From NCBI GenBank assembly GCA_964640665.1, contig CAZXHT010000002.1, forward strand, positions 105,170 to 169,169: a stretch of DNA of 64,000 nucleotides, written 5' to 3'. Under the pieces are notes generated by a model. It saw only the letters and a program-made list of their open reading frames with translations. It was not told the origin of the DNA and searched no databases. Source of the DNA: an uncultured Myxococcales bacterium. Lineage in GTDB: Bacteria; Myxococcota; B64-G9. The translations under genes were made by a program, and so were the position numbers. Of the stretch, positions 1 to 64,000 are shown one piece after another (the stretch's first letter is position 1; each line of letters begins with the position of its first letter).

Positions 1-731
1 GGGCGCCAGCCGGTCGTGTCGGCCAGGAGCTGAACCCACAGGTAGCAGACCGCGTCGCGCAAGCTGCCTCGGATCTTGCGCGGGTAGTCGTTGTTGCGGA
101 TGTATTCGCCCAGGCTCTTGCCGGGCAGATTGCCGAGCTGATCGCGGTGCTTGAAGACCTCGAGGTAGGCTTGTCCTGCGGCTGTGAAGATCTGCTCCAT
201 GGTCCAGGCCTTCAGATCGACCGTGCCCTTGGCCTCGACCTTCTCGCGCTTACGGATCTCCCAGGAGTAGTTATGGCCATAGGTCGAAAGCGATTCTGCG
301 AAGAAAAGTTCGAGGACGCTGTGGCCCAGCAGATCCTCCGGCCAGGGTTGTTCCTTCAGGAAACGCACCGCCTTCTCGTAACCGTGCAGCGCCGTGCGCA
401 ACTGGACGTAGCGGATCAACGCCCGGGTCCACTCCTGGCTGTCTTTTTGCTCGGCGGCCTTGGCGATCATTTTCACGACCAGCTTCGAGGCGGCTTCGTA
501 CTTCTGCTCGCCGGTAAGCTTGTCGAACTCTTTCCAGCCGTCGTCGAACTTGCCCGACCACTCGACTAGTGGCAAAGGAGCGCTAATCTTGGCGTCAGGA
601 GGGGGAGATGCTTCTGCGACCTGTCCGCCCCCCATTTCCTGCGGTCCCTCTCGCCCCGGCGGGCAGCCGGTAAAAGCAACACAGACGAAAAACAGCAACG
701 ATCCCAAGATCCACGGTCGCAACGAGCGCAT
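1..731 (-). CDS. Hypothetical lipoprotein, 3' part only; the gene continues past the window start and its ATG lies at 731
   Basis: Reverse-strand translation from ATG at 731 gives MRSLRPWILGSLLFFVCVAFTGCPPG..., a signal peptide plus lipobox (FTGC), then a mostly helical hydrophilic protein. GGAGG RBS at 735-739. Not in the ORF track because it runs off the window edge. Confidence 0.55.
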   Translation of the reverse strand, partial: MRSLRPWILGSLLFFVCVAFTGCPPGREGPQEMGGGQVAEASPPPDAKISAPLPLVEWSGKFDDGWKEFDKLTGEQKYEAASKLVVKMIAKAAEQKDSQEWTRALIRYVQLRTALHGYEKAVRFLKEQPWPEDLLGHSVLELFFAESLSTYGHNYSWEIRKREKVEAKGTVDLKAWTMEQIFTAAGQAYLEVFKHRDQLGNLPGKSLGEYIRNNDYPRKIRGSLRDAVCYLWVQLLADTTGWR

Positions 732-886
732 GGTTTTCCTCCCTGGTCAGACTACTGACAGGTATTTGACGGATGAACTATTTTGCTCACAAAATGCAAT
801 ACGATCCATATCGTCTGAGGATCTTTTTCACAAGCAACTGAATCACCACCCCCGGGACGGATGTGGCATCCACGCGATCTTGCAGG

Positions 887-1225
887 CTATATGGTTTCCA
901 AGAGGCGCTCGATTTCGGGGCGTAGGGGCGGCAGTTCGTTTTTGATGACTGTCCAGATAATGCTCAAGTCGACGCCGAAATATTCGTGGATGAGCTTGTC
1001 GCGCATTCCCGCCATGTATTGCCACGGCACATCAGGGGCTTTCGACCGTATTTCTTCGGGGATGCGTTTGGCGGCTTCACCGATCACTTCCAGGCTGCGC
1101 ACCACGGCATTGATTGTTTTACGGTCGTTCTTAAAGGCCGCAAAGGACATTGCCTCGGTAAACTCGACGGTCTCGTCTACGGCCTCGAGAATATCCTGCA
1201 GACTGTCACCGTAATCTCGCCTCAC
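887..1225 (-). CDS. hepT: HepT-like (DUF86) RNase toxin of a HepT/MntA toxin-antitoxin pair
   Basis: C-terminal R-x4-H-x-Y motif ([12 protein letters not shown]), diagnostic of the HepT/DUF86 family. A GTG start at 1225 overlaps the upstream mntA stop by 4 bp (GTGA). The ORF-track start at 1312 would give a >80-nt overlap and is less likely. Confidence 0.75.
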
Positions 1226-1695
1226 AGCATTGACACCTCGGCCAAAATACGCCTGCCGATACGCGGCTTGAGCGCCGCCCTGGATACCAAATCTACCCCG
1301 ACACCGAGCCATTTACTCAGTTGTTCTTCCAGTTCCATGAATTTGAAAAATCCCACCGGCTGGTTGAACTCGACTAAGATGTCGACATCGCTTTTCGCGG
1401 TCGCCTCTTCGCGGACGCAGGAGCCAAAAACTCCAATATTGCTGACCCCGTAGTCGTTCAACAGTTGTTCGCGACGTTCTTGTAAAATCGCCTTGATGTT
1501 TTTCAACCTGGGCGGCTCAGCCCCCAGAGCGGCCGCCCCCGATTTCAACCACTCGTCAAGCTCAGCGGTATCGAAGCGCCAGGCATTACCGACCTTGTGT
1601 GCCGGCATTTTTTTTGCCTGCGCCAGCTTGTAAAGCGTGGAACGCCCCATTTTCAGGTGCTTGGCCGCCCCTTCGATGGTCAACCAGTTTGTCAT
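1222..1695 (-). CDS. mntA: MntA-like nucleotidyltransferase antitoxin with an N-terminal excisionase-family HTH DNA-binding domain
   Basis: N-terminus [41 protein letters not shown] matches the excisionase/HTH_17 pattern. It is followed by a minimal nucleotidyltransferase with GS-x9-SDVD ([17 protein letters not shown]). Start taken at the internal Met (1695); the upstream 14 codons of the ORF are AT-rich and promoter-like. Confidence 0.75.
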
Positions 1696-2013
1696 TTCGA
1701 TTTCCAGTAAATAACATAAAAAGATAAATATGAACAACTATTACCAAGGATAAACAACTACCACCGAAAAGTCAAACACAGCCTTCTCAATGAATCTCGC
1801 TGCTACTGCCAGGTTCCTTGCTGAAGGGCTGTGCGCCACCAGCAACGGGGCCTTGATCCTTGCGACCAGTTCAAGCGGTGACCTCTTCTCCGCCTTGCGC
1901 CGATCCGCGCTCTTTTCGTACACCATCTTGCGTGCGTCCTTGAGCTACACTCCCACCGGCACATCGAAAGCTATCGAAAGATAAACAGAATCTATATCAC
2001 AAACAAGCGGCAG

Positions 2014-2925
2014 TTGCATCATACTCGGCCCGGTGGTACCTTTTGCGCCGTGAAATTGCTGCGTTCTAGTATTATTGCCATCTTGTGGCTCGGCGTGCTG
2101 TGGGCGGTCTCGCTGCCTGTCGGCTGCGCGCACGGGGCTCGCATCGTTCTCGATGATCCGGCCGGCGATGACAACGGGCCCGGCTCTTATCGTTACCCAG
2201 ACAATCCCGCCTTCGGCGCGGGCAGCTTCGATCTGCGCCGATTCTCCTTGACCCTCGAAAAAGACTACTGGGTGGTGTCAATCGCCTTCGCGGCCAGGGT
2301 CAAGCGGGCGCCGGTTTTCGTGTCGCGCGACGACCGGCGCGATCTCTTCATGCAAACCGTCGACGTCTACCTGCGAACCTGCGCGGAAAAGGGCCACCTC
2401 GACAGCCTGCCCGGCCGCGGAGTGATGTTCGCCCCGGGACAGGCATGGAATCGAGCACTGGTTCTCTCGCCCGTGCCCGGGCTGCTGCGCGAGGCTCTCG
2501 ACAAGACCTTCCCCGGCGCCGGGGATGTTTTCGTGCCGCGCAGGGTGCGCATAAGCGGTCACAGGCTCGTGGCCAGGGTGCCGGTCGCTTTCCTGGGGCA
2601 GGCTTGGCCCGCGGCGGTATCCGTGCTGGTCTCCGCGACCCGCTTTTCCCCCTCGTTCGATCTGATCGACCGCGCCCGGGGGCGCCTGGCTCCCGAGGGA
2701 CTGGTGATGACGGTTGAGAAATCGGCTGGCGAGTGCCGCCTGGACGATGCCGGCGGAATAGCCTGCCACTTTTCCGGTTGCGATCCGTGCGGCGGGCATC
2801 CAAACGTTATCGACCTGCTCGCGCCCGAGGGAACACAGACGGATCTTCTTTCCAGCTACAACCCAGACACCGGCGAGCCGGCCAGAATTCCGCTTGTCGC
2901 GGTCGGCCCGTCCGACAAGGAGTAG
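2014..2925 (+). CDS. Secreted glucodextranase-domain-like protein, likely an accessory of the adjacent sugar transporter
   Basis: N-terminal signal peptide (KLLRSSIIAILWLGVLWAVSLPVGCA). Motif DDPAGDDNGPGSYRYPDNPAF...GSFDL recalls the glucodextranase-like domain often encoded beside CUT1 sugar ABC systems. An alternative GTG start at 2050 is possible. Confidence 0.5.
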   Translation: MHHTRPGGTFCAVKLLRSSIIAILWLGVLWAVSLPVGCAHGARIVLDDPAGDDNGPGSYRYPDNPAFGAGSFDLRRFSLTLEKDYWVVSIAFAARVKRAPVFVSRDDRRDLFMQTVDVYLRTCAEKGHLDSLPGRGVMFAPGQAWNRALVLSPVPGLLREALDKTFPGAGDVFVPRRVRISGHRLVARVPVAFLGQAWPAAVSVLVSATRFSPSFDLIDRARGRLAPEGLVMTVEKSAGECRLDDAGGIACHFSGCDPCGGHPNVIDLLAPEGTQTDLLSSYNPDTGEPARIPLVAVGPSDKE

Positions 2926-2934
2926 TGTGAGATC

Positions 2935-4017
2935 ATGGCCGGAGTAGTCTTGAAAAACGTTACCAAGCGTTTCGGCGAAGTGGTGGCGGTACGCGACGTA
3001 AGTATCGAGATAGAAGAAGGCGAGTTTTTGGTGCTGGTCGGACCTTCCGGTTGCGGCAAAACCACTACGCTGCGCATGGTGGCCGGGCTCGAGGAAATAT
3101 CGGAAGGCGATCTGCTGATCGACGGCAAGCGCATGAACGACGTGCATCCCAAGGATCGCGACATCGCCATGGTTTTCCAGTCCTACGCCCTCTATCCCCA
3201 CATGAACGTCATGCAGAACATGAGCTTCGGCCTCAAGATGCGCGGTATGAAAAAAGCCGAGGTTAAAAAGCGCGTCGGTGAAGCGGCCGAGATTCTGGGA
3301 CTCGGCGATCTGCTGAGTCGTAAACCCAAGGAACTTTCCGGCGGCCAGCGCCAGCGAGTGGCCATGGGGCGGGCGATCGTGCGCAAACCCAAAGTTTTCT
3401 TGTTCGACGAGCCGCTTTCCAACCTGGATGCCAAGCTGCGGGTGCAGATGCGTGCCGAGATAGCCAAACTTCACCGGCGCATTGGCACCACCATCATCTA
3501 TGTCACACACGACCAGGTCGAAGCCATGACGCTGGCCGATCGTATAGTAGTCATGCAGGGTGGCCTGGCCCAGCAAATGGGCGCGCCGCTCGATGTGTTC
3601 GAACATCCCCGCAACCGATTCGTGGCCGGATTCATCGGCAGCCCACCGATGAACTTTTTGCCCTGCACTCTCGACCAAGACGCGCACATCAAGGGGGACG
3701 GCTTTAATATAGCCTTGCCCGTGAGCCTACGACACGCGGTCGAGGGCAAGAAGGGCGATGTCGAACTCGGGATCCGGCCGACCAATATAGGACTTCGAAG
3801 CGCGGAACAGGCAGACAGCCACGGCCCGAGAGGAGTGGTGGAAGTCATTGAGCCGATGGGCACGGAGACCTTTTTGAGCATACGCGTCGGCGAGGCGGCG
3901 CTTATCGTCAGGGACGAGGCTCGCAGTGAAGCCAAGGTCGGTGACGAGGTGGAACTCGTCCCGGACATCGAGCGGGCTCACTTGTTCGACGGCAGCACGG
4001 GCGAGACAATTTTCTAA
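2935..4017 (+). CDS. Sugar ABC transporter ATP-binding protein (MalK/MsmX/UgpC family)
   Basis: Walker A GPSGCGKTT, Q-loop, signature LSGGQRQRVAMGRA, Walker B FLFDEPLSNLDA, H-loop, and a C-terminal TOBE/MalK regulatory-like domain. Confidence 0.9.
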   Translation: MAGVVLKNVTKRFGEVVAVRDVSIEIEEGEFLVLVGPSGCGKTTTLRMVAGLEEISEGDLLIDGKRMNDVHPKDRDIAMVFQSYALYPHMNVMQNMSFGLKMRGMKKAEVKKRVGEAAEILGLGDLLSRKPKELSGGQRQRVAMGRAIVRKPKVFLFDEPLSNLDAKLRVQMRAEIAKLHRRIGTTIIYVTHDQVEAMTLADRIVVMQGGLAQQMGAPLDVFEHPRNRFVAGFIGSPPMNFLPCTLDQDAHIKGDGFNIALPVSLRHAVEGKKGDVELGIRPTNIGLRSAEQADSHGPRGVVEVIEPMGTETFLSIRVGEAALIVRDEARSEAKVGDEVELVPDIERAHLFDGSTGETIF

Positions 4018-4033
4018 GACAGGGACAGGTTTT

Positions 4034-6265
4034 TTGAGGCGCACGATCTCATGTTTGCTGTTTGGGTTGCTTTTAGCGCCCGGCGCGCTTGCCGGAGAGA
4101 CAATCACTCTCTGGCACTCCTACCGTGCCCAGGAGCGCGACGCGCTTGAAAAGACGATCTCCGAGTTCAACACAACGCATAAGAACATTCAGATCAAGAC
4201 CGTCTTCGTCCCTTATGACGCCTACCTCGACAAGCTGACCGCGGCCATACCCCACGGACACGGCCCGGATATATTCATCGCGGCCCACGATCGCATCGGC
4301 GGCTGGGCCGACTCGGGGCATATCGCTCCGCTCGACGGCTACCTCAAGCCCGGCATGAAAGATCGCTTTTTCAAAAAGACGATCGATCCGCTGGTATATC
4401 GCCGCAAGCTCTACGGCCTGCCGACTGCCTTCAAGAGCGCGGCCCTGTTCTACAACAAGAAGATGATAGCCAGTCCGCCGGCCGACACCGACCGGATGAT
4501 TGCCCTGGCGCGTTCTTTTGCCGGCCGCAAGAACCCTGACGGCCAGCCGATCTACGGACTGGTGTGGGAACATTCGGATCTCTACTTTCATGCCGCTTGG
4601 CTGTTCGGTTTCGGCGGCGGCCTGTTCGACAACAAGCAGAACCTGGCGCTCGATTCGCCCGAGAACGCCGCCTCGCTGGCCTTCATGCATCACCTGGTGG
4701 CCGAGCTGAAGTTGGCCCCCCAGGACGCGACTTCGATCAAAGTGACTTCACTGTTCAACAGCGGTCGCGCGGCCATGGTCATCAACGGGCCCTGGTTTCG
4801 GGGCGAGATCGACACTCGACGGGTAGACTACGGCGTGGCCGTGCTGCCCGAGATAAGCCAAAGCGGCCGGCATGCCATGCCATTCGTCGGCGCGGAGGCC
4901 TTCCTGCTCTCGGCGCACACCAAGCATCCCGCCCAGGCCTTCACTGTGATTGAACAGTTAACCCGGGACGCCGCCGCCAGGGTGCGAATTCTCGAGGGGT
5001 TTCAACCGGTGGCCAACATCCAGCTCTACGACGATCCAGCCGTGCGAGCCGATCCTGTCATGGGCGTTTTTCGCGGGCAGCTCAAGTACGCGGTGCCCAT
5101 GCGCAACACGCCCGAGATGCGCATGGTCTGGGTGCCGATGAACCACGCCCTGGTGAACGCCGTGACCGGTCGAGCCACGCCCGAGCAGGCCTTGACCGAG
5201 GCCCAGTTGAGGGCCGGCTCGCAGATAGCCGGGTTCCGCAAGGGCCGGGCGCTAAAGGCGGCAGGCACCGGCAGCGATCAGTTCGTGCGCGCCCTGGCCT
5301 GGGGTTGCGGCGGCGGGTTGCTGGTGCTGCTTATCTTTGTAGCCGTCTTCTTCAGGCGTTTCAAACGACTGCTGCATGATGCCTGGCACGAGAAGAGCGC
5401 CTATGCATACATCGGACCGGCCATGCTGGCCATAGCGGTGTTGGTTTTCGTGCCTTTCTTGGTCGGTCTGGGGCTTGGTTTCTTCCGCTATTACCAGGGC
5501 GAGTACTTCTACGTCGGCGCCAAGAACTTCACCGACATTCTCTCGTCCCGCGAGTATCCAATAAGCGATCCGTTCAGTTTCTACTACAAACTTTTTATTA
5601 CCGTCATCTGGACGGCCGCCAACGTCTTCATCCACGTGGCGCTGGGACTCTCGCTTGCGCTGCTTTTGAAAAATCCGCTGCTGAAGATGAAGGCTGTCTA
5701 TCGGGTGCTGCTTATTATTCCCTGGGCCATTCCCAACTACATCACCGCCATCATCTGGCGCGGCATGTTCGATGCCGACGACGGGGTTATAAACCACCTT
5801 TTTGGAATCGTGGGCTACTCGTGGTGGAACTCCACCGGCTCGGCTTTCGCGGCCAACCTGGTGGCCAACTGCTGGCTGGGTTTTCCCTTCATGATGGTGG
5901 TTTGCCTGGGCGCGCTGCAGTCGATCCCCAAGGATCTCTACGAGGCGGCCGATGTCGACGGGGCGAGTCGATTCCACAAGTTCCGCCACATCACCTTGCC
6001 GTTGCTCAAGCCGGCCCTGTTTCCGGCCATTATCCTGGGAACAATCTGGACCTTCAACATGTTCAACATCATTTACTTGGTCAGTCGCGGGGCGCCCAAC
6101 GGAGGCACCGACATTTTGGTGATCGAGGCTTTTCGCTGGGCTTTCGAGCGCGGAGATCGCTACGGCTACGCTGCGGCCTACTCGACTTTAATCTTCGCCA
6201 TTCTGTTTCTGTACACGCTGATGACCAATCGCATCACGCGCGCAACCGAGGGAGCCTTCGACTGA
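4034..6265 (+). CDS. Fusion protein: MalE-like periplasmic sugar-binding domain fused to a MalF-type ABC permease
   Basis: After the signal peptide (LRRTISCLLFGLLLAPGALA) comes a MalE-like region (GETITLWHSY ... GPDIFIAAHDRIGGWADSGHIAPL ... VINGPW). It is followed without a stop by 6 TM helices and an EAA loop (DVDGASRFHKFRHITLPLLKPAL). An in-frame TTG at 4034 is the likely start; the ORF-track start at 3926 overlaps malK and is unlikely. Confidence 0.7.
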   Translation: MRRTISCLLFGLLLAPGALAGETITLWHSYRAQERDALEKTISEFNTTHKNIQIKTVFVPYDAYLDKLTAAIPHGHGPDIFIAAHDRIGGWADSGHIAPLDGYLKPGMKDRFFKKTIDPLVYRRKLYGLPTAFKSAALFYNKKMIASPPADTDRMIALARSFAGRKNPDGQPIYGLVWEHSDLYFHAAWLFGFGGGLFDNKQNLALDSPENAASLAFMHHLVAELKLAPQDATSIKVTSLFNSGRAAMVINGPWFRGEIDTRRVDYGVAVLPEISQSGRHAMPFVGAEAFLLSAHTKHPAQAFTVIEQLTRDAAARVRILEGFQPVANIQLYDDPAVRADPVMGVFRGQLKYAVPMRNTPEMRMVWVPMNHALVNAVTGRATPEQALTEAQLRAGSQIAGFRKGRALKAAGTGSDQFVRALAWGCGGGLLVLLIFVAVFFRRFKRLLHDAWHEKSAYAYIGPAMLAIAVLVFVPFLVGLGLGFFRYYQGEYFYVGAKNFTDILSSREYPISDPFSFYYKLFITVIWTAANVFIHVALGLSLALLLKNPLLKMKAVYRVLLIIPWAIPNYITAIIWRGMFDADDGVINHLFGIVGYSWWNSTGSAFAANLVANCWLGFPFMMVVCLGALQSIPKDLYEAADVDGASRFHKFRHITLPLLKPALFPAIILGTIWTFNMFNIIYLVSRGAPNGGTDILVIEAFRWAFERGDRYGYAAAYSTLIFAILFLYTLMTNRITRATEGAFD

Positions 6266-6266
6266 C

Positions 6267-7454
6267 ATGCAACACTCTACCCGCTTCGGTCGCGCAATGA
6301 CCCACGCCTTTCTGATCGTCTTCACTTTGATAGTATTGTTTCCGGTCGTGAAGGTGTTCCAGATCGCACTCCAGCAGCGGCAGACGTTCGACATGCGCTT
6401 GGATCCACTTCCGGATGCCGATCTCTTGACGCTCGACAACTTCACGGATGTGGTTTCGCGCTCCAAGGCCGAAGGGCTGGGGCCCGAACTGTCCGCGGAG
6501 GACGTCTCCAGGCTTGCAGAATTTCTGTCTTCCGTGCCGCAGCCGAGCGCGGACGCGGACAGCGACGAGGCGGACGACGAGGACGAATGGGAAGTTCCGG
6601 CAGCGATGGCTTCTTTCATGAAAAACAAGCGCTGCTTCGCTTGTCACCTGTTGGGGGAAGAGGGGCGCGAGGGATTGGGCGGCGACCTTCGCTCGGCGGC
6701 AGCGCTTGGTAGATCCGGGATTGCCGAATGGCTTGCAGATCCGACGCGCGAGCGAGCGTCCGAGATGAACATCAGCGCCAAGCCCACCGGCCTGATGGAG
6801 CGCCGCAATGTCTGGGTCTTCGGCCACCAGTTGAGAAACAGTCTGATCGTCTCGCTGGTGACGACGCTACTGGGAATATTTCTGGCCTGCACTGCGGCCT
6901 ATGCGTTCTCGCGCTTCCGTTTTCCCGGTCGGCGCGCGGGTCTTCTGAGCTTCTTGGTCATCCAGATGTTCCCCGGTACCATGATGATGATCCCGATTTA
7001 CATCTTGATCGACAGGCTGGGCCTTTTGGATCAGCTGCTAGGCCTGGTGCTGGTCTACTCGACCACGGCCATTCCATTCTGTGTCTGGATGTTGAAGGGA
7101 TATTTCGACACCATCCCGAAAGAACTCGAGGAGTCGGCCATCATCGACGGAGCAAGCCGGGTGCGCATCTTCTGGAGCATAGTGCTGCCGCTGGCCAAGC
7201 CGGCCATCGCCGTGACCGGCCTGTTTTCGTTCATGACAGCCTGGAACGAGTTCATCCTGGCCGCGACTTTCATGAACGAGGAGACATCGGTCACACTGCC
7301 GGTGATGCTCAACGGTTTCGTCTCCAGGACGACGGTCGAATGGGGGCACTTCGCCGCCGGGGCGATCATCGTCTCGATTCCGGTGGTGGCCCTGTTCTTC
7401 TTGCTGCAGCGCCACCTGGTGGGAGGCTTGACGGCGGGCGGGGTGAAGGGATAG
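6267..7454 (+). CDS. MalG-like ABC sugar permease with a large periplasmic insertion containing a cytochrome c-like CXXCH domain
   Basis: C-terminus ...LQRHLVGGLTAGGVKG and EAA loop IDGASRVRIFWSIVLPLAKPA are typical of MalG/CUT1 second permeases. Between TM1 and TM2 lies a ~150-aa loop with an acidic stretch (DADSDEADDEDEWE) and CFACH ... GGDL ... EWLADP ... KPTGLM, the pattern of class-I c-type cytochromes. Confidence 0.8.
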   Translation: MQHSTRFGRAMTHAFLIVFTLIVLFPVVKVFQIALQQRQTFDMRLDPLPDADLLTLDNFTDVVSRSKAEGLGPELSAEDVSRLAEFLSSVPQPSADADSDEADDEDEWEVPAAMASFMKNKRCFACHLLGEEGREGLGGDLRSAAALGRSGIAEWLADPTRERASEMNISAKPTGLMERRNVWVFGHQLRNSLIVSLVTTLLGIFLACTAAYAFSRFRFPGRRAGLLSFLVIQMFPGTMMMIPIYILIDRLGLLDQLLGLVLVYSTTAIPFCVWMLKGYFDTIPKELEESAIIDGASRVRIFWSIVLPLAKPAIAVTGLFSFMTAWNEFILAATFMNEETSVTLPVMLNGFVSRTTVEWGHFAAGAIIVSIPVVALFFLLQRHLVGGLTAGGVKG

Positions 7455-7481
7455 GCAGGTGTTTGACTTGGAGGTGTCCGG

Positions 7482-8831
7482 ATGAGTAATCCTTTTGGAC
7501 TGGAACGACCTGAAATACTCGACCTGGCACCGCCGCAGCCGCGCACGGTCGACGAGACCGGGCTGAGCATCGGGCTGCTGAACGACTTGGCGCTGCGCTT
7601 TCTCTACTACGGGGGCGTCCTTTCCGGTGTCGGGCTGGCGGACGAAATGGGCCTGCCCTACTCCGGGGTGGTCGAGGAGGTGATCCACTTTTCGGCTCAG
7701 GAGAAGTTGATCGACATGAAGGGCGGCAAGGGTTTCGGCCGGGCGTCGTTCGACTATACCCTGACCGAGCGCGGGCGTGAAGTGGCACGCGAGGCCGTGC
7801 GCCGGACGTCCTATACTGGCCGGGCCCCGGTGCCTCTCGACCAATACGCCGCGCTGGTGCGGCTGCAGATGCAGGACGTGCCCTCGATTGATCGCGGAGA
7901 CATCGCCGAGGCCTTCAAGATGCTGGTTTTACCGAGCGGTTTCTACGATCAGCTCGGCCCGGCGATCAATTCGAGCCGCTCGTTGTTTCTGTACGGCCCA
8001 CCCGGCAACGGCAAGACTACAGTCGCCGAGATCGTAGCCGACATTCTTGGCGGTGAGGTGTTCGTGCCGCATGCCATAGAGATCGACGGGCAAATCATCA
8101 AGGTCTACGATCCCCTGGCGCACCGGGCGATAGATCTCGATCGGGCGCCGGTCAGGCCTCCGCCAATCAAGGGACGCCAGGTAGCCGCGCCGCTGATGAA
8201 GAAGACCGGCCCGGAGTTCGACCGGCGCTGGCTGCTTTCGCGCCGTCCATCGGTAGTTGTCGGCGGCGAGTTGACACTGGAGACGCTCGACCTGATTTAC
8301 AACGAGAACGCCCAGTTCTACGAGGCCCCCTTCCAGGTCAAGGCCAACGGCGGCATGTTGTTGATAGACGACTTCGGGCGCCAGCGGGTGCACCCGACAG
8401 ACCTGCTCAACCGCTGGATCGTCCCGCTGGAGAAGAGGATCGACTACCTGACGCTGCACACGGGCAAGAAATTCGAGATCCCCTTCGATCAGCTGATAAT
8501 CTTCGCCACCAATCTCGATCCCAAAGAGCTTGTCGACGAGGCCTTCCTGCGGCGTATCAAGTACAAGATCGAGGTGTCCAATCCCTCGGAGCGTGCCTAC
8601 CGCAAGATCTTCCGTGACGTCTGCGGGGCCAAGGGAATTGGCTATGTCGACGAGGTGGTGAGCTATATTATGAAAAGCTACTACAAGCAGTACGACATGG
8701 AACTACGCGCTTGCCATCCGCGCGACATCATCAACCTGCTCATCGACGTGGCCCGCTTCAAGCGCAAGAAGCCCGCCCTCGATCAGGAGCTGATCGACCA
8801 GGCCTGCCTGTCATTCTTCGTGGCCATGTGA
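7482..8831 (+). CDS. AAA+ ATPase (classical AAA clade) with a ~150-aa N-terminal domain of unknown function
   Basis: Walker A LFLYGPPGNGKTTVAEIV, Walker B-like GGMLLIDDFGRQ (DD rather than DE), sensor-1/SRH IIFATNLDPKELVDEAFLRRIKYKIEV. No recognisable signature in the N-terminal 150 aa. Confidence 0.7.
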   Translation: MSNPFGLERPEILDLAPPQPRTVDETGLSIGLLNDLALRFLYYGGVLSGVGLADEMGLPYSGVVEEVIHFSAQEKLIDMKGGKGFGRASFDYTLTERGREVAREAVRRTSYTGRAPVPLDQYAALVRLQMQDVPSIDRGDIAEAFKMLVLPSGFYDQLGPAINSSRSLFLYGPPGNGKTTVAEIVADILGGEVFVPHAIEIDGQIIKVYDPLAHRAIDLDRAPVRPPPIKGRQVAAPLMKKTGPEFDRRWLLSRRPSVVVGGELTLETLDLIYNENAQFYEAPFQVKANGGMLLIDDFGRQRVHPTDLLNRWIVPLEKRIDYLTLHTGKKFEIPFDQLIIFATNLDPKELVDEAFLRRIKYKIEVSNPSERAYRKIFRDVCGAKGIGYVDEVVSYIMKSYYKQYDMELRACHPRDIINLLIDVARFKRKKPALDQELIDQACLSFFVAM

Positions 8832-8863
8832 GTCATTGTACCGCTGAACCAACCAATTAAGAC

Positions 8864-8892
8864 TTGACAGGTTATTATAATATGACTACTAT
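8864..8892 (+). promoter_or_regulatory. Putative sigma70-type promoter of the vapBC operon
   Basis: TTGACA at 8864-8869, 17-nt spacer, TACTAT at 8887-8892, inside a conspicuously AT-rich 40-bp stretch immediately upstream of the vapB ATG. Confidence 0.35.
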
Positions 8893-8898
8893 GGTCAT

Positions 8899-9189
8899 AT
8901 GGCTTCTGTAGGACTGGCAGAACTCAAGGCTCGTCTGAGCGCTTTTCTCAAACAGGTCAAGGCAGGCCAGGAATTACTTATCACGGAGAGGGGTGTGCCG
9001 GTTGCCAGGATTGTGCCCTTACCGAGTGCCTCGGAGCGCAACGGGCGTCGAGAGCGACTAGCCAAGGAGGGGTTGCTCCATCTGGGAAATGGGCGGGTCA
9101 GAGATCTGCTCAGGAATCCGCCGGAAGGAGAACAGATCGGGCAAGGCGTGTTGGATGCCTTGATCGCGGAGAGAGAGGAAGGACGTTAG
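8899..9189 (+). CDS. vapB: Phd/YefM-family antitoxin (VapB-like)
   Basis: Small protein MASVGLAELKARLSAFLKQVKAGQELLITERGVPVARIVPLP matches the Phd/YefM N-terminal pattern. It lies directly upstream of a PIN-domain gene with a 1-nt overlap. Confidence 0.7.
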   Translation: MASVGLAELKARLSAFLKQVKAGQELLITERGVPVARIVPLPSASERNGRRERLAKEGLLHLGNGRVRDLLRNPPEGEQIGQGVLDALIAEREEGR

Positions 9190-9614
9190 TGTTCTGGGAC
9201 AGCTCCGCTCTGGTGCCGTTGTTACTGCCCGAGGCCCGATCCGTCGAGATCACTTCCCTGCTGGATTCCGATCCTGAACCCGCCATCTGGTGGGCTTCAC
9301 CTGTGGAATGTCGATCCGCCATTCATCGGCGTCATCGCGAGAAGCAGGTTCAACAAGCGTTGCTTGGCCAGGCGATCGATCGGCTGGATGCCATTTCCCA
9401 GGATGTCGACACTGTGACTCCCAGCGAGGCCGTACGCCTCAAGGCCGGCAGAATGCTCGCCGTACATCCGCTGCGTGCCGCAGACGCTCTTCAACTAGCC
9501 TCCGCCCTGGTCTGGTGCCGGGATCAGCCCTATCGACAAAAGTTCGTATGTTTGGACAAGCGCTTGTCTGAAGCCGCCCTCAAGGAGGGTTTCGAGGTGC
9601 TTCCCTCCGGGTAG
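9189..9614 (+). CDS. vapC: PIN-domain ribonuclease toxin (VapC-like)
   Basis: Starts VFWDSSALV (first PIN acidic residue) and has a downstream conserved Asp (LRAADALQLASAL), ~140 aa. The GTG start overlaps the vapB stop (TAGTG). Confidence 0.75.
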   Translation: MFWDSSALVPLLLPEARSVEITSLLDSDPEPAIWWASPVECRSAIHRRHREKQVQQALLGQAIDRLDAISQDVDTVTPSEAVRLKAGRMLAVHPLRAADALQLASALVWCRDQPYRQKFVCLDKRLSEAALKEGFEVLPSG

Positions 9615-9641
9615 CGGATGATCCGCTGTGGGAATGTGAAC

Positions 9642-10496
9642 CTATCCTTGCCGGGCCGTGGCGGGGTTGCCGGCGGCGTAGCAGTATGGGCAAGCGTGGC
9701 CGCAGGTGTCGTACGAGCCGATGTCGCGACTTTGGCTGCAGAGGCAGTGCTTGCGCTGGCCGGGATCTTTTTTCCAGCTTTTGCCCAATCCGAAAAGGCG
9801 CTCGATCAATTCTCCGTCGATACAGGCGCCGGGCGGGATGCCGATATCCGAAAAGTCCTGCTCCTCGGCGCAGCTCAAGATTTCGATTTGATGCTTGCTT
9901 GCGCAGCGGGCCAGCTCACGCAGCAGGTCGCGTGTTTCCGGACTTCTGTCCGCGTCCGTTTCGAATTCATAGCCGGCTTCCCGAAGCGGGCGCAGGTTGC
10001 GGACGGTTTTTTTGTAGTAATCCACCAGGCTGATCATTACCCGGCGCGTGTGGGGAGCCAGGCGCTCGCACAGGGCGCTGAACTTGACCAAGTGATAGGC
10101 CTGGTCGGTGCGGTTGGAGATGATTATCGGATCGTAGCGCCAGATCACCCGTTCTGGACCGATCCGCAAAGAAAGCTTTTCGAAAGAGGCGCAACGCTCG
10201 TCGAGCGGCGGCAGGCTCGGTTCTAACTCGGGCGGATAGGCGTTCAGGGTGAACTGGAAGTAGAAACGCCTGCAGGCGCGCTCGACGGCGTCGAGCTGGG
10301 CGAACATCGGCGCCGGGTTCTTGGTCCAGAAGACGATCGCATCGATATCCCCGGGACGCAGCGAGATCTCGGAGATTTGAGCATTGTTGTACGGGTTGGG
10401 CAGGCGGACGAAACCCGCAGCCAGTCTCTCTGCAAACCATGCGGAATGAAAGGACGGCACGTCTGTCCGGCGCGATGCGGAGATGATCTGCGCCAT
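9642..10496 (-). CDS. DUF1848-family protein
   Basis: N-terminus MAQIISASRRTDVPSFHSAWF is the hallmark start of DUF1848 proteins; C-terminal Cys cluster (CLCSQSRDIGSYDTCGHACPYCYA). Confidence 0.75.
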   Translation of the reverse strand: MAQIISASRRTDVPSFHSAWFAERLAAGFVRLPNPYNNAQISEISLRPGDIDAIVFWTKNPAPMFAQLDAVERACRRFYFQFTLNAYPPELEPSLPPLDERCASFEKLSLRIGPERVIWRYDPIIISNRTDQAYHLVKFSALCERLAPHTRRVMISLVDYYKKTVRNLRPLREAGYEFETDADRSPETRDLLRELARCASKHQIEILSCAEEQDFSDIGIPPGACIDGELIERLFGLGKSWKKDPGQRKHCLCSQSRDIGSYDTCGHACPYCYAAGNPATARQG

Positions 10497-10618
10497 TGTT
10501 CTCTCCCGCTCTCTTATATTTCACACTCGTATAAATGCAAATAGTGAAAGGACACCCCCCCGATGTGATACTTGACCGGCGAAGAGTTGTTTGCGAGGGT
10601 TGGTCGAGAGGAAACCCG

Positions 10619-11008
10619 ATGGAGCATTGGCTCGACTTGATTGCGGCCGGCAAGGCCGGCTATGTGACCGCCTTTGGAATGGGCGGCGTTTTCTTCGCCC
10701 TTTTGTGCCTTTATCTTTTCACCCTGGCCATGGGCACCGTTGTCAAGATCTGGCGGTTTCGCCCCCGGCGCGACGAGCACGCTTCTCGACCGGCGGCTAG
10801 CGCGGCCTCGGTGCAGGCGGCAGTGGCAAACGACGAAGGCGAGAAAATCGCGGCCGCCGTTGCGGTTGCCTATGCCTTGCAGCGCGGGAAGCGCACGGCC
10901 GCCGGATACGCCCCCGATACGGGTGTGGGCACCCGTGCCGGCAGTGGCTCCGCCTGGAGGGCAGCCGGCCGGCTCGACTTGATGTTGCCTCCCACGCGGC
11001 GCGGGTAG
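10619..11008 (+). CDS. OadG-like small membrane protein (gamma subunit of Na+-pumping decarboxylase family), tentative
   Basis: MEHWLDLIAAGKAGYVTAFGMGGVFFALLCLYLFTLAMGTVVK is a single TM helix typical of OadG/MmdD-like proteins, followed by an Ala-rich tail. Strong RBS GAGAGGAAA before the ATG at 10619; the upstream ORF-track start at 10535 lacks an RBS. Confidence 0.45.
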   Translation: MEHWLDLIAAGKAGYVTAFGMGGVFFALLCLYLFTLAMGTVVKIWRFRPRRDEHASRPAASAASVQAAVANDEGEKIAAAVAVAYALQRGKRTAAGYAPDTGVGTRAGSGSAWRAAGRLDLMLPPTRRG

Positions 11009-13480
11009 TTACGATATTTTATTCGCGTCCGTCTCGTGCATGTTGCTGAAGATCTTCACGGCCAGGGCGATCGAGGCCAACTTGCTGTCCGGCGAGTCTC
11101 CGCGCGAAGTCAACACCAGCGGCAGGTCGCCGCACAAGATCACACCGGCGGCGGTGGCGCCCGTCTGGATTGTCAAGGTCTTGTAGAGCACGTTGGCAGC
11201 GTCGATGTCGGGCATGACCAGGATGTCGGCCGTGCCCCGGATACGGCCCTGGTATTTTTTTTCTTCGGCGATGGCGGGATCGACCGCCACGTCGAATGAT
11301 AACGGCCCCTCAACGATACAGTCGTCGCGGCCCTCGAAGTGAGAGGCGATGCGCTCGGCCTCGATGGAACTTTCTATGCCGACGTTAACCGCCTCGCTGG
11401 CCGAGATCACCGCAACCTGCGGTCTGAGGATGTCCAGGTTGCCGGCCACCCGCAAGGCGTTCTCGATGATTTGTACCTTTTTGGCCTCGTCAGGGTAGGG
11501 GTTGACGGCGGCATCGGTGATCATCAATAGCTTGCTCATCCTGGGCAAGTCCATCACCACCACGTGCGACAGAAGCTGTCCGGGCAGCAGCCGCCCGCTG
11601 TCTTTTAAATACCTGAATACCCCGTGCAGCAATTTCTCGGTCTTTACGCTTCCCTTCATCAGGATGTCCGCCCGGCCAGTTTCGAGTTGACGAATCGCCG
11701 TGGCCACCGGGTTGTCGGTGTCTACTATCGAGTAGTTGTCCTCGTCGATCAGCAGGTCGAACTCGTATGCCATCTCATTGATGGCCACCGAGTCTCCCAC
11801 CAGTTGGAACCTGGCAATCTTGTAGCTGCCTTCCGCGTTAGCCCGCTTGGCTGCCAAAAGGGCCTCCTCATTGTCGGCCCCGACCAGGGCGATTCCCGGC
11901 GGCGTGCGTCCATGCACCGCGATCCGGGCGGCGTCGATTATCTCGACGGCGGAGGTAATCGGTTCGCCGGGCTTCTTGTATAACAAGGGGCGTTCGAAAA
12001 TGGTTGTATCGAGAAGTTCGTCCTCCTTTAACCGTTTACCGGCCAGGACGTCTCTTTCGGCCACGTAGTCCTTGATCGACTCCGGCCTATGGAAGCTGCG
12101 CACCAGGCCTGCGGCCATGGCCTCGTCGGCCAGCGAGCCGCCCATCCAAACCAGTGGATGTGCGAAGGTCAGGCCTGCCTCCACCAGTCCTGCCAACTCC
12201 TCGAGCTGGGTCAGTCCGCCCGAGATGGTGATGACACCCACCGGCCCGCCTAGCGCCGCAAGCTCCGCGATGGCGCTCGCTATCCGGTGGGCGAAGAAAT
12301 CCAACAGGATGCCCACCTTTTCGCGTTGCAGATTGTTCGCCCCATGACGCCTGAAGCCGATTAAAGCGCGAAAGTCATCCGTGCCCGCCAGTGAGAGCAG
12401 GCCCCCCCGCGAATAGACGACCTCGTGCAGTTCCTTGACGTTGAGATCGTTGGATCTCAAGGCATCGAGCAGGGGAACGACCGGGAGCGTTCCGCTGTGG
12501 CTGGGTGAAGGAATGCCGGAGAATGTGTCGATCAGGTTTCTGATGCGGCCGCCCCGGTGTCGGGCAATGGAGCCGGCACTGCCCAGGTGCGCGGTTACGA
12601 CGTCCAGGGTCTCGGGCTCCAACTGGAGCCAGGAGGACATCAAGCGCCAGGCGGCCTTGTGGTTGAGGTAGTGAGCCGCCCGTCCCGCCAGTCGGATTCC
12701 CGCGATTCCACACAGGCGCTCGGTCGCTCCCAACTCGTCGCTTGAGAGAGGATCGCTGACAACGACCAGGGCACCCGAGTCGCCCCCACAGGACTCGGCC
12801 ACCGTAAGCGCCAAGGGAATGCTCAACTCGTCGCCGGGTCGGCCGCGGGTGCCGGTCAGGTCGGTGAGCATTTGGGGTACTACCCGATAAGAGCCCGGCG
12901 GAATGGGTTTCAGAAAACCCGAACGAGTAGTGACACCGACAACGCTGGTTCGATCGAGCCCCCAGCGCTGCATCAACTTCATGACGCCCTCGGCTCGTCT
13001 TTCCGCCGTGTCCGGCAGGCCGGGTTGGTTAGCCACCCGGTCCCGGTTCCGGATATTGGCCCCGGCGATCCAGCTGACTCTTGTGGATGACTGTCCTGGG
13101 TTCAACACCAGCAGGTTGTCGCCCGCGTCGCGGGCCTGGTCTGCCAGCCTCGTTCCCAGGAGCCTGCGAAGTAAACGAGATGCGCCGGCCGTCTCGCGCT
13201 CGATTCTCACGCCTAGGCCCAGGGCGCGGCCCAAGAGCCTGTTAACCTCCGGTCGGCCGACCTGGGGCGCCAGCGCGCGCACCACGGCCGTGATTTCCGA
13301 AAGAGCCGAGGTCACGCTTGTGTCATCAACACCGGCGATCCTGTCGGCAATCTCCTGTAGCCAGGCATCTCCTGCGCTGGCCAACTGGCCGCTGAAAGCC
13401 AGCAGGGTTACCCGCGACCTGGCTATTTCCGAGATTGCCTCGATGACGTCGTTGCGCGCCCCCATGGCGTCACCCTTCAT
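11009..13480 (-). CDS. Fusion protein: N-terminal helical extension, butyrate/acyl-kinase-like ASKHA domain and C-terminal phosphate acetyl/butyryltransferase (Pta/Ptb) domain
   Basis: Kinase motifs LVLNPGQSSTRVSW, RSGFLKPIPPGSYRVVPQMLTDL, VTAHLGSAGSIARHRGGRI, SRGGLLSLAGTDDFRAL, GVITISGGLTQ. The PTA_PTB domain spans IALVGADNEEALLAAKRANAEG to the C-terminus. Confidence 0.8.
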   Translation of the reverse strand: MKGDAMGARNDVIEAISEIARSRVTLLAFSGQLASAGDAWLQEIADRIAGVDDTSVTSALSEITAVVRALAPQVGRPEVNRLLGRALGLGVRIERETAGASRLLRRLLGTRLADQARDAGDNLLVLNPGQSSTRVSWIAGANIRNRDRVANQPGLPDTAERRAEGVMKLMQRWGLDRTSVVGVTTRSGFLKPIPPGSYRVVPQMLTDLTGTRGRPGDELSIPLALTVAESCGGDSGALVVVSDPLSSDELGATERLCGIAGIRLAGRAAHYLNHKAAWRLMSSWLQLEPETLDVVTAHLGSAGSIARHRGGRIRNLIDTFSGIPSPSHSGTLPVVPLLDALRSNDLNVKELHEVVYSRGGLLSLAGTDDFRALIGFRRHGANNLQREKVGILLDFFAHRIASAIAELAALGGPVGVITISGGLTQLEELAGLVEAGLTFAHPLVWMGGSLADEAMAAGLVRSFHRPESIKDYVAERDVLAGKRLKEDELLDTTIFERPLLYKKPGEPITSAVEIIDAARIAVHGRTPPGIALVGADNEEALLAAKRANAEGSYKIARFQLVGDSVAINEMAYEFDLLIDEDNYSIVDTDNPVATAIRQLETGRADILMKGSVKTEKLLHGVFRYLKDSGRLLPGQLLSHVVVMDLPRMSKLLMITDAAVNPYPDEAKKVQIIENALRVAGNLDILRPQVAVISASEAVNVGIESSIEAERIASHFEGRDDCIVEGPLSFDVAVDPAIAEEKKYQGRIRGTADILVMPDIDAANVLYKTLTIQTGATAAGVILCGDLPLVLTSRGDSPDSKLASIALAVKIFSNMHETDANKIS

Positions 13481-15374
13481 CCCCTGAAGAGAACTCGTCC
13501 AGCGCCTGCGGATTTACAATGTGTCCCAGATCCTCGTTTCCAGAGAGTTGGCCGGAGACAATTCTTCTGAGCAGCCGCCTGGCAGTTTTGCCGGAAGGAG
13601 TGCGCGGAAGCTCGCTCGCGAAGAAGACCCGGCGCGGCACGGCGAAGTCGCCGATGCGTTTCTCGACATACGCGGCAAGCTCTTCTTCGATGGTTTCGCG
13701 GCCTACCTTCTCCTCGGACGCGGCCAAAACGACAAAAGCCGCCAGCAGTTCGCCCTCGGGTGAAGTAGCCCCTACCACCGCGGCCTCGCTCAACTTCGGG
13801 TGCGCCTGCAAGACCGCCTCCACCTCGGAAGTGCGCAGCGACAGGCCGCGGATCTTGACGATGTCGTCCCTGCGACTCATGAACCAGAAGAAGCCCCCGG
13901 CGTCCCGCCTGACGGCATCCGGCGTGGTGAAGGCTTCTGGAATTTTCACGAAGTACATTTCACGGTAGCGTTCCGGCTGTCCCCAGACGCCGCGCAGCAT
14001 CGCGGGCCACGAGGTCCTAAAGGCCAGGCGCCCGCCCAGGTTGGGAGCGCATTCACCCCCGGCGTCCGTGCAGACCAGGGGCTCCACTCCGGGCATGGGA
14101 ATTCCCAGTGCCCCGCCGCGGTTCAGCCCGGCATGTGCCCTGGTGCCGATTAAAGCCGCACCGCTCTCGCTCTGGATCCAAAGGTTGATTACCCGTTCCG
14201 GCCCGCGAGCCAGGCTGAGTCCCGCCGCCGCGCACAACCTCGGCGTCAGTACGCCACCGCAAGACGCCACGATCTCGAAACGATTTTTTGTCTTGAGAGA
14301 TTGCTTCTCCACATCCGCGGTCCACTCCGCAAGCCTGTCGGGTGTCGTCAGCACGCTCAGGGTGGGAAACTTCCCGAGCAGGCGGCCCAGGCGCTCGGCC
14401 TGCGATAGTTTCCCGGTCGCGGCCAGCACCAGCGTGTCCCCGGCCAGCAAGGGGCCCCAGACCCCGTGACTTTGACCGGCAGCAGAGGCAGTGTCGACCG
14501 CGCAGTAGTGGAAAGAGGCCGGGGCTTCGGATCCTTTGGACTTCGATACCGTCTTGAAGAGGACCCCGTGCGCGGTGGCCGCCTGGACCAAGAAGCCGCC
14601 GGTGGCCATCACCGATCCCCGGGGGTTGCCGGTGGTCGAAGCGGCATACAGGATGCACAAGGGATGCTCGGCGCCGGCCGGAAATACCGCCCGCTGTTCC
14701 GCGCCCCGGCTCTTTGTGAGATCGAGATACGGCACGGCGCCCGGCGGGCCCCCTTGCCCCAGCGTGACCAGGGAGGGACCGTCGAGCTTCCCGGCGAGTT
14801 CGACGACCCGCTCGTCGTAGTCAGGTCTGCCGGAAGGACCGCCGACCACTACCATCGATGCCCCGCACTGCGCGACGATGCGCAGCACCTGATCTTCCGG
14901 GTAACGCGCAGGGACGGGAACGTAGGTCATGCCCAGACGGGCCGCGGCCAGCATGAAGACGACCGCTTCGGGGAGGTTCGGAAGATAGAGCACAATCCGC
15001 ATGCCGGCTTCCATGCCCCGCGAAGCAAGCGCTCCCGAAAGGCGTATAACCCGCGCGTGCAATTCGCGGTAGCTCAAAGCGGTGAACGTGCCGTCATCGC
15101 CCAGGAACACAATGGCCGGGCGCTTGGCGGCTTCGCCCTTGATGTGCCGGTCCAGGGCGTTGTGGCATGCGTTGAGCCGACCTTCGGAAAACCACTCCAC
15201 GCGCGGCTCGCGGAAGTCTTCGTAGACCACGGTCTTGAACTCGTCGATCCAGTCCAAGCGGCCGGCCTGCACGCGCCAGTACTTCTCGCGTTCACGCATG
15301 CTTCGCTGGTGGAAGCGGACATAGTTTCGCAGAGTCAGCGGCGGTTTTTCTGAAAAGGATTTCAACTTGCCCAT
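13470..15374 (-). CDS. Acetyl/propionyl-CoA synthetase-like AMP-forming acyl-CoA synthetase with a divergent core motif
   Basis: Acs N-terminal domain (YWRVQAGRLDWIDEFKTVVYEDF...VEWFSEGRLNACHNALDRH), AMP-binding fold and C-terminal PRTPSGKTARRLLRRI. The canonical TSGTTGKPKG motif is replaced by ASTTGNPRGSV. Start taken at Met-21 of the ORF, which matches Acs N-terminal length. Confidence 0.8.
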   Translation of the reverse strand: MGKLKSFSEKPPLTLRNYVRFHQRSMREREKYWRVQAGRLDWIDEFKTVVYEDFREPRVEWFSEGRLNACHNALDRHIKGEAAKRPAIVFLGDDGTFTALSYRELHARVIRLSGALASRGMEAGMRIVLYLPNLPEAVVFMLAAARLGMTYVPVPARYPEDQVLRIVAQCGASMVVVGGPSGRPDYDERVVELAGKLDGPSLVTLGQGGPPGAVPYLDLTKSRGAEQRAVFPAGAEHPLCILYAASTTGNPRGSVMATGGFLVQAATAHGVLFKTVSKSKGSEAPASFHYCAVDTASAAGQSHGVWGPLLAGDTLVLAATGKLSQAERLGRLLGKFPTLSVLTTPDRLAEWTADVEKQSLKTKNRFEIVASCGGVLTPRLCAAAGLSLARGPERVINLWIQSESGAALIGTRAHAGLNRGGALGIPMPGVEPLVCTDAGGECAPNLGGRLAFRTSWPAMLRGVWGQPERYREMYFVKIPEAFTTPDAVRRDAGGFFWFMSRRDDIVKIRGLSLRTSEVEAVLQAHPKLSEAAVVGATSPEGELLAAFVVLAASEEKVGRETIEEELAAYVEKRIGDFAVPRRVFFASELPRTPSGKTARRLLRRIVSGQLSGNEDLGHIVNPQALDEFSSGDEG

Positions 15375-15507
15375 CTCTTGCCCCGGACGATGGTGGAATA
15401 ATCCATTACCCCAATAGTATCGAAGGCTGTCCAATCTTCACAAGGGAAACGAGAAACTGGTTCTTCCCGTTGTTGACCATCCTGTATATTGACTCTGTTC
15501 CGATCCC

Positions 15508-16770
15508 GTGGGAAGTTTCGCGGCAATGGAAGCGCAACTGACAGCCGCTCTCGATACTCGGGCGACGGGGGGCTTTTTCAGCCGTCACCGGCTGCAGTTG
15601 CTCATCTTCGGCGTCTCTTTGTGCATTTTCGCGGCCACCAGCGCCGATCGTATGTTTCGCCAGTCGGCCGGCCCGCACTTTGTTTACCTGGCCGATGCGC
15701 TGTTGCATGGACAGATCGACAATCGCGTCAAGCCGCCCAACGACAATGACTGGGTCCTTTACGAGGGCAAGACCTACGTCAGCTTCCCGCCCGTCCCGGC
15801 CCTGCTGATGATGCCCGGCGTGGCCGTCTTCGGCCTGCGCTTCAACGACGTCCTGTTCACCCTGCCCTTCGCCGCACTGAATGTCTTGCTGATGTTTCTG
15901 GTGTTGCAGATGCTGGTTCGTGAAAAGCTGAGCGGCATGTCGGTGCGTGACAACCTGTGGCTGACTTTCTTGTTTGGATTCGGCACGGTGAACTACTCTT
16001 GCTCTGTTATCGGAGAAGTCTGGTTCACCGCCCAAGTGATCGGTCTTACTTTCACCCTCTTGTATATCCTGTGCGCCACCAGGGCCCGGCGCCCGCTTCT
16101 GGCGGGTGTCTTCCTGGCCCTGGCCTTTGACACCCGCGTTAACCTGGCCTTCACGGTCGGTTACTTCGCGTTGCAGCTTTTCATGTCGCGGAAAAAAGAC
16201 GGTGGTTCTTTTCGGGAAGTGGCCTGGAAATCAATTTTGTTCTCGATACCCATTCTCGTGGTCGCGGCCGCCCAGATGTGGATGAATCAGGCCAGGTTCC
16301 ATAATGTCTTCGAGTTCGGGCACAGCTATCTGGCCGGACCGGCCGGCACGCGCATCCACGAACACGGCCTTTTCGCCTACCACTACCTGTGGTGGAACCT
16401 GAGCACGCTCATCTGCGGACTGCCCAAACTCCTCGACCGTTTTCCGTACATCGGCTACGACCCCAACGGGATGAGCATCTTTATCACCACACCCTTGTTC
16501 GTGCGCCTGTTCTGGCCGCGGGCCAAGTCCTGGCTGTATCCCGTCCTGTGGGCCACGGCCGTGCCTGCGCTTGTGGTGCCTCTCTTCTACCAGAATTCCG
16601 GATATGTCCAATTCGGCTACCGCTTCGCCCTCGACATCACGCCCTACCTGATCATGCTGCTTGCGGTTGGCAGGCTGCCTATGAACCGCTGGACGAAGTT
16701 GCTGATCATCGCTGGGGTGCTCGTCAACCTGGCAGGCGCCATTGCACTTAAACGCGTGGGCCCCGTTTGA
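15508..16770 (+). CDS. Polytopic integral membrane protein, GT-C-type glycosyltransferase-like (DUF2029/ArnT/PMT-like)
   Basis: About 11-12 predicted TM helices and an early periplasmic loop with acidic residues (NDNDWVLYEGKTYVSFPPVP). No soluble domains. Confidence 0.5.
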   Translation: MGSFAAMEAQLTAALDTRATGGFFSRHRLQLLIFGVSLCIFAATSADRMFRQSAGPHFVYLADALLHGQIDNRVKPPNDNDWVLYEGKTYVSFPPVPALLMMPGVAVFGLRFNDVLFTLPFAALNVLLMFLVLQMLVREKLSGMSVRDNLWLTFLFGFGTVNYSCSVIGEVWFTAQVIGLTFTLLYILCATRARRPLLAGVFLALAFDTRVNLAFTVGYFALQLFMSRKKDGGSFREVAWKSILFSIPILVVAAAQMWMNQARFHNVFEFGHSYLAGPAGTRIHEHGLFAYHYLWWNLSTLICGLPKLLDRFPYIGYDPNGMSIFITTPLFVRLFWPRAKSWLYPVLWATAVPALVVPLFYQNSGYVQFGYRFALDITPYLIMLLAVGRLPMNRWTKLLIIAGVLVNLAGAIALKRVGPV

Positions 16771-16830
16771 AATAACTCTTTGATTATACTGTAAAACAAA
16801 TTGGTTGACTTTTCCCTTTAGGCAACTAGA

Positions 16831-16842
16831 CTGACATGTCAG
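16831..16842. promoter_or_regulatory. Perfect 12-bp palindrome CTGACATGTCAG in the AT-rich leader of the activase/dehydratase gene, a candidate operator
   Basis: Seen directly in the sequence. Located ~50 nt upstream of the AGGAGGA RBS and downstream of a TTGACT -35-like hexamer (16805-16810). Confidence 0.3.
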
Positions 16843-16893
16843 TTCAGTTGCTGATCGCTTTTACTACACAACAAACACCAGCAGGAGGATGAC

Positions 16894-19800
16894 ATGTCGG
16901 GTAGTTGTCGCCGTATCGGCATTGATATTGGCGCATTGTTTCTCAAGGCCGTCCGCCTAGACGATCGGGATAACCCCACTGAAACCTTTTACTGCCAGCA
17001 CCACGGCGATCCGGCGCGGACACTCGAAGAAGCTTTATCGCGACTGCAGGCATCGGCCGAAGACAGCATCGGCATCACCGGCTCAGCGGCCGGGCTGCTC
17101 GCCGACACCCTGGGAGTCGAACTGTTGGACATCACCCGCTGCCAGATCGAGGCCGTCGCTCGGCGTGCTCCGGATGCGCGCAATATTATCGATGTCGGCG
17201 GCGGTTCGGTCACCCTGGTTCAACTCGACGAGTCAGGCAAGTTCCAGGGCTATTCGACTAACTCTTTATGTGCGGCCGGCACCGGTTCATTCCTGGACGA
17301 GCAGGCCGGTCGCATGGGCGTCTCCTATGCCGAACTGAAAGAGTTCGAGCACACCGATCAACCTCCTTCCATCGCCGCCCGCTGCGCCGTCTTCGCCAAG
17401 ACCGATCTGATTCACCGCCAGCAGGAGGGATACTCGAAGGCCGAGATGTGGTCGGGTCTCTGCCAGGGCATGACCCGAACGCTGTTCGCTACCTTGCTGA
17501 ACGGCAAACCGCTACAAGCTCCCACCGCCGTCATCGGCGGGGTGGCCCAGAACGAAGAGGTTCTTCTCTGGATGCGGGCCACCTATCCCGAACTTATCCA
17601 GGTGCCGCCCGCGCCGCACTTGTCGGCGGCCATAGGCGCAGCTCTCTTGGCGGTGCCCCCGGCCCACCCGGTGGCGCGGCCGATTCCAATTCAGCAGGCA
17701 CACCTCGAGAAAAAGGGAAACTACGACTGGCCTCTTTCTTTAGAGAAGTCGAACTATCCATCCTTCGATGCCCAGGAGTTCTACGTCGATGCGGATGACA
17801 ATGAGATCCGCGTTTTATCTTGGCCCGCTGGCGGGAAAGTGCGTGGCTGGCTGGGAATCGACATTGGTTCCACATCCACAAAGCTTGCCCTGGTCGACGA
17901 ACAGGATCGGATCGTCCTAGACATCTACCGCAAGACGGGAGGCAATCCGATCGAGGCCACCAAGCTTCTCTTCCGGGCCATGTTGACCCTGGCCGAGAAA
18001 AAGAACGTGGCATACGAAATCCTGGGCGTAGGAACGACCGGCAGCGGCCGCAAGATGGTAGGCAAGGTGATCGGGGCCGATGCCATCATCAATGAGATCT
18101 CGGCCCACGTATGCGGGGCGACCCGGATCGATCCAACGATTGACACCATCTTCGAGATCGGCGGCCAGGATTCGAAGTACATGCACGTGGTCGACGGGCA
18201 CATCCGGGACTCAAACATGAACTATGTCTGCGCCGCCGGCACGGGCTCGTTCGTGGAAGAGCAGGCCAAGAAGCTGGGTTATGCGATCGAGAATATCGGA
18301 CCGGCGGTTCTCGGCATCAAGCCCCCGCGCACCTCGGATCGCTGCACGGTGTTCATGGAGCAGGACGTGGCCAAGTTGGTCCGCACTGGTGTCAGCCCGG
18401 AAGAAGCCATGGCGGGCGTCATGGTTTCGATAGTCAAGAATTACCTCAACAAGGTGGTGGGCAACCGCCACCGCAGCCGCAAGAAGATCTTCTTTCAGGG
18501 AGCCACGGCTCGCAACCAGGGCCTGGTGGCGGCCTTCGAGCGTCTGATGGGGTGCGAGATAGTCGTTTCTCCCTATTGCCACGTCATGGGTTCATACGGG
18601 GTTGCCATGCTGACCCGGGCCGTCATGACCGAGCAGGCAAAAAGTGAAAGCAGCTTCGCCGGCCTCGATCTGGATCGGCGCGCCATCACCATTCGCAAGG
18701 AAACCTGCAAGCTGTGCCAGAACCATTGTTCGATCTCATTCGCCGACATAGAGGGGATCGAGGAATCGCCATCATGGGGTTATATGTGCGGTCGCGATCC
18801 GGACGAAGACAAGGTCAGGGTCAACCCCCGCGACAAGCCCTTCCGGGTGAGAACACGGCTGTGGCGTGAAGGTGGGAGCGGGGTGCCGGTTCCGGACGGC
18901 GCGCCGGTCGTCGGCATTCCCCAGTCTTTAACGACTTACACCTACCTGCCCCTGTGGCGGCGTTTCTTCAACCGCCTGGGCTACAAGGTTATTCTCTCCG
19001 GCGTCACCAACGACAAGATCCGCGCCCTTTCGAGCAAGCTCGCGGGTGCCGAGTTCTGCTACCCCGCCAAGGTAGGCATCGGGCACGCCGCCAGCCTGGC
19101 CATGAAGGAAGGCGTGGATTTTATCTTCGTGCCGCACATGGTCTCCGAGATCCAGAACCGGCAGTCTACGGCTGCCAAGTTTTGCCCCTACACCCAGGCG
19201 GCGCCGGCATACATCCGCACTGCCCTGGATCTCAACGGCCAGGACTCGTCAAGAGTGCTCTCGCCCGTGGTTGACATGCGCCTGGGTGAAACCCGGCTGG
19301 TCGATCTGTTCGCCAGGAATATGACCGGCCCGCTGGGCCGAACCCGGAAGGAAATACACGCTGCCTTCCATGATGCCCTCGTCTGCCAGCGCGCCTTCGA
19401 GGAGCATTGCCGCGAAGAGGGTCGCAAGGTTATCGCGCAAGCCGTAGCCAAGGGCGAGAAGCTCATAGTCCTGGCGGGGCGTTCCTACAACAACTACGAC
19501 AACGGCATCAACCTGGGTCTGCCGCAGAAGCTGGCCGAACAAGGCCGTATGGTCTTGCCCCTGGACTTTTTGGATCTCGACCCCGCCTTGCTCGGCGAGC
19601 GTTACCGCAACACCTACTGGAACTACGGTCAGAAGATACTGAAGGCCCTCAGGCTGGTGTCGCGGGATGACAACCTCGATGTCGTCTACCTGACCAACTT
19701 CAACTGCGGCCCGGACAGCTTCCTGCTGACCTATGCCGAAGAGATCATGGGCGACAAACCTTTCCTGGCCCTCGAACTGGACGAGCACGGCGCCGATGCC

Positions 19801-21126
19801 GGTTACATGACGCGTATAGAGGCATTCTTCGACGTGTTGCGCAGGCCGCGCTCAAGGACGTCATCGCCGCGGCCATTCAGCCCCGAACCGACCGATCTGA
19901 AGAATCGCACCATCTGGGTTCCCCCGATGCACCCGATGGGCACGGCGCTGGTCGCCGCGGCCTTTCGCGGGCACGGATTCCGCGCACAGGCACTGCCGCC
20001 CGAGAACAAGGAGTCGTTCGAACTGGGCCGCTCGCTGACACGCGGATCCGAGTGCTTGCCGACCTCGCTCACTATCGGGACATTCCTCAAGACGATCCGC
20101 TCGAAGGAACATTCCGGTCGGCACGCATTTTTCATGCCCACCGCAGAAGGGCCCTGTCGCTTCGGACAGTATTGCAGCCTGCATCGCCAGATCCTCGATC
20201 GCGAAGGCCTGGAAGACGTGGCCATCCTGTCCCCATCGAGCTACAATTCCTACCAGGGTCTCGATGAGCCGGTGCGCCGCAGTATCTGGAAGGCCTTCCT
20301 GGCGTCCGACGTTCTTTACAAGGCAACCTGCAAGGTACGGCCCTACGAGGTTCAACCCGGTCAGACCGATCTAGTCACTGCCCGGCAGTTGGCCATGCTG
20401 GAATCCGTCATGGAGCGTGGTGAAGACCTCTACGCCGCGGTGGCCGCCGCCGTCGGGCGCATCGCGGCAGTCGAGACCAGCGGTTCACCAAAGCCGCTTG
20501 TCGGCGTGGTTGGCGAGATCTACGTCAGGAGCAACGAGTTTGCCAACGAGAGCGTCGTCAGATCCATCGAACGCTTCGGCGGCGAGGCTTGGCTGGCCCC
20601 GATGTCCGAATGGATCCTCTACACGGCTGTAACGCAGAGCATTTCTTTCCGGGATCGCTCAAGGAATTTCTTGAAGAAGTGGATATCGGATCTGAAAAAC
20701 GTCTACATCTATCATGTCGAGCGCAAGATGTACGCGGCCGCCGGGCCGTTTCTGGCCGATCGCCACGAGCCGGACATTCACGAGGTCGTCGACACCGGCA
20801 GCCGCTACATGCCGATCCAGTTCGAGGGCGAGGCCCTGATAACGGTCGGACGCGCGATCAAGTTTGCCGACCAGGGCGCCGCCATGGTGGTCAACTGCGC
20901 ACCCTTCGGCTGCATGCCCGGTACCCTGACCACGGCCCTGTTCCGCAAGTTGGCCCCCGAAATGGGTATCCCCGTGGTAGGAATGTTCTACGACGGCGCA
21001 GGCAACCAGAATGAGAGGCTGAGGATCTTCTTGAACAACGCCATCGAGAAGAAGCCGACTCCGTCCAGGTCTCGGGAAAGACGCGAGCAAATCAGGGCAA
21101 AGAGCAGTACCCGCCCATCTGCCTGA
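16894..21126 (+). CDS. 1410-aa CoA-substrate-specific enzyme activase-like protein: tandem BadF/BadG/BcrA/BcrD ASKHA domains fused to a 2-hydroxyacyl-CoA dehydratase (HgdB/DUF2229)-like C-terminal region
   Basis: Two activase modules, each with GIDIG...KA and the cluster helix motif (NSLCAAGTGSFLDEQA; NYVCAAGTGSFVEEQAKKLGY), then a long dehydratase-like region. AGGAGGA RBS at 16881-16887. Confidence 0.85.
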   Translation: MSGSCRRIGIDIGALFLKAVRLDDRDNPTETFYCQHHGDPARTLEEALSRLQASAEDSIGITGSAAGLLADTLGVELLDITRCQIEAVARRAPDARNIIDVGGGSVTLVQLDESGKFQGYSTNSLCAAGTGSFLDEQAGRMGVSYAELKEFEHTDQPPSIAARCAVFAKTDLIHRQQEGYSKAEMWSGLCQGMTRTLFATLLNGKPLQAPTAVIGGVAQNEEVLLWMRATYPELIQVPPAPHLSAAIGAALLAVPPAHPVARPIPIQQAHLEKKGNYDWPLSLEKSNYPSFDAQEFYVDADDNEIRVLSWPAGGKVRGWLGIDIGSTSTKLALVDEQDRIVLDIYRKTGGNPIEATKLLFRAMLTLAEKKNVAYEILGVGTTGSGRKMVGKVIGADAIINEISAHVCGATRIDPTIDTIFEIGGQDSKYMHVVDGHIRDSNMNYVCAAGTGSFVEEQAKKLGYAIENIGPAVLGIKPPRTSDRCTVFMEQDVAKLVRTGVSPEEAMAGVMVSIVKNYLNKVVGNRHRSRKKIFFQGATARNQGLVAAFERLMGCEIVVSPYCHVMGSYGVAMLTRAVMTEQAKSESSFAGLDLDRRAITIRKETCKLCQNHCSISFADIEGIEESPSWGYMCGRDPDEDKVRVNPRDKPFRVRTRLWREGGSGVPVPDGAPVVGIPQSLTTYTYLPLWRRFFNRLGYKVILSGVTNDKIRALSSKLAGAEFCYPAKVGIGHAASLAMKEGVDFIFVPHMVSEIQNRQSTAAKFCPYTQAAPAYIRTALDLNGQDSSRVLSPVVDMRLGETRLVDLFARNMTGPLGRTRKEIHAAFHDALVCQRAFEEHCREEGRKVIAQAVAKGEKLIVLAGRSYNNYDNGINLGLPQKLAEQGRMVLPLDFLDLDPALLGERYRNTYWNYGQKILKALRLVSRDDNLDVVYLTNFNCGPDSFLLTYAEEIMGDKPFLALELDEHGADAGYMTRIEAFFDVLRRPRSRTSSPRPFSPEPTDLKNRTIWVPPMHPMGTALVAAAFRGHGFRAQALPPENKESFELGRSLTRGSECLPTSLTIGTFLKTIRSKEHSGRHAFFMPTAEGPCRFGQYCSLHRQILDREGLEDVAILSPSSYNSYQGLDEPVRRSIWKAFLASDVLYKATCKVRPYEVQPGQTDLVTARQLAMLESVMERGEDLYAAVAAAVGRIAAVETSGSPKPLVGVVGEIYVRSNEFANESVVRSIERFGGEAWLAPMSEWILYTAVTQSISFRDRSRNFLKKWISDLKNVYIYHVERKMYAAAGPFLADRHEPDIHEVVDTGSRYMPIQFEGEALITVGRAIKFADQGAAMVVNCAPFGCMPGTLTTALFRKLAPEMGIPVVGMFYDGAGNQNERLRIFLNNAIEKKPTPSRSRERREQIRAKSSTRPSA

Positions 21127-21142
21127 CAACGCGGAAACTCGA

Positions 21143-22048
21143 TCAGGCGACGACGCAGTTGCGCCCCTTGTGTTTGGCGTCGTAGAGGCGCTCGTCGGCC
21201 TCGCGAATGAAATTCGTAGGATCGGCGGCCATCGGCGACAGTTCGGCGCAGCCCAAGGATATGGTCAGCGGAATCCTCGTCTCGGCAAACATGAAATCAT
21301 GCCTCTCGACCATCCGGCGGGCCTTCTCCGCGAGGGTGGTGGCGGTTGTCAGCGCAGTTTCCGGTAAAGCGATGACGAATTCCTCGCCACCGTAACGCGC
21401 CATCAACTCCTCGCGGCGGACCAGCTTGGATAGTAACGCGCACAACTCCTTGAGGATGAAATCCCCGGCCAGGTGGCCGTAGGTATCGTTGACCTTCTTG
21501 AAGTGATCGATGTCGAACATGATCAGGCTCAGAGGCCGCCCGAAGCGAATGGTGCGCGCGATCTCCCGGTCGAGAAACTCTATCAGGTACCTCTTGTTGG
21601 CTGCCTGCGTGAGACCGTCGGTGATCGTCATGCGGTAGATTTCTTCGTGGTAGAGCCCCTCGATATTGCCGCCGGAGATGAACTTGTAAACCACTCCGCC
21701 GATCTTGATCAAGTCTCCGTGCCGCAACTTCTCGCGCTTGATGGGAACGTCGTTGAGATAAGTGCCGTTAGTGCTTTCGAGATCCTCTATGAAAATTGAC
21801 GGGGGCACCCGCTCAAGCCGGGCATGATTACGGGAGACATTTTCATGGTCGATCTGGATAGTGTTGGTCGGTTCGCGCCCGATGCTGATCAGGTCGATTT
21901 CAATCGGGTAGTTCTTGCCCAGGGCGGGGCCGTATATCTCTATCAGAAAGCTCTTTTGGGGGCTGCCGACTTTGCGGATCTCGGAGAGCTTGGCTTTCCG
22001 AGTCTGATCGTCCGACAGCGGACCGTTCCAATTAGACTCCTTACCCAT
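21143..22048 (-). CDS. FHA-domain diguanylate cyclase (FHA-GGDEF)
   Basis: N-terminal FHA (SIGREPTNTIQIDHENVSRNHARL...STNGTYLN); C-terminal GGDEF domain with an intact GGEEF active site (RYGGEEFVIALP) and DxxxF/KxxND motifs. Confidence 0.85.
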   Translation of the reverse strand: MGKESNWNGPLSDDQTRKAKLSEIRKVGSPQKSFLIEIYGPALGKNYPIEIDLISIGREPTNTIQIDHENVSRNHARLERVPPSIFIEDLESTNGTYLNDVPIKREKLRHGDLIKIGGVVYKFISGGNIEGLYHEEIYRMTITDGLTQAANKRYLIEFLDREIARTIRFGRPLSLIMFDIDHFKKVNDTYGHLAGDFILKELCALLSKLVRREELMARYGGEEFVIALPETALTTATTLAEKARRMVERHDFMFAETRIPLTISLGCAELSPMAADPTNFIREADERLYDAKHKGRNCVVA

Positions 22049-22168
22049 GGCGGTGGATTATAAGAACGTAACCCGAACTAGGCAAGCCTCAAACCCAGTA
22101 TTTTCCCCGGAAGCCCTATCTGTATGACTTTTTTTGACTTTTGATCAATCCCGTGCTACTTCAGCGCA

Positions 22169-23680
22169 GTGCGTGTCTATCATATGACGAAAAGTCCGTT
22201 GCGGCGCCTGGGCAGGCGAGGTATCAAACCCGGTTGGATCTTGTTGTTTATCGGCCTGGGCGTTTTGAACGTCTACCTGCTTTTCATCAAGGGTCTCCCC
22301 GGCTTGGCCGGCCATCAACCTGCACCCGGCGCTTCAGAAGAAGAATCGGCTGCAGAAAAACGCGTTTTGGCGTCGACATCTGCGTCGGCCTCGATGATGG
22401 GTTTCAAAAGCGCCATGGCAGAGATACGCGGAGTCGCCGGAATCCGGGACAGGGGAGCCATCGTGTCGACGCCCGGACCTCATCGCTCGCGACTGCGTTT
22501 CGACATGCAGGAGGGCCGGGAAATAGCCGGCCTGCGCTCGCTCGACCAGTGGTGCGAGCGAACCTGGGGCTCTATCAAAAACGGCGACACCCTCGTCATG
22601 GCGCTCGAACGCAGTGGGCTGGACGGCGTTCGGGCGTTCGGCCTGATCCGTGCTTTGCGGGGCGTTTTCGATTTTCGCCGCTGTCGTCCCGGTGACCGCT
22701 TCGAGTTATTGCGCTCTCCTGTAGGCGGGGTGGAGCGCTTTGTCTACCATGAATCAGCGCTGGTAGCCTATCGCGTCGAGCGCCGGCAGGGTCACCTCGT
22801 CGGTCGCCGGGAAGAAGAACAGTCGACGGTCAAAGTCTCGCCCGTGTCGGTACGCATCCAGGGCTCGCTGTACGCCTCGATAGGGCGGGCGGGAGAGTCG
22901 TTGTCTTTGGTTGTGGATCTCGTAGACATCTTCGCCTGGGACATCGATTTTTACATTGATTGTCGCCCCGGGGACATCGTGCGTATGTTGGTCGAGAAGA
23001 TCGAAGTGGGCGGCAAATTCGTCCGCTACGGCCACATCCTGGCGGTGGAGTACGACGGTGCGATCGGAGTCAAACTCGCCTTCAGGTATCAAACGGCCTC
23101 GGGCAAGGTGGGCTACTATGACGAGTCGGGTGACTCCTTACGAAAGGCGTTTCTCAAGTCACCTTTGAAGTTCGCGCGCATCTCATCCGGTTTCGGCATG
23201 CGGGTGCATCCCATCCTGGGGTTTTCCAAAAAGCACTATGGCGTCGATTTGGCGGCGCCACGGGGTACGCCCATCTGGGCTCCCGCCGACGGGACGGTGA
23301 TCTTTGCAGGCCGCCGGGGAATCAGCGGAAACCTGATAAAGCTGCGCCACGTCAACGGCTACCGGACAATCTTCGCCCACCTGAATGCCATCGCCCACGG
23401 CCTGCACAAAGGGGTTCGGGTCAGTCAGAAGCAGGTCATCGGCACGGTCGGTTCGACCGGCCGCTCAACCGGGCCGCACCTGCACTACGGCATGAAGAAA
23501 AGCGGAACGTTCATAAACCCGTTCACCCAGAAGTTCCCGCCCGCCCGCCCGGTTGCGAAGAACGAGCTCTCAGCCTACAAGAAAGCCATTTCCGGTTTGC
23601 TCGAGCGGCTTGAGAAGATTCCCCGGCCTTCCTCCCCGAAAACCGCCGCGGCACCTGGAAAAACAGAGGACGCGGGATGA
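22169..23680 (+). CDS. M23-family (LytM-like) metallopeptidase, membrane-anchored
   Basis: N-terminal TM helix; C-terminal M23 motifs HYGVDLAAPRGTPIWAPADG...HLHY (HxxxD and HxH). A start at the internal Met (22184) is also possible. Confidence 0.8.
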   Translation: MRVYHMTKSPLRRLGRRGIKPGWILLFIGLGVLNVYLLFIKGLPGLAGHQPAPGASEEESAAEKRVLASTSASASMMGFKSAMAEIRGVAGIRDRGAIVSTPGPHRSRLRFDMQEGREIAGLRSLDQWCERTWGSIKNGDTLVMALERSGLDGVRAFGLIRALRGVFDFRRCRPGDRFELLRSPVGGVERFVYHESALVAYRVERRQGHLVGRREEEQSTVKVSPVSVRIQGSLYASIGRAGESLSLVVDLVDIFAWDIDFYIDCRPGDIVRMLVEKIEVGGKFVRYGHILAVEYDGAIGVKLAFRYQTASGKVGYYDESGDSLRKAFLKSPLKFARISSGFGMRVHPILGFSKKHYGVDLAAPRGTPIWAPADGTVIFAGRRGISGNLIKLRHVNGYRTIFAHLNAIAHGLHKGVRVSQKQVIGTVGSTGRSTGPHLHYGMKKSGTFINPFTQKFPPARPVAKNELSAYKKAISGLLERLEKIPRPSSPKTAAAPGKTEDAG

Positions 23681-25350
23681 TCGTCAGCCTGACGAAGATC
23701 CTGCCGCTCCTGTTCCAAGTGGCTGCCGGGAGCGCGGGATCTGCCGCTGACTCTGTCGGCGAGATACTGGCCGGCATGACTGTTGAGCAGAAGGTCGGCC
23801 AGCTTATGATGGTGGGATTTGGCGGCAAGCAAATGGGGCCCGCCATCGCCGACCTGCTGACCGGCTACCACATCGGCTCGGTGGCCCTGTACGGGCGCAA
23901 TATCGTCAACACCGAACAGCTCGCAAGACTGATTGGCGACATTCGTAAGGTCATGCGCGACGAAGTACAGCCGTTTGTCGCCATCGACCAGGAGGGCGGA
24001 AACGTCGTGCGCGTGTGCTCCGATGTCATCGTCCTGCCGGGTGCAATGGCTCTCGGCGCCACCCGTGACACGGTTCTGGCGTTTCTGGTCGGGCAGGCGA
24101 GCGCCATCGACCTGGGTCTTGTGGGCATCGACATGAACATGGCGCCGGTACTGGACATCAATCGCAATCCGCACAACCCGGTGATCAACATTCGCGCCTA
24201 CAGCGACAAGCCCGAGTTGGTGGCGAGACTCGGACTGCGTTTCATCCAGGGACAACAACAGGCCGGTATGGCCACGGTTGCAAAGCACTTTCCGGGTCAC
24301 GGCTCCACCGCCAGGGATTCTCATTTTTCCCTGCCGGTGATTAGTCTCGATCGGGAGCAACTGACTGACGGCGATCTGCTTCCCTTCAGACGGGCGATAG
24401 ACGCCGGGCTGGATGCCGTCATGACCGCCCACGTACGGGTGCCGGCCATCGACCAGGGCGACCTGCCGGCCTCACTGTCGCACAAGGTAGTCGGTGGGTT
24501 GCTCCGGGAAGAGCTCGGGTTCGACGGACTGGTGATCACAGACGATTTGGAGATGCGAGCCATCGCGAACATGATGCCGGTCGGCCAGGCCGCGGTAACG
24601 GCGATCCGGGCCGGTGCCGACGTGGTCATGGTCATCTGGACGGCCCAGAAGAAACGCGAAGTTTATAAGAGTCTGCTCGAGGCTGTACGCACGGGGGCGA
24701 TAACGAAGACACGCCTCGACGAATCGGTTCGCCGTATTCTGCGCTTGAAGCTCCGGCGCAGAACCCTGCATACGCGTACCGGCGAGCAGCCGCGACTGTC
24801 TGCCGTCCTGCCCAACCCCATGCACGCGCGGCTTGCGAAAACCATAGCCCGGCGGGCCATCACCCTGGTGCGCAACACAGGCTCGCTGGTGCCGCTGCGT
24901 GATGGCCATGGGGTACTTGCGGCCGGCCCCCAGCGAGTGTTTCTGAAGGAGATCAAGCGACAGCTGCCGGGGGTGACGGTGTTCCACACGCGCCGGGTTC
25001 CGTCTTCCAGGCACCGCACGAAAGATCTCAACGACCTGATCGCGCTGGGGCAGAACAGCCGGGTAATCGTCGTGGCGGTGGTCAACGCGTACCAGGCTTG
25101 GCTGGTCCAACGCCTATATCACCAGGTCAAGGTTCCCATCGTGGCGGTATCTTTCGGCTCTCCATACTTCATCCGTAACTTTCCCGGAGTGGCCGCATAC
25201 CTATGCACCTATTCGTACCTCCCCGCGGCCCAGAAGGCGGCAGCCCTTGCCTTGAGCGGCAAGATCTCCATAACGGGCCGGTTGCCGGCGACGCTTACTA
25301 GACAATATCAGTTCGGCCGGGGCCAGATGACGGGAAGAAGAGGCCATTAG
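23677..25350 (+). CDS. Glycoside hydrolase family 3 N-terminal domain protein (beta-N-acetylhexosaminidase NagZ-like) with a C-terminal extension
   Basis: GH3 signatures KHFPGHGSTARDSH and QLMMVGF; 4-bp overlap with the upstream M23 peptidase gene (ATGA). This is a cell-wall recycling-type pairing. Confidence 0.8.
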   Translation: MIVSLTKILPLLFQVAAGSAGSAADSVGEILAGMTVEQKVGQLMMVGFGGKQMGPAIADLLTGYHIGSVALYGRNIVNTEQLARLIGDIRKVMRDEVQPFVAIDQEGGNVVRVCSDVIVLPGAMALGATRDTVLAFLVGQASAIDLGLVGIDMNMAPVLDINRNPHNPVINIRAYSDKPELVARLGLRFIQGQQQAGMATVAKHFPGHGSTARDSHFSLPVISLDREQLTDGDLLPFRRAIDAGLDAVMTAHVRVPAIDQGDLPASLSHKVVGGLLREELGFDGLVITDDLEMRAIANMMPVGQAAVTAIRAGADVVMVIWTAQKKREVYKSLLEAVRTGAITKTRLDESVRRILRLKLRRRTLHTRTGEQPRLSAVLPNPMHARLAKTIARRAITLVRNTGSLVPLRDGHGVLAAGPQRVFLKEIKRQLPGVTVFHTRRVPSSRHRTKDLNDLIALGQNSRVIVVAVVNAYQAWLVQRLYHQVKVPIVAVSFGSPYFIRNFPGVAAYLCTYSYLPAAQKAAALALSGKISITGRLPATLTRQYQFGRGQMTGRRGH

Positions 25351-25418
25351 TCAACGTACCCCCTTGATTCCAGATTGCGTTTGCCTAAAGCGTAATCCGT
25401 GGAGTAGACTTTCTTGTC

Positions 25419-26978
25419 ATGGATGTCGACTACCTGCCGGCCTTCACGCGCGAGGGTAGGATCGAGGAGATCCCGCTTCCGGTCCTGATCGTTCACATCC
25501 TGGACGAAAAACTCAGCGGCAGGCTGTACATCGAGGAAGAGGACACGAAGTCTTGGATTTACTTCGATGAGGGGTTTCCGGCCGGTGTCTTCGCCCCAAA
25601 GTCGCAGGATTTTCTGGGGACCGTCCTGCGTGAACTTGGGTATATCGACGATGCCGCTTTTAACCAATCGTTAATGATGATGGCCAAGACCAAGCGCCTG
25701 CAGGGCGAACTTCTGGTGGAGGACGGCAAGATCGACTCGGAGCAGCTCGAGCGCGCCCTGTCGCTGCAACTCGCCCGCAAGCTGGCCCGCCTTTTCGTTG
25801 TTCGTGCGGGTGCTTTTCGGTTCGCCGAGGACGAAGAGCTTATTCCTCCGATGGAGCCGATTCGCATAAACACCTATGCCCTGATCTACAACGGCATCAA
25901 GAACAGCTACCACGGCGAAAACCTGAAGGAAGGCCTGCAGATCCTGGTTGGCAGGTCTTGCAAGGTGACGGGCCTCTTCGTCGAGCGCAAGGAGCTGTTC
26001 GAGTTTCCTCCAGACGACGTGGCCGACGCCGAACTGCTGCGCGAATTCCGTCTGCCCCAGGTTTTCGTCAGGGCCACCCGCAGCGGTCCGACGTCGGGGA
26101 TGATGATGTTACTGGCGCTTCTCTATTGCGGCATGCTCGAAATGGAAGAGGTCGATTTTGCCGTGCCCATCAAGGGCTCGCAGGCGCCCCGGGCGGCGCC
26201 GCACAAAGCCGCTCCGGCACGTGCCGGCCGGCCCAGGCAAGGCGCTAAGAAAGTGTCCGCCGAGCTGGTGAAGAAAATCAACGATAAGTTCGAGCAGATC
26301 AAATCTGGAGACCTGTGGCAGGTTATCGAGGTGGAAAAGGATGCCGGCTCCGAGGTCGTAAAGAAGTCGTTCCTCACGTTGGCCAAGGTTTACCACCCAG
26401 ACCGGGTTTCCGGGTCGGGTGACGAAGATCTCTCGCATCGCATGGACCTGATCTTCGCCCGGATCAACGAGGCCTACCAGGTGCTCAGCGATCCCAATCG
26501 CCGGGCCGAGTACGACAAGAAAGCGTCAACCGACACGAAATCGGACCAGCCCCGTCCGGAAGAGGCCCGGGTACAGTTTCAGAAGGCACAGGTCTACCTG
26601 AAAAAGAAAGACCTGACCAAGGCGGCCGAGGCGGTTCGCTGGGCCGCCGATCTCGACAACAGCAACGGCGATTACAAGGCCTACAAGGCCTGGATAGAGT
26701 TTCTGCGGGAGAAGCAAGGTTCGCCGATTGAGAAGCTGACCCAGGTCAAGGCGGAGCTGATCGACATCGCCAAGGGCTATCCTCAGTCTTTCCACGCGTA
26801 CAAATTCCTGGCCAAGATTTGCAAGGAACTAAAAGACATGCCGACCTACCACAAGGCCCTGAATAACGCCGCCCAGTTGAACCCCAAGGATGTCGATATT
26901 GCCCGTCAGCTACGCCTGTTCAACATGCGCAAGGAAAAAGAGGGACGGGGCTGGCTCAAGAAGAAATTTAAAAAGTGA
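25419..26978 (+). CDS. PATAN (DUF4388) domain protein with a J-domain and TPR-like C-terminus
   Basis: N-terminal DUF4388/PATAN-like region (IPLPVLIVHILDEKLSGRLYI); a bona fide J-domain with HPD (KSFLTLAKVYHPDRVSG...INEAYQVLSDPNRRAEYD); C-terminal helical repeats. Confidence 0.7.
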   Translation: MDVDYLPAFTREGRIEEIPLPVLIVHILDEKLSGRLYIEEEDTKSWIYFDEGFPAGVFAPKSQDFLGTVLRELGYIDDAAFNQSLMMMAKTKRLQGELLVEDGKIDSEQLERALSLQLARKLARLFVVRAGAFRFAEDEELIPPMEPIRINTYALIYNGIKNSYHGENLKEGLQILVGRSCKVTGLFVERKELFEFPPDDVADAELLREFRLPQVFVRATRSGPTSGMMMLLALLYCGMLEMEEVDFAVPIKGSQAPRAAPHKAAPARAGRPRQGAKKVSAELVKKINDKFEQIKSGDLWQVIEVEKDAGSEVVKKSFLTLAKVYHPDRVSGSGDEDLSHRMDLIFARINEAYQVLSDPNRRAEYDKKASTDTKSDQPRPEEARVQFQKAQVYLKKKDLTKAAEAVRWAADLDNSNGDYKAYKAWIEFLREKQGSPIEKLTQVKAELIDIAKGYPQSFHAYKFLAKICKELKDMPTYHKALNNAAQLNPKDVDIARQLRLFNMRKEKEGRGWLKKKFKK

Positions 26979-27005
26979 AGTTAGCGGACGCCGACCTGAT
27001 GGCGC

Positions 27006-27353
27006 TCAATCTTCCGAAAGGTAGGCGTCCAGGGCGGCCTGTTCGGCTTCACTAAGGTCCAAGAACTTGACGCCCATTCCCGCCTGATCGGTGGGATCGT
27101 TCTCGTCCGGGTTGCGTTTCACCCACACGACCTGGCCGCGTGTACGGACTGCCATCTCCGTGCCGGGAAACGCAAATGAAATCCAAAAGGTCTCGCCGAC
27201 CTCGAACAGCAAGTCGGATTTCAGGAAAAGTCCGCCTTTGCTGACGTCGTGACTGTCAAAGGTCAGCTCACCGCCGGTGAAGCCGTCACCAATCTCAATC
27301 TCAGCCTCCAGATGGTGACGGGCGTGTTGGCGATGATTTCGTTGCTGGTCCAT
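27006..27353 (-). CDS. PilZ-domain protein (c-di-GMP receptor-like)
   Basis: RxxxR (RQHARHH) followed by D-x-S-x-GG (DVSKGGLF), 115 aa. Confidence 0.7.
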   Translation of the reverse strand: MDQQRNHRQHARHHLEAEIEIGDGFTGGELTFDSHDVSKGGLFLKSDLLFEVGETFWISFAFPGTEMAVRTRGQVVWVKRNPDENDPTDQAGMGVKFLDLSEAEQAALDAYLSED

Positions 27354-27382
27354 GATTCGGTGCGACCCGGCCGGTCACGATG

Positions 27383-27580
27383 TCACTCGTCCACCTTGTC
27401 CACGTAGCGCACCCTGCCGGCGGCGATTTCCCGCAGAGCGATGATCGGCATCTTGTTCTTGGCCGACACCAGGGCCCTGGCGCCGTCGAGAAGCTGCCGC
27501 GTGCGCTTAGTCGCAAGCAGCACTAAAGAGAAACGATTGGGAACGTTTCTCAAGCAATCTTCGACCGTGACTCTGGCCAT
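27383..27580 (-). CDS. rpoZ: DNA-directed RNA polymerase subunit omega
   Basis: [30 protein letters not shown] is the canonical RpoZ N-terminus; 65 aa. Confidence 0.85.
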
Positions 27581-27682
27581 CTGTATACCTCCATGAAACG
27601 CCCCGCTGGACGGGGGCTCGTGAATATACGGCTCGTTCCTAAGGAGATCAAGTATTTTATTTTCAGCTTGTTACTGCGCCAA

Positions 27683-28651
27683 CTATTCGGTTTTCGCCCT
27701 GTCAAGAAGCGTTGCGGGGGCCCGTGAGAGATTTCTAAACTGGTATTCGCGAATCTCGGCAAGCGGGCCGGGCGGTGTGATGCAGCGGGCGTAGAACCTG
27801 GTGTGTCCGTTGGGGCTGTGCACCGAACCAAGCGCCACTTTGCCGAGCGATCTTTTGTCGGGGCCGTAGAGTTCCGCGGTGATTTCGGCCGGATCGAGGC
27901 CGAAGACCGCAGGAGGTGTCTGCCGGTCGGGAAAGGCCACGGCTCGCAAGGCATGCAACGTGGTCACGATTCGCCCGACTGCGGCTTGATTGGCCGGGCC
28001 GCGATCGGGTCTCAGCATCAACCAACGCTGTCCGCGTTTCTGAAACTCAATGACATTTCCGGCTGTCTTTAGAACCAGATTTGTAAGCAAGCGAGGCTCG
28101 AACAGCAGCAGGCGCTTGCGGCGCAGGTCGAAGGAGTTTTGCAGAAGGACCTTTTCGAATTCTCCGGCAACATACAGGACCTCCGGCCGGCCCTCTTTTT
28201 GCATGTAGAGCAGGTTCGGAAACTTTCCCCTGGCGCCCACCAAAAGGACAAGTTTCTCACCAGAGGCGGAGAGCATGGAAATCCTGGCCCGCGGGGGGGT
28301 AAGACCATAGTCGGAAGCCGCTCCTGACTCGGCCACGGCCGTCAGCTTGGCAAGCGCACCGAGTAGCGCCGCCAGCGAAGCGCCGTCCACATCATCAGCA
28401 ACCGGTTGCATAAGCCGCCATCCCGCGGCCGATCTCTGAAGCACACACTTGCGTCCTTCGATATCGATCTCCAGGCGAACCAGTTGCCGCGCGTCGAAGG
28501 GCAAGATCTTCTCGGTCTTTTCCCGCAGGTACGCCTTTCCCTCGCGAGATCGGCCGGCCGACAACACGGCGATCAGCACCAGGCCGGCGATGAGCAGGCA
28601 GCCGATTGCCGCCCCGATCAGCGTGCGGGTACGGCGTGTCACTACGACCAT
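27683..28651 (-). CDS. DUF4340-domain protein (accessory to the GldG-like ABC system)
   Basis: N-terminal TM anchor then a soluble region; positioned immediately downstream of, and overlapping, the GldG-like gene as DUF4340 genes usually are. Confidence 0.6.
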   Translation of the reverse strand: MVVVTRRTRTLIGAAIGCLLIAGLVLIAVLSAGRSREGKAYLREKTEKILPFDARQLVRLEIDIEGRKCVLQRSAAGWRLMQPVADDVDGASLAALLGALAKLTAVAESGAASDYGLTPPRARISMLSASGEKLVLLVGARGKFPNLLYMQKEGRPEVLYVAGEFEKVLLQNSFDLRRKRLLLFEPRLLTNLVLKTAGNVIEFQKRGQRWLMLRPDRGPANQAAVGRIVTTLHALRAVAFPDRQTPPAVFGLDPAEITAELYGPDKRSLGKVALGSVHSPNGHTRFYARCITPPGPLAEIREYQFRNLSRAPATLLDRAKTE

Positions 28652-30240
28652 CTCCGCGCCCGCCAGACGGCGAAACCCAGAACGAGGATCAAAAGCGGCA
28701 GGAGATCGGTAGTGACAATGGCAATCAGCTGCAACTGCGATCGATCCAGCGCCAGCAGCGAGGCCTCCCGGAACCGCGGATGGATTGCTATCTTGTTCTC
28801 ATCACCGGCCAGCCAGGCCAGGCTGTTGATGATTAAATCCCGGTTCAGGGGAAAAAGGCGATAGGCCGAATCGTCCAGCATCAAAGATGAGCCGAAAACG
28901 ATCATGCGCGGGCCGCCGCCTTTGTCTGTACTTCCGTCAACGGACCGCGTGTCCACGCTGACGGCCAGGGGAACGGGACCGGCGAGGTCCCGATCCGCGT
29001 CGAAGGTGTGCTTTTCCCGAACAGCCAACTTGTCAGTCTCGCCCCAGGCCCCCGGTCCGCTTGCGATCAGATCAACCACTAGCAGCTTGCGCGGCGCGCC
29101 GGGAGAGCGGCGCACGGATCTGGCCAGCGGAAAGACGGCCTGCAGTCGTCGCAGGGCGGCCGCGTTTCCGGCCAAGAGGCGCCTGAATACTGGGTGAGCC
29201 GGGTGATAGCTTTTAGGATCGCTGGCCACCAGCACCGGGCTGCGGCCACCCGAGACGACGGTGTCTTTACCCAGGATCACGCCAAATTTAGCAAACAGGG
29301 AATCCAGAGAACGGGAATCGGCGGCACCCAGAAAAGCCAGCAACCTGCCGCCGCCGTCGAGATAGTCGCCGATGGCCTCCGCCTCCGACGGATGGATATC
29401 ACGATCCGGCCCGGCGATGACCAACACCCGGCAGGAGGACGGTACGGCACACATCTCGAGCAGTGAGATCTCCGTCGTGCGATAACCTTCGCTTTGCAGG
29501 TCGCCTGCGAATCGAGAGCGCGACTTGCCGCCCTGCCCGGCGCGGTTGCCGCTCTCCCCGTGACCGGTGAGAAAACAGATCTCCCGCTGTTCTGCTCTGG
29601 AGGTTAAAGACATGATCGCGTTGGTGATGGCCTGTTCGGGACATCCGCGCTCGTTGCCGTCGATCCTGGCTCGCGCCTGTCTGTTACGGTAGAGGAAAAC
29701 CAGGCGCGGCCCGGCGCCGCTTACCTTGTATCGCTCGACCAGGTCTTGCCGCCGGATCGGATCGACGAACTGGGCGGAGAATCGATCGCCGGCCTGCCGG
29801 TAACGGTCGAGACAGTCAGCCAGTGGAGCGTACTCGGGTTCACGTGATCCATAGAAGGCAAGCACTTCGAGATCGGCATCCAGGCCGGCAAGCACTTTAC
29901 GGGTCTGATCGGAAAGAGAGAAGATTTTTTCAGTGCTGAGATCGACCCTCCAGGGAAAAGAATGTGCCAGGTAGTTGACGATTACCACGGCTGCCAGTGC
30001 CATGACGGCGAAGAGCACATCGAACAAGCCGAAGAAGAGCGCTCGTCCCTTGACGGCCGAAAGAACACCGGCTGGATCCGAGAACAGCCAGAACAATATC
30101 GCCAGCGTGCCGAAAATCAGCTTGGCGATGGCAACCCAGCCGATGTGCCAGTCCCAGAGGAAGAGAGTCAGGGGCACCGACAACAAGGCAACCAGGCCTG
30201 CGATTCCCGCGATGCGCCCAAGCTTCTTCACTCGCTTCAC
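28642..30240 (-). CDS. GldG-like ABC-type uncharacterised transport system auxiliary component
   Basis: N- and C-terminal TM anchors flank a large periplasmic domain. Operon order is ABC ATPase, ABC-2 permease, this gene, then DUF4340, typical of GldA/GldF/GldG-type systems. Confidence 0.7.
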   Translation of the reverse strand: MKRVKKLGRIAGIAGLVALLSVPLTLFLWDWHIGWVAIAKLIFGTLAILFWLFSDPAGVLSAVKGRALFFGLFDVLFAVMALAAVVIVNYLAHSFPWRVDLSTEKIFSLSDQTRKVLAGLDADLEVLAFYGSREPEYAPLADCLDRYRQAGDRFSAQFVDPIRRQDLVERYKVSGAGPRLVFLYRNRQARARIDGNERGCPEQAITNAIMSLTSRAEQREICFLTGHGESGNRAGQGGKSRSRFAGDLQSEGYRTTEISLLEMCAVPSSCRVLVIAGPDRDIHPSEAEAIGDYLDGGGRLLAFLGAADSRSLDSLFAKFGVILGKDTVVSGGRSPVLVASDPKSYHPAHPVFRRLLAGNAAALRRLQAVFPLARSVRRSPGAPRKLLVVDLIASGPGAWGETDKLAVREKHTFDADRDLAGPVPLAVSVDTRSVDGSTDKGGGPRMIVFGSSLMLDDSAYRLFPLNRDLIINSLAWLAGDENKIAIHPRFREASLLALDRSQLQLIAIVTTDLLPLLILVLGFAVWRARRWS

Positions 30241-30243
30241 CCT

Positions 30244-31010
30244 TTATTTCCAGGCCCGAGCGGCCAGAGACCGCTGGGCGAGGAAAAGGAAAAAAGCGGT
30301 AAGCGACAGGTAATAGACCACGTCGCGCAGATCCACGACTCCCCTGGCGAAGTTGCGCATGTGCGCGGTCGCGCACGCGCCCTGCAGCACTTCGCGGGTC
30401 AGACCGCTGCTGTCTCCGGCCGCCCATCCGGCCACCCAGAGCATCAGCAGAATGCAGAAAGTGACGATCGCGGCCACCAGTTGGGACTTCGTCCGGGATG
30501 ATACGAACAGGCCGACGGCGGCGAAGGCGGCGCCCGCCAGAAACAATCCGGTAAGGCCAGTAGCAACGGTGCTCCATTCGGGCCCTTTGTCTCTGGCGAA
30601 AGCCGCCAAAAGCAGCGGTAACGCTGCTGTCAAGACCAGCATGGCCAGCAAAATCGTCATGGCCCCGAGGTATTTACCGATCACAATCTGGAAGGGTGTA
30701 ACCGGGCAGGCCCGCAGAAGTTGGTGGGTCCGCGATCGACGCTCCGCGGCGATCAAGCCCATGGTTACCAGGGGCACCACGAAGATCAGCAAGACCGAGA
30801 CGTTGAGCACCAGCGGCGCCAGGACGTCATCCGTGAGGTTGAGGTACTTCAAGGCGAGGGGTCGCGTCTGAGCGGCGACCAGGACACGGCCCTGAAAATC
30901 GGCAAGCAGCCTGCAAAAGAAAAAACCGGCCACGACGCTGAAGATGGCCAGGGCGATGTAGGCAACGGGAGTGCTAAAAGCGATGCGCACTTCCTTCTGA
31001 AAAATGGCCA

Positions 31011-31023
<13 letters not shown>
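30244..31023 (-). CDS. ABC-2-type transporter permease (GldF-like)
   Basis: Six predicted TM helices in 259 aa; 13-nt overlap with the upstream ABC ATPase gene. Confidence 0.75.
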
Positions 31024-31739
<716 letters not shown>

Positions 31740-31813
31740 GTGCAAACTTTCCGAGAAAGGAGTCGCTTTGCACGTTGACGAAACCATAACATTCTTGCTA
31801 ACTTTGAGCCGGT

Positions 31814-33373
31814 ATGGAAGAAGAACGCAAACTATATCTGCCTTATCTGTTTAGCGCCCTGGGGCGATCCTCTTTCGATGGCGGCCTGAGCCTGGTCGAG
31901 GGGGACGTCGAGAGAATAGTGCTCTTCAAATCCGGCGTGCCGGTCAGCGTTTCCTCGAGAATGCAGGACGAGACACTTGGCCGCATTCTTCTCAAAGAGG
32001 GAAAGATCAGCTGTGATGAATACGACAAGCTTCTGGGGACCATGGTCCAGACCCGCCAGAGGGCCGGCGAGGTATTGATCGGTATGGGTTTGCTCGGTCC
32101 GCAGGAGGTCTTCTCCGCCCTCGAGTACCAGACGCGCGTCAAACTGCTCAACTGCTTCAAGATGATAGACTTCGGGTTCTCCATCCAAGAGAAGAAAGTT
32201 CCGCCGGAGATGGCCATCTCGAAGGCCAACCTGTCCGTGGTGATCATGGAGGGTATCCAGAAAACATTTTCCGTCGATCGTGTCCTGACGGAGTTCCCGG
32301 TGGACGAAGAAACGCTTTTCATGAAAATCGAGCGAGACACATTGCGATCGCTGCGCATGGATACGCGTGAAACCAGGATCATGCAAGCAATCGGCTCGGG
32401 CACCCCCTTGGTAAAGTTGATGTCCGTCGAGGAAGATTTGCAGTTCTTGCTTTCCGTGCTCTACGGCTTGCACGCGCTCGAAATCATCGAGGCCACGGGA
32501 GTCGCCCATCCCAGCACCAAAGATCTCGAACTGGACGCTTTACGCGACCAGGGCCCGTCCGCCAAAATGATCAGGCCCAAGCAACCTGTTGAACGAGTCG
32601 AGCGCCCGGCGAAGGAATCCATCTACAATTTTCGCCCCCCGACCCTGAACGATGCTTTCAGTTCCAACCAGGTCGACTCAGCGCTGGCGGAAAGAATGCT
32701 CACCCTCGACACGGATGATTATTTCTCTATCCTTGAAGTCGAGCGCGAGGCAAATGCTCAAGAAATAAATAACGCCTATGACAAACTGCTTCAGGATTGC
32801 CGGCTGCAGGATATTGAGGCGTCATATACAAACGAGCGCGAACAAGAGCTTGCCCGGCATCTGCTCGACAGAGCCACCATCGCCTGCCGCACCCTCTCGG
32901 AAGATGAAAGCCGATCCGCATACGAGAAGTCGCTCAAGACCTCCGGAAGCCGGAAGGAGATGAAGATTCCGCCCCGCCTGCTGGCTGACGTGGAGGCCCA
33001 GAAGGGCAAGCTGGCGATCGGGGCCAAGCGTTACCAGGATGCCATGGAACTCTTCGACAAGGCCATCGGCCTCTATCCCAAGGAGCCCAGCTACCATTTC
33101 AAGTTCGGGACGGCCGCGTATTTCAAGGCGCTCGACGAAACTCCCGCCGACAAAACTTTGCCGGATCTAGTCCGCAAGCCGTTTCTCAAGGCCATTGCGA
33201 TCAACCCGGCCTACGACCAGGCGCGCATGTACCTTGGATACGTCTCCAAACGCAACGGCGAATACGAGCGTGCCTTGAAGGAGTTTAGCAGCGCCCTGCA
33301 CTATAACCCCGGAAATCGCAGGGCCCAGTCAGAGGTTCGACTGTTGAAAAGACGCCTGGACACAACGAAATAA
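31814..33373 (+). CDS. PATAN (DUF4388) domain protein paralog with a degenerate J-like domain and TPR-like C-terminus
   Basis: Same architecture and length (519 aa) as the 25419-26978 protein. The J-like helix pair (DYFSILEVEREANAQEINNAYDKLLQDCRLQD) lacks the HPD tripeptide; TPR-like C-terminal region. Confidence 0.65.
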   Translation: MEEERKLYLPYLFSALGRSSFDGGLSLVEGDVERIVLFKSGVPVSVSSRMQDETLGRILLKEGKISCDEYDKLLGTMVQTRQRAGEVLIGMGLLGPQEVFSALEYQTRVKLLNCFKMIDFGFSIQEKKVPPEMAISKANLSVVIMEGIQKTFSVDRVLTEFPVDEETLFMKIERDTLRSLRMDTRETRIMQAIGSGTPLVKLMSVEEDLQFLLSVLYGLHALEIIEATGVAHPSTKDLELDALRDQGPSAKMIRPKQPVERVERPAKESIYNFRPPTLNDAFSSNQVDSALAERMLTLDTDDYFSILEVEREANAQEINNAYDKLLQDCRLQDIEASYTNEREQELARHLLDRATIACRTLSEDESRSAYEKSLKTSGSRKEMKIPPRLLADVEAQKGKLAIGAKRYQDAMELFDKAIGLYPKEPSYHFKFGTAAYFKALDETPADKTLPDLVRKPFLKAIAINPAYDQARMYLGYVSKRNGEYERALKEFSSALHYNPGNRRAQSEVRLLKRRLDTTK

Positions 33374-33383
33374 TTATCAGGAA

Positions 33384-34166
33384 GTGGGTGACATGGCCGC
33401 CGGCACGCAGAAAAAAAAGCTCATCGCCGTTTTCGACCCGGTCGATCGATCCCGGGAGCTTCTCGGGGAGTTTCTCGACCGAATGGGTTACCAGGTCGAA
33501 CTGCACACGACAGCCCGCAAGATCCCCGCTCTGGTCAGCGGACGGGATGCCGATTTAATCGTGGTCAACCTTTCTGTTTTCGGCGCCGAATACGCCAAGG
33601 TCGTCTCCGAGTTGGAGAAGCTCGGACTGACGGGTGATGACCGCCCGCCGATGGTGGCCGTGACCTCGCTGAATATTTCCCAGGAGGCGCGAGCACGCAT
33701 CGAACAACTCGGCGCCGGGATCGTCATGGACCAGCGAACTCCTTTCATGGAGCTCATCTTTTCTGTCAATCTGCTGCTGTTTCCGAAGATCAGGGAATTG
33801 CGGCATTACACGCGCGTCTTCGGGGGATTTCCGATCCAGTACTTACACACCGGGGAATGGCATGCGGGAAAGGTTTACAACATCAGCCGTCAGGGGGCCT
33901 TCATCCAGTGTGACGATCCGCCCGCAGAAAACACCCGCCTCGACGTCCGTTTTGTTTTGCCCGGCCGGGAAGATCGGATAAAGGTCGCAGCCCATGTCAA
34001 CTGGGTGAATACGCCTGCGTCGGGGCCGGATTCGTTGGCTCTCTACGGCATGGGAGTCAGGTTCCTGGTGCTCAACAGGGAAGAAAGCACATCGCTCGAC
34101 CAGTTCATCAGCCAGCGGGTCAACGGAAACGATCCTTCCGGCGAATCTTCTCCATCTTGCGCTTGA
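33384..34166 (+). CDS. Receiver-like domain + PilZ domain protein
   Basis: N-terminal CheY-like fold (KKLIAVFDPVD...DLIVVNLS); C-terminal PilZ motifs RELRHYTRV ... NISRQGAFI. Confidence 0.65.
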   Translation: MGDMAAGTQKKKLIAVFDPVDRSRELLGEFLDRMGYQVELHTTARKIPALVSGRDADLIVVNLSVFGAEYAKVVSELEKLGLTGDDRPPMVAVTSLNISQEARARIEQLGAGIVMDQRTPFMELIFSVNLLLFPKIRELRHYTRVFGGFPIQYLHTGEWHAGKVYNISRQGAFIQCDDPPAENTRLDVRFVLPGREDRIKVAAHVNWVNTPASGPDSLALYGMGVRFLVLNREESTSLDQFISQRVNGNDPSGESSPSCA

Positions 34167-34809
34167 TCTCGCGGCCACGATCCTGGGCCAGTTTCCTGAC
34201 CAACTCCTGTATTTTCCGGCGCTGTCGCTCCGACTCGAAGAGGAACTCGACACCCATACCCTTAGGTTCGCCCGTTTCCTTGAGCCAAGCGACGCGGCAG
34301 CGCAGCTTGATGCCCATCAGAAAGCCCGGTGGACGCAGGCGGCACTCCACCTCGGTATCAACAGGAACCAGTTGCCGGCTGCGGATAAAGGTGCCCCCTT
34401 CACCGATGTCCTCGGCGAATTCCTGGACGAAGTCCTGGTCACGGCGATATGACACGACGTACGAGCAGGGCATCCTGCGGCTGGTGCGGTCGGTGAACTC
34501 AACTTGTTTGCCCTCGGCGTGATCGAGGATCAACTGCAGGGTCCTGTTCTGATCGCTGGGAATCTCCACCTGCACACCGGGTGCCAGCGGAGGCTCGACC
34601 GATGCGCGACGTCGCGCGACGATTTTTCCCTGGAGCCTGAAGTTGCGCTTCTGCGTGGGAAAGTCGACCACCACGGTGACCTCTTCGGACAATTGTAGCT
34701 GCCGGCCGGTCTCTACGAACAGGACGCCCAGCCGGCCGCGGCGCGCGAAATCGAGCAGCAGCCTTTCTTTTCTCGGATAACGCGCCGAGATCTCTTTCTT
34801 GCGCGGCAT
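34120..34809 (-). CDS. Tandem PilZ-domain protein
   Basis: Two PilZ-like halves: the first has SARYPRKERLLLDF; the second has RRMPCSYVVSYRR ... DIGEGGTFI (RxxxR + DxGxGG). Confidence 0.65.
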   Translation of the reverse strand: MPRKKEISARYPRKERLLLDFARRGRLGVLFVETGRQLQLSEEVTVVVDFPTQKRNFRLQGKIVARRRASVEPPLAPGVQVEIPSDQNRTLQLILDHAEGKQVEFTDRTSRRMPCSYVVSYRRDQDFVQEFAEDIGEGGTFIRSRQLVPVDTEVECRLRPPGFLMGIKLRCRVAWLKETGEPKGMGVEFLFESERQRRKIQELVRKLAQDRGREIKRKMEKIRRKDRFR

Positions 34810-34898
34810 GCAAATATTCTACACGGCTTGAATTATTTTGCACAAGGGTTTCAGTGGTATGCCTTGTGAGGCGTTAATATTGGAACTAGAATCGACAT

Positions 34899-36440
34899 AT
34901 GAGAAAGCATTGCCCGAAACTTCATCTTCTTTTGGCATTCGCAGTTGTCTTCTCGCCGGCTTGTAGCAAGAAAGACAAGCAGGCGCCGCTGCCCAACCAG
35001 GAGATCGTCGCCGCCTTCGAACCGTTTCCCGAAGGCGCGGGCAGGCTGCAGTCAGAGCGCTGGTTTTCGATCGCCCTGCAAGGCAAGCCGGCCGGCAGCT
35101 ACCACCTGACGATCAGGCGATGCGATACTCCCCGCGGTATACGCCGTCTTGTGCACGGACAAACTCACATCAACCTGCAGATGGGCGAGACCCGCTCGGA
35201 AATCTCCTTCGATGAACTATCGCTGGTGAACGAGAAATGGCAACTGTTGCGCATGCGCATGGTTGAGGGCGGTGGAGGCGGCGAAGATGTGACCATCCGG
35301 GCGGGCAAAGTCGGGGACGAGATGGTAACCGTGCGCGGTCCGGAGGTGAAGCGCGTGCATTTCGACGAAAGCGCCTTGCGCACGGAGTCGTACGCCTTCT
35401 TGTTCAAAGGCAAGCAACTCGAGCCTGGAGATGTCAAAAGCTACCGCGAGTTCAGCGCAGACATGGCCGCCTACGTCGACAATCACCTGGTAGTCAAGTC
35501 ATGCTCCGAAGACGGTCGACTCAGAGTCGAACAGACCACAAGCGCCATGCCCGGCTCGCTCAAACGCATCAAGCTGGACAGCCACTACCTGCCCGTCGAG
35601 ATCGAAGCACACATGGGATCGCTGGTCGTGCGTTTCGAGCGGCAAGACGGCAGGCCAAATCCGGTAAATCGAGACGGCCCCGACCTGAACGGCCTGACCA
35701 GCATCCCGGTGCAGCTTCCATGGAAGGACCCCGCGGCAATAACCCGGGCGCGTTACCGTATAGCAGGCATGCCGAAGCAGGTCGAGCCATCGTGGTTGAG
35801 CGGCCCGGGACAGACGGTAGTCGCGAATCCCGAGCCGGGGACGTTCGTCGTCGAAGTCGCGCAGATGTCCGCTCCCTCGATGCAGGCGTTCCCCCTGCAC
35901 ATCGACGACGATGGACTGCGGCACTACCTGGCATCGACGTCGTATTCGCGGACGGACGACGCGTCCATTCGCCAGGCAGCCAAGGAAGCCCTTGGCGGGG
36001 TAACGGACGCCTGGGCCGCGGCCCGGCGCCTGAGGGCCTTCGTCAGCCGCGAGATCTCGCCCAGCCGCTCAATGGCATTCGCCTCGGCAACCGATACGCT
36101 GCGTGAAAAGAAGGGAGACTGCTCGGAACAATCGGTGCTACTGGCCACCTTGGCCCGCTCGGCCGGCATCCCGGCCCGCTGTGTGATGGGGTTGGTGTAC
36201 CAGGACGGCGCCTTCAACCGTCACATGTGGACGGAGGTGTGGGTCGAGCGCTGGCAACCCATAGACGCCGCCATGCAGACCGATTACCCCAGTGCCGCCT
36301 GGATCCGTCTGGGCGAGAACTCCCTGCAATTTACCGCCGATAAGAAAACCGGAATGGGAGGACTGCTGGCCTTTGCCTCGAAGCTGTCGATCAAAGTCGA
36401 GAGTTTCGAGGAGGCAAAGAATGGAGGAGCTTCTCAATGA
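34899..36440 (+). CDS. Lipoprotein with a C-terminal transglutaminase-like cysteine protease domain
   Basis: Signal/lipobox-like N-terminus (LLLAFAVVFSPAC); transglutaminase core GDCSEQSVLLATLARSAGIPARCVMG ... HMWTEVW (Cys-His-Asp arrangement). Confidence 0.75.
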   Translation: MRKHCPKLHLLLAFAVVFSPACSKKDKQAPLPNQEIVAAFEPFPEGAGRLQSERWFSIALQGKPAGSYHLTIRRCDTPRGIRRLVHGQTHINLQMGETRSEISFDELSLVNEKWQLLRMRMVEGGGGGEDVTIRAGKVGDEMVTVRGPEVKRVHFDESALRTESYAFLFKGKQLEPGDVKSYREFSADMAAYVDNHLVVKSCSEDGRLRVEQTTSAMPGSLKRIKLDSHYLPVEIEAHMGSLVVRFERQDGRPNPVNRDGPDLNGLTSIPVQLPWKDPAAITRARYRIAGMPKQVEPSWLSGPGQTVVANPEPGTFVVEVAQMSAPSMQAFPLHIDDDGLRHYLASTSYSRTDDASIRQAAKEALGGVTDAWAAARRLRAFVSREISPSRSMAFASATDTLREKKGDCSEQSVLLATLARSAGIPARCVMGLVYQDGAFNRHMWTEVWVERWQPIDAAMQTDYPSAAWIRLGENSLQFTADKKTGMGGLLAFASKLSIKVESFEEAKNGGASQ

Positions 36441-36580
36441 GGATCTGACGCAACCCGCCCGAATGGTGGTGCGCCTGGCGTTTTCGACTGGAAGGTTGAT
36501 TCTGGATTGACAGATCGGGCCTTTGGCGTCTAGTGTGAACTCCTGAATTACGCGAGAACCGAGGAAGAAGCGAGGAAGAT

Positions 36581-39448
36581 ATGAGAATAGCAACTTGTCT
36601 CGTATTATCGGCCTGTTTGATGGGCATTCTTGCCCAGCGAGCCGAGGCGCAGTCTTGTCCCAACCCCACAACGATCCACTGCGGCGACAGCATCTCGGGA
36701 AACAGCAGCAACGGCTCGAACCTGATTAACACCTACACCTGCTACGAATACAGCTACAACGGTCCCGAGATGGTCTACCTGCTCGACATCCCCGACGGGG
36801 CCGAGCTGCAGGTCGACCTGTATCCGGACGACGGCTGGCTAACATCATGGGACGCCATTTTGGTTATCATGCCCGAGCTTGACGGCGACTGCTACCCCTC
36901 GGTCTGGGCCGGCTGCTCCGACGAGGGGGGCTACGGCGGCTTCGAGGGCCTGGCCGGTACGCTGCCGGCAGGCCGCTACTATATTGTTGTCGACGGTTAC
37001 GACGGCGATTACGGCAGCTTCGATCTCAGCGTCTCCTGCACCGAGTGCACTGGTTGCGCGGACGGCGACGGCGACGGCTACTCGGGTTACAACGCCGGCA
37101 GTTGCCCCTGCGGCGACGACTGTAACGACAGCGACCCGCTCAGGAACCCGGCAGCCAAGGAGGTCTGCGGTAACCAGGTCGACGAGAACTGCGACGGAAC
37201 GGCCGTCAACCCTTGTCCCACCTGCTCTTCCGATCTGGCCGTCACTTGCGGCGAGTCGAGCACCGCCAGCACCGACAACGGCTCATCCAACCTGAACGAA
37301 TACTGCGGATCGGACTACACCGACTGGAGCGGCGATGAGTTCATCTTCGAGATTACGCCGGCGGCCGAGGGCACCGTCGACGTGGTAGTCTCCAACATGG
37401 GGGGCCAGCAGCTCGACGCCTTCGCCTTCACCGACTTCGGCGTGGCCGGCAACTGCAACAAGGACGCCTGCGTCGATCTCTCGGCGCAGACGAGCGGCAC
37501 GCAGCACTTGGCCTTTTACGCCCTGGCCGACGAGACCTACTACGTCGCGGTGGATGGGCGCGGCGGAGACCATGGATCCTTCAGCTATGCTTTCAGTTGC
37601 ATAAACGAGCAATGTGCCACGCCCGGTACTATTTCCTGCGGCCAGAGCGTTACAGGCGACACGAGCGGCGGTACGAACAACATCAGCGCCTATCCCGGCC
37701 TGCCCTGGAGCCTGCTGGGCTCGGATCTTAGCTATGCCATCAGCGTCGGATACGACGCCCGCATCACGGCGGCATTGCACGTCGACGACGGCGGCGGCAC
37801 GCCGCCCGACCTGGCACTGGTGGTCATAGCCGACGACGGCAACGGCGCCTGCCTGCCGGCAGAAGCTATCGCGGTCTCTGACTATTACCAGGATGAGGAC
37901 GGCAACCCGCCCGAGGTGCTGTCATTTTCGGTGCTGGCGAACACAACCTACTATCTGGTGGTCGAGGGACTGACCGAGAACGACTACGGCGGCTTCACGC
38001 TCAGCGCCGAGTGCGTCGTCGAGTGTCCCGACGGCATGACCGATTGTAGCGGCAACTGCGTCGATCTCGATAACGACACGCAAAATTGCGGCACTTGCGA
38101 CAACGCCTGTTCATACGCCAATGCCCAGGCGCTGTGTGTCGCAGGCACATGCAGCATGACCGGCTGCGATTCCGGATTCGGCGACTGCAATACCGACGAT
38201 GCCGACGGCTGCGAGACGGCCCTGGGCACCATCGACAACTGCTCGGCCTGCGGCGATGCCTGTGCCTTCGACCACGCCGCGGCAACCTGTGTCGCTTCGG
38301 TTTGCACGATGGGAGACTGCCAGACCGATTGGGGCGATTGCGCAAACGGAGACGCGGACGGCTGCGAAACGGCGCTTGACACCTCGGCGAACTGCGGCGC
38401 CTGCGGCACCACCTGCAGCGACCCGGATTTTTGTTACGCGGGCTCTTGTACATCCACCTGCCCTGGTAACCTGACTCACTGCGACGACGATTGCATCGAC
38501 ACCACCAGCGATCCGGCGAACTGCGGCGGCTGCGGCGTCACCTGCCAGGCGGCCAACGCCACGACCGCCTGCCATGCGAGCGCCTGCCTGATAGGGTCCT
38601 GTGAGGCCGGATTCGGCGACTGCGACGCATCGTATACCAACGGCTGCGAGACGACGCTGGGGACAATTTCAAATTGCGCCTCGTGCGCTGACGCCTGCGC
38701 CTTCGAGAATGCCGGTGCCACCTGTGACGCCGGCGTCTGCGCCATCGGAAGCTGCGATACGGGATACGGCGATTGCAACACGACGGCGGGGGACGGCTGT
38801 GAAAGCCCGCTCAATACCGACGCCCACTGTGGAAGCTGCACTACCAGTTGCGGCAACGACGAGAGCTGCGTCGGAGGCCAGTGCCAGCACTTCTGCGCCG
38901 ATGCCGACGAAGACGGTTACAAGGACATAAACTGTGGTGGAGACGACTGCAACGACGACAACGACAGCATCTATCCGGGAGCCGCGGAGATCTGCGAAGA
39001 TGGCATCGACCAGGATTGCGACGGTTCCGACCAGGAGTGCACCTGCGCGGACAACGATGGAGACGGTTATCGGGACGAGAATTGCGGCGGGGACGATTGC
39101 GACGACACCAACGGCTACATCAATCCCGGCGTGTCCGAGATCTGCGGCGACGATATCGACCAGGACTGCGACGGTGTCAAACAGGAATGCGACTGTCCCG
39201 ACACGGACGGCGACGGTCACCCGGCGACCTTCTGCGGCGGGGACGATTGCAACGACAACAACGCCTCGATCCATCCCGGCTCGCTGGACGTCTGCGGAGA
39301 CGGCATCGACCAGGATTGCGACGGCGCGGACCGTGCTTGTCCTTCGTCCAACTCGGGCTGCGGCTGCAGCAGCACGCGGGGAGACAGCCCGGGCCGCCTG
39401 GTTTTTCTGTTGCTCGGATTAGTTGCCCTTTTACGGCGCAGGGTGTAG
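36581..39448 (+). CDS. Secreted 955-aa Cys-rich repeat protein with PPC-like domains, Myxococcus-type cysteine repeats, MopE-like metal-binding repeats and a MYXO-CTERM sorting tail
   Basis: Signal peptide. Two pre-peptidase-C-terminal-like modules (YYIVVDGYDGDYGSFDLSVSC; YYVAVDGRGGDHGSFSYAFSC). About six ~45-aa repeats NCGxCGxxC...GxGDCNxxxxDGCET. Five DGDGY-x-CGGDDC(N/D)D-x-PGAxExC-DGIDQDCDG repeats. C-terminus GCGCSS...RLVFLLLGLVALLRRRV. Confidence 0.8.
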   Translation: MRIATCLVLSACLMGILAQRAEAQSCPNPTTIHCGDSISGNSSNGSNLINTYTCYEYSYNGPEMVYLLDIPDGAELQVDLYPDDGWLTSWDAILVIMPELDGDCYPSVWAGCSDEGGYGGFEGLAGTLPAGRYYIVVDGYDGDYGSFDLSVSCTECTGCADGDGDGYSGYNAGSCPCGDDCNDSDPLRNPAAKEVCGNQVDENCDGTAVNPCPTCSSDLAVTCGESSTASTDNGSSNLNEYCGSDYTDWSGDEFIFEITPAAEGTVDVVVSNMGGQQLDAFAFTDFGVAGNCNKDACVDLSAQTSGTQHLAFYALADETYYVAVDGRGGDHGSFSYAFSCINEQCATPGTISCGQSVTGDTSGGTNNISAYPGLPWSLLGSDLSYAISVGYDARITAALHVDDGGGTPPDLALVVIADDGNGACLPAEAIAVSDYYQDEDGNPPEVLSFSVLANTTYYLVVEGLTENDYGGFTLSAECVVECPDGMTDCSGNCVDLDNDTQNCGTCDNACSYANAQALCVAGTCSMTGCDSGFGDCNTDDADGCETALGTIDNCSACGDACAFDHAAATCVASVCTMGDCQTDWGDCANGDADGCETALDTSANCGACGTTCSDPDFCYAGSCTSTCPGNLTHCDDDCIDTTSDPANCGGCGVTCQAANATTACHASACLIGSCEAGFGDCDASYTNGCETTLGTISNCASCADACAFENAGATCDAGVCAIGSCDTGYGDCNTTAGDGCESPLNTDAHCGSCTTSCGNDESCVGGQCQHFCADADEDGYKDINCGGDDCNDDNDSIYPGAAEICEDGIDQDCDGSDQECTCADNDGDGYRDENCGGDDCDDTNGYINPGVSEICGDDIDQDCDGVKQECDCPDTDGDGHPATFCGGDDCNDNNASIHPGSLDVCGDGIDQDCDGADRACPSSNSGCGCSSTRGDSPGRLVFLLLGLVALLRRRV

Positions 39449-39458
39449 CTTTTCGCCC

Positions 39459-40340
39459 ATGTATCGCTCGGCACTCGTCATTCTTTCGCTGATTGTTTCG
39501 TTGCCGGCCGCGGCCGACGACTTCATGGGCACGCGCCCTCTTGGTATGTGCGGCGCGCACCGGGCTGTTGTGACCGGAAATGACGCGATCGTCCTCAACC
39601 CCGCCGGCATGAGCCTCTTCAGGCGCTATTCGTTCGAGGGGCAATACCTGTTGGCGACCAAGTTCGATTCCGAGGACGGCCCCGACCAGCACGTTTTCCA
39701 TGTCTCGGTAGTCGACAACAAGATCCAGTACTTTGCCACCGGCATGGCTTACACACGCGTCGAGCGCGGGGATGACAAGGCGGGCAATCGCTACGACATG
39801 GCCTTTTCGGTGCCTCTGACCGAGGGCTTGATGATCGGTACGGACATCAAGTACCTCGATTTCGACAGAAAGGACAAGGCCAACGTCGACGCGGTCAGTG
39901 TCGACGTCGGCATCCTGTTGCGCACTTCGGTCGGACTGCACTTAGCCGTCGTCGGCTACAATCTGACCAACACGGCCGACTACCTCGAACATCCCATCTC
40001 AATGTCCGCGGCACTGATGTACTCGCCCTTCAGGACGCTTGAGCTGTCCTTCGACTGGTTCATCAACTTCCAGAAGCCCACGGATATCGAAGAGCCGGCT
40101 GGCGCCAAGGAAACCGGTTACTCCTACGCCTTCGGGGTCGAGTACCTTTTGCTGGGTCAGATCACCCTCCGGGGCGGTTACCTGATCGACAAGTCCCGCC
40201 CCAGCGGCGACGATCAATACTGGTCCGCGGGGATCGGCTACGTCACGCAACGCTTCGCCTTCGACTTCGGTTACCGCGGGTCGGTCAACCACACCTCGTG
40301 GGGCAACAACTTCGGCTTCGGCGTCCGGCTTTTCATGTAA
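39459..40340 (+). CDS. Outer-membrane beta-barrel protein, hypothetical
   Basis: Signal peptide MYRSALVILSLIVSLPAAADD; alternating amphipathic beta-strand pattern with aromatic girdle residues; C-terminal VRLFM. Start taken at the Met before the signal peptide. Confidence 0.55.
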   Translation: MYRSALVILSLIVSLPAAADDFMGTRPLGMCGAHRAVVTGNDAIVLNPAGMSLFRRYSFEGQYLLATKFDSEDGPDQHVFHVSVVDNKIQYFATGMAYTRVERGDDKAGNRYDMAFSVPLTEGLMIGTDIKYLDFDRKDKANVDAVSVDVGILLRTSVGLHLAVVGYNLTNTADYLEHPISMSAALMYSPFRTLELSFDWFINFQKPTDIEEPAGAKETGYSYAFGVEYLLLGQITLRGGYLIDKSRPSGDDQYWSAGIGYVTQRFAFDFGYRGSVNHTSWGNNFGFGVRLFM

Positions 40341-40347
40341 GGTGCAG

Positions 40348-41862
40348 TCAGCGCCACGGTCCGACGTTGTACAACACCCAGACGTCGCCGCGACGCGAGG
40401 CGATCAGGGGAAAGTAGATCAACAATCCCGGTCGACCGTTCGGCCGCGGTCTGAATGGGATCACGTATCGGGTTCCGCAAAGATCAGCCGACCACAGAAC
40501 GTCGTCGCTGAAGCGCCCCTTGCCCCGACCGCGTCGGATCTCGATCCGATCGGGGTTGTCGCCTGTGCCGCCGCCTGCGCGACCGATGACCAAATCAAGC
40601 AGCCCGTCCCCGTCGAAGTCGGATCGAAAGTTAGGATACGGCCCGGTCAACTCCTGGTTGGAGGCGAAATCTATCCGCAGCTTGGACGGGATCACGAAGT
40701 CCGGTCTGTCAGTGAAAACGCCCTTTTGCGAGAAGTAGATCTCGAAATCGACGTTCAGCTTGCCGGCCAGCATCATTCCGATCAGGCTGCTGAGACCCAT
40801 CTCGACATGCGGGCGCACCAGGTCCAGACATCCGTCGGTATTCATGTCGCAAAGTGACACCGACGACCCCCACCCGTCGCGCCGGCTTTGGAAGTCGGCC
40901 CGCGGGGGATAGTCACAGGCGTCGTCGGCCAGGTAAACCCTAAGCTCGCTTTTCATGTTGCTGATGCCGCCCACGGTCTTGTTGATGACCAGGTCGGTCC
41001 GTCCGTCTCCGTTCAGGTCGCCGGCCCGGATTTGAACATGGGCCCCGCGCTTGATTCGTTCTTCACGCTCGAGCATGCTAAAGGAGCGCAACAGATCTGG
41101 CCCGGCGGGAAATGAGCCGTCGGCGCGCTGGCGATATACGGCCACGCTGTTACGCGAGAAGAACATCAGGTCGGGCCGACCGTCGGCGTTCTGGTCCTCC
41201 GCTTGCCAGCGCGGAACGGAGATCATGAACAATGCCCCGTAGTCCCTGGCCGAGCGAAAATCCTCGGCCGAGGTGTACAGCTCGGCGCGCGTGGGAACCC
41301 TGAGCGTGCGCTGCAACGACCAGGCGCTCTGCGCGCTTCGAACGTACAGAGCCAGCGGTCCGATCGGCACACTAGGCACGAGCAGACCGCGTCGGCCGTC
41401 GCCCAATTCGACCAGCAGCGATATGCGCGGCACGCTGTCCTCGTGCGGAATCGCGGCCATGGTCATCACCTTGACCTCACGCTTGGGACTTGACGCAAGT
41501 CCCCCGGTGGGTTGCCCGGCAAGCGACCAGACTCCGTCGGCGCGCAACAGAAGCACGTCGGCCAGGCCGTCGAAGTTGACGTCTCCGACGTCGAAGGCCA
41601 CGGTTCCGCGCGGCAAGGCGATTACCTGGGTCGGTCGGGTGGAGATCTTTCCGGCTGTAGCCGGATAGACACTGACACGCTTGGTGGTATGTGGCGGAAA
41701 GCCCTGTCGCCAGAAGACGAGAAAATCAACCAGCCCGTCACCGTTGACGTCCGCGGGCACCACGCTCGATACACGGCCCGGAAGCTTGAGCTCGAGCCTT
41801 TGCATAGGCCCCGCTGCGCCCAAGAAAAACGATAACAGCAGGCAGATGAGCGTCGCGCTCAT
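40348..41862 (-). CDS. FG-GAP/VCBS repeat beta-propeller protein, secreted
   Basis: Signal peptide; repeated Ca-binding-like DxNxDGxxD motifs (DVNGDGLVDFLV, DVNFDGLADVLL, DLNGDGRTDLVI, DMNTDGCLDLV, DFDGDGLLDLVI). Confidence 0.75.
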   Translation of the reverse strand: MSATLICLLLSFFLGAAGPMQRLELKLPGRVSSVVPADVNGDGLVDFLVFWRQGFPPHTTKRVSVYPATAGKISTRPTQVIALPRGTVAFDVGDVNFDGLADVLLLRADGVWSLAGQPTGGLASSPKREVKVMTMAAIPHEDSVPRISLLVELGDGRRGLLVPSVPIGPLALYVRSAQSAWSLQRTLRVPTRAELYTSAEDFRSARDYGALFMISVPRWQAEDQNADGRPDLMFFSRNSVAVYRQRADGSFPAGPDLLRSFSMLEREERIKRGAHVQIRAGDLNGDGRTDLVINKTVGGISNMKSELRVYLADDACDYPPRADFQSRRDGWGSSVSLCDMNTDGCLDLVRPHVEMGLSSLIGMMLAGKLNVDFEIYFSQKGVFTDRPDFVIPSKLRIDFASNQELTGPYPNFRSDFDGDGLLDLVIGRAGGGTGDNPDRIEIRRGRGKGRFSDDVLWSADLCGTRYVIPFRPRPNGRPGLLIYFPLIASRRGDVWVLYNVGPWR

Positions 41863-42677
41863 TTCGTATCCTGCTTACGAGGCGGCATGGGGGTGAACAG
41901 ACGGTGGCCGGTCAGATCGTTTACCCCTACGTAGATGTCGATCTCGTAGGCGTCCTTCAGGTTGCCGTAGGTCATGACCTCTTCGATGCTTCCCTTGTGG
42001 ACGATGGACCCCTGTTTCAGAAGGGCCACACTGTCGCAGAAGGCCGCCGCCAGGTTGAGATCGTGCATGGCGGATACCACGGTCAGACCGGTCCGGCGCT
42101 GGATATCACCTATCAAATCATAGAGTGTCACCTGGTGGCGGATATCCAAGTGGGCCGCCGGTTCGTCCAGCAGCAGGATGCGCGGTTGCTGCGCCAAGGC
42201 CTTGGCCACCACGACACGCTTGAACTCTCCCCCCGAAAGCTCGTGCATCCTCCGCCGGCGCAACTCGTAGACACCGGTCTGGTGCATGGCCTCCCTGGCC
42301 GCATCCCTGTCGACTGCCCGATCGAGCGACAGCGGTCCGCGGTGCGGGACGCGTCCGAGCAAGACAACTTCCTCGACGGTGAAGGGAAAGGCCAGCTCGA
42401 ACTTCTGGGGAACAACCGCCACCTGCCGGGCCAACTCACGCCGGTCCCAGGCTGAAAGGCTGCGTCCCATTACCTCGATCGATCCGCGGCGCGCCTTGAG
42501 CGCCCCGGAAATCAGCTGGATCAGGGTCGTCTTGCCGGACCCGTTGGGACCCAGCAGGCCGAGGAACCCCCCCCGGCGAACCCGCAGGTCAACGCCCCTG
42601 ATCACCGCTTCGGTCGTGTATCCGAACTCCACGGCCGTAAGCTCGATGGCCGCTTCTTGTTGTTTCTGCTGGCTCAC
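41859..42677 (-). CDS. ABC transporter ATP-binding protein, Fe3+-siderophore/haem/cobalamin importer family (FecE/HmuV/BtuD-like)
   Basis: Walker A GPNGSGKTTL, signature LSGGEFKRVVVAKAL, Walker B LLLDEPAAHLD, H-loop. Overall profile of type-II importer ATPases. 4-bp overlap with the downstream FG-GAP gene. Confidence 0.85.
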   Translation of the reverse strand: MSQQKQQEAAIELTAVEFGYTTEAVIRGVDLRVRRGGFLGLLGPNGSGKTTLIQLISGALKARRGSIEVMGRSLSAWDRRELARQVAVVPQKFELAFPFTVEEVVLLGRVPHRGPLSLDRAVDRDAAREAMHQTGVYELRRRRMHELSGGEFKRVVVAKALAQQPRILLLDEPAAHLDIRHQVTLYDLIGDIQRRTGLTVVSAMHDLNLAAAFCDSVALLKQGSIVHKGSIEEVMTYGNLKDAYEIDIYVGVNDLTGHRLFTPMPPRKQDTK

Positions 42678-42736
42678 GCGCTTCGATGGTTACACTTTCT
42701 TGCCCGCTCGCGTCAAGTCTGGTACCTTGTGAGCCA

Positions 42737-43609
42737 ATGAACGCCGTCTTCCTTTCAGGAGGGGGGGCCCGCGGCGCCTACGAGGTGGGCGTTCTCAGGG
42801 CTCTTCTAAAGGACGGCCCGCCTATCCAGCTCATCGGCGGCGCGTCGATCGGCGCCATCAACGCGGTCTTGGCGGCCACCGGCCAGATCGAGGAACTGGC
42901 CGAGGTGTGGCAGCGCATGTCCACACTGCAAGTCTACCGTCCGCGCCTTGATCTCTGGCGGCTCAGGAAGTGGACCTCGTTGTTCGACAATCGTGGCCTG
43001 TTCAAGCGCCTGCGCGACAACGTCCACTGGTCGAGGTTGCCGCATTCCGACGTGCAGGTGTTCATCTCGGCCACCAACATCAGCCTGCGCACCAACGAAA
43101 CCTTCGCCAACTCGGAGATAACCTATCGCCACGTGCTGGCCTCCTCGGCCATACCGATCCTCTTCGCGCCGGTACAGATCGGCAAGTACTGGTACATCGA
43201 CGGGGCCTTCTCGCTGTTGCGGCCGCTCAAGCCGCTTCTGAGGGCCGGCGCCAAGCGCATCTTCACGGTCTTCTTGAGTCCGCGCCGGCCGCGGCTCAGG
43301 CCGCCCACCAGCCTTTTCCAACTCGCCGATCGGACGCTGGAAGTGATACTTTCGTCCGCCATGGCCGCCGACAGGAAGCAGATCGAAAACACCAACCAGG
43401 AGATCGAGCGGCTAAAAGCTCTCGACGTGGATCCCAACGCCTTTAAGCACAAGCCCTACCGCCCGGTGCAGGTGATCGGCATTTACCCCTCGCGTGAGCT
43501 GGGCAACGTGGGCAGCTACCTGGTTGTCTCCGGCGACAAATCGCGCGAGCTGATCGAGCTCGGTATGACCGATTGCTACCGCGTGCTGAAACGCTACGAG
43601 TTGATCTGA
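42737..43609 (+). CDS. Patatin-like phospholipase
   Basis: GGGARGAYEVG oxyanion motif, GASIG nucleophile elbow (GxSxG) and DGAF catalytic Asp motif. Start at the Met immediately before the FLSGGG motif. Confidence 0.8.
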   Translation: MNAVFLSGGGARGAYEVGVLRALLKDGPPIQLIGGASIGAINAVLAATGQIEELAEVWQRMSTLQVYRPRLDLWRLRKWTSLFDNRGLFKRLRDNVHWSRLPHSDVQVFISATNISLRTNETFANSEITYRHVLASSAIPILFAPVQIGKYWYIDGAFSLLRPLKPLLRAGAKRIFTVFLSPRRPRLRPPTSLFQLADRTLEVILSSAMAADRKQIENTNQEIERLKALDVDPNAFKHKPYRPVQVIGIYPSRELGNVGSYLVVSGDKSRELIELGMTDCYRVLKRYELI

Positions 43610-43964
43610 GCAATGTGCTCGCCCCCGGCGCGTTCCCGGCCCTTTGTGGAAGTAATTCAAACTATGTGCTTCGACCATCCACCTGAAGTACACAGCGCGG
43701 CTCCGCACCTGGGGGCACGGCAAAAACGCCGACACAACCAAAACAATCTGTGCACGGGCGAGCCCTCTACTGAAAATCTTTGCGGTACGGATCTAACAGG
43801 CCCTGTGACGATTTTTGCCGCCGGGACCTTCAAGGGTCATTGACAACCCTGGCTGTTTTCGTGACAAGACCGTAACATTCTGATACTGTTCAATTTGTCA
43901 AGCAATGTTGTCCCGATGATGTACAATGATCTAGAGTGGTTGCACTCGTCACGGGAGCAGAGAT

Positions 43965-44954
43965 ATGGCGACTGCAGAACAGATCAAGGCACTTATCAGG
44001 AGCCATGCAGAGGGAGACGATGAACGTTTCTTCTCCATCGCCATGCAGTTGGCTGCTCACGCTGCCCGAAAGGGTCAAGGGCGTTTCGCCAAGGAACTCA
44101 GGGCTCTTATTGACAACGCCAAGAACAAGATGAAGCAGCATGGGATCGAAGCGAGCCCAGTCAAGCCTGTACCGTTGGTCCAACCAAGAGGTGAGCTTTC
44201 CGGACTACTGAGCGTTTCCTATCCGAAGACAAGATTTGCGGAGATGGTATTGGGGGGAACCCTCCGTGGTCGTCTGCGTAGGGTCTTGAATGAACAGAGG
44301 CAGTTCGCAAAACTGCAGGAATATGGTCTGTCACCATGTCGAAAACTCTTGCTGGTAGGTCACCCGGGAACAGGAAAGACCATGACGGCAAGTGTATTGG
44401 CAGGCGAGATGCACTTTCCGTTGTTCACGATTCTCCTTGATGGTCTGATAACCAAGTATATGGGAGAGACAGCCGCCAAACTGAGGCTGATATTCGATGC
44501 TATCGGTCAGACCCGAGCCGTTTATCTCTTCGACGAATTCGATGCACTTGGTAGCCGTCGAGAGGCACAGAATGACGTCGGAGAGATTCGCAGAGTACTG
44601 AACTCGTTCCTACAGTTTCTTGAACAGGACGAGTCAGCCAGCCTCGTTATTTGCGCGACCAACCATCCGGACCTGCTGGACCGGGCCCTGTTCCGGCGCT
44701 TTGATGACGTGATTGAATACGACTTGCCCTCAGAAGATCAGGCCAAAGAAGCCATGAAAGCAAGATTGAGTCTCCTTGGCACTTCTTCTGTTGATTGGCA
44801 AAAGGCGGTTCAGGCGTCGGGTGGACTGAGTTACGCGGAGATCGTGCGTGGTTGTGAACAGGCGGCGAAAGACGTCATTCTCGCTGGCTCGCTGGAGTTG
44901 GATACAGATCGTCTTGTGACCGCACTAGAAGAAAGACACACAAATCGAGGATAA
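43965..44954 (+). CDS. ietA: IetA-like classical AAA ATPase (partner of an S8 protease)
   Basis: Walker A LLLVGHPGTGKTMTASVLAGE, Walker B VYLFDEFDALG, SRH ICATNHPDLLDRALFRRFDDVIEYDLP. GGGAG RBS; lower GC than flanking host genes. Confidence 0.75.
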   Translation: MATAEQIKALIRSHAEGDDERFFSIAMQLAAHAARKGQGRFAKELRALIDNAKNKMKQHGIEASPVKPVPLVQPRGELSGLLSVSYPKTRFAEMVLGGTLRGRLRRVLNEQRQFAKLQEYGLSPCRKLLLVGHPGTGKTMTASVLAGEMHFPLFTILLDGLITKYMGETAAKLRLIFDAIGQTRAVYLFDEFDALGSRREAQNDVGEIRRVLNSFLQFLEQDESASLVICATNHPDLLDRALFRRFDDVIEYDLPSEDQAKEAMKARLSLLGTSSVDWQKAVQASGGLSYAEIVRGCEQAAKDVILAGSLELDTDRLVTALEERHTNRG

Positions 44955-44984
44955 AGCAACGCTCGACAGTGGGGGCCCAGCAAC

Positions 44985-47156
44985 ATGGCGGGAACTGAAT
45001 ATCCTCATCTATTCATCCACGGCTTCATGAAATCAGAGAAGTACACCTCCCCAAGAGGGGGAGGTGGTAAATTTCGACTTCCCTCCCGGCATCGCCGGCG
45101 CCATGGACGCGAACTTATGGCGCAGTTTGTAGCTGCTGCTCGCGAAATCGATAAACGTCGGACAATGTTCCCAATACAAGTAGAAGGTGCTGATCGTGGT
45201 CTTTATATCGCATTCCAGAGCGATCCTGGGTTCGAGATTCCGCTTGAAAAGCTTGAGGATCGCCGGAAGAAAATAGAACTGGTTCTTTCTCAGAGAGTAG
45301 AAAACCAACAGTTTGCCACGGTGTTTGTTCCCGACAAGGCGCGCACGCATTTCCTGAAGAGGTTTGAGCAGTACATCGAGGAGAAAACCAAGAAAGGAAA
45401 TCCTCGCCACAAAGAATTGGTAGAAAGCATCAGAACTTTGCGGGCTGCTACGCTGCGTTCTTTATGGACCGACGACCAAAACCTCTTTCCAGATCCAGAC
45501 CATATCTTCAGGTGGGAAGTATGGCTCCGTAATACAGACGGGGAAGAGCTTGCACGCTTCAAGAGTTTCGCTACTTCCTTTGATCTGACAGTTAGTGAGA
45601 AGTACATCGGCCTCTTCCCGGACCGAACCGTCGTTCTCGCTATTGGCACAGCAAGGCAGTTGAGTGCAACACTGGACATGCTGGGTGATATCGCGGAACT
45701 CCGGAAGGCAAAGGACTCACCGTCTGAATTCCTGGAGATGACAGCACATGAGCGTGCGGATTGGTTGCAAGACCTATCCGAAAGAATCAGACCCGCAATC
45801 GGTAATCCGCCGTCAGTGTGTGTGCTGGATACCGGTGTGAATAGAGGTCATCCACTCCTTGCTAGTTCGCTTGCTGTTGGAGACTTACATGTGTACAACC
45901 CGGCATGGGGTGTACATGATGATAATGGTCACGGAACCGAGATGGCAGGATTGGCTCTTCTCGGAGATTTGATGGAGCCATTTAAGTCATCGCAGCCTGT
46001 GGTGCTTACTCATATCCTTGAATCCGTGAAGATTCTGCCGCCTGTTGGAAGCAATCCCCGAGAGTTATACGGAGTGATTACCGAGGAGTCAGCAAGCCGG
46101 GTCGAGGTGTCTGCACCTGACAGGCGTCGAGTTTTCTCTATGGCGATTACCGACGACAGCACTCCCGACAGTGGAAGACCAACAGCTTGGTCGGCCACCA
46201 TCGATGCTTTGGCTGCTGGCGTTGATGCGCCTGGCGAAGAGGTACGAAGACTTTTTGCGCTTTGCGCCGGGAATCGGACCGGTCCAGTAAGCGCCGATTA
46301 CCTGTCGGAGAGTGATACGGACGAGGTTCATGACCCAGGACAGGCATGGAACGCCCTCACGGTAGGTTCATCCACGGAGAAGTGCGTAATTGACAGTGGG
46401 GATCCTACTCTGCTCGGGTGGACGCCCCTTGCTGGGCCAGGTGCTCTATCACCGGTAACCACCACGTCGGTGACATGGGAAAATCAATGGCCCCTCAAGC
46501 CAGACGTTGTCACAGAGGGCGGCAATATGGCTATCGGACCAGGAGAAAACGAGGCATCTTGTTTGGACTGCCTGTCCTTGCTTACGACAGACCGTGATGT
46601 GACTGGTCGATCCCTTGTGCCAATTTGTGGAACAAGTGCTTCGGTTGCTTTGGTAGCTAGGCTGTCAGCGCTAATTGCTGCGGAGTATTCCGATGCATGG
46701 CCAGAGACGATCAGGGCGTTGGTTGTCAATTCTGCCCGCTGGACTGAACCAATGCTGGCCGAGATTGAGGCGGCTCGTAGTCGCAAGTCAGATCTTAAAA
46801 ATATCTTACGAAGATATGGTCACGGCGTCCCTGGCTTGCAACGGGCGATAGCTTCTTCAAGAAGTGCGCTGACCTTGGTTGCCCAGGAACACATCACTCC
46901 CTTTGAAAATGGAAAAACCAAGGACATACAATTCCATTCCCTGCCATGGCCAACATCAGTCTTGCAAGGCTTGGGCAACACCTTGGTCAGCATGAGAGTG
47001 ACGCTGTCATATTTTATTGAGCCCAAAAGTTGGCGTAGATATTTACACGCCCGTGAAGAATCAGGTGTCGGTGCCGGTTATGGTCTGACCGAGGGCAAGG
47101 AAGTATTTGGAATCGCCTTTCAGTGTAGCATTTCACACAGCTGCAACCGCCCGTAA
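44985..47156 (+). CDS. ietS: IetS-like cytoplasmic subtilisin-family (S8) serine peptidase with a ~280-aa N-terminal domain of unknown function
   Basis: Catalytic triad contexts VCVLDTGVNRGHP (Asp), HDDNGHGTEMAGLA (His), CGTSASVALVARLSA (Ser). No signal peptide. 30 bp downstream of the AAA gene on the same strand. Confidence 0.75.
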   Translation: MAGTEYPHLFIHGFMKSEKYTSPRGGGGKFRLPSRHRRRHGRELMAQFVAAAREIDKRRTMFPIQVEGADRGLYIAFQSDPGFEIPLEKLEDRRKKIELVLSQRVENQQFATVFVPDKARTHFLKRFEQYIEEKTKKGNPRHKELVESIRTLRAATLRSLWTDDQNLFPDPDHIFRWEVWLRNTDGEELARFKSFATSFDLTVSEKYIGLFPDRTVVLAIGTARQLSATLDMLGDIAELRKAKDSPSEFLEMTAHERADWLQDLSERIRPAIGNPPSVCVLDTGVNRGHPLLASSLAVGDLHVYNPAWGVHDDNGHGTEMAGLALLGDLMEPFKSSQPVVLTHILESVKILPPVGSNPRELYGVITEESASRVEVSAPDRRRVFSMAITDDSTPDSGRPTAWSATIDALAAGVDAPGEEVRRLFALCAGNRTGPVSADYLSESDTDEVHDPGQAWNALTVGSSTEKCVIDSGDPTLLGWTPLAGPGALSPVTTTSVTWENQWPLKPDVVTEGGNMAIGPGENEASCLDCLSLLTTDRDVTGRSLVPICGTSASVALVARLSALIAAEYSDAWPETIRALVVNSARWTEPMLAEIEAARSRKSDLKNILRRYGHGVPGLQRAIASSRSALTLVAQEHITPFENGKTKDIQFHSLPWPTSVLQGLGNTLVSMRVTLSYFIEPKSWRRYLHAREESGVGAGYGLTEGKEVFGIAFQCSISHSCNRP

Positions 47157-47215
47157 CTTGCGCTCAGACAAGTCCTCAAAGACGGAGACAGGAGAGGGCG
47201 CGCCAGGAATGGGCC

Positions 47216-48253
47216 TCAGACGAAGGCCGTCCGGTGGCGGCGGCGCAGCAGGAACAGAAAGAAGGGGCCGCCTAAAAAGGCGGTGATTACTCCCACCGGC
47301 GGCTCGGTGGACAGGGGAATGAACAGCAACCTGGCGCCCAGGTCGGCCAACACCAAAAACGCGCCTCCGGCCAGCGCCGATGCCGGCAGCAACAAGCGAT
47401 GGTCCGGCCCCAGGATCAGGCGCATCAGGTGCGGCACGATCAGGCCGACGAAACCCACCATGCCTGAGACGGATACGGCCAGTCCCACCAGCAGCGAGGC
47501 TGCGAAGAAGATGATCGCCTTCGTTTTCTCGACATCCACACCGAGGTGCGTGGCGCCCTGCTCACCGAGCGCTAATGCGTTCATGCGGCTGGCCATCAGT
47601 GTCAGCACGGCGATGCCGGCGAACGTACCCGCGGCTACCACCAGGATGGTCGAGTACTCGCAGTATCCGATGTTGCCCATCAGCCAGACGAGGATCTCAC
47701 GGGTCTTGGTTGCCGTGACCGCCGTCTTGAGAAACATGATCACCGCAGAGGCGAAGGCATTGAAAACGACTCCGACTAAGAGAACCGTGATCGTGTCCAC
47801 TCTCCCGGCCACCCGGCCGATGCGATAGACGAGGACCATAGCCGCCAGCGCCCCCAGAAAGGCCGCCGGGCCCTGCAGGGCGATGCCGATACCGGCGCTG
47901 CCGACAAGGGCTAAAGCCAGGGTTCCGCCCAGGGCCGCCCCGCCGGAGACTCCCATGATGAAGGGATCGGCCAGGGGATTTCGCAGCAGGGCCTGGAAAG
48001 CCACGCCCACGGCCGCCAGGGCCGCTCCCACCAGGGCGGCCAACAGCGCGCGCGGTAGGCGTGCCAAGAGAATGGTCGCCGCCTGCGGATTGCTGTCCGG
48101 GTCGAGCGGCCAAAGGGAAGCCAGGTCGGTCCCGCCCGGGCCGAGCAGCGCACTGGCGATGACACACAGCACAGCAATGACAAAGAGTAGTCCGATCACC
48201 TTGACGAAACGAGCCGGGGTCAACAGCTTGGTCTTGACGGGTTTGGCGGACAT
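47216..48253 (-). CDS. FecCD/BtuC-family ABC permease of a Fe3+-siderophore/cobalamin importer
   Basis: About 9-10 TM helices with Gly/Ala-rich helices typical of the FecCD family (GVSGGAALGGTLALALVG...). Start at the Met preceding the first TM helix; the 121-codon upstream extension in the ORF track is rejected. Confidence 0.8.
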   Translation of the reverse strand: MSAKPVKTKLLTPARFVKVIGLLFVIAVLCVIASALLGPGGTDLASLWPLDPDSNPQAATILLARLPRALLAALVGAALAAVGVAFQALLRNPLADPFIMGVSGGAALGGTLALALVGSAGIGIALQGPAAFLGALAAMVLVYRIGRVAGRVDTITVLLVGVVFNAFASAVIMFLKTAVTATKTREILVWLMGNIGYCEYSTILVVAAGTFAGIAVLTLMASRMNALALGEQGATHLGVDVEKTKAIIFFAASLLVGLAVSVSGMVGFVGLIVPHLMRLILGPDHRLLLPASALAGGAFLVLADLGARLLFIPLSTEPPVGVITAFLGGPFFLFLLRRRHRTAFV

Positions 48254-48274
48254 TGGCCGACATAATACGGTTGA

Positions 48275-50113
48275 TTGCCAGACCTGTCCAGGCCGAGTAA
48301 AGTGTACGATGTTATGTGTGGGATCGAGCATCATGATGGCTGTCCCGCTCTCGAAGTGGCGCTGGCCCGCTGGCCCGAGTTGGCTCCGACTTACCGGGCG
48401 CTTGCAGACCGAAGGTTCGACGGTGTGTTCGAGAAATACATGGCCGATGCCTCGCCCGAGCAGGTGGCGACTTTCTTGCGCGAGGCCGGCGATCTGGATC
48501 TCGAGCGAGTCGAATTGCACCGGGAGGCACTGCGCCGAGGAGAACGAGAGCAAATCGGTCTCGACCAGGTAGACAGGGTGGAGCTTGCAACTATCGAAGA
48601 CCAGGCGGCCCGTCAAGAACAGGACGGCGCGGAAGGACTCGATTCGCTGCGGGAGGGGCGTTGGGCGTCCGTGGCTTTCGCCGGCGGGGCGGGAACCCGC
48701 TTCGCGGCGGGACTCGACGGGTTGAAGAGTGCCTTGGCCCGGCCCAATGAGGTACTGTGCCAGCGCGGCTTTGATTCCGCAGAGCCCAAGGGCGCCTTTC
48801 CTATTTCACCAGTGGGAGGTCTGAGCTTCTACGAGATCATTCTCGCCCAGGCGCTTTCGGTCGGTGTCTCAAGCGGGCGATTGCCTTGGGTGCTGTTTTT
48901 GACCAGCCAGTTGACCCACGAACGCACCGTGGCGTTTCTGAAGAGCAGGCAGTTGTTTGGATTGCCGGCCGCAAGCTGGATAGCTTTTCAGCAGGCCCAG
49001 GAGCCCCGTTTGGACATGCAGGGCTGCCCGATTGCAGATCAGGGCGGCCACATCAATCAAACCGGCGACGGGCACGGTGGGGTGTACCGGGCGCTGCTCG
49101 ACAACCGGCGGGGGGAACGACCACTGCTGGACTACTTGCGCAACGCGGGTGTCGAACAGTTGGTCATGCACAACGTGGACAATCCGGCGGCACGCCCGTT
49201 TTTCCTGCCGCGCTTGGGGTTCCACTTGCGCGAGGGTGCGCTTTTCACATTGAGTGCCGTGCGCAAGACGGATCCAAACGAAAAGGTCGGCGTGCTGATG
49301 ATGCTCAAGGCCAGCGGGCGCCTCGAGGTGATCGAGTACAACGTACTCGATCCGCGGGTGGCCGATGCCAGGGATGCGGCCAACGGCAGGCTATTGCATG
49401 AAGCGGGCAACGCCAACACCAACCTGATCGGTATCGAGGCGATTAGTGATGATTTCGAACCGACGCTCTATACGGGTAAAAAGATCGTCTCACGTATCGG
49501 GCCGGTGACCGCGAGTTCTCTCGAGAAGCTCAACCAGCATATAACCCGCACGCTGGACCCGGCCCGGATCAGGGCCTATGAGATCAGGCGGGACGAACTG
49601 TTCTTCCCGACCAAGAACATAACCGGCACCGACTCGGTCGAGTCATCGACACGCATGTTGTCGGCGCTGGGTGAACGACGGTTGAGCGCCTGCGGCGCCA
49701 GTGTGGCCAAGGGGGCCGTAATTGATCTGCACCCGGCTTGCGGTGCGACCAAAGAACAGCTCGAGTGTATTGGCATGTGCCCGGACTGGACCATCGGGCG
49801 CGGGGCGCGGCTTTACCTGTGCGCCGGGCCGGAGCCGATCAGCGACGGTCCCGTCAGGATCGAAGACGACAGCTCTTTAATACTTTACACAGCCAGGCCC
49901 TATGGAAAACTGTCCCTGGACGCCGAGCGCCGCCTGACGATCGACACGGCCGGGATGAGTCGCCTGCGAATCGGGCGCGGGGTGACGCTGGGCAAGGGTG
50001 TCAGGTTGGTAATGCGCATCGGCGCGGGGGGAAAGCTGAACATACCTGCCGGGCGAACAGTTACGGCAGATATAGAGGTCGAGGTGGGAAGCGGTGAAGA
50101 AAAAACTCTTTAG
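48275..50113 (+). CDS. UDPGP-family (UTP-sugar-1-phosphate uridylyltransferase-like) protein with a C-terminal extension
   Basis: ASVAFAGGAGTRF (the L-x2-GG-x-GTR nucleotide-binding loop of UDPGP enzymes), GDGHGGVY, and MHNVDNPAARP. Exact start uncertain (48275 or the internal Met at 48314). Confidence 0.6.
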   Translation: MPDLSRPSKVYDVMCGIEHHDGCPALEVALARWPELAPTYRALADRRFDGVFEKYMADASPEQVATFLREAGDLDLERVELHREALRRGEREQIGLDQVDRVELATIEDQAARQEQDGAEGLDSLREGRWASVAFAGGAGTRFAAGLDGLKSALARPNEVLCQRGFDSAEPKGAFPISPVGGLSFYEIILAQALSVGVSSGRLPWVLFLTSQLTHERTVAFLKSRQLFGLPAASWIAFQQAQEPRLDMQGCPIADQGGHINQTGDGHGGVYRALLDNRRGERPLLDYLRNAGVEQLVMHNVDNPAARPFFLPRLGFHLREGALFTLSAVRKTDPNEKVGVLMMLKASGRLEVIEYNVLDPRVADARDAANGRLLHEAGNANTNLIGIEAISDDFEPTLYTGKKIVSRIGPVTASSLEKLNQHITRTLDPARIRAYEIRRDELFFPTKNITGTDSVESSTRMLSALGERRLSACGASVAKGAVIDLHPACGATKEQLECIGMCPDWTIGRGARLYLCAGPEPISDGPVRIEDDSSLILYTARPYGKLSLDAERRLTIDTAGMSRLRIGRGVTLGKGVRLVMRIGAGGKLNIPAGRTVTADIEVEVGSGEEKTL

Positions 50114-51539
50114 TTTACTATTCCTATGCCTGTTGATTTCTACGGGTGGTTGTCGGAAAGAAGCCGACCGTTCCAACACCATCTGCGGTATGCATTTCAA
50201 GCAAGCTGACGGCGCGCGCCTGGTTAATGGCGATCCTGCGCCCCGCGTGCAGGTGATCGGCTTTCCGGCATCGTTCATGCTCGACAACATCGAGTCCGAG
50301 CGGGCCGTCTCCTGCTCGTTTGACATGTTCGGCCCGCAGGTCGCGCCCAAGCGAATCTTCACCCGTTACGGGCGTGCGGACGAGAAGAAGATAAAGGTTA
50401 CTGCGACCGCCGCTAACGAAGTACACATTGATTACCCGCTGGCCTCCAGGTCCTATGGAATAGTTTCGATCGAAAAGCGTTTTTCGGTTCCCGATGACTC
50501 CAGACATCTATTGCACAATGGTCTTGCCCTAGACATCGAGGGAGGCGTTTTCCTGCGCTTGAAAGGCCCCGCCGCGCTGCTGCGCTCGCTCGGTCCCACG
50601 ACGGTGGTGCATGTGAGCAACCGCTCGGAGCATACTCTTCCCGTGGACATCGTCCTCGATAATGTTTCCAGTCGTCTTTCGCTTTACGGTGTTTCTGGAA
50701 AAGGCGGACCGGGCAAGATAACGATCAAACCCGAAGACCGGTTGCGCGTTCGCTTGTCCGGGACGCTGATGGCCGGCGAGCAGATCTGGATCAAGGTTGC
50801 CCCGCGCCAGCTGCGTTACCCCTACAGCTTCGTCTTCGGCGGCGACGTCAAGAAGAACATTCCCACTTTTCTCGCCCTGCTCGACAAGGTGAGCAAGAGA
50901 GCCGACCCGTTGTTCATGTTGTCCGTTGGCGACTATACGCGCAACAGCCTGCCGGCCGAACTAGACGATTTTTTCGAGGCCAGCCGGCAGATCGATTATC
51001 CGGTTTACTACGTCAAGGGCAACCACGAGACCAGGTGCCAGGGAGATCTGCATTTTCGAAGACTCTTCGGTTCTGAGCGCTTTTTCTTGGTGGTGGACCA
51101 ATTGCTGTTCGTGGTACTGGATTCGACACTGCGCGATGGTTCCGGGTACCGACTGGACGACCGGCAACTTGCCTGGCTGGACGAAGTCCTGGCAGCGCAG
51201 CAGGCTGTACCCTGGAAGTTCATTCTGTTGCACGTCCCGCCGTATCCATTGCACGGCGATACTTTGCACCCCGAACACAAGTCCAACCTGGCCGAATGTG
51301 ACGCCGTGGCTCTCAGGGCGATTGCCGGTAAACATGACGTATCCTACGTGCTGAGTGGGCACGCCCACCTCTACGCCCGTCGTGAAGAAAAAGGCACCGT
51401 TTATTTGGTAAGCGGCGGCGGAGGGGCCAAGCTATACACCTACAACCCCGTAGCCGGATTCGACATCGACACCCGGCCGCATCTGATGCTTTTTAATGTC
51501 TACAAAGACGGGATAGAGGAAGAGGCGCTTCGGTTGTAG
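50094..51539 (+). CDS. Lipoprotein with a C-terminal calcineurin-like metallophosphoesterase domain
   Basis: Lipoprotein signal MKKKLFSLLFLCLLISTGGC; metallophosphatase motifs GDYTRN, GNHE, GHAHLY. Confidence 0.7.
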   Translation: MKKKLFSLLFLCLLISTGGCRKEADRSNTICGMHFKQADGARLVNGDPAPRVQVIGFPASFMLDNIESERAVSCSFDMFGPQVAPKRIFTRYGRADEKKIKVTATAANEVHIDYPLASRSYGIVSIEKRFSVPDDSRHLLHNGLALDIEGGVFLRLKGPAALLRSLGPTTVVHVSNRSEHTLPVDIVLDNVSSRLSLYGVSGKGGPGKITIKPEDRLRVRLSGTLMAGEQIWIKVAPRQLRYPYSFVFGGDVKKNIPTFLALLDKVSKRADPLFMLSVGDYTRNSLPAELDDFFEASRQIDYPVYYVKGNHETRCQGDLHFRRLFGSERFFLVVDQLLFVVLDSTLRDGSGYRLDDRQLAWLDEVLAAQQAVPWKFILLHVPPYPLHGDTLHPEHKSNLAECDAVALRAIAGKHDVSYVLSGHAHLYARREEKGTVYLVSGGGGAKLYTYNPVAGFDIDTRPHLMLFNVYKDGIEEEALRL

Positions 51540-51550
51540 TTAGGCGATTT

Positions 51551-52810
51551 TTATAAAAGATGAGCCGGCAACCGCTCGGGGGGATCCGTGCCGGGTTCCT
51601 TTTCGGCCGCGGGGATCGGCAACAGGCTTGGTTCCAGTAACCAGGACCAGACCGGGCGCTTGGCGATGATTCCCGCACGACAGGAGATGTCGCCGCTTTC
51701 GGGATCGTTGGCCAGCAGCAGGCCGTGTGTGCAGTCATGTCTGGCCATCGCCCTGGCAAGAGGACGGGTATCTCGATCCGTGTCCGGATCGCACTCGACC
51801 TGAACGAAAACCCTCTTACCCGATCGATCGGCTGCCGCGAGGCCCGAGAGCTTCATCGCTTTCCAGGCCAACACGCGAGCCCCAAGCCTGCGTAATTCTG
51901 TATAAACGGCCGTCTCCAAAAGGGCGCGCTCGGCGACACCCCGACCGGAAAGCGCGGTCGCCAGCCCGCAGTCGGCCGCGAAGGTTCTTCTGGCCGCCCC
52001 GTGGCGATCTCGATCTGCATCCTCCAGCCGCGAGATGATGTGAACCAGGCCACTGCGCTCGAGATGAGACAAGAAAGCCCGGGCCTGATCCAGAGACCTG
52101 GTTAAAATTCCCTTCATGTGAGATAGACTGAACGACTCGGCAGTCATGGAAACAAGATAGACCGCTATGGCGGTTAATTTGTCTGTTCCTCTGACTTCGC
52201 TCTTTGTGATCACGTCATGAAACAGGATTTCGTTAAAGAGACGGACTAGGCTTTTGGTTTGATCCTGGCTGTTCCAGCTTGTCGGCAAGCCACCGGCCCG
52301 CAGAAAGGCAGGAAGCACTTCGCGTGCTGTGACATTATTGACCGATTTATCGGTGAATTCATCAATCCAGTCTCGCAAGCAGAGCGGGAAAAAGGGTATC
52401 ACGGCAATATCTGAAGCCTTTGCTTTCATCTCGCTTGGCTGGCCGGAGACGGAGGCGATCACCCCGGCGCCGGTTTTGCGTCTGAAATCGCGCGCCCAGA
52501 TCAGCCAATCGCTCACTCTCTCGGCCTCGTCGAGAAGTATCCAGGTCTGCTGTCCCTTGTGCGAGTCGGTTGCCGCCCTCGAAAACAGCTCGAGCGTTTC
52601 CTTGCGGGGTCTTGGCGCCAACCTGGGGTCCTCGAGATCGATGCTGACCACCCCGGTTTCTTCCCGGCGCCTGGAAAGAATCCGCGCAATCTCACCGAGT
52701 GCCGTCGACTTGCCGGATCCACGCACACCTCGCAGGATGACGATGCGGTTCGAATCCAGCCCCTGAATGGCCAGATCGATCTCTTTTTTTCGCCACTGTC
52801 TGATTGTCAT
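51551..52810 (-). CDS. AAA_14/DUF4143-family ATPase (archaeal-type ATP-binding protein)
   Basis: Walker A ILRGVRGSGKST, Walker B WILLDEAERV, and a C-terminal DUF4143-like region. Confidence 0.75.
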   Translation of the reverse strand: MTIRQWRKKEIDLAIQGLDSNRIVILRGVRGSGKSTALGEIARILSRRREETGVVSIDLEDPRLAPRPRKETLELFSRAATDSHKGQQTWILLDEAERVSDWLIWARDFRRKTGAGVIASVSGQPSEMKAKASDIAVIPFFPLCLRDWIDEFTDKSVNNVTAREVLPAFLRAGGLPTSWNSQDQTKSLVRLFNEILFHDVITKSEVRGTDKLTAIAVYLVSMTAESFSLSHMKGILTRSLDQARAFLSHLERSGLVHIISRLEDADRDRHGAARRTFAADCGLATALSGRGVAERALLETAVYTELRRLGARVLAWKAMKLSGLAAADRSGKRVFVQVECDPDTDRDTRPLARAMARHDCTHGLLLANDPESGDISCRAGIIAKRPVWSWLLEPSLLPIPAAEKEPGTDPPERLPAHLL

Positions 52811-52941
52811 TATTCTCCGTTATATCGGTTAATAATAAACTACGATCTCAATGGGCGTCAAGCGCATTATGGCTATTGAATTTTGAATGAAAGGTATTAC
52901 AATGATGATGTTGATGAATGGACAAGCAGGAGGAAGCTGGA

Positions 52942-53151
52942 ATGCCGATGTACGAGTACGAGTGTTCAAAGTGCCAGCACCAGTTCGAACTGCTCAGGTC
53001 GCTTTCCGAGCGGGACGATCCCTGTGAGTGTCCCGCTTGCCGTAAAAAGGTGAAGATGAAGAGACTCTCTTCGCTCTTCAGTTCGGCGGGGTCGGGAGAT
53101 GTCGGAAGTATGTACAACTCCTGCTCCAGCACGAGTTCTGGAGGCGGGTGA
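52942..53151 (+). CDS. FmdB-family zinc-ribbon protein
   Basis: MPMYEYECSKCQHQFE...CPACRK is the canonical FmdB CxxC...CxxC pattern, with a Ser/Gly-rich tail. Confidence 0.6.
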   Translation: MPMYEYECSKCQHQFELLRSLSERDDPCECPACRKKVKMKRLSSLFSSAGSGDVGSMYNSCSSTSSGGG

Positions 53152-53188
53152 GCCCTCTGACCAAACCGCCCCGGTCGGGGTGGTAATA

Positions 53189-54097
53189 TTATCTGTCAGC
53201 AGTTGGTTCCGGGTGCAGTATTCTGGAAAGGCGCGCCAGGCCCTCGACGATGCGCGGGCCGGGCCTGAAAAAGAGAGACGAGTTTAAAGCGTGTACGCGC
53301 CCGTTCTTCACGGCCGGCACGACCTTCCAGCGACTCCATTCACGACGCACCTCGGCCGTGGTCGTCTCGGCGTCATTCCCCCCGGACGAGGCGTCGATTA
53401 TTACATCGGGTGCAAGTTTGATAAGCGCCTCGATAGGCACGCTGGGGTAGCGCACCCGCGATTCTCCCAGCAGGTTCCGTCCGCCGGCGATGGTCAGCAG
53501 TGTGTCTGCGAAACTGCCTCGGCCGGCGACTACCAGCGGCCGGTGTCCGTAGACCATGATCACCCGTGGCCGCGGCCGGCCCGCGACGCGCGTCCTGATG
53601 CCGGTGATACGGGCCCGCATCTCGGCGACCAGTTTCCGGGCTCCCTCCTCCTTTTCGAAAACGACGCCGAGCCGTTCAATTGCCCCGTAGATGTTGTCAA
53701 GAGTGTATGACGGCAAGACCAGCACCGGCACTCCCAGTCTGGTGATGACGTCGAGCCGGTCGCGACCGCCCGGGTTGGGCACGCCGATTACGAGCTGCGG
53801 ATCGAGGGCCATGATTCCCTCGACGCTGGGATCGACGAAACCGCCCACATGGGGAAGCTTCTTAACCTGCTCGGGGTAGTCGTCGAACCTGGTGACTCCG
53901 ACCAAGCGTTCGCCGGCACCGATGGCGAAAACGATTTCAGTCAGGTTGGGGGCCAGCGACACGACCCGCTCGGGAACCCCGTGCGGCCGCGGTTTGCCAA
54001 GGTAGGCGGATCCTGCGGGCTGGGCCGCGGCTGCGGCAGCCAGAAACAGCTGAACGATTGTCAGGATCAGGGAATTTTTCAAGATTGCAGATGTCAT
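53189..54097 (-). CDS. Periplasmic substrate-binding protein of a Fe3+-siderophore/cobalamin ABC importer (BtuF/FhuD-like fold)
   Basis: Signal peptide MTSAILKNSLILTIVQLFLAAAAAAQP; mature region RVVSLAPNLTEIVFAIGAGERLVGV ... DPQLVIG ... VDPS... is typical of the PF01497 periplasmic binding fold. Confidence 0.75.
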   Translation of the reverse strand: MTSAILKNSLILTIVQLFLAAAAAAQPAGSAYLGKPRPHGVPERVVSLAPNLTEIVFAIGAGERLVGVTRFDDYPEQVKKLPHVGGFVDPSVEGIMALDPQLVIGVPNPGGRDRLDVITRLGVPVLVLPSYTLDNIYGAIERLGVVFEKEEGARKLVAEMRARITGIRTRVAGRPRPRVIMVYGHRPLVVAGRGSFADTLLTIAGGRNLLGESRVRYPSVPIEALIKLAPDVIIDASSGGNDAETTTAEVRREWSRWKVVPAVKNGRVHALNSSLFFRPGPRIVEGLARLSRILHPEPTADR

Positions 54098-54152
54098 TTT
54101 CGTCCCCAAGCCTCTCAGATACGGCGGCCGGTCGTAAAGTGATATTTGCATG

Positions 54153-54180
54153 AAAAAAGGCGGGCTGCATGGCCCGCCTG
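54153..54180 (-). terminator. Rho-independent terminator downstream of the comEA-like gene
   Basis: On the minus strand: GGCGGGC-CATGCA-GCCCGCC perfect 7-bp stem followed by TTTTTT. It sits between the comEA stop (54206) and the binding-protein gene start (54097). Confidence 0.55.
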
Positions 54181-54205
54181 TGACAAGTCGCTAGAAGCTT
54201 CTGGC

Positions 54206-54547
54206 TCAGCTCTTCTTGGATTTCCTGGTTTTTGCAGGCGGTAGCATGGTTGTCTTGCCCTTGAGCACGACACGCTCTCGTACCTTCGAAAGCAGCGCCT
54301 TGCCGATGCCCTTGACCGCGAGCAGATCTTCGGCCGTCTTGAAGGACTTCTTCTCGCGGTAGGCGATGATGGCTTTTGCCTTGGCGATCCCGATGCCGGG
54401 CAACATCGCAATTTGCGCGGCGCTTGCGGTGTTGACATTGACAACACCGGTCGAGGAACCGGCACTTGCCTGCGTACCCGCCAGGCTCACACACAGCATC
54501 GAAAACATCGCGACTAAAACCAGCGTCAGTTGATTTACCGTCTTCAT
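54206..54547 (-). CDS. comEA: ComEA-like helix-hairpin-helix DNA-binding protein
   Basis: Signal peptide MKTVNQLTLVLVAMFSMLCVSLAG, then VVNVNTASAAQIAMLPGIGIAKAKAIIAYREKKSFKTAEDLLAVKGIGKALL (tandem HhH). AAGGAGA RBS. An intrinsic terminator follows (54153-54180). Confidence 0.7.
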   Translation of the reverse strand: MKTVNQLTLVLVAMFSMLCVSLAGTQASAGSSTGVVNVNTASAAQIAMLPGIGIAKAKAIIAYREKKSFKTAEDLLAVKGIGKALLSKVRERVVLKGKTTMLPPAKTRKSKKS

Positions 54548-54605
54548 GATTCGTCTCCTTTTTCTTCTTGTAATTGTGAAAAGTACACCGTGAATCTGTC
54601 TTGTC

Positions 54606-54797
54606 TCATTCGGCCGTCTGTTCCTGGAATTTCTCGCGGATCTGCAGACGCCCGTTGGTGGGCAATGCATCCAGGTAGACGTTGAAAGATCCATCGCGAT
54701 TCGTGAAACATGCTCCCACCTTGACCCAGAAAGATTTCTCGAGTCCCTCACGCTCGACGATGGTGTACACCTGCAGCATCCTGGCACCCTCGGCCAT
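54606..54797 (-). CDS. Small hypothetical protein (63 aa)
   Basis: GGAGG RBS 7 nt upstream of the ATG at 54797; non-repetitive protein-like composition (MAEGARMLQVYTIVEREGLEKSFWVKVGACFTNRDGSFNVYLDALP...). Confidence 0.4.
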   Translation of the reverse strand: MAEGARMLQVYTIVEREGLEKSFWVKVGACFTNRDGSFNVYLDALPTNGRLQIREKFQEQTAE

Positions 54798-55146
54798 GGC
54801 TTGCCTCCTTTCAGAAATGGAGGATCTCGCTTTTCCCGGGACTGCGACCTTTCCTCCGGTCGCGCAAAAAACAAGCAATATGTGTGCCGTTGTGTGCAGG
54901 TGTAGGGGTTGACGGTGAAAACCCGTTTTTTACAAGTCGTTGCGAAGATCGAGGAAACCCGAGCCTGATGAGCAACAAGCGCTTCGGAGCCGGGGGGTGT
55001 CCGATTTCCGGACACCCCCTGCCAGAGCCGACGTAGGGACAGAGATTCCCAATCTCATTTTTTATTAATAAGTGGGGTGCATTAATATTGAGGATGATCT
55101 AGCATCCAGGAAATATACAGTGCATCACTACCCACGGGAGAAATTC

Positions 55147-56358
55147 ATGAATCGAAAACTGACACCGCCGTTCTTTTTCCTTCTGTTGTTATCGTTCGCC
55201 ATCTCTGCGCCCGCGGTCAGGGCCGACGAAGAAAAGGATATCCCGCCGCCGTCGAGCTGGGAACCCGCCGGTGAAATTACCCCCCCGGCCCCGACCGCGG
55301 GCGCAGAGGCGGGACCGGCCGTGCCCAGTCCGATGTTCCAGTACGGCCAGTTCCAGATCAGCGCCAAGGGACGGGTACAGGTGATGGGTGGCCTGGTGGG
55401 CAAGGACGCCAACACCGGAAACGGCGACCTGCTCAGCCGGGACGGTTTTCGCATTCACCGGGCCCGCATGGGCCTGTATGGCCAGTTGATGAATGACTGG
55501 CACTACAGCCTGGAGCTTGCTCTAATCGACGAGTACTATGGCGGCAACAACCTGTTGGACGCCAACATCACCTGGAAACCCGCCGAATGGCTTTGGATCC
55601 GGGCTGGAGCCGGGAAGCCCGGTTTCAGCCGGGCGCTGATTACTTCTTCCGGCAGCCTGCAATTCATCGAGCGCCCCCTCTGGGTCAACCTGGAGCGAGC
55701 CACCCGGACAACCATGCTGGATCTCAATCGCCAGGTGGGGGTGGCGGTTGGCGGACGGCTGAGCATGTTTTTCTACGAGGCGGGTGTCTACAACGGCTCG
55801 CCCGGGGTGTCCAAGACCGACTTGAACGACGGCATGCTGTACCTGCTGCGCCTCGGCGTCGGACAGGGCGATATCGGCGAAAACGAGGCGGATTTTAAGC
55901 GAAATGGTTTTCGCTGGCGCCTGGCTCTCAACGGCTACATCAATCAGGACTCGGCGGCCGAATTCCGTGGCGCGGGCGTCGACACCTCGATCAAATACAA
56001 GGGTATCAGCTTTCACGCAGAAGCCCTGTGGGCCAAGCAAATTCCCAACGATCGGTCCCAGGACATCGTCATGGCACTGGATAAAGCGGAACGCTGGGGA
56101 ATGTACGCCCAGGCCGGCTACATGCTTCCGTTCGACTTCCTCGACCTGGAAGTAGCGGTGCGTTTCGAAATCATGGACGACTGGGTGGGAGCACTCCACG
56201 AGGACGAGGGTGACATTTGGGAGTTGACCGCCGGAGTGAGCGCTTACTTTAGCGAGAACCGGGCCAAGCTGATGGTCAACTACGTGCGCAGGGAGGAAAT
56301 GCACGGCACCGATCTGTCAAACGACATGCTGGCGGCCATGCTGCAACTCAAGTTTTGA
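55147..56358 (+). CDS. Outer-membrane porin-like beta-barrel protein (phosphate-selective porin O/P-like), tentative
   Basis: Signal peptide MNRKLTPPFFFLLLLSFAISAPAVRA, a long beta-strand-alternating region and C-terminal aromatic residue (...MLQLKF). Confidence 0.55.
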   Translation: MNRKLTPPFFFLLLLSFAISAPAVRADEEKDIPPPSSWEPAGEITPPAPTAGAEAGPAVPSPMFQYGQFQISAKGRVQVMGGLVGKDANTGNGDLLSRDGFRIHRARMGLYGQLMNDWHYSLELALIDEYYGGNNLLDANITWKPAEWLWIRAGAGKPGFSRALITSSGSLQFIERPLWVNLERATRTTMLDLNRQVGVAVGGRLSMFFYEAGVYNGSPGVSKTDLNDGMLYLLRLGVGQGDIGENEADFKRNGFRWRLALNGYINQDSAAEFRGAGVDTSIKYKGISFHAEALWAKQIPNDRSQDIVMALDKAERWGMYAQAGYMLPFDFLDLEVAVRFEIMDDWVGALHEDEGDIWELTAGVSAYFSENRAKLMVNYVRREEMHGTDLSNDMLAAMLQLKF

Positions 56359-56392
56359 TACCGCGGTTTTTTCGGGGCGGTGCTGAAATGTT

Positions 56393-59300
56393 TTGAAAGA
56401 AAGAAGGTGTGTCATGAAGAGGGCGATTGAATCGGTATTGATAATGGCGTCGTCGACACTGCTGTTATTGGCGACCGGGTGCAACGACTTCGAGCAATTT
56501 GCCGGTGCATATCAGATTACCGATCGGGTTCAACTCATCGGCGGCAGCTCCGCCCTGGCGGATCTGGATGATTTCATCATAGAAAATGACAAGATTCGCC
56601 TGGCTATCCCCGAGAGAGGCAACAGCACCGGTCCCGGCGTGTTCGGCGGAAGCTTGCTGGATGCCGACCGTCAACGTTACGATGTCGCGCACCGTGGCGG
56701 CCGGGGACTCGACCAGTTCACCGAGATGTTTCCCATCGGCAACCTGACAATCCCCTCCATCTGCCTGAAGACTCCCGACAAGGAAGACAGTTTCTGCGAG
56801 TTGCCCAGGGGCGCGGTCCGTCCCAGCATTCGTGTGTTATGCGATGGACGGCGACCTTGTCTTACTTGCAGCGGTGACGACGACTGCAAAGAGAAAAATG
56901 CCCAGATCGATCTGAGCCTGCCGGCCAACGCAGACTACGCCGATAGCGAAGATCCCACCAAGCCCGGGCCGGAGGCTCCCGGCGAGGGAGCAGCTATCAT
57001 CCGCACGGAGGGCCAGGCCGGTAATTACCTGGAAGCATTGGGGCTCATGAGCCTCGTTAAGGTCAAGTTGAACTTCCGCTTCCGTAACGATTTCATTCTC
57101 GAACCGGGCGTCGACTACGTGCGCATCAGGACCATGTTGACCGAAGTCAGCTCGACGGACGGCGGCATTCTCAATAAGAACGGCGAGGTTCGTAAGTTGC
57201 CGCCGCTGACCGGGGTGCAGCCATTGTTCGGATTGCTGCTCGGCAGCGGCGAGTACACATCGGATTTTCCCGACATTCTGCCGGGTGCCAAGCCCGGTGT
57301 GGCCGGGGGTGATTTCCTGTTCTTCGGCGACCGGATGAAATTGTTCGCCCCGGGCATCGGCTTCGATATTTACAGGAACATGCGCGAGAAGTTCGCCGTG
57401 GGCATGGACCTGCTCAACAACCCGGTGGCCGCCGACTTTCTTGTCGCCGTCGGCCAGAACGTCTCTTATGCCATCGCATCGCCAGAACCTGGCGGCAAGT
57501 ACTTGCTGCCCATTTTCTCGGGGGCGGTCACGGCCGGGTTCTCCCATGGTGCCCATTGCTACGACGGTCCTTGCCCGGGCACGCCCGAGCAGTGCGCCAA
57601 CGTCCTGGATTGCACACAGGTTCGCAGCTACGTGTACGAGCGAATCTTCGCGGTCGGCGAGGGCGACGTGGCCTCGGCGACCCAGTCCATATACAAAGTG
57701 CGTGGCGTGGTCACCGGCCGTGTAAGCGGTCACGTGCTCGATGCCAGGAGCGGCAAGCCCGTTACCCTCGCCGGGGTGCACGTGTATCCCGTGCCCGAAA
57801 ACATGGCCGAGTGCCGTCGCGGCGGCAACCCTGACACACCCTACACGGGGGGCGCCGAGGGCTTCATCAAAACCTGCCTGGAGCCGCGCCACTTCGCCTG
57901 GGCCATAAACCACATGCGCACCGACCGCAGGGCCACCGACCTTCCGGAAGGGTATTTCGAGGGAGCGGTGCCCGTCGGCAAATATTACTTGTTGGCGAAG
58001 AAGAAGTTCCGGTCGATGAGCCGGATAGTACCCGTAGAGGTGCGAGCCGACGAGACGACACAGGCAAGCCTGGCCCTGCCGCCGCCCGCCCGCCTGGCTT
58101 TCGACGTGCGCGACCAGTCAAATCAGCACCTGCCCTCCAAGATAACCATCGGCCAGTGCTTGCCAAATTGCTCCGGTCGATACGTCGCCGTGTGTCAAGA
58201 TGACTTTGATTGCGAATCCGGCAAGTGTATCGAAGACGCGGCCGGCACCAGGCGTTGCCTGGTGGACAACTGTTCGGCGAAGCGCGCCTGCAACCTGGAG
58301 AATATGCGCTGCGAGTTGCGCGAGGCGTGTGCCGCAGACGGTGACTGCGAATCCGCCGAACGCTGCATGGCCGGCCGTTGCGTTTGCGAGCCGACTTACA
58401 TGCGCCTGGCCGCCCTGGGCGAAGGCACCTTCCCGCTCGGCATCGGACGCTACACATATACAGGCAAGGGACAGGGCGAGGTCGAGGTCGAGCCCGGAAG
58501 CTGGGAAGCCTGGGCCAGTCGGGGTTTCGAGTACAGCGTGGACAAACAGCAGTTCGAGGCCCTCGGCGGACACAAGAACCTGCTCTCTTTCAGGATCAAT
58601 CGCGTGGTGGACACGTCCGGTTGGATATCGAGCGACTTTCATGTGCATGGGCAGAATTCCTACGACGGTATAACCCCGCACAAGGACAGGGTGACATGCT
58701 TCGCCGGGGAAGGGGTGGAAATGTTGTCCACGTCGGATCACGACTGGATCACCAATTTGTATCCCTGGGTATTAAAGCTGGGGATGGAGAAATGGGTTAA
58801 CACTCAGATCGGCCTCGAGTTGACCACGGTGGAAATAGGTCACTGGCTCGCTTTCCCGCTGAAGTACGCGGAGTGGCGCGATGGAGATCGCCTGCAGGAG
58901 CAGGGCGCCGTCGACTGGACCGGCAAGTTGCCCGACAGGCTGGAAGACGAGCTGCGCGGGCTTGGCCTGTATGGTTCCGAGGACACCGTGGTGATCGTGG
59001 CGCATCCTCGCGACTACTTCTTCGGGTACTTTTACCAATTCGGCCTCGACTCCTACAATGTCCACAACGTCAAGGGCAACCCGTTCGAGAGCCTCATACC
59101 CGGTCTTGGGAACCCGCTGGCCGATCCGAAAGAGTTCAGCGGCAGATTCGACGGGCTGGAGCTGTTCAACTCCAAGCGCTACGAATTGATCCGTACGCCC
59201 ATGACCGGCGAGATCCGCGCCTACAGTAACGAGCGGGCCGCGGTTCAGTCCGCCGCCAGGCAAGGCGTGACCCCGGAGGTCATCGAACGCAACTTGATTG

Positions 59301-60451
59301 CCCTGGGCCGCAAGCACATCAAGGACATCCTGCGCAGGACGCCGGCCGAGCAGGATGCCATTTGGGAAAGCGATGGGTCGCAGGGCTGCGACGTGTTGAC
59401 GTTCTGCGCCGGTGATGATGACTGCGAGGGCGATGAGCTGTGCGACCAGACGGGCTCTGCCTGTTACTTGCCGTGTGGGAGTCCCGACTGCCACGAAGCA
59501 TGCGTTGACGGTAAGTGCGATAAAAACATGACGCCCGTGGGACAACCGTGCACCAACTACGACGGAGCGGTCGACGACTGGTTCCGGCTTATCGATGCCG
59601 GAGTGGTGCGCGTCGGCATCGGCAACTCGGATTCGCACCAGTTGTTCACCCAGACCGAGGGCGGCCTGCCGCACAACTTCGTCCGCATGAACGCGGAGAG
59701 TCCCAAGGGTATCGATCAACTGGAGCTGGCCCGTGCCGTCAAGGGAGGCCGCGTCGTGGCTTCTTACGGGCCGTTCATAGAGGCCTGGCTGGGCGATGCC
59801 GCGATCGGAGACACTTTCTCGATGACGGGCAGTCAGGAGACCGTTCCACTGCGGATACGCGTGCAGTCGCCGAGCTGGTTCGACGTGGACCGGGTGGAGG
59901 TGTATCGCTCGGGCCGGCTTGCCCACGTGTTCACGGGTCAGGGTGACGAGCTCAACCCCGACAGCCGGGTCGATACCTCGGGCCTGCGCCTTCCCAACAA
60001 GGGTGTCGTCAACCTGGATGTCACAATTGAAGAGCAAAAAGGAGAACGGGACGACTGGTTCGTGGTCATCGCCATGGGGCTGGACGGCAGGAACCTGAGC
60101 CCGGTTTACGCCGAGCATCCCTACCTCAAGCTGTTGATCGGAGACATTTTAAGCAGGTCGTTCGGCAGCCTGGCCAGCCTGTTCCCGATATCGGGCGCAT
60201 CCATCCCGCGGGTGTTCAAGATCTATCCCTACGCGGTGGCCAACCCGGTGTTTCTCGACATCGACGGTAACGGCGTCTACGATGCCCCGGGCGAGAAGCC
60301 GGAATGGGCCGAGGGCGGCGCCAGCTTCCGCGGCAAGTCCTCGGCGCTCAGTTCCAGTGATCTGACGACCGATCCGCAGATCTGGCGCGCCAGGCAAACG
60401 CAGTACTTCTTGAGCCTGATCTACAGGGTGTTGCGGTGGGGTGAGGACTAG
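56393..60451 (+). CDS. 1352-aa lipoprotein with Cys-rich modules and a PHP-type (polymerase/histidinol-phosphatase) metal-dependent phosphoesterase domain
   Basis: Lipoprotein signal (LLLLATGC). Cys-rich modules (CQDDFDCESGKCIED..., CAGDDDCEGDELCDQ...). PHP motifs DFHVHGQNSYDGI, LSTSDHDW, IGNSDSHQ. Confidence 0.7.
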   Translation: MKERRCVMKRAIESVLIMASSTLLLLATGCNDFEQFAGAYQITDRVQLIGGSSALADLDDFIIENDKIRLAIPERGNSTGPGVFGGSLLDADRQRYDVAHRGGRGLDQFTEMFPIGNLTIPSICLKTPDKEDSFCELPRGAVRPSIRVLCDGRRPCLTCSGDDDCKEKNAQIDLSLPANADYADSEDPTKPGPEAPGEGAAIIRTEGQAGNYLEALGLMSLVKVKLNFRFRNDFILEPGVDYVRIRTMLTEVSSTDGGILNKNGEVRKLPPLTGVQPLFGLLLGSGEYTSDFPDILPGAKPGVAGGDFLFFGDRMKLFAPGIGFDIYRNMREKFAVGMDLLNNPVAADFLVAVGQNVSYAIASPEPGGKYLLPIFSGAVTAGFSHGAHCYDGPCPGTPEQCANVLDCTQVRSYVYERIFAVGEGDVASATQSIYKVRGVVTGRVSGHVLDARSGKPVTLAGVHVYPVPENMAECRRGGNPDTPYTGGAEGFIKTCLEPRHFAWAINHMRTDRRATDLPEGYFEGAVPVGKYYLLAKKKFRSMSRIVPVEVRADETTQASLALPPPARLAFDVRDQSNQHLPSKITIGQCLPNCSGRYVAVCQDDFDCESGKCIEDAAGTRRCLVDNCSAKRACNLENMRCELREACAADGDCESAERCMAGRCVCEPTYMRLAALGEGTFPLGIGRYTYTGKGQGEVEVEPGSWEAWASRGFEYSVDKQQFEALGGHKNLLSFRINRVVDTSGWISSDFHVHGQNSYDGITPHKDRVTCFAGEGVEMLSTSDHDWITNLYPWVLKLGMEKWVNTQIGLELTTVEIGHWLAFPLKYAEWRDGDRLQEQGAVDWTGKLPDRLEDELRGLGLYGSEDTVVIVAHPRDYFFGYFYQFGLDSYNVHNVKGNPFESLIPGLGNPLADPKEFSGRFDGLELFNSKRYELIRTPMTGEIRAYSNERAAVQSAARQGVTPEVIERNLIALGRKHIKDILRRTPAEQDAIWESDGSQGCDVLTFCAGDDDCEGDELCDQTGSACYLPCGSPDCHEACVDGKCDKNMTPVGQPCTNYDGAVDDWFRLIDAGVVRVGIGNSDSHQLFTQTEGGLPHNFVRMNAESPKGIDQLELARAVKGGRVVASYGPFIEAWLGDAAIGDTFSMTGSQETVPLRIRVQSPSWFDVDRVEVYRSGRLAHVFTGQGDELNPDSRVDTSGLRLPNKGVVNLDVTIEEQKGERDDWFVVIAMGLDGRNLSPVYAEHPYLKLLIGDILSRSFGSLASLFPISGASIPRVFKIYPYAVANPVFLDIDGNGVYDAPGEKPEWAEGGASFRGKSSALSSSDLTTDPQIWRARQTQYFLSLIYRVLRWGED

Positions 60452-60565
60452 AAATAGGTACTAGTCCACGCACGAGGATCCCCCAGTCCCAGACGGGGAA
60501 AAATGAGCGCGGCAGGTTTACAATTGCTTGGTAATCCCGGAATGAAATTGAATTGGAGGGACGAA

Positions 60566-62443
60566 ATGAAAAACTCGTTAACTAGCTGTTTGCTCTTTGG
60601 GCTGGCGGTGTTCGCTTTGACGGCGGGTATGCCCCGTGCGCGGGCTCAGGTGTGCAACGTCCTGGTGGGAGAGGAGGTAAACCTCTACCACGGAAGCGTC
60701 ATTACGATTAGGACCGCCCGGGACGTGAAGAACGACCAGCCCGCCGTCTTGTGGTTCGACAAGGAAACCAACCAGGTGTTTTACAAGCTGCACAGCGGGC
60801 CGGGAGACCAGGACTGGGGAGACGCCGTGCTGGTCGAGAAGGGCAACATCTTCATCTCGCCCGCGTACGACCTGCGGGGCTATCGCATGATCGATCTGGC
60901 CTTCGATTCGGCTGGCGAACCGCACGTTTTCCTGGTCGGCACGGCCAACGAGCAGAGCGACGACATGAAGTTGTTCTACACTCACCAGGTCGGAAACGCC
61001 GGCTGGACCGAACCGGAAATCATCGCCGACATGCCGGATCTGACCCAGTATCCCCATTCAGAACCGTTCATCTTCGCCGAGTTCGACAGCCTCGGCCGAC
61101 TGCACGTCGTGTATTACTGCTACTCGGTCAGCGGTGATGTGTACGCCCTGTATCGCGAGGATTGCGCTTGGCGGGCGCCCGTGAACGTAATGTCCGGCGC
61201 CGCGGGGCTCGACGTGGCCATCGGACCGGACGACCGGATTCACATCGTCACCATCAAGGGTGGCGGGAACCAGCACCAAGCCTATTACAAGCGCAGCAGA
61301 ACCGACGGAAGCTGGCCGTCGGGCAACGGCACGCAGATCACCCAGGAGAATCCGATCGTCTGCATGGCGGGTCCGGTCGCCTGCTGGCCCTCGGTGGCCA
61401 CGGATCGAACCGGTAAAGCCCACGTCGCCTACGGCGTCGACCCGGATCCGTGCTGCGAGGAGGCGCTGTCGGATCCAACCGAGGACTGTGTCTGGGGTGG
61501 GGAACCGGATCCCGAGCCCACCTGGATTCGCGAGGGAGGTCACGTCTCGTACATGGCCCGGCAAGGGGCCAACTGGACCCAACCGGCCGATATCGTGCTC
61601 GATGGGACCGCCCTGCACGGACCGTACCCATTCATGCTGCTCGACGGTACCGGCATGAAGTACATCATCGTTACCAATCGCAAGAAGCAATTCGCCTACG
61701 CTCCAGCGACGCAGACCTTCGAGGGCAATGTCAAGAACTGGCGCGGCGGGAGGAGTGACTGGTACCACGTCGACGCGGTGGCGACCGGTGACGGCGCCTG
61801 GGTTGCCTATCGCGACGGAACCAACGTAAACACCAAGCACCTGGCGCGAACGGCCGGCTGCGGCGATGAGGAGTGCGAGGAGGGCTTCGGTCGCGCCTGC
61901 GGCCTGTGCGGGGTGCAGCAATGCGGCGCCGACAGCCACTGGGGCGCCTGCACGGGCGAGGGTCCGTGCTATCCGGAAACAACCGAGGCCTGCGGCGCGG
62001 CCGGAACTCGGACCTGCGAATGTGATTGCCAGTGGGGCCCGTGTCTGAACGACACGGACGGCGGCGTGCCCGACGGCGGCCAGCCTGACGCGGGACAACC
62101 GGATGCGGGACAGCCGGATGCGGGCCAGCCGGATGCGGGGCAACCTGACGCGGGACAGCCGGACGCGGGCCAGCCGGATGCGGGGCAACCTGACGCGGGA
62201 CAGCCGGACGCGGGCCAACCGGATGCGGGACAGCCTGACGCGGGACAACCGGATGCGGGACAGCCTGACGCGGGACAACCTGACGCTGGTCAGACGGACG
62301 CGGGCGAGAACGGGGACCCGGGCACCACGGGATCCGATGGATGCGGCTGCGGCCGGCATGGAAAACAGGCAACGCCTGCGTGGTTGGTTATTTTGTTCCT
62401 GATGATTTCACTGTTGGTTACCAATAGAGGGAGGGAATCATGA
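60566..62443 (+). CDS. Secreted protein with a C-terminal Cys-rich region, 14 tandem GQPDA pentapeptide repeats and a MYXO-CTERM-like sorting tail
   Basis: Signal peptide MKNSLTSCLLFGLAVFALTAGMPRARAQ. The (GQPDA)n tract is followed by GSDGCGCGRHG...AWLVILFLMISLLVTNRGRES. Start at the Met preceding the signal peptide. Confidence 0.7.
   Translation: MKNSLTSCLLFGLAVFALTAGMPRARAQVCNVLVGEEVNLYHGSVITIRTARDVKNDQPAVLWFDKETNQVFYKLHSGPGDQDWGDAVLVEKGNIFISPAYDLRGYRMIDLAFDSAGEPHVFLVGTANEQSDDMKLFYTHQVGNAGWTEPEIIADMPDLTQYPHSEPFIFAEFDSLGRLHVVYYCYSVSGDVYALYREDCAWRAPVNVMSGAAGLDVAIGPDDRIHIVTIKGGGNQHQAYYKRSRTDGSWPSGNGTQITQENPIVCMAGPVACWPSVATDRTGKAHVAYGVDPDPCCEEALSDPTEDCVWGGEPDPEPTWIREGGHVSYMARQGANWTQPADIVLDGTALHGPYPFMLLDGTGMKYIIVTNRKKQFAYAPATQTFEGNVKNWRGGRSDWYHVDAVATGDGAWVAYRDGTNVNTKHLARTAGCGDEECEEGFGRACGLCGVQQCGADSHWGACTGEGPCYPETTEACGAAGTRTCECDCQWGPCLNDTDGGVPDGGQPDAGQPDAGQPDAGQPDAGQPDAGQPDAGQPDAGQPDAGQPDAGQPDAGQPDAGQPDAGQPDAGQPDAGQTDAGENGDPGTTGSDGCGCGRHGKQATPAWLVILFLMISLLVTNRGRES
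62074..62304 (+). repeat. Tandem 15-bp coding repeat (ggacagccggatgcg and variants, ~15 copies) encoding (GQPDA)n
   Basis: Directly visible in the sequence 62074-62304; copies differ only at synonymous or conservative positions (ccg/cct, gat/gac, caa/cag). Confidence 0.9.
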
Positions 62444-63273
62444 AAGTTGCAAGGCTTGTGTCTGTTCTTTTGCCGGTTCTGATCCTGTCTGGATGCGGCG
62501 GGGGATCGCCGGGCGACCTGGGGCGATTCGGCGTCGCCCTGCTTGACGGCATGCAGGATTCATACGGTCAACAGTCTCAGGCTCTTGAGACCAGCGATGC
62601 GGCCTACGATCTTGGCGCGATCCGTGCGAGCAATGACTACTATTTCCTGCTGTCGAACGTCGGAATGTCCGCCATCACCGAAATCACCATCGAGCCCTCC
62701 AACTCTGCCTTCAACGTGACTCCCGAGACGATCGACATTCTGGATCCGCAACCGGGCCTGGGAATACTCCCGATCATTCGTGTCGGAGTCGGTCATGGAA
62801 CACCTTCCGACGGCGTGGGGCTTGCAGAGCTGCTGCCCGTGGGAACGAATGAAGCGAATGTAGTTTTCTCCGGAACCTCGGAAGGCGAGGGAGTATCCCT
62901 CAACATGCACCTCACTCTGGACGCCAAGGTGATGGACATCGAGTTGATGAACGGGAGCGTAGTCGTCGACTTGACGGGCGCCTACGGCGGCACCAGCACG
63001 AACCTGGGAGGTCTAGGGTTCGCCCGTTTGTACTTCGGCGTGACCGACCCGAAGATCAAGAACATTGGAAACGTGGATATCGACGTAACCTACTACGACG
63101 ACGAAACGCCGCTCGGAAGCACGACACTTAGCCCCAACGCGACGTCAGATGTAACGGTAGCCGCCGGATCGAGCAGTATTATAATCCGGCTCTGCAGCAA
63201 TACGGTGACAGACATGGAGCGCTTGCAACTCGGCAACGACGGATGTGCGTATCTGGCGGTGACAGACAATTAG
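62440..63273 (+). CDS. Hypothetical lipoprotein
   Basis: Lipoprotein signal MKVARLVSVLLPVLILSGC; 4-bp overlap (ATGA) with the upstream repeat-protein gene; beta-rich, Gly/Thr-rich composition. Confidence 0.6.
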   Translation: MKVARLVSVLLPVLILSGCGGGSPGDLGRFGVALLDGMQDSYGQQSQALETSDAAYDLGAIRASNDYYFLLSNVGMSAITEITIEPSNSAFNVTPETIDILDPQPGLGILPIIRVGVGHGTPSDGVGLAELLPVGTNEANVVFSGTSEGEGVSLNMHLTLDAKVMDIELMNGSVVVDLTGAYGGTSTNLGGLGFARLYFGVTDPKIKNIGNVDIDVTYYDDETPLGSTTLSPNATSDVTVAAGSSSIIIRLCSNTVTDMERLQLGNDGCAYLAVTDN

Positions 63274-63384
63274 GTCTCATTTCGCCTTAGGAAGTGTGAG
63301 TTGAAGAGCTAAAGTACTGACTCACCCTTGAGACGATACCGGAGGTTTTGCCAGGCCGCCATCTCGGATTTGGTTACCCGTCTA

Positions 63385-63840
63385 TCAGCCTTGGTAACTG
63401 CAACGAAGAGATCCTTCGACAGGCGCCCAGCCGTCCGGGCAGTTGCCGTCCGCCTGGCACCATTCCTGGTAGCAGTAACGTCCGTTGCATCGCGACGTCT
63501 CAGCACACTCTGTATCGTCGCTACAGGGTTCCGTGCAGAGTCCGTCAAGGCACTTCAAGTCCGAGTTCGATCCACAATCAAGATCAGTCATGCAGACGGA
63601 CGGTGCCATGCAACTTCCTTCGTACCAGCACATGCCTCCGTTGCAGTCCGCATCGACAATGCACTCGACGCATTTTCCCTTCAAGCCGCAACCGCCGGGC
63701 ATCAAGCCGACCGGACACTCGTCCTCACCGCCGTCCAAACCGCCGTCCAAACCGCTGTTACCGCTGCCGCAACCCGCTGAAGATACCAGCAGCACCGACA
63801 CGGCAATGCTCGTGCACAAAATCTTTACAGGCCATCGCAT
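63385..63840 (-). CDS. Small secreted Cys-rich lipoprotein, hypothetical
   Basis: Lipoprotein signal (VLLVSSAGC), then 24 cysteines in ~125 aa in CxxxC / DxDC spacing. Confidence 0.6.
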   Translation of the reverse strand: MRWPVKILCTSIAVSVLLVSSAGCGSGNSGLDGGLDGGEDECPVGLMPGGCGLKGKCVECIVDADCNGGMCWYEGSCMAPSVCMTDLDCGSNSDLKCLDGLCTEPCSDDTECAETSRCNGRYCYQEWCQADGNCPDGWAPVEGSLRCSYQG

Positions 63841-64000
63841 TCGACACCCCCTGCAGCTTGGCTCAGGTTTTCCCGATTGATATGAGGATACACCATAAGG
63901 TAGACGAAATAGAAGGGGGCAGTGCCGGCAGTAGTGCTGCCGGCAGTAGTGCCAGGCACTTCGGGTGGCACAGCCCCATCAGATTCTGCCTACTGGCCTT

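Follow-up and report, generated by a model that had tools for sequence, protein, structure and literature searches.

A cytochrome c-like insert in the first, predicted periplasmic loop of a MalG-type ABC permease from uncultured Myxococcota

Introduction

The gene at positions 6267 to 7454 of a 64-kb window, by which the whole stretch of DNA analysed here is meant, raises the question of what a module with a haem-binding motif could be doing in the permease of a sugar importer. In the initial annotation, a class I cytochrome c-like domain was placed in the first periplasmic loop of a MalG-type permease, and a coupling of transport to the periplasmic redox state was suggested. The first of these claims held, being supported by homology, with haem attachment inferred.

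In the general view, ABC importers are regulated from the cytoplasmic side, by inducer exclusion on MalK or by trans-inhibition, or through the amount of binding protein available. If a redox cofactor formed part of the docking surface on the periplasmic side, these transporters would have a new kind of input. No precedent was found in the literature searched for a cytochrome c domain associated with an ABC permease, for a CXXCH motif in the periplasmic loop of a permease or for a circularly permuted cytochrome c. The fusions in Sco1/SenC-cytochrome c (2l4d), caa3 subunit II (1w2l) and CcoP of cbb3 are terminal and involve redox enzymes or copper chaperones, whereas the insert in the window is internal and lies between two transmembrane (TM) helices of a non-redox nutrient importer.

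Two further systems offer partial parallels. In qNOR, a cytochrome c-like domain that derives from a NorC-NorB gene fusion lies in a periplasmic loop between TM1 and TM2 and has lost both haem and CXXCH. The insert shares with it the placement of a domain of cytochrome c fold between the first two TM helices, and differs in the conservation of CXXCH and Met. CydDC is an ABC transporter with activity modulated by bound haem; it has the exporter fold, binds the haem non-covalently within the TM region and contains neither a cytochrome c domain nor CXXCH. Its likeness to the present case is that of haem on an ABC transporter that affects, or could affect, the ATPase cycle.

The permease gene and its operon

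The region 6267-7454 (plus strand) is a stop-free ORF of 395 aa, and its translation is the sequence quoted in the initial annotation. Its ATG (6267) is located one base past the TGA stop of the upstream gene, which encodes a MalE-MalF fusion, and a GAGGGAG sequence lies ~11 nt 5' of it. The protein matched BPD_transp_1 (Pfam PF00528) with 69.8 bits (cut-off 26.4) over aa 203-385. The top NCBIfam model was MalG (NF008231), which was aligned to its last residue (296/296) with 182.5 bits, below the equivalog cut-off of 261. Therefore, the protein is filed here as MalG-type and not as a MalG orthologue.

Six hydrophobic segments were detected in this protein. TM1 (6303..6371, plus strand; aa 13-35) was assigned from hydropathy, charge bias and homology to the MalG N-terminus, and aligned with TM1 of insert-free MalGs. 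The N-terminus contains 2 K+R and no D+E, compared to 16 K+R and 30 D+E in the loop after TM1. With the N-terminus cytoplasmic, the loop after TM1 (P1) is therefore periplasmic, an inference made from sequence alone that rests on MalG topology (PMC6906923) and on this charge bias. The EAA loop, the MalK coupling motif, was found at 7128..7190 (plus strand; aa 288-308). The identity of the ORF as a six-helix MalG-type ABC permease is thus shown.

As a rival explanation, the architecture could be an artefact of the gene model or of the assembly, with the true MalG starting from an internal Met or with a chimeric or frameshifted insert. In its favour, the NCBI proteins P0038, P0040, P0041 and P0047 begin within or past the insert and have the usual MalG length. 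Against it, the in-frame sequence upstream, which every orthologue and the insert-free sisters share, codes for the conserved TM1 of MalG and the beginning of P1 and has an omega (dN/dS) of 0.07-0.19, and a MalG starting from the internal Met would be without TM1 and have a wrong topology. In addition, the ATG at 6267 has a ribosome-binding site and abuts the MalEF stop, and the same architecture recurs in 12 species genomes and in independent assemblies from JGI, ENA, NCBI and Logan. An artefact is all but excluded, and it is shown that truncated NCBI gene calls mask the architecture of several orthologues. This exposes an annotation problem, as public gene calls that start within the insert conceal the architecture in those records.

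The first gene of the conserved operon encodes a Glucodextran_C protein with an SLH-like glucan-binding module (2014..2925, plus strand; PF09985, 103 bits), found 5' of MalK in most of the orthologous loci that reach that far. It is followed by a MalK/UgpC-type ABC ATPase with OB_MalK and TOBE_2 regulatory domains (2935..4017, plus strand; Pfam ABC_tran, OB_MalK and TOBE_2), for which the NCBIfam scores were 488.8 bits for UgpC and 451 bits for MalK. The next gene, for the MalE-MalF fusion (4034..6265, plus strand; Pfam SBP_bac_1 and BPD_transp_1, NCBIfam MalE and MalF), probably starts at TTG 4034, the mechanical ORF beginning at 3926. Its product has a signal peptide and a MalE-like binding domain, followed by a single linker TM helix and a MalF core that lacks the P2 loop. 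Downstream of MalG, an AAA+ ATPase of unknown role (7482..8831, plus strand) follows immediately in nearly all orthologous loci that reach that far, and about 1.1 kb further off in locus L007; it has not been shown to belong to the transporter and is given as context only. The MalK / MalE-MalF / MalG operon is kept across 12 insert-bearing species loci, and the insert-free sisters P0042/L013 also retain the MalE-MalF fusion.

Within the fusion protein, aa 60-437 matched MalE proteins in the PDB, including 6ffl (E 4e-39), and aa 528-772 matched residues 257-510 of E. coli MalF (PDB). The 6ffl entry is named 'maltose/maltodextrin transport permease homologue', and we take it to be, probably, the MalE domain of the Bdellovibrio bacteriovorus fusion. 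That organism has a maltose transporter in which MalE and MalF form one fusion protein (Licht et al. 2019, as described in PMC6906923), as they do in the window, whereas no cytochrome insert in MalG has been reported for the Bdellovibrio system, although its MalG sequence was not compared here.

Anatomy of the insert

Compared to the sister MalGs P0039, P0042/L013, P0059 and L014, in which it is missing, the insert occupies 6477..6812 (plus strand; aa 71-182) according to the alignments. At the junction, an insert-free sister reads EGFG-AEEKQT-WVFG and the window protein reads EGLG-[P73...M177]-ERRNV-WVFG. The extra sequence in P1, as measured against P0039, P0042/L013 and P0059, amounts to ~110 aa.

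Three elements precede the haem-binding motif. The first, a PELSAEDVSRLAEFLSSV helix (6483..6536, plus strand; aa 73-90; pLDDT ~91, also supported by HMM alignments), looks like the C-terminal helix of the preceding domain in tandem cytochromes and could be a permuted C-helix. It is followed by the acidic linker PQPSADADSDEADDEDE (6537..6587, plus strand; aa 91-107), which differs in both length and sequence between orthologues and for which pLDDT ranged from below 50 to 55. The third, WEVPAAMASFMKNK (6588..6629, plus strand; aa 108-121), is the predicted N-terminal helix of the cytochrome fold. It was modelled as a helix by AF2 (pLDDT ~90), was aligned to the N-helix of relatives and precedes CFACH, as class I c-type cytochromes require. 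These structure models are tentative.

CFACH itself (6633..6647, plus strand; aa 123-127) is the predicted attachment motif for haem c, with C123, C126 and the proximal H127. The GLGGDL turn (6672..6689, plus strand; aa 136-141) corresponds to the GPxL of other class I cytochromes; G136, G138, G139 and L141 are invariant or almost so among orthologues, and GGxGGxL is also present in free-standing relatives. WLADP (6729..6743, plus strand; aa 155-159), a helix-end motif, is common to relatives (as WLxEPT) and to the Sco/cytochrome c domain 2l4d. The last motif before TM2 is PTGLM (6783..6797, plus strand; aa 173-177), which aligns with PTGAM of relatives above the Pfam cut-off. Its M177, the predicted distal haem ligand, sits 50 residues past H127, the distance expected in class I being about 40-60, and this ligand role is inferred.

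With respect to the initial annotation, CFACH, the acidic linker, WLADP, PTGLM and the EAA loop were all located in the translation. The figure of ~130 extra residues failed on size, and so did the GP(D/N)L turn, which is in fact GGDL. What had been missed is that the C-terminal helix of the fold seemingly lies upstream of CXXCH.

Relationship to cytochromes c

Direct comparison of the native sequence with Pfam was sub-threshold both for Cytochrom_C (PF00034; 16.3 bits, cut-off 21.3) and for Cytochrome_CBB3 (PF13442; 14.5 bits, cut-off 27). Of the 25 orthologous loops, 17 matched PF00034 (E 0.0013 at best). TIGR02603, the Planctomycete-type putative haem-binding domain, scored 18.2 bits (E 0.0019) without reaching its cut-off of 68.15, in an alignment limited to loop residues 75-119. 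As a word-index homology search with the loop alone gave no matches, the whole protein and an exhaustive profile search were needed.

A profile built from 25 orthologous loops was searched against 1.84 billion representative proteins, among which it found 747 matches at E <= 1e-3, the best of them at E 1e-28 to 1e-16. One to nine CXXCH motifs were present in each of 147 of the 149 other listed matches, and the best ten scanned were all above the Pfam Cytochrom_C cut-off (10/10; 32-161 bits). The nearest matches (P0121-P0128, P0136, P0145, P0150 and P0171; E 1e-28 to 1e-13) have GGxGGxL and WLxEPTxENAxxLxIRxxPxGAM in common, and all seven scanned among them passed the Cytochrom_C cut-off. When an HMM of the canonical domains of these relatives was compared with the MalG cores, scores of 56-73 bits were obtained, and of 28-45 bits in a sub-clade with a 15-aa deletion. 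Against PDB sequences, the top six matches of the loop profile and most of the others were cytochromes c; the best were a c555 trimer (E 6.9e-6, from three weak stretches of the repeats) and 2l4d (E 5e-4). Therefore, the insert is homologous to cytochromes c, a conclusion that rests on the profile search and not on a direct Pfam match. None of the 149 other listed matches contained a permease core, so the architecture is confined, within the reach of the profile, to a single 50%-identity cluster.

The insert has its closest relatives in membrane-anchored dihaem c-type cytochromes from Planctomycetota/Omnitrophota MAGs (P0121-P0128; the P0123 family is of ~390 aa). The likeness lies in CLACH, GGxGGxL and WLxEPTxENAxxLxIRxxPTGAM, and in an inter-domain segment, made up of C-helix and linker, that aligns with the upstream part of the insert. 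In contrast to the insert, these proteins are free-standing, with an N-terminal multi-TM anchor and two canonical domains that each have their own C-terminal helix, and they pass the Pfam cut-offs. Their genes adjoin a CCP_MauG peroxidase gene and, by source names, come from a different phylum.

The initial annotation had also proposed checking the insert against the two Pfam cytochrome profiles, looking for other MalGs that carry it and looking for a c-type cytochrome maturation system. None of the checks that it named went against the cytochrome c reading, each being either favourable or neutral. The outcome of the first was sub-threshold for the single sequence and favourable for the profile of orthologous loops. 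The second search was successful, with 36 clusters at 90% identity and 12 species-level genomes. For the third, a maturation system was seen in one related genome alone, where ResB (ResB/CcsB; 113.6 bits) adjoins CcsA (154.5 bits, with the WGDYWVWDPKETW motif) on the contig of the orthologue L010. The WWD motif of CcsA/CcmC/CcmF was absent from the 64-kb window, to which the search of the source DNA was limited, and occurred at one site among the fetched loci, in the L010 protein assigned to CcsA by Pfam.

A possible circular permutation

The insert resembles one off-register period of a tandem cytochrome c, with the C-terminal helix first and the Met last, and has the looks of a possible circular permutant. 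In this view, it would start right past the place where a Met ligand would be, with aa 73-90 resembling the C-helix of a preceding domain, and would continue with the acidic linker, the N-helix, CXXCH and the core up to its own Met ligand. As a consequence of such an off-register cut, the two ends of the module would lie next to each other in the fold, an arrangement well suited to insertion into a loop, and the upstream helix could stand in for the missing C-terminal helix.

HMM alignments ran unbroken from profile position 34/37 through CXXCH in P0136, P0150, P0125 and most multi-domain matches, the best unbroken stretches covering positions 36/37-122. When the window sequence was re-permuted, it matched Pfam Cytochrom_C with 22.1 bits (cut-off 21.3) over positions 7-89 of 90; no match to this model was obtained with the core alone or with a reversed-helix control. 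With a home-made HMM, re-permutation gained 5-7 bits, compared to about 1.5 for shuffles. The re-permuted form exceeded the best of 20 shuffles in just 13 of 36 orthologues, and with the same HMM no gain was seen in the sub-clade with the 15-aa deletion. The permutation tests are thus no more than suggestive, leaving permutation as a possibility that is not significant for every orthologue. A truly permuted packing is as easily doubted as believed, given that the packing is inferred and that model coordinates were not inspected. A cytochrome c spliced into a loop as one off-register tandem period would be of use for protein engineering.

Conservation, gain and loss

The long orthologues (n = 36 clusters at 90% identity) have 375-407 aa and are 61-100% identical to the query. 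Both Cys and the Met are kept in all 36, even though loop identity drops to about 42%, and CXXCH is intact in 35, the sole exception being P0028, with CFACD in its place (His-to-Asp). In the 25-loop alignment, the C, C, H and M residues are invariant together with a Gly/Leu/Pro framework. The P, G and M of PTGLM are invariant in 25/25 aligned loops, and PxGxM is found in 36/36 long orthologues. The insert showed omega values of 0.1-0.5, compared to 0.01-0.09 for the TM core. Both purifying selection on the insert and a conserved motif pattern that exceeds chance are shown by these data.

A haem-less relic would be a cytochrome c-derived domain that no longer binds haem and survives as a small helical domain in the loop, a situation known from qNOR. 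This explanation finds support in the change of GPxL to GGDL, the C-helix outside its canonical position, the sub-threshold Pfam scores, repeated loss, the internal deletion, the one CFACD variant and an omega for the insert above that of the core. Against it stand the retention of the two Cys and the Met in 36/36 and of the His in 35/36 long orthologues despite the divergence of the loop, and the fact that CXXCH is normally lost in such relics. Furthermore, GGxGGxL is native to relatives that pass Pfam, and hence is no degeneration. A relic is very unlikely.

The 36 clusters and the 12 species-level genomes with insert-bearing MalGs are all from Myxococcota/'Deltaproteobacteria' MAGs. In a neighbour-joining tree without bootstrap support, the insert-free sisters P0039 and P0042 were scored as secondary losses. 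A single gain in a small Myxococcota MAG clade followed by at least two losses is therefore a tentative possibility, and if at least two losses occurred, transport itself does not need the module. Together with the 15-aa deletion of one sub-clade and the His-to-Asp change of P0028, these losses may indicate a module that is dispensable and perhaps decaying in some lineages.

Two candidates were rejected. MalG relatives of ~600 aa, considered as carriers of a larger cytochrome, contain no CXXCH and have a Cys-rich insert and an N-terminal TM extension instead. A second CXXCH in the window, in the ORF 47697-48263 (minus strand), was dropped because it reads as an Arg/Gly/Pro-rich out-of-frame translation.

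Possible roles of the haem domain

The ORF likely codes for a functional MalG-type permease, part of a MalK2/MalE-MalF/MalG oligosaccharide importer, that has a mono-haem class I cytochrome c in P1, haem binding being inferred. C123 and C126 would bear a thioether-linked haem, attached via the periplasmic System II (CcsBA), and H127 and M177 would be its axial ligands. In E. coli, MalG-P1 and MalF-P2 cross-link to the N-lobe of MalE (PMC6906923). As the present system has a MalE-MalF fusion and no P2, the haem domain is inferred to sit at the docking place of the tethered binding domain. The oxidation state of the haem, or its Met-on/Met-off state, would alter the docking surface for MalE, and productive docking, hence ATPase activity and sugar uptake, would track the periplasmic redox state.

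This docking mechanism is inferred, and the case for it falls a little short of the case against. We nonetheless favour, as the overall explanation, a module at the MalE docking face that responds to redox state, without holding it to be probable, its haem binding and function both being inferred and no experiment being available. The coupling to the periplasmic redox state suggested in the initial annotation thus remains inferred and is preferred to a purely structural role. The operon content speaks against a redox reading, as it hints neither at a redox partner nor at a need for redox control.

A structural or docking module is also possible. The domain would then bind haem c for the mere stabilisation of its fold and would take the place of the lost MalF-P2 as a cap or docking platform on the periplasmic side for the tethered MalE, without redox signalling. 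This agrees with a MalF partner that lacks P2, P1 and P2 both touching the MalE N-lobe in E. coli (PMC6906923), and with an operon without redox genes. Also in its favour, other MalGs have inserts at the same P1 site that are unrelated to the cytochrome insert, Cys-rich in P0066/P0075/P0119 and Lys-rich in P0048, which suggests that bulk itself can be useful, whatever its chemistry. Against it, the insert-free P0042/L013 have the same MalE-MalF fusion and work without such a platform, and this explanation also demands strict retention of C, C, H and M. As that retention is needed by the structural and the redox readings alike, sequence alone cannot separate them.

A third explanation is a membrane-tethered electron carrier, in which MalG would anchor a functional cytochrome c that serves a periplasmic enzyme, such as a dihaem peroxidase or a sugar dehydrogenase, apart from transport. 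However, no peroxidase, dehydrogenase or other redox gene was found in the conserved operon or its flanks, either in the window or in the orthologous locus L015, and no electron source is evident. The loop of a polytopic importer would also be an odd anchor where a single TM helix would suffice. An electron carrier is unlikely.

A bolder form of the favoured redox reading is also possible, in which the importer cycle is gated directly by the covalent c-type haem of a circularly permuted cytochrome c in P1. The oxidation or ligation state of the haem would control docking of the tethered MalE, and the periplasmic redox state, or oxidants such as H2O2, would switch uptake with no transcriptional regulator involved. 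If true, this would be a compact natural example of allosteric coupling through domain insertion, and would document in nature how a cytochrome c domain can be inserted by permutation out of a tandem repeat. The reach of the find is limited by a small uncultured clade, a module that is dispensable in some relatives and the lack of any experiment.

The likeness to E. coli MalG (MalFGK2-MalE) extends to the six-TM type I ABC importer permease with its EAA loop, to a GLTAGGVKG C-terminus that fits the family consensus, as seen in the alignment of the NCBIfam MalG model to its last residue, and to neighbouring genes that provide a MalK-type ATPase, a MalF-type partner and a binding protein of the MalE type. 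P1, which holds the insert, is the loop found cross-linked to the N-lobe of MalE (PMC6906923). P1 of E. coli MalG has ~50 aa, whereas that of the window protein has ~150 aa and contains the CXXCH domain. A further difference may lie in the substrate, which for the window importer could be another alpha-glucan or oligosaccharide.

As a separate observation on database naming, relatives of the permease appear in JGI as 'arabinogalactan oligomer/maltooligosaccharide transport system permease'.

A MalG-type permease with a conserved module in its P1 loop

The ORF at 6267-7454 (+) translates, as the initial annotation had quoted, into a protein of 395 amino acids, and its ATG at 6267 lies one base past the TGA that ends the gene before it, with a ribosome-binding site (GAGGGAG). 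The product belongs to the type I ABC importer permeases and is recognized by Pfam BPD_transp_1 over residues 203-385 with 69.8 bits (cut-off 26.4). The top NCBIfam model was MalG, aligned up to the last residue, but its 182.5 bits did not reach the equivalog cut-off of 261, so the protein is called only "MalG-type" here. Six TM segments were detected by hydropathy (approximately residues 13-35, 190-215, 224-248, 256-276, 301-323 and 360-385), the N-terminus is positively charged and the loop at residues 36-189 is net acidic (30 D+E vs 16 K+R), in agreement with the known topology of MalG, in which P1 is periplasmic (PMC6906923).

The motifs CFACH (residues 123-127), GLGGDL (136-141), WLADP (155-159) and PTGLM (173-177) and an acidic linker (91-107) were all found in the P1 insert, where the initial annotation had placed them. 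Its estimate of ~130 extra residues failed. Across the site, the insert-free relatives read ...NFEYVVSRSNTEG-H-WVFGHQL (P0039), ...VVGRSKTEGFGAEEKQTWVFGHQL (P0042, from locus L013) and ...STTSPDGSWLFGQQL (P0059), compared to ...VVSRSKAEGLG[PELS...PTGLM]ERRNVWVFGHQL in the window. As these relatives set the boundaries, the extra piece measures ~105-112 residues (71-182).

A whole-protein search retrieved 36 clusters at 90% identity, of 375-407 amino acids and spanning the whole query, and 12 insert-bearing loci were found in GTDB species genomes, all of them Myxococcota, 'Myxococcales' or 'Deltaproteobacteria' MAGs; thus, other MalG homologues do carry the same insertion. Both cysteines and the Met of PxGxM were kept in all 36 long orthologues, and CXXCH was intact in all except one (P0028, CFACD). 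When 25 loops were aligned, the two cysteines, the histidine, M177 and a Gly/Leu/Pro framework were invariant, with a mean column identity of 54% and an identity to the window as low as 42%. By the Nei-Gojobori method, dN/dS for nine pairs was 0.1-0.5 in the insert vs 0.01-0.09 in the TM core, which indicates that the insert is translated and under constraint, evolving faster than the core. The periplasmic P1 loop of the permease therefore holds a module that is conserved and under selection. That the module is a haem-less relic is very unlikely, the haem-binding motif being kept in 35 of the 36 proteins.

A gene-model artefact is all but excluded. The NCBI calls for the MAG proteins P0038, P0040, P0041 and P0047 (loci L004, L005 and L007) begin at a Met inside or just after the insert, giving a "sugar ABC transporter permease" of 219-282 amino acids without TM1, in which the architecture is hidden. 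These internal starts are almost certainly wrong, because TM1 would be removed.

Homology of the module to class I cytochromes c

Scanned directly, the window sequence stayed below threshold with Pfam Cytochrom_C (16.3 bits, cut-off 21.3), Pfam Cytochrome_CBB3 (14.5 bits, cut-off 27) and NCBIfam TIGR02603 (18.2 bits, cut-off 68.15), and 17 of the 25 orthologous loops gave weak Cytochrom_C matches. The decisive result came when the 25-loop alignment was used as a profile to search 1.84 billion representative proteins exhaustively: 747 of them matched at E <= 1e-3, and 93 reached E <= 1e-10. Among the 149 other listed matches, 147 contained 1-9 CXXCH motifs and none had a permease core, and Pfam Cytochrom_C was passed by all ten that were scanned (32-161 bits). 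Through this search, the cytochrome c homology claimed by the initial annotation held: the P1 module is homologous to class I cytochromes c.

The closest relatives of the insert are free-standing cytochromes (P0121-P0128, P0136, P0145, P0150 and P0171), which share its oddities, namely C(L/F)ACH, GGxGGxL replacing GPxL, and WLxEPTxENAxxLxIRxxPxGAM. An HMM of 19 canonical domains from relatives gave 56-73 bits for most MalG cores and 28-45 bits for a sub-clade with a 15-residue deletion. Among PDB sequences matched by the 25-loop profile, cytochromes c predominated and occupied the top six positions; a c555 trimer reached E 6.9e-6 summed over three repeat stretches of ~10 bits each, 2l4d (Sco/cytochrome c domain) reached 5e-4 over one single stretch, and cytochrome c4, CcoP, c552 and peroxidases followed lower. 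The structure model of the loop had a pLDDT of 72.6, and that of the trimmed domain a pLDDT of 78.8 and a pTM of 0.71. As haem proteins are frequently modelled badly without their cofactor, this weak agreement was taken as compatible with a cytochrome c fold, not as proof.

The literature searched gave no precedent for an ABC importer permease with a cytochrome c domain, and as far as the loop profile reaches, the architecture was limited to one 50%-identity cluster. Both component families are well known; within that scope, the novelty lies in how they are combined and in how the module was inserted.

A search for a CcsA/CcmC/CcmF signature was negative in the 64-kb window. In L010, an orthologue locus from a 'Deltaproteobacteria' MAG (features at 25-2720 and 4475-5620), the System II maturation genes for ResB/CcsB (PF05140, 113.6 bits) and CcsA (PF01578, 154.5 bits, WGDYWVWDPKETW) share a contig with the mal operon and precede it by ~7 kb. 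Therefore, at least one member of the clade has System II, a conclusion not extended to the window's own genome. The stretch of L010 between these genes and the operon also encodes an IS200-like Y1 transposase fused to a DnaA_C-type HTH.

Among the long ORFs of the window, just one more has a CXXCH, at 47697-48263 (-); its frame is Arg/Gly/Pro-rich and has the appearance of an out-of-frame artefact of high G+C, not of a cytochrome.

Probable off-register organization of the module

Each domain of the canonical relatives runs in the order N-helix, CXXCH, core, PxGAM and C-terminal helix (e.g. ...PTGAM GAIHLTSDEAQLLADALFEHL). In MalG, PTGLM runs almost directly into TM2, so the C-terminal helix is missing after the Met, and the insert opens with GLGPELSAEDVSRLAEFLSSVP, after which come the acidic linker and the N-helix. 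HMM alignments ran unbroken from this upstream segment into the domain that follows in P0136 (profile 34-141), P0150 (34-140) and P0125, and the best stretches of most multi-domain matches began at loop-profile position 36-37. These alignments support the correspondence of the upstream segment to the C-helix of a preceding tandem domain; the insert thus appears to correspond to a single repeat unit of a tandem cytochrome, starting right behind one Met ligand and ending at the following one. The ends of such a unit would be adjacent in the canonical fold, which would suit insertion into a loop, and the upstream helix may fill the C-helix position, as a circular permutation by duplication and truncation.

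When the helix was moved behind the Met, the window sequence passed Pfam Cytochrom_C (22.1 bits, positions 7-89 of 90), and neither the core alone nor a reversed-helix control gave a match to this model. Two other orthologues gained 5 and 1.6 bits with Pfam. With our own HMM, the gain was 5-7 bits vs ~1.5 for shuffles, but no more than 13 of the 36 orthologues scored higher in re-permuted form than with the best of 20 shuffles, and the deletion sub-clade showed no gain. The upstream helix had the highest pLDDT in both models (~91). Support from these tests is mixed: a true permuted packing could as well be wrong as right, and the off-register origin is better supported.

Operon context and putative role

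The operon encodes, in order, a Glucodextran_C protein, MalK, a MalE-MalF fusion, MalG and an AAA+ ATPase, and recurs in the orthologous loci as far as each contig reaches. The mechanical ORF of the fusion (3926-6265) overlaps malK, so its true start is probably the TTG at 4034, which has a ribosome-binding site and yields a 743-residue product with a signal peptide, a MalE domain, a linker TM helix and a MalF core; JGI orthologue calls agree with such a start. Residues 60-437 match MalE structures, including 6ffl (E 4e-39), which we take to be the Bdellovibrio MalE domain, deposited only as 'permease homologue'. The MalF part (528-772) aligns to E. coli MalF 257-510, so the ~180-residue P2 loop is absent. 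A MalE-MalF fusion, as found here, was already known in Bdellovibrio (Licht et al. 2019, described in PMC6906923).

By inference, CcsBA would attach haem c to C123 and C126, H127 and M177 would be its ligands, and the haem domain would occupy the face on which the tethered MalE docks. In the preferred model, changes in haem redox or ligation state would alter this face and so tune docking, ATPase activity and uptake. We hold this model tentatively, its chances being somewhat below even. That the module is only a structural docking cap, at the same putative position, is also possible but less likely. It can be speculated that a periplasmic redox switch would be useful to an anaerobe that occasionally meets oxidants.

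The AAA+ ATPase gene (7482-8831, 449 amino acids) follows MalG also in L001-L009 and L011-L013, including the insert-free L013, the L007 copy being ~1.1 kb further downstream; the protein is 73-96% identical across species, with only weak matches, to Cdc48/VCP-type P-loop proteins. Further on are genes for a DUF1848 protein (9642-10496, -), an 822-residue protein with PTA_PTB and a weak acetate-kinase-like region (11009-13480, -), acetyl-CoA synthetase (13470-15434, -) and a 1410-residue BcrAD_BadFG + DUF2229 activator-type protein (16894-21126, +). This set, with its phosphotransacetylase, acetyl-CoA synthetase and BcrAD/BadFG-type activator, hints at a fermentative or anaerobic metabolism. 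Isolate names from the scan of GTDB genomes (Guay, Zod, AS...), on nothing more than our reading of them, may point to hydrothermal sediment, a sulfidic spring and anaerobic digesters as sources. Two DUF4388-domain proteins, one with DnaJ and one with TPR repeats (25419-26978 and 31814-33373), and a 955-residue protein with four MopE-type putative metal-binding repeats (36581-39448) are taken to be typical of Myxococcota.

Gain, loss and relatives of the module

In a neighbour-joining tree of TM cores, without bootstrap support, all insert-bearing proteins formed one clade, within which the insert-free P0039 and P0042 were nested. Across the site P0042 reads EGFG...AEEKQT, possibly the scar of a precise deletion. 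In the sub-clade P0009-P0022, a stretch of 15 residues (the PTRENAxxLGIxx segment) is gone, and in P0028, within that sub-clade, the His is changed to Asp. From this pattern, the module seems to have been gained once, lost at least twice and eroded to some degree, and transport is evidently independent of it.

The closest free-standing relatives are membrane-anchored dihaem proteins of ~390 amino acids, named 'c-type cytochrome' and assigned to Planctomycetota or Omnitrophota MAGs where a source is given. In the near-identical contigs L017 and L018 (4754-7185) and the independent L019 (4826-7167), their gene is immediately downstream of that for a CCP_MauG dihaem cytochrome c peroxidase, and L019 also has AhpC, Fur and MerR genes close by, which suggests a peroxide-detoxifying electron chain. 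The free-standing subfamily is therefore likely, as inferred from its gene neighbours, an electron-transfer cytochrome tied to peroxide metabolism. For the MalG module itself, a role as a membrane-tethered electron carrier is unlikely.

Other MalG lineages carry unrelated inserts at the same P1 site. The ~600-residue relatives P0066, P0075 and P0119 have a Cys-rich, helical-looking segment together with a ~230-residue N-terminal multi-TM extension, and the inserts among P0048, P0049, P0051 and P0053 are a segment rich in Lys and a short Cys-x-Cys loop. P1 of MalG appears to be an insertion hot spot.

Follow-up and report, generated by a model that had tools for sequence, protein, structure and literature searches.

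A recently acquired IetAS island with an internally deleted protease gene in an uncultured Myxococcota bacterium

The chromosome of an uncultured Myxococcota bacterium carries a horizontally acquired island with an IetAS-type gene pair, an AAA+ ATPase gene (ietA) followed by a subtilase gene (ietS), and the ietS gene has undergone a frameshifting internal deletion. The island lies in a window of 64,000 nucleotides, which is the whole stretch of DNA that was analysed and whose positions are used throughout. We read it, with moderate confidence, as a recently acquired IetAS island that is now a decaying remnant, in which the toxin gene was inactivated first while the antitoxin gene is intact. 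A first-pass annotation of this DNA had proposed a candidate addiction or antiphage system; the family identity stands up against the PADLOC models, but a working system is doubtful because the S8 protease gene is incomplete and ends out of frame.

Results

The ORF list of the island holds just the two genes described in the first-pass annotation, encoding proteins of 329 and 723 aa, co-directional and 30 bp apart with the ATPase gene upstream. The ATPase matches the PADLOC model PDLC02196 over nearly its full length (residues 2–324, E 1.3e-71, 240 bits) and Pfam AAA with an E value of 2e-30. The AAA motifs can be read in the translation and are all invariant in a 6-sequence alignment: Walker A (G132–T139, GHPGTGKT), Walker B (189–193, LFDEFD), the pore loop (T163–E168, TKYMGE), sensor 1 (T232–N233, ATNH) and the Arg fingers (R244–R245). 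The protein is 74% identical to the ATPase partner of the closest IetS homolog.

The protease matches the PADLOC model PDLC02198 (E 6e-32, 108 bits), covering only model positions 87–655 of 795, and has 6,337 homologs, the best of which is 56% identical. Its first ~280 aa, which had been thought to resemble nothing recognisable, are the conserved N-terminal domain of the family, which Pfam lists as PF27160 (Y4kK_N) in nearly all homologs. This domain is conserved in our alignments, and the structure prediction that had been suggested for it was run, with AF2 giving a confident model of mixed alpha/beta fold. The subtilase triad read earlier in the translation is present, with D282 (45828–45830) in VLDTGV, H316 (45930–45932) in HGTEMAG and S551 (46635–46637) in GTSAS; together with N430 (46272–46274), these residues occupy invariant columns of a 42-sequence family alignment. 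The translation, read by eye, has no hydrophobic signal-like segment at its N-terminus, in agreement with the earlier view that the protease has no signal peptide.

The Agrobacterium reference was NZ_CP043965, a Ti-type plasmid of A. fabrum that carries an ATPase and S8 pair (locus L085). The plasmid annotation of these two genes is generic, and from the PADLOC models and the pTiC58 literature we take the pair to be ietAS. The window ATPase is 56% identical to its plasmid counterpart over 325 aa (E 2e-126), and the window protease 40% over 710 aa (E 1e-152, residues 7–685). The PADLOC models score the plasmid ATPase and protease at 239 and 86 bits, against 240 and 108 bits for the window pair. 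Furthermore, each of the five homologous loci examined (L001, L082, L083, L084 and L085) has an AAA gene encoding 326–329 aa immediately 5' of its S8 gene. Because of the PADLOC matches, the identity to the Agrobacterium pair and this constant pairing, the window genes are, by sequence, members of the IetA and IetS families and form an IetAS-type module, as first proposed. The NCBIfam models IteA and IteS are narrow equivalog models, and the window proteins fall outside both, scoring 197 bits where IteA (NF042959) requires 510 and 49.7 bits where IteS (NF042956) requires 900. Since these scores lie far below the cut-offs, we assign the pair to a different, distant subfamily of the IetAS family.

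Table 1. Features of the ietAS island and of the two genes that adjoin it.
Feature	Position	Strand	Evidence or remark
Patatin-like phospholipase gene, native, outside island	42686..43609	+	Pfam Patatin E 1e-26
Acquired island, whole	43610..47215	.	3,606 bp; blastn breaks and lowest GC
Island left flank, non-coding, upstream of ietA	43610..43964	+	Sequence reading and GC
ietA, intact 329-aa classical AAA+ ATPase	43965-44954	+	PADLOC, Pfam, alignment
ietS ORF, 723-aa S8 subtilase, predicted cytoplasmic, frameshifted after codon 680	44985-47156	+	PADLOC
IetS N-terminal domain, aa 1 to ~272	44985..45800	+	Family-specific Y4kK_N region, mixed alpha/beta fold
S8 catalytic domain, aa 275-614	45807..46826	+	Catalytic set intact
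Retained part of C-terminal beta-sandwich, aa 625-680, ~3 beta-strands	46857..47024	+	C-terminal profile
Deletion junction, ATTGAGCCCAAAAG	47018..47030	+	Alignment break and profile gap
Remnant of original ietS 3' end, +1 frame, SPKVGVDIYTPVKNQVSVPVMV, original stop 47086-47088	47020..47088	+	
Out-of-frame tail, 43 codons and stop	47025..47156	+	Translation, alignment
Island right flank, non-coding	47089..47215	.	No recognisable feature
FecCD/BtuC-type ABC permease gene, native	47216..48250	-	Pfam FecCD E 2e-81; stop adjoins island

The protease gene, whose triad had been described as complete, is itself incomplete: ~110 residues of the conserved C-terminal domain are missing and 43 out-of-frame codons stand at its end. 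The best 120 of the 6,337 homologs are 747–875 aa long, mostly 810–850 aa, and homology to every full-length relative (~810–850 aa) ends at '...TLSYFIEP', aa 680, with all pairwise and multiple alignments breaking after SYFIEP. A family profile of the C-terminal domain, 201 positions long, is matched in frame at positions 2–65 (E 4e-24) and then has a gap at positions 66–177, that is, ~112 positions or ~340 bp. Directly after the break, in the +1 frame, come the last 22 codons of the family, which match profile positions 178–199 (E 6e-4) and are also found by tblastn with six homologs (E 0.001–0.12). This remnant is the only other significant match to the profile in a six-frame search of the window, and the same search found no copy of the missing part elsewhere in the window. 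The 43-codon tail has no homology to the IetS family. The ietS gene is a frameshifting internal-deletion derivative of a gene for a protein of ~810–840 aa.

The PADLOC IetS models run through the C-terminal domain, full-length relatives reaching model positions 773–777, and the window protein lacks the full-length IetS architecture of Y4kK_N, S8 and C-terminal domain in ~810–850 aa. AF2 folds residues 626–814 of an 814-aa homolog into one compact beta-rich C-terminal domain (pLDDT 85.5). Of its seven strands the deletion takes about four, together with the long helix. The strands that are retained have a pLDDT of 77–95 in the full-length homolog and of 56–73 in the window protein, and most of the 43-residue tail lies at 25–49. 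Because the domain is cut by the deletion and 43 nonsense residues are added, the toxin is probably disabled or destabilised here, as judged from the protein sequence. Some subtilases with C-terminal beta-domains, such as Tk-SP, stay active without them, which counts against a disabled toxin.

Set beside the two matching sites of L001, the junction fits slippage between two copies of GAGCCCAA in different frames, and the deletion probably arose by slippage between these 8-bp repeats. The retained 680 residues have no internal stops; of 148 highly conserved columns they deviate at 8, where family members deviate at 0–16. This lack of extra decay speaks against a decaying remnant: the deletion must be very recent, or selection still acts on the truncated protein.

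The boundaries of the island are defined to the base pair. In blastn comparisons with the two closest related Myxococcota genomes (L010 and L002, whose permeases are 96% and 92% identical to that of the window), the alignments break exactly at 43609/43610 and 47215/47216, and both genomes have an exact empty site of 11–12 bp at this position. No ietAS pair was found in any of 80 related loci. The island is also the GC minimum among all 3.6-kb sliding windows (0.526, start 43601; mean 0.598, sd 0.019), with a GC3 of 0.545 in ietA and 0.50 in ietS against 0.77–0.83 in five flanking genes. It was thus rightly described as poorer in GC than its flanks, though these have ~60–64% GC and not the ~65% given earlier. 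Because its composition is far from that of the host and the two closest relatives have an exact empty site, the island was acquired horizontally; the acquisition is recent, the composition having not yet drifted toward the host.

The island lies between the convergent stop codons of the patatin and permease genes and interrupts no gene. Of the features of an integrative mobile element (a mobility gene, terminal repeats or a duplication, a tRNA site) none was found: the ORF list of the island has no integrase or transposase, a repeat search gave no terminal direct or inverted repeats, there is no target-site duplication, and the window contains no tRNA genes and no Rfam match. It is a cargo-only island. 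The stretch 43840–43960 in the left flank is AT-rich, as had been noted (45.5% GC), and contains TTGACA/TTGTCA-like motifs; GGGAG stands 9 nt 5' of the ietA ATG. A sigma-70 consensus scan found no site in 43610..43964. We regard this flank as a putative promoter/operator region of ietA. The right flank matches neither the relatives nor other ietAS loci.

Discussion

By analogy with characterised homologs, the ietA product would be a pore-loop AAA+ ATPase that threads its substrate and acts as an ATP-dependent antitoxin, and the ietS product a cytoplasmic subtilase, composed of Y4kK_N, S8 and a C-terminal beta-sandwich, that acts as the toxin. IetA would keep IetS in check, a phage protein or the loss of the module would free IetS, and proteolysis by IetS would then arrest or kill the cell; each of these three steps comes from work in other organisms. 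There, the protease acts as toxin, the ATPase as antitoxin, and defence requires protease activity (PMC13069673). IetAS acts through abortive infection triggered by a phage protein (bioRxiv 10.1101/2022.08.27.505566). In Mycoplasma, deletion of the toxin or of the whole pair is viable, whereas deletion of the antitoxin alone is lethal (PMC8562856). Decay of such a pair is therefore expected to strike the toxin first, as in this locus.

The foremost alternative, possible but in our judgement doubtful, is that the module still works in abortive infection or addiction. For toxicity and regulation the N-terminal and S8 domains of IetS would then be sufficient, and the C-terminal domain would be dispensable or only stabilising. 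The catalytic residues and family-conserved columns of IetS are intact without further decay, AF2 stays confident for the N-terminal and S8 parts, ietA is intact with all motifs conserved, and the foreign composition marks the island as very recent. Set against this, the C-terminal domain is conserved across IetS subfamilies and included in the PADLOC models, no protein among the best 120 of the 6,337 homologs is shorter than 747 aa, and the cut falls in the middle of a domain, leaving orphan strands, 43 nonsense residues and a collapsed pLDDT. For these reasons a toxin-inactivated remnant is the reading that we prefer.

It is unlikely that the deletion is functional and not simple decay, with either a rewired protease or an orphan antitoxin left behind by a crippled toxin. 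In one version, the beta-sandwich could be a regulatory or IetA-docking part, so that its truncation rewired the protease; in the other, an intact and expressed IetA could serve as an 'anti-addiction' antitoxin that protects the host against incoming plasmids or phages that bear IetAS. In either version we would have a naturally occurring domain-deletion variant that could help to dissect the IetAS mechanism.

It seems distinctly improbable that the deletion is an artefact of the assembly, of the consensus or of a minority variant in a metagenome-assembled genome (MAG), and that the true ietS is intact. The relatives are all MAGs and the window is probably one too, the deletion is seen in one assembly only, the exact IetS protein is on record nowhere else, and the remainder of the gene looks healthy. 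But the pattern is that of a real deletion: ~340 bp are cleanly lost, the junction has a plausible microhomology, and the downstream remnant is kept. Assemblers seldom produce such a deletion in non-repetitive DNA, and long internal repeats did not turn up in the repeat search.

That patatin, IetA and IetS are one acquired three-gene unit, for example a lipase-effector defence, is scarcely tenable and is refuted by the comparative data. The first-pass annotation had included the patatin gene in the horizontal acquisition, which holds for ietAS and fails for patatin. The genes are adjacent, and patatin weakly resembles CBASS-type phospholipase effectors (PADLOC E 1e-10), but its GC3 of 0.825 is at host level, its stop codon adjoins the island, and the empty site falls between it and the permease gene. 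The same gene stands in the same place, between the permease and ATPase genes of the importer, in 12 related Myxococcota genomes that have no ietAS; judged from this gene order, the ABC importer was already split in the ancestor of the clade. As a CBASS effector the native gene was rejected, with 40 bits against a cut-off of 200 for NCBIfam NF041079 and no cyclase gene nearby.

That a housekeeping AAA ATPase (CbbX/FtsH/PAN-like) stands by chance next to a secreted subtilisin of nutritional function deserves practically no credence and is refuted: there are generic AAA matches (PAN, FtsH and CDC48, E 1e-18 to 1e-26) and a generic Peptidase_S8 match, but the IetA-specific model is far stronger, the pairing is conserved, the protease has no signal peptide, and both genes are absent from the closest relatives. 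A housekeeping ATPase, an unpaired secreted subtilisin and uniform GC had been named at the outset as findings that would speak against the module, and our checks turned up none of them.

Taken by itself, the locus is a new but damaged copy of an already known system, ordinary and of little weight. Its contribution is a divergent IetAS copy from Myxococcota, 56% identical to the nearest known IetS, and an example of the arrival and subsequent decay of small defence or toxin–antitoxin cargo. The case is a clean one: the insertion boundaries are mapped to single-base precision, sister genomes have the empty site, and the toxin gene was struck first. It also bears on automated defence annotation: PADLOC-type profile matches would score the locus as a complete IetAS, despite a protease without a conserved domain, and a check of profile coverage would expose such a truncation. 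The AF2 family model, with its prodomain-like N-terminus, S8 domain and KP-43/Tk-SP-like C-terminal domain, and with a pore-loop AAA unfoldase as the partner of the protease, may aid work on the IetAS mechanism.

Comparison with known systems

The top Foldseek match is ProN-Tk-SP. KP-43 (1wmd), Tk-SP (3afg) and PCSK9 are subtilases that likewise have a C-terminal beta-domain and a prodomain, at an identity of only 12–22%, and they are secreted and autoprocessed, unlike IetS, which lacks a signal peptide and has an AAA ATPase as its partner. The prodomain-like match of the IetS N-terminal region is to a ferredoxin-like fold, which is very common, and we treat it as no more than a lead.

Among IetAS relatives, Mycoplasma TA132/133 is a chromosomal pair of AAA antitoxin and S8 toxin (PMC8562856) from a distant lineage, likened here by its published description. 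The ietHAS system (Liu-DS4) is a variant with an SNF2 helicase that has the IetA and IetS core in common with our pair (PMC13069673), whereas the 3.6-kb window island has no third gene. The anti-phage ietAS (Gao et al. 2020), with examples from B. cereus (bioRxiv 10.1101/2022.08.27.505566) and E. coli ECOR52 (bioRxiv 10.1101/2022.08.21.504612), is the same two-gene family by PADLOC models; in contrast, the window pair is a distant subfamily with a truncated protease, known here from its sequence. The action expected from the family would be abortive infection that needs the protease active site.

IetAS was described on the Agrobacterium Ti plasmid pTiC58 (Yamamoto et al. 2009, J Bacteriol 191:4656, as cited in PMC8562856 and PMC13069673). 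Like the window pair, the Agrobacterium pair has a gene for a ~328-aa AAA ATPase followed by an S8 gene with the same N-terminal and S8 architecture. It lies on a plasmid and its IetS runs to residue 836, whereas the window pair is chromosomal, in Myxococcota, and its IetS lacks the C-terminal ~135 aa. Salmonella Genomic Island 1 carries SgiAT (S026/S025), with an identity of 50% to IetA and of 36% to IetS; this too is an IetAS-family copy on a chromosomal island, and a working toxin–antitoxin pair (PMC5006074). SgiAT is intact and stabilises a mobilisable island, while the window island has no mobility genes and a damaged toxin gene. In distance to the Agrobacterium pair, the window pair is comparable to SgiAT or closer.

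Family assignment of the gene pair

The two co-directional ORFs of the low-GC island exist as the first-pass annotation described them, and their sequences identify them as a divergent, damaged member of the known IetAS family. The ATPase matches the PADLOC IetA model along its whole length (E 1.3e-71; 240 bits), the protease matches the IetS model (E 6e-32), and Pfam assigns them to AAA and Peptidase_S8, respectively. All of the motifs originally quoted were found, and they fall in invariant columns of the family alignments. In the ATPase these are GHPGTGKT, LFDEFD and RR, to which we add the classical AAA pore-loop motif TKYMGE; the subtilase residues of the protease are D282, H316, N430 and S551. 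A housekeeping ATPase beside a nutritional subtilisin can be dismissed, since generic AAA relatives (PAN, FtsH, CDC48) score far below the IetA models on the ATPase and the pairing is conserved. Indeed, an AAA gene of 326–329 aa lies directly upstream of the S8 gene in all five homologous loci examined. Two of these are in Polyangium fumosum and Magnetococcus marinus MC-1, one is on an Agrobacterium fabrum Ti-type plasmid, one is on a metagenome contig, and the fifth is a contig on which the pair adjoins BrxC/BrxD-like and RES-domain genes.

A database search returned 6,337 protease homologs, the best of which is 56% identical; the best 120 are 747–875 aa long, mostly 810–850 aa. Nearly all of the best-scoring homologs are indexed with Pfam PF27160 (Y4kK_N) together with PF00082. 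The N-terminal ~280 aa, at first said to match nothing recognised, are therefore the family's own conserved domain.

Positions of the features discussed (nucleotides, or residues for P0001, the closest full-length IetS homolog)
Feature	Sequence	Position	Strand	Description
MopE-type motif gene	window	36581-39448	+	955 aa
FG-GAP gene	window	40348-41862		overlaps ABC ATPase gene
Importer and patatin-like genes	window	41859-43609 and 47216-48250		patatin-like gene on opposite strand between FecCD permease and ABC ATPase genes
Island	window	43610-47215		
AT-rich stretch	window	43840-43960		GC 45.5%
ietA ORF	window	43965-44954	+	329 aa
ietS ORF	window	44985-47156	+	723 aa; 30 bp from ietA
C-terminal remnant	window	47020-47085		+1 frame
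Stop codon of remnant	window	47086-47088		
PDC-S01-like gene	window	51551-52810	-	419-aa AAA_14/DUF4143 ATPase
Peripla_BP_2 gene	window	53189-54151	-	importer's periplasmic binding protein
Insert	L015	10868-15804		~4.9 kb, between permease and patatin
Insert	L011	11928-16241		~4.3 kb, between patatin and ATPase
Insert	L004	4498-6276		~1.8 kb, between patatin and ATPase
N-terminal region	P0001	1 to ~270		alpha/beta (AF2)
S8 domain	P0001	~275-620		AF2
C-terminal domain	P0001	626-814		single compact beta-rich unit (AF2)
C-domain strands	P0001	626-635, 645-650, 665-674, 696-700, 747-755, 764-769, 783-792		AF2
C-domain helix	P0001	707-720		AF2

Boundaries and origin of the island

The low GC first noted for the island holds up, and it is the extreme of the window: the lowest-GC 3.6-kb window starts at 43601, with a GC of 0.526 against a mean of 0.598 (sd 0.019) over all 3.6-kb windows. 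Composition is far from uniform at third codon positions as well, where GC3 is 0.545 in ietA and 0.50 in ietS versus 0.77–0.83 in five flanking genes. The flanks, however, have a GC of ~60–64% rather than the ~65% first given.

Species-representative genomes were scanned with the permease next to the island, which assigns the window to uncultured Myxococcota; the nearest loci are L010 and L002, whose permeases are 96% and 92% identical to that of the window. Both are colinear with the window on either side of the island by blastn (~87–90% identity in L010, 78–89% in L002), and the alignments break exactly at 43609/43610 and 47215/47216. The patatin-like and permease stop codons are 11–12 bp apart in these relatives versus 3,606 bp in the window, and neither IetA nor IetS is encoded in any of 80 related loci. 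No integrase, transposase or tRNA gene lies in the island, and it has neither terminal repeats nor a target-site duplication. Given this empty site in relatives, the lack of ietAS in the 80 loci and the missing mobility features, the island is a recent insertion of cargo alone, which entered between two convergent genes and interrupted nothing. The foreign origin first proposed for the pair is thus borne out by the composition contrast and the empty site. The non-coding ends of the island show no flank homology to other ietAS loci, with which the coding regions alone align. Because a sigma-70 consensus scan of 43610–43964, upstream of ietA, called no site, the putative ietA promoter is placed by AT-richness only.

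Acquisition does not extend to the neighboring patatin gene or to the split of the ABC importer, both of which had been tied to it. The patatin gene matches the host in composition (GC3 0.825), and 12 related Myxococcota genomes (L002, L004–L006 and L008–L015) have a patatin gene at this place between the permease and ATPase genes, with 64–97% protein identity to that of the window. It was therefore not co-acquired, the importer split is older than the island, and a single patatin–IetAS unit is rejected. The patatin-like start codon is 8 bp from that of the ATPase, leaving essentially no room for an intergenic promoter. Relatives of the Anaeromyxobacter type lack the intervening patatin gene, and at most ~250 bp separate their two ABC genes. 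Within 48275–54151, the Peripla_BP_2 gene lies ~5 kb from the permease gene with three genes (UDPGP-like, metallophosphoesterase and PDC-S01-like) between the two, so the ABC system is scattered over ~12 kb. An Rfam scan of the window, which would also reveal any cobalamin riboswitch serving the importer, gave no match.

Three of the related loci carry inserts of their own here. That of L015 holds three ORFs without Pfam or PADLOC matches and an OmpR-type response regulator; apart from this regulator, no ORF in the L015 and L011 inserts has a Pfam or PADLOC match, and no defence genes were recognised in them. The spot is therefore variable, and a defence hotspot is not demonstrated. The genes around the island are ordinary chromosomal genes and form no defence island. 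Elsewhere in the window, the PDC-S01-like ATPase matches that PADLOC candidate single-gene defence family over nearly its full length (E 2e-41); its GC of 0.58 is somewhat below that of its neighbors, and it lies inside the colinear blastn alignment with L010. The 955-aa protein has four putative metal-binding motifs of the MopE type, along with internal repeats that appear as self-matches when the window is compared with L010 and L002 by blastn. Its gene adjoins one for a FadL/TodX-like outer-membrane protein.

Truncation of ietS

The first-pass annotation described the 723-aa protease as having a complete triad and overlooked a truncation of ietS. All pairwise and multiple alignments of IetS stop at '...RVTLSYFIEP' (aa 680), whereas full-length relatives run ~135 residues further through strongly conserved sequence (NPGRRGW, HGLRFD, KGSxHxD, YPVSGWWK, RYALxVSIE, VDIxTPVA). 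A tblastn search with the C-termini of six homologs located the last ~22 residues in the +1 frame as SPKVGVDIYTPVKNQVSVPVMV, followed by a stop codon. When a 201-position profile of the family's C-terminal region was searched against the entire window translated in all six frames, positions 2–65 matched the ORF (E 4e-24) and 178–199 the +1-frame piece (E 6e-4), with no further significant matches. Therefore, ~112 profile positions (roughly 340 bp) were deleted with a frameshift, and past the deletion the ORF runs through 43 unrelated codons. The junction, ATTGAGCCCAAAAG, was set against both corresponding sites in L001, a homologous ietAS-type locus, and could reflect slippage between a pair of GAGCCCAA repeats in different reading frames; the candidate copies are '...ATT GAG CCC AA' of FIEPN and '...GAG AGC CCA AA' of IESPK.

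To see what is lost, we turned to the AF2 model of P0001 (814 aa; pLDDT 85.5, pTM 0.76). Window IetS retains only the first three of the C-domain strands. Over residues 621–680, AF2 confidence is 56–73 in window IetS versus 77–95 in the full-length homolog, and it is 25–49 over most of the tail. The N-terminal and catalytic parts are still modeled confidently. In full-length members the PADLOC IetS models reach 773–777 of 795 and 848 of 855, across the C-domain, so the family conserves this domain.

Proposed mechanism and probable fate of this copy

In homologs, IetS acts as the toxin and IetA as its antitoxin; defence needs protease activity, no ietA mutant could be obtained, and the anti-phage mechanism was stated to be unknown as of April 2026 (PMC13069673). 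We found no mechanism or structure for IetAS in the published literature and, by sequence, no IetS relatives in the PDB. A Bacillus cereus ietAS works through abortive infection, and expressing the SPbeta gene yosG sets it off (bioRxiv 10.1101/2022.08.27.505566). On its motifs, IetA belongs to the classical clade of AAA+ proteins and has the canonical aromatic pore loop; threading or remodeling of a polypeptide is its probable activity, with IetS as the obvious candidate substrate. In our working model, IetA would use ATP to keep IetS inactive until a phage trigger acts or IetA is lost, and the freed IetS would then halt the cell by cytoplasmic proteolysis.

Here, with its C-domain bisected and a nonsense tail attached, the toxin is probably misfolded or unstable, and toxin-first decay is the probable reading. 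Toxin–antitoxin logic would predict such decay for a chromosomal copy no longer needed; Mycoplasma tolerates deletion of the toxin or of both genes, but not of the antitoxin alone (PMC8562856). It is unlikely that the module still functions despite the truncation. The retained 680 residues show 8 deviations at 148 highly conserved columns, inside the family range of 0–16, and relaxed constraint was thus undetected in this part; either the deletion would be recent or the truncated product would still be under selection. We consider an assembly or variant artefact quite improbable, although the exact IetS protein has no record in public assemblies, so that the deletion could be checked against no second copy. 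Toxin-first decay is our preferred reading.

Comparison with known IetAS systems

The IetA/IetS-like assignment made at first was right. Gene order, the IetA and IetS profiles, motifs and Agrobacterium homology are those of IetAS, while the full-length IetS architecture is not. The pair also falls far under the NCBIfam IteA and IteS equivalog cut-offs, which belong to narrow models, and its subfamily therefore differs from the one behind them. PADLOC models score it as high as the Agrobacterium Ti-type plasmid pair, to which the ATPase is 56% (E 2e-126) and the protease 40% identical (E 1e-152). At 50% and 36%, the SgiAT pair of Salmonella SGI1, which functions in experiments, is no closer to IetAS (PMC5006074).
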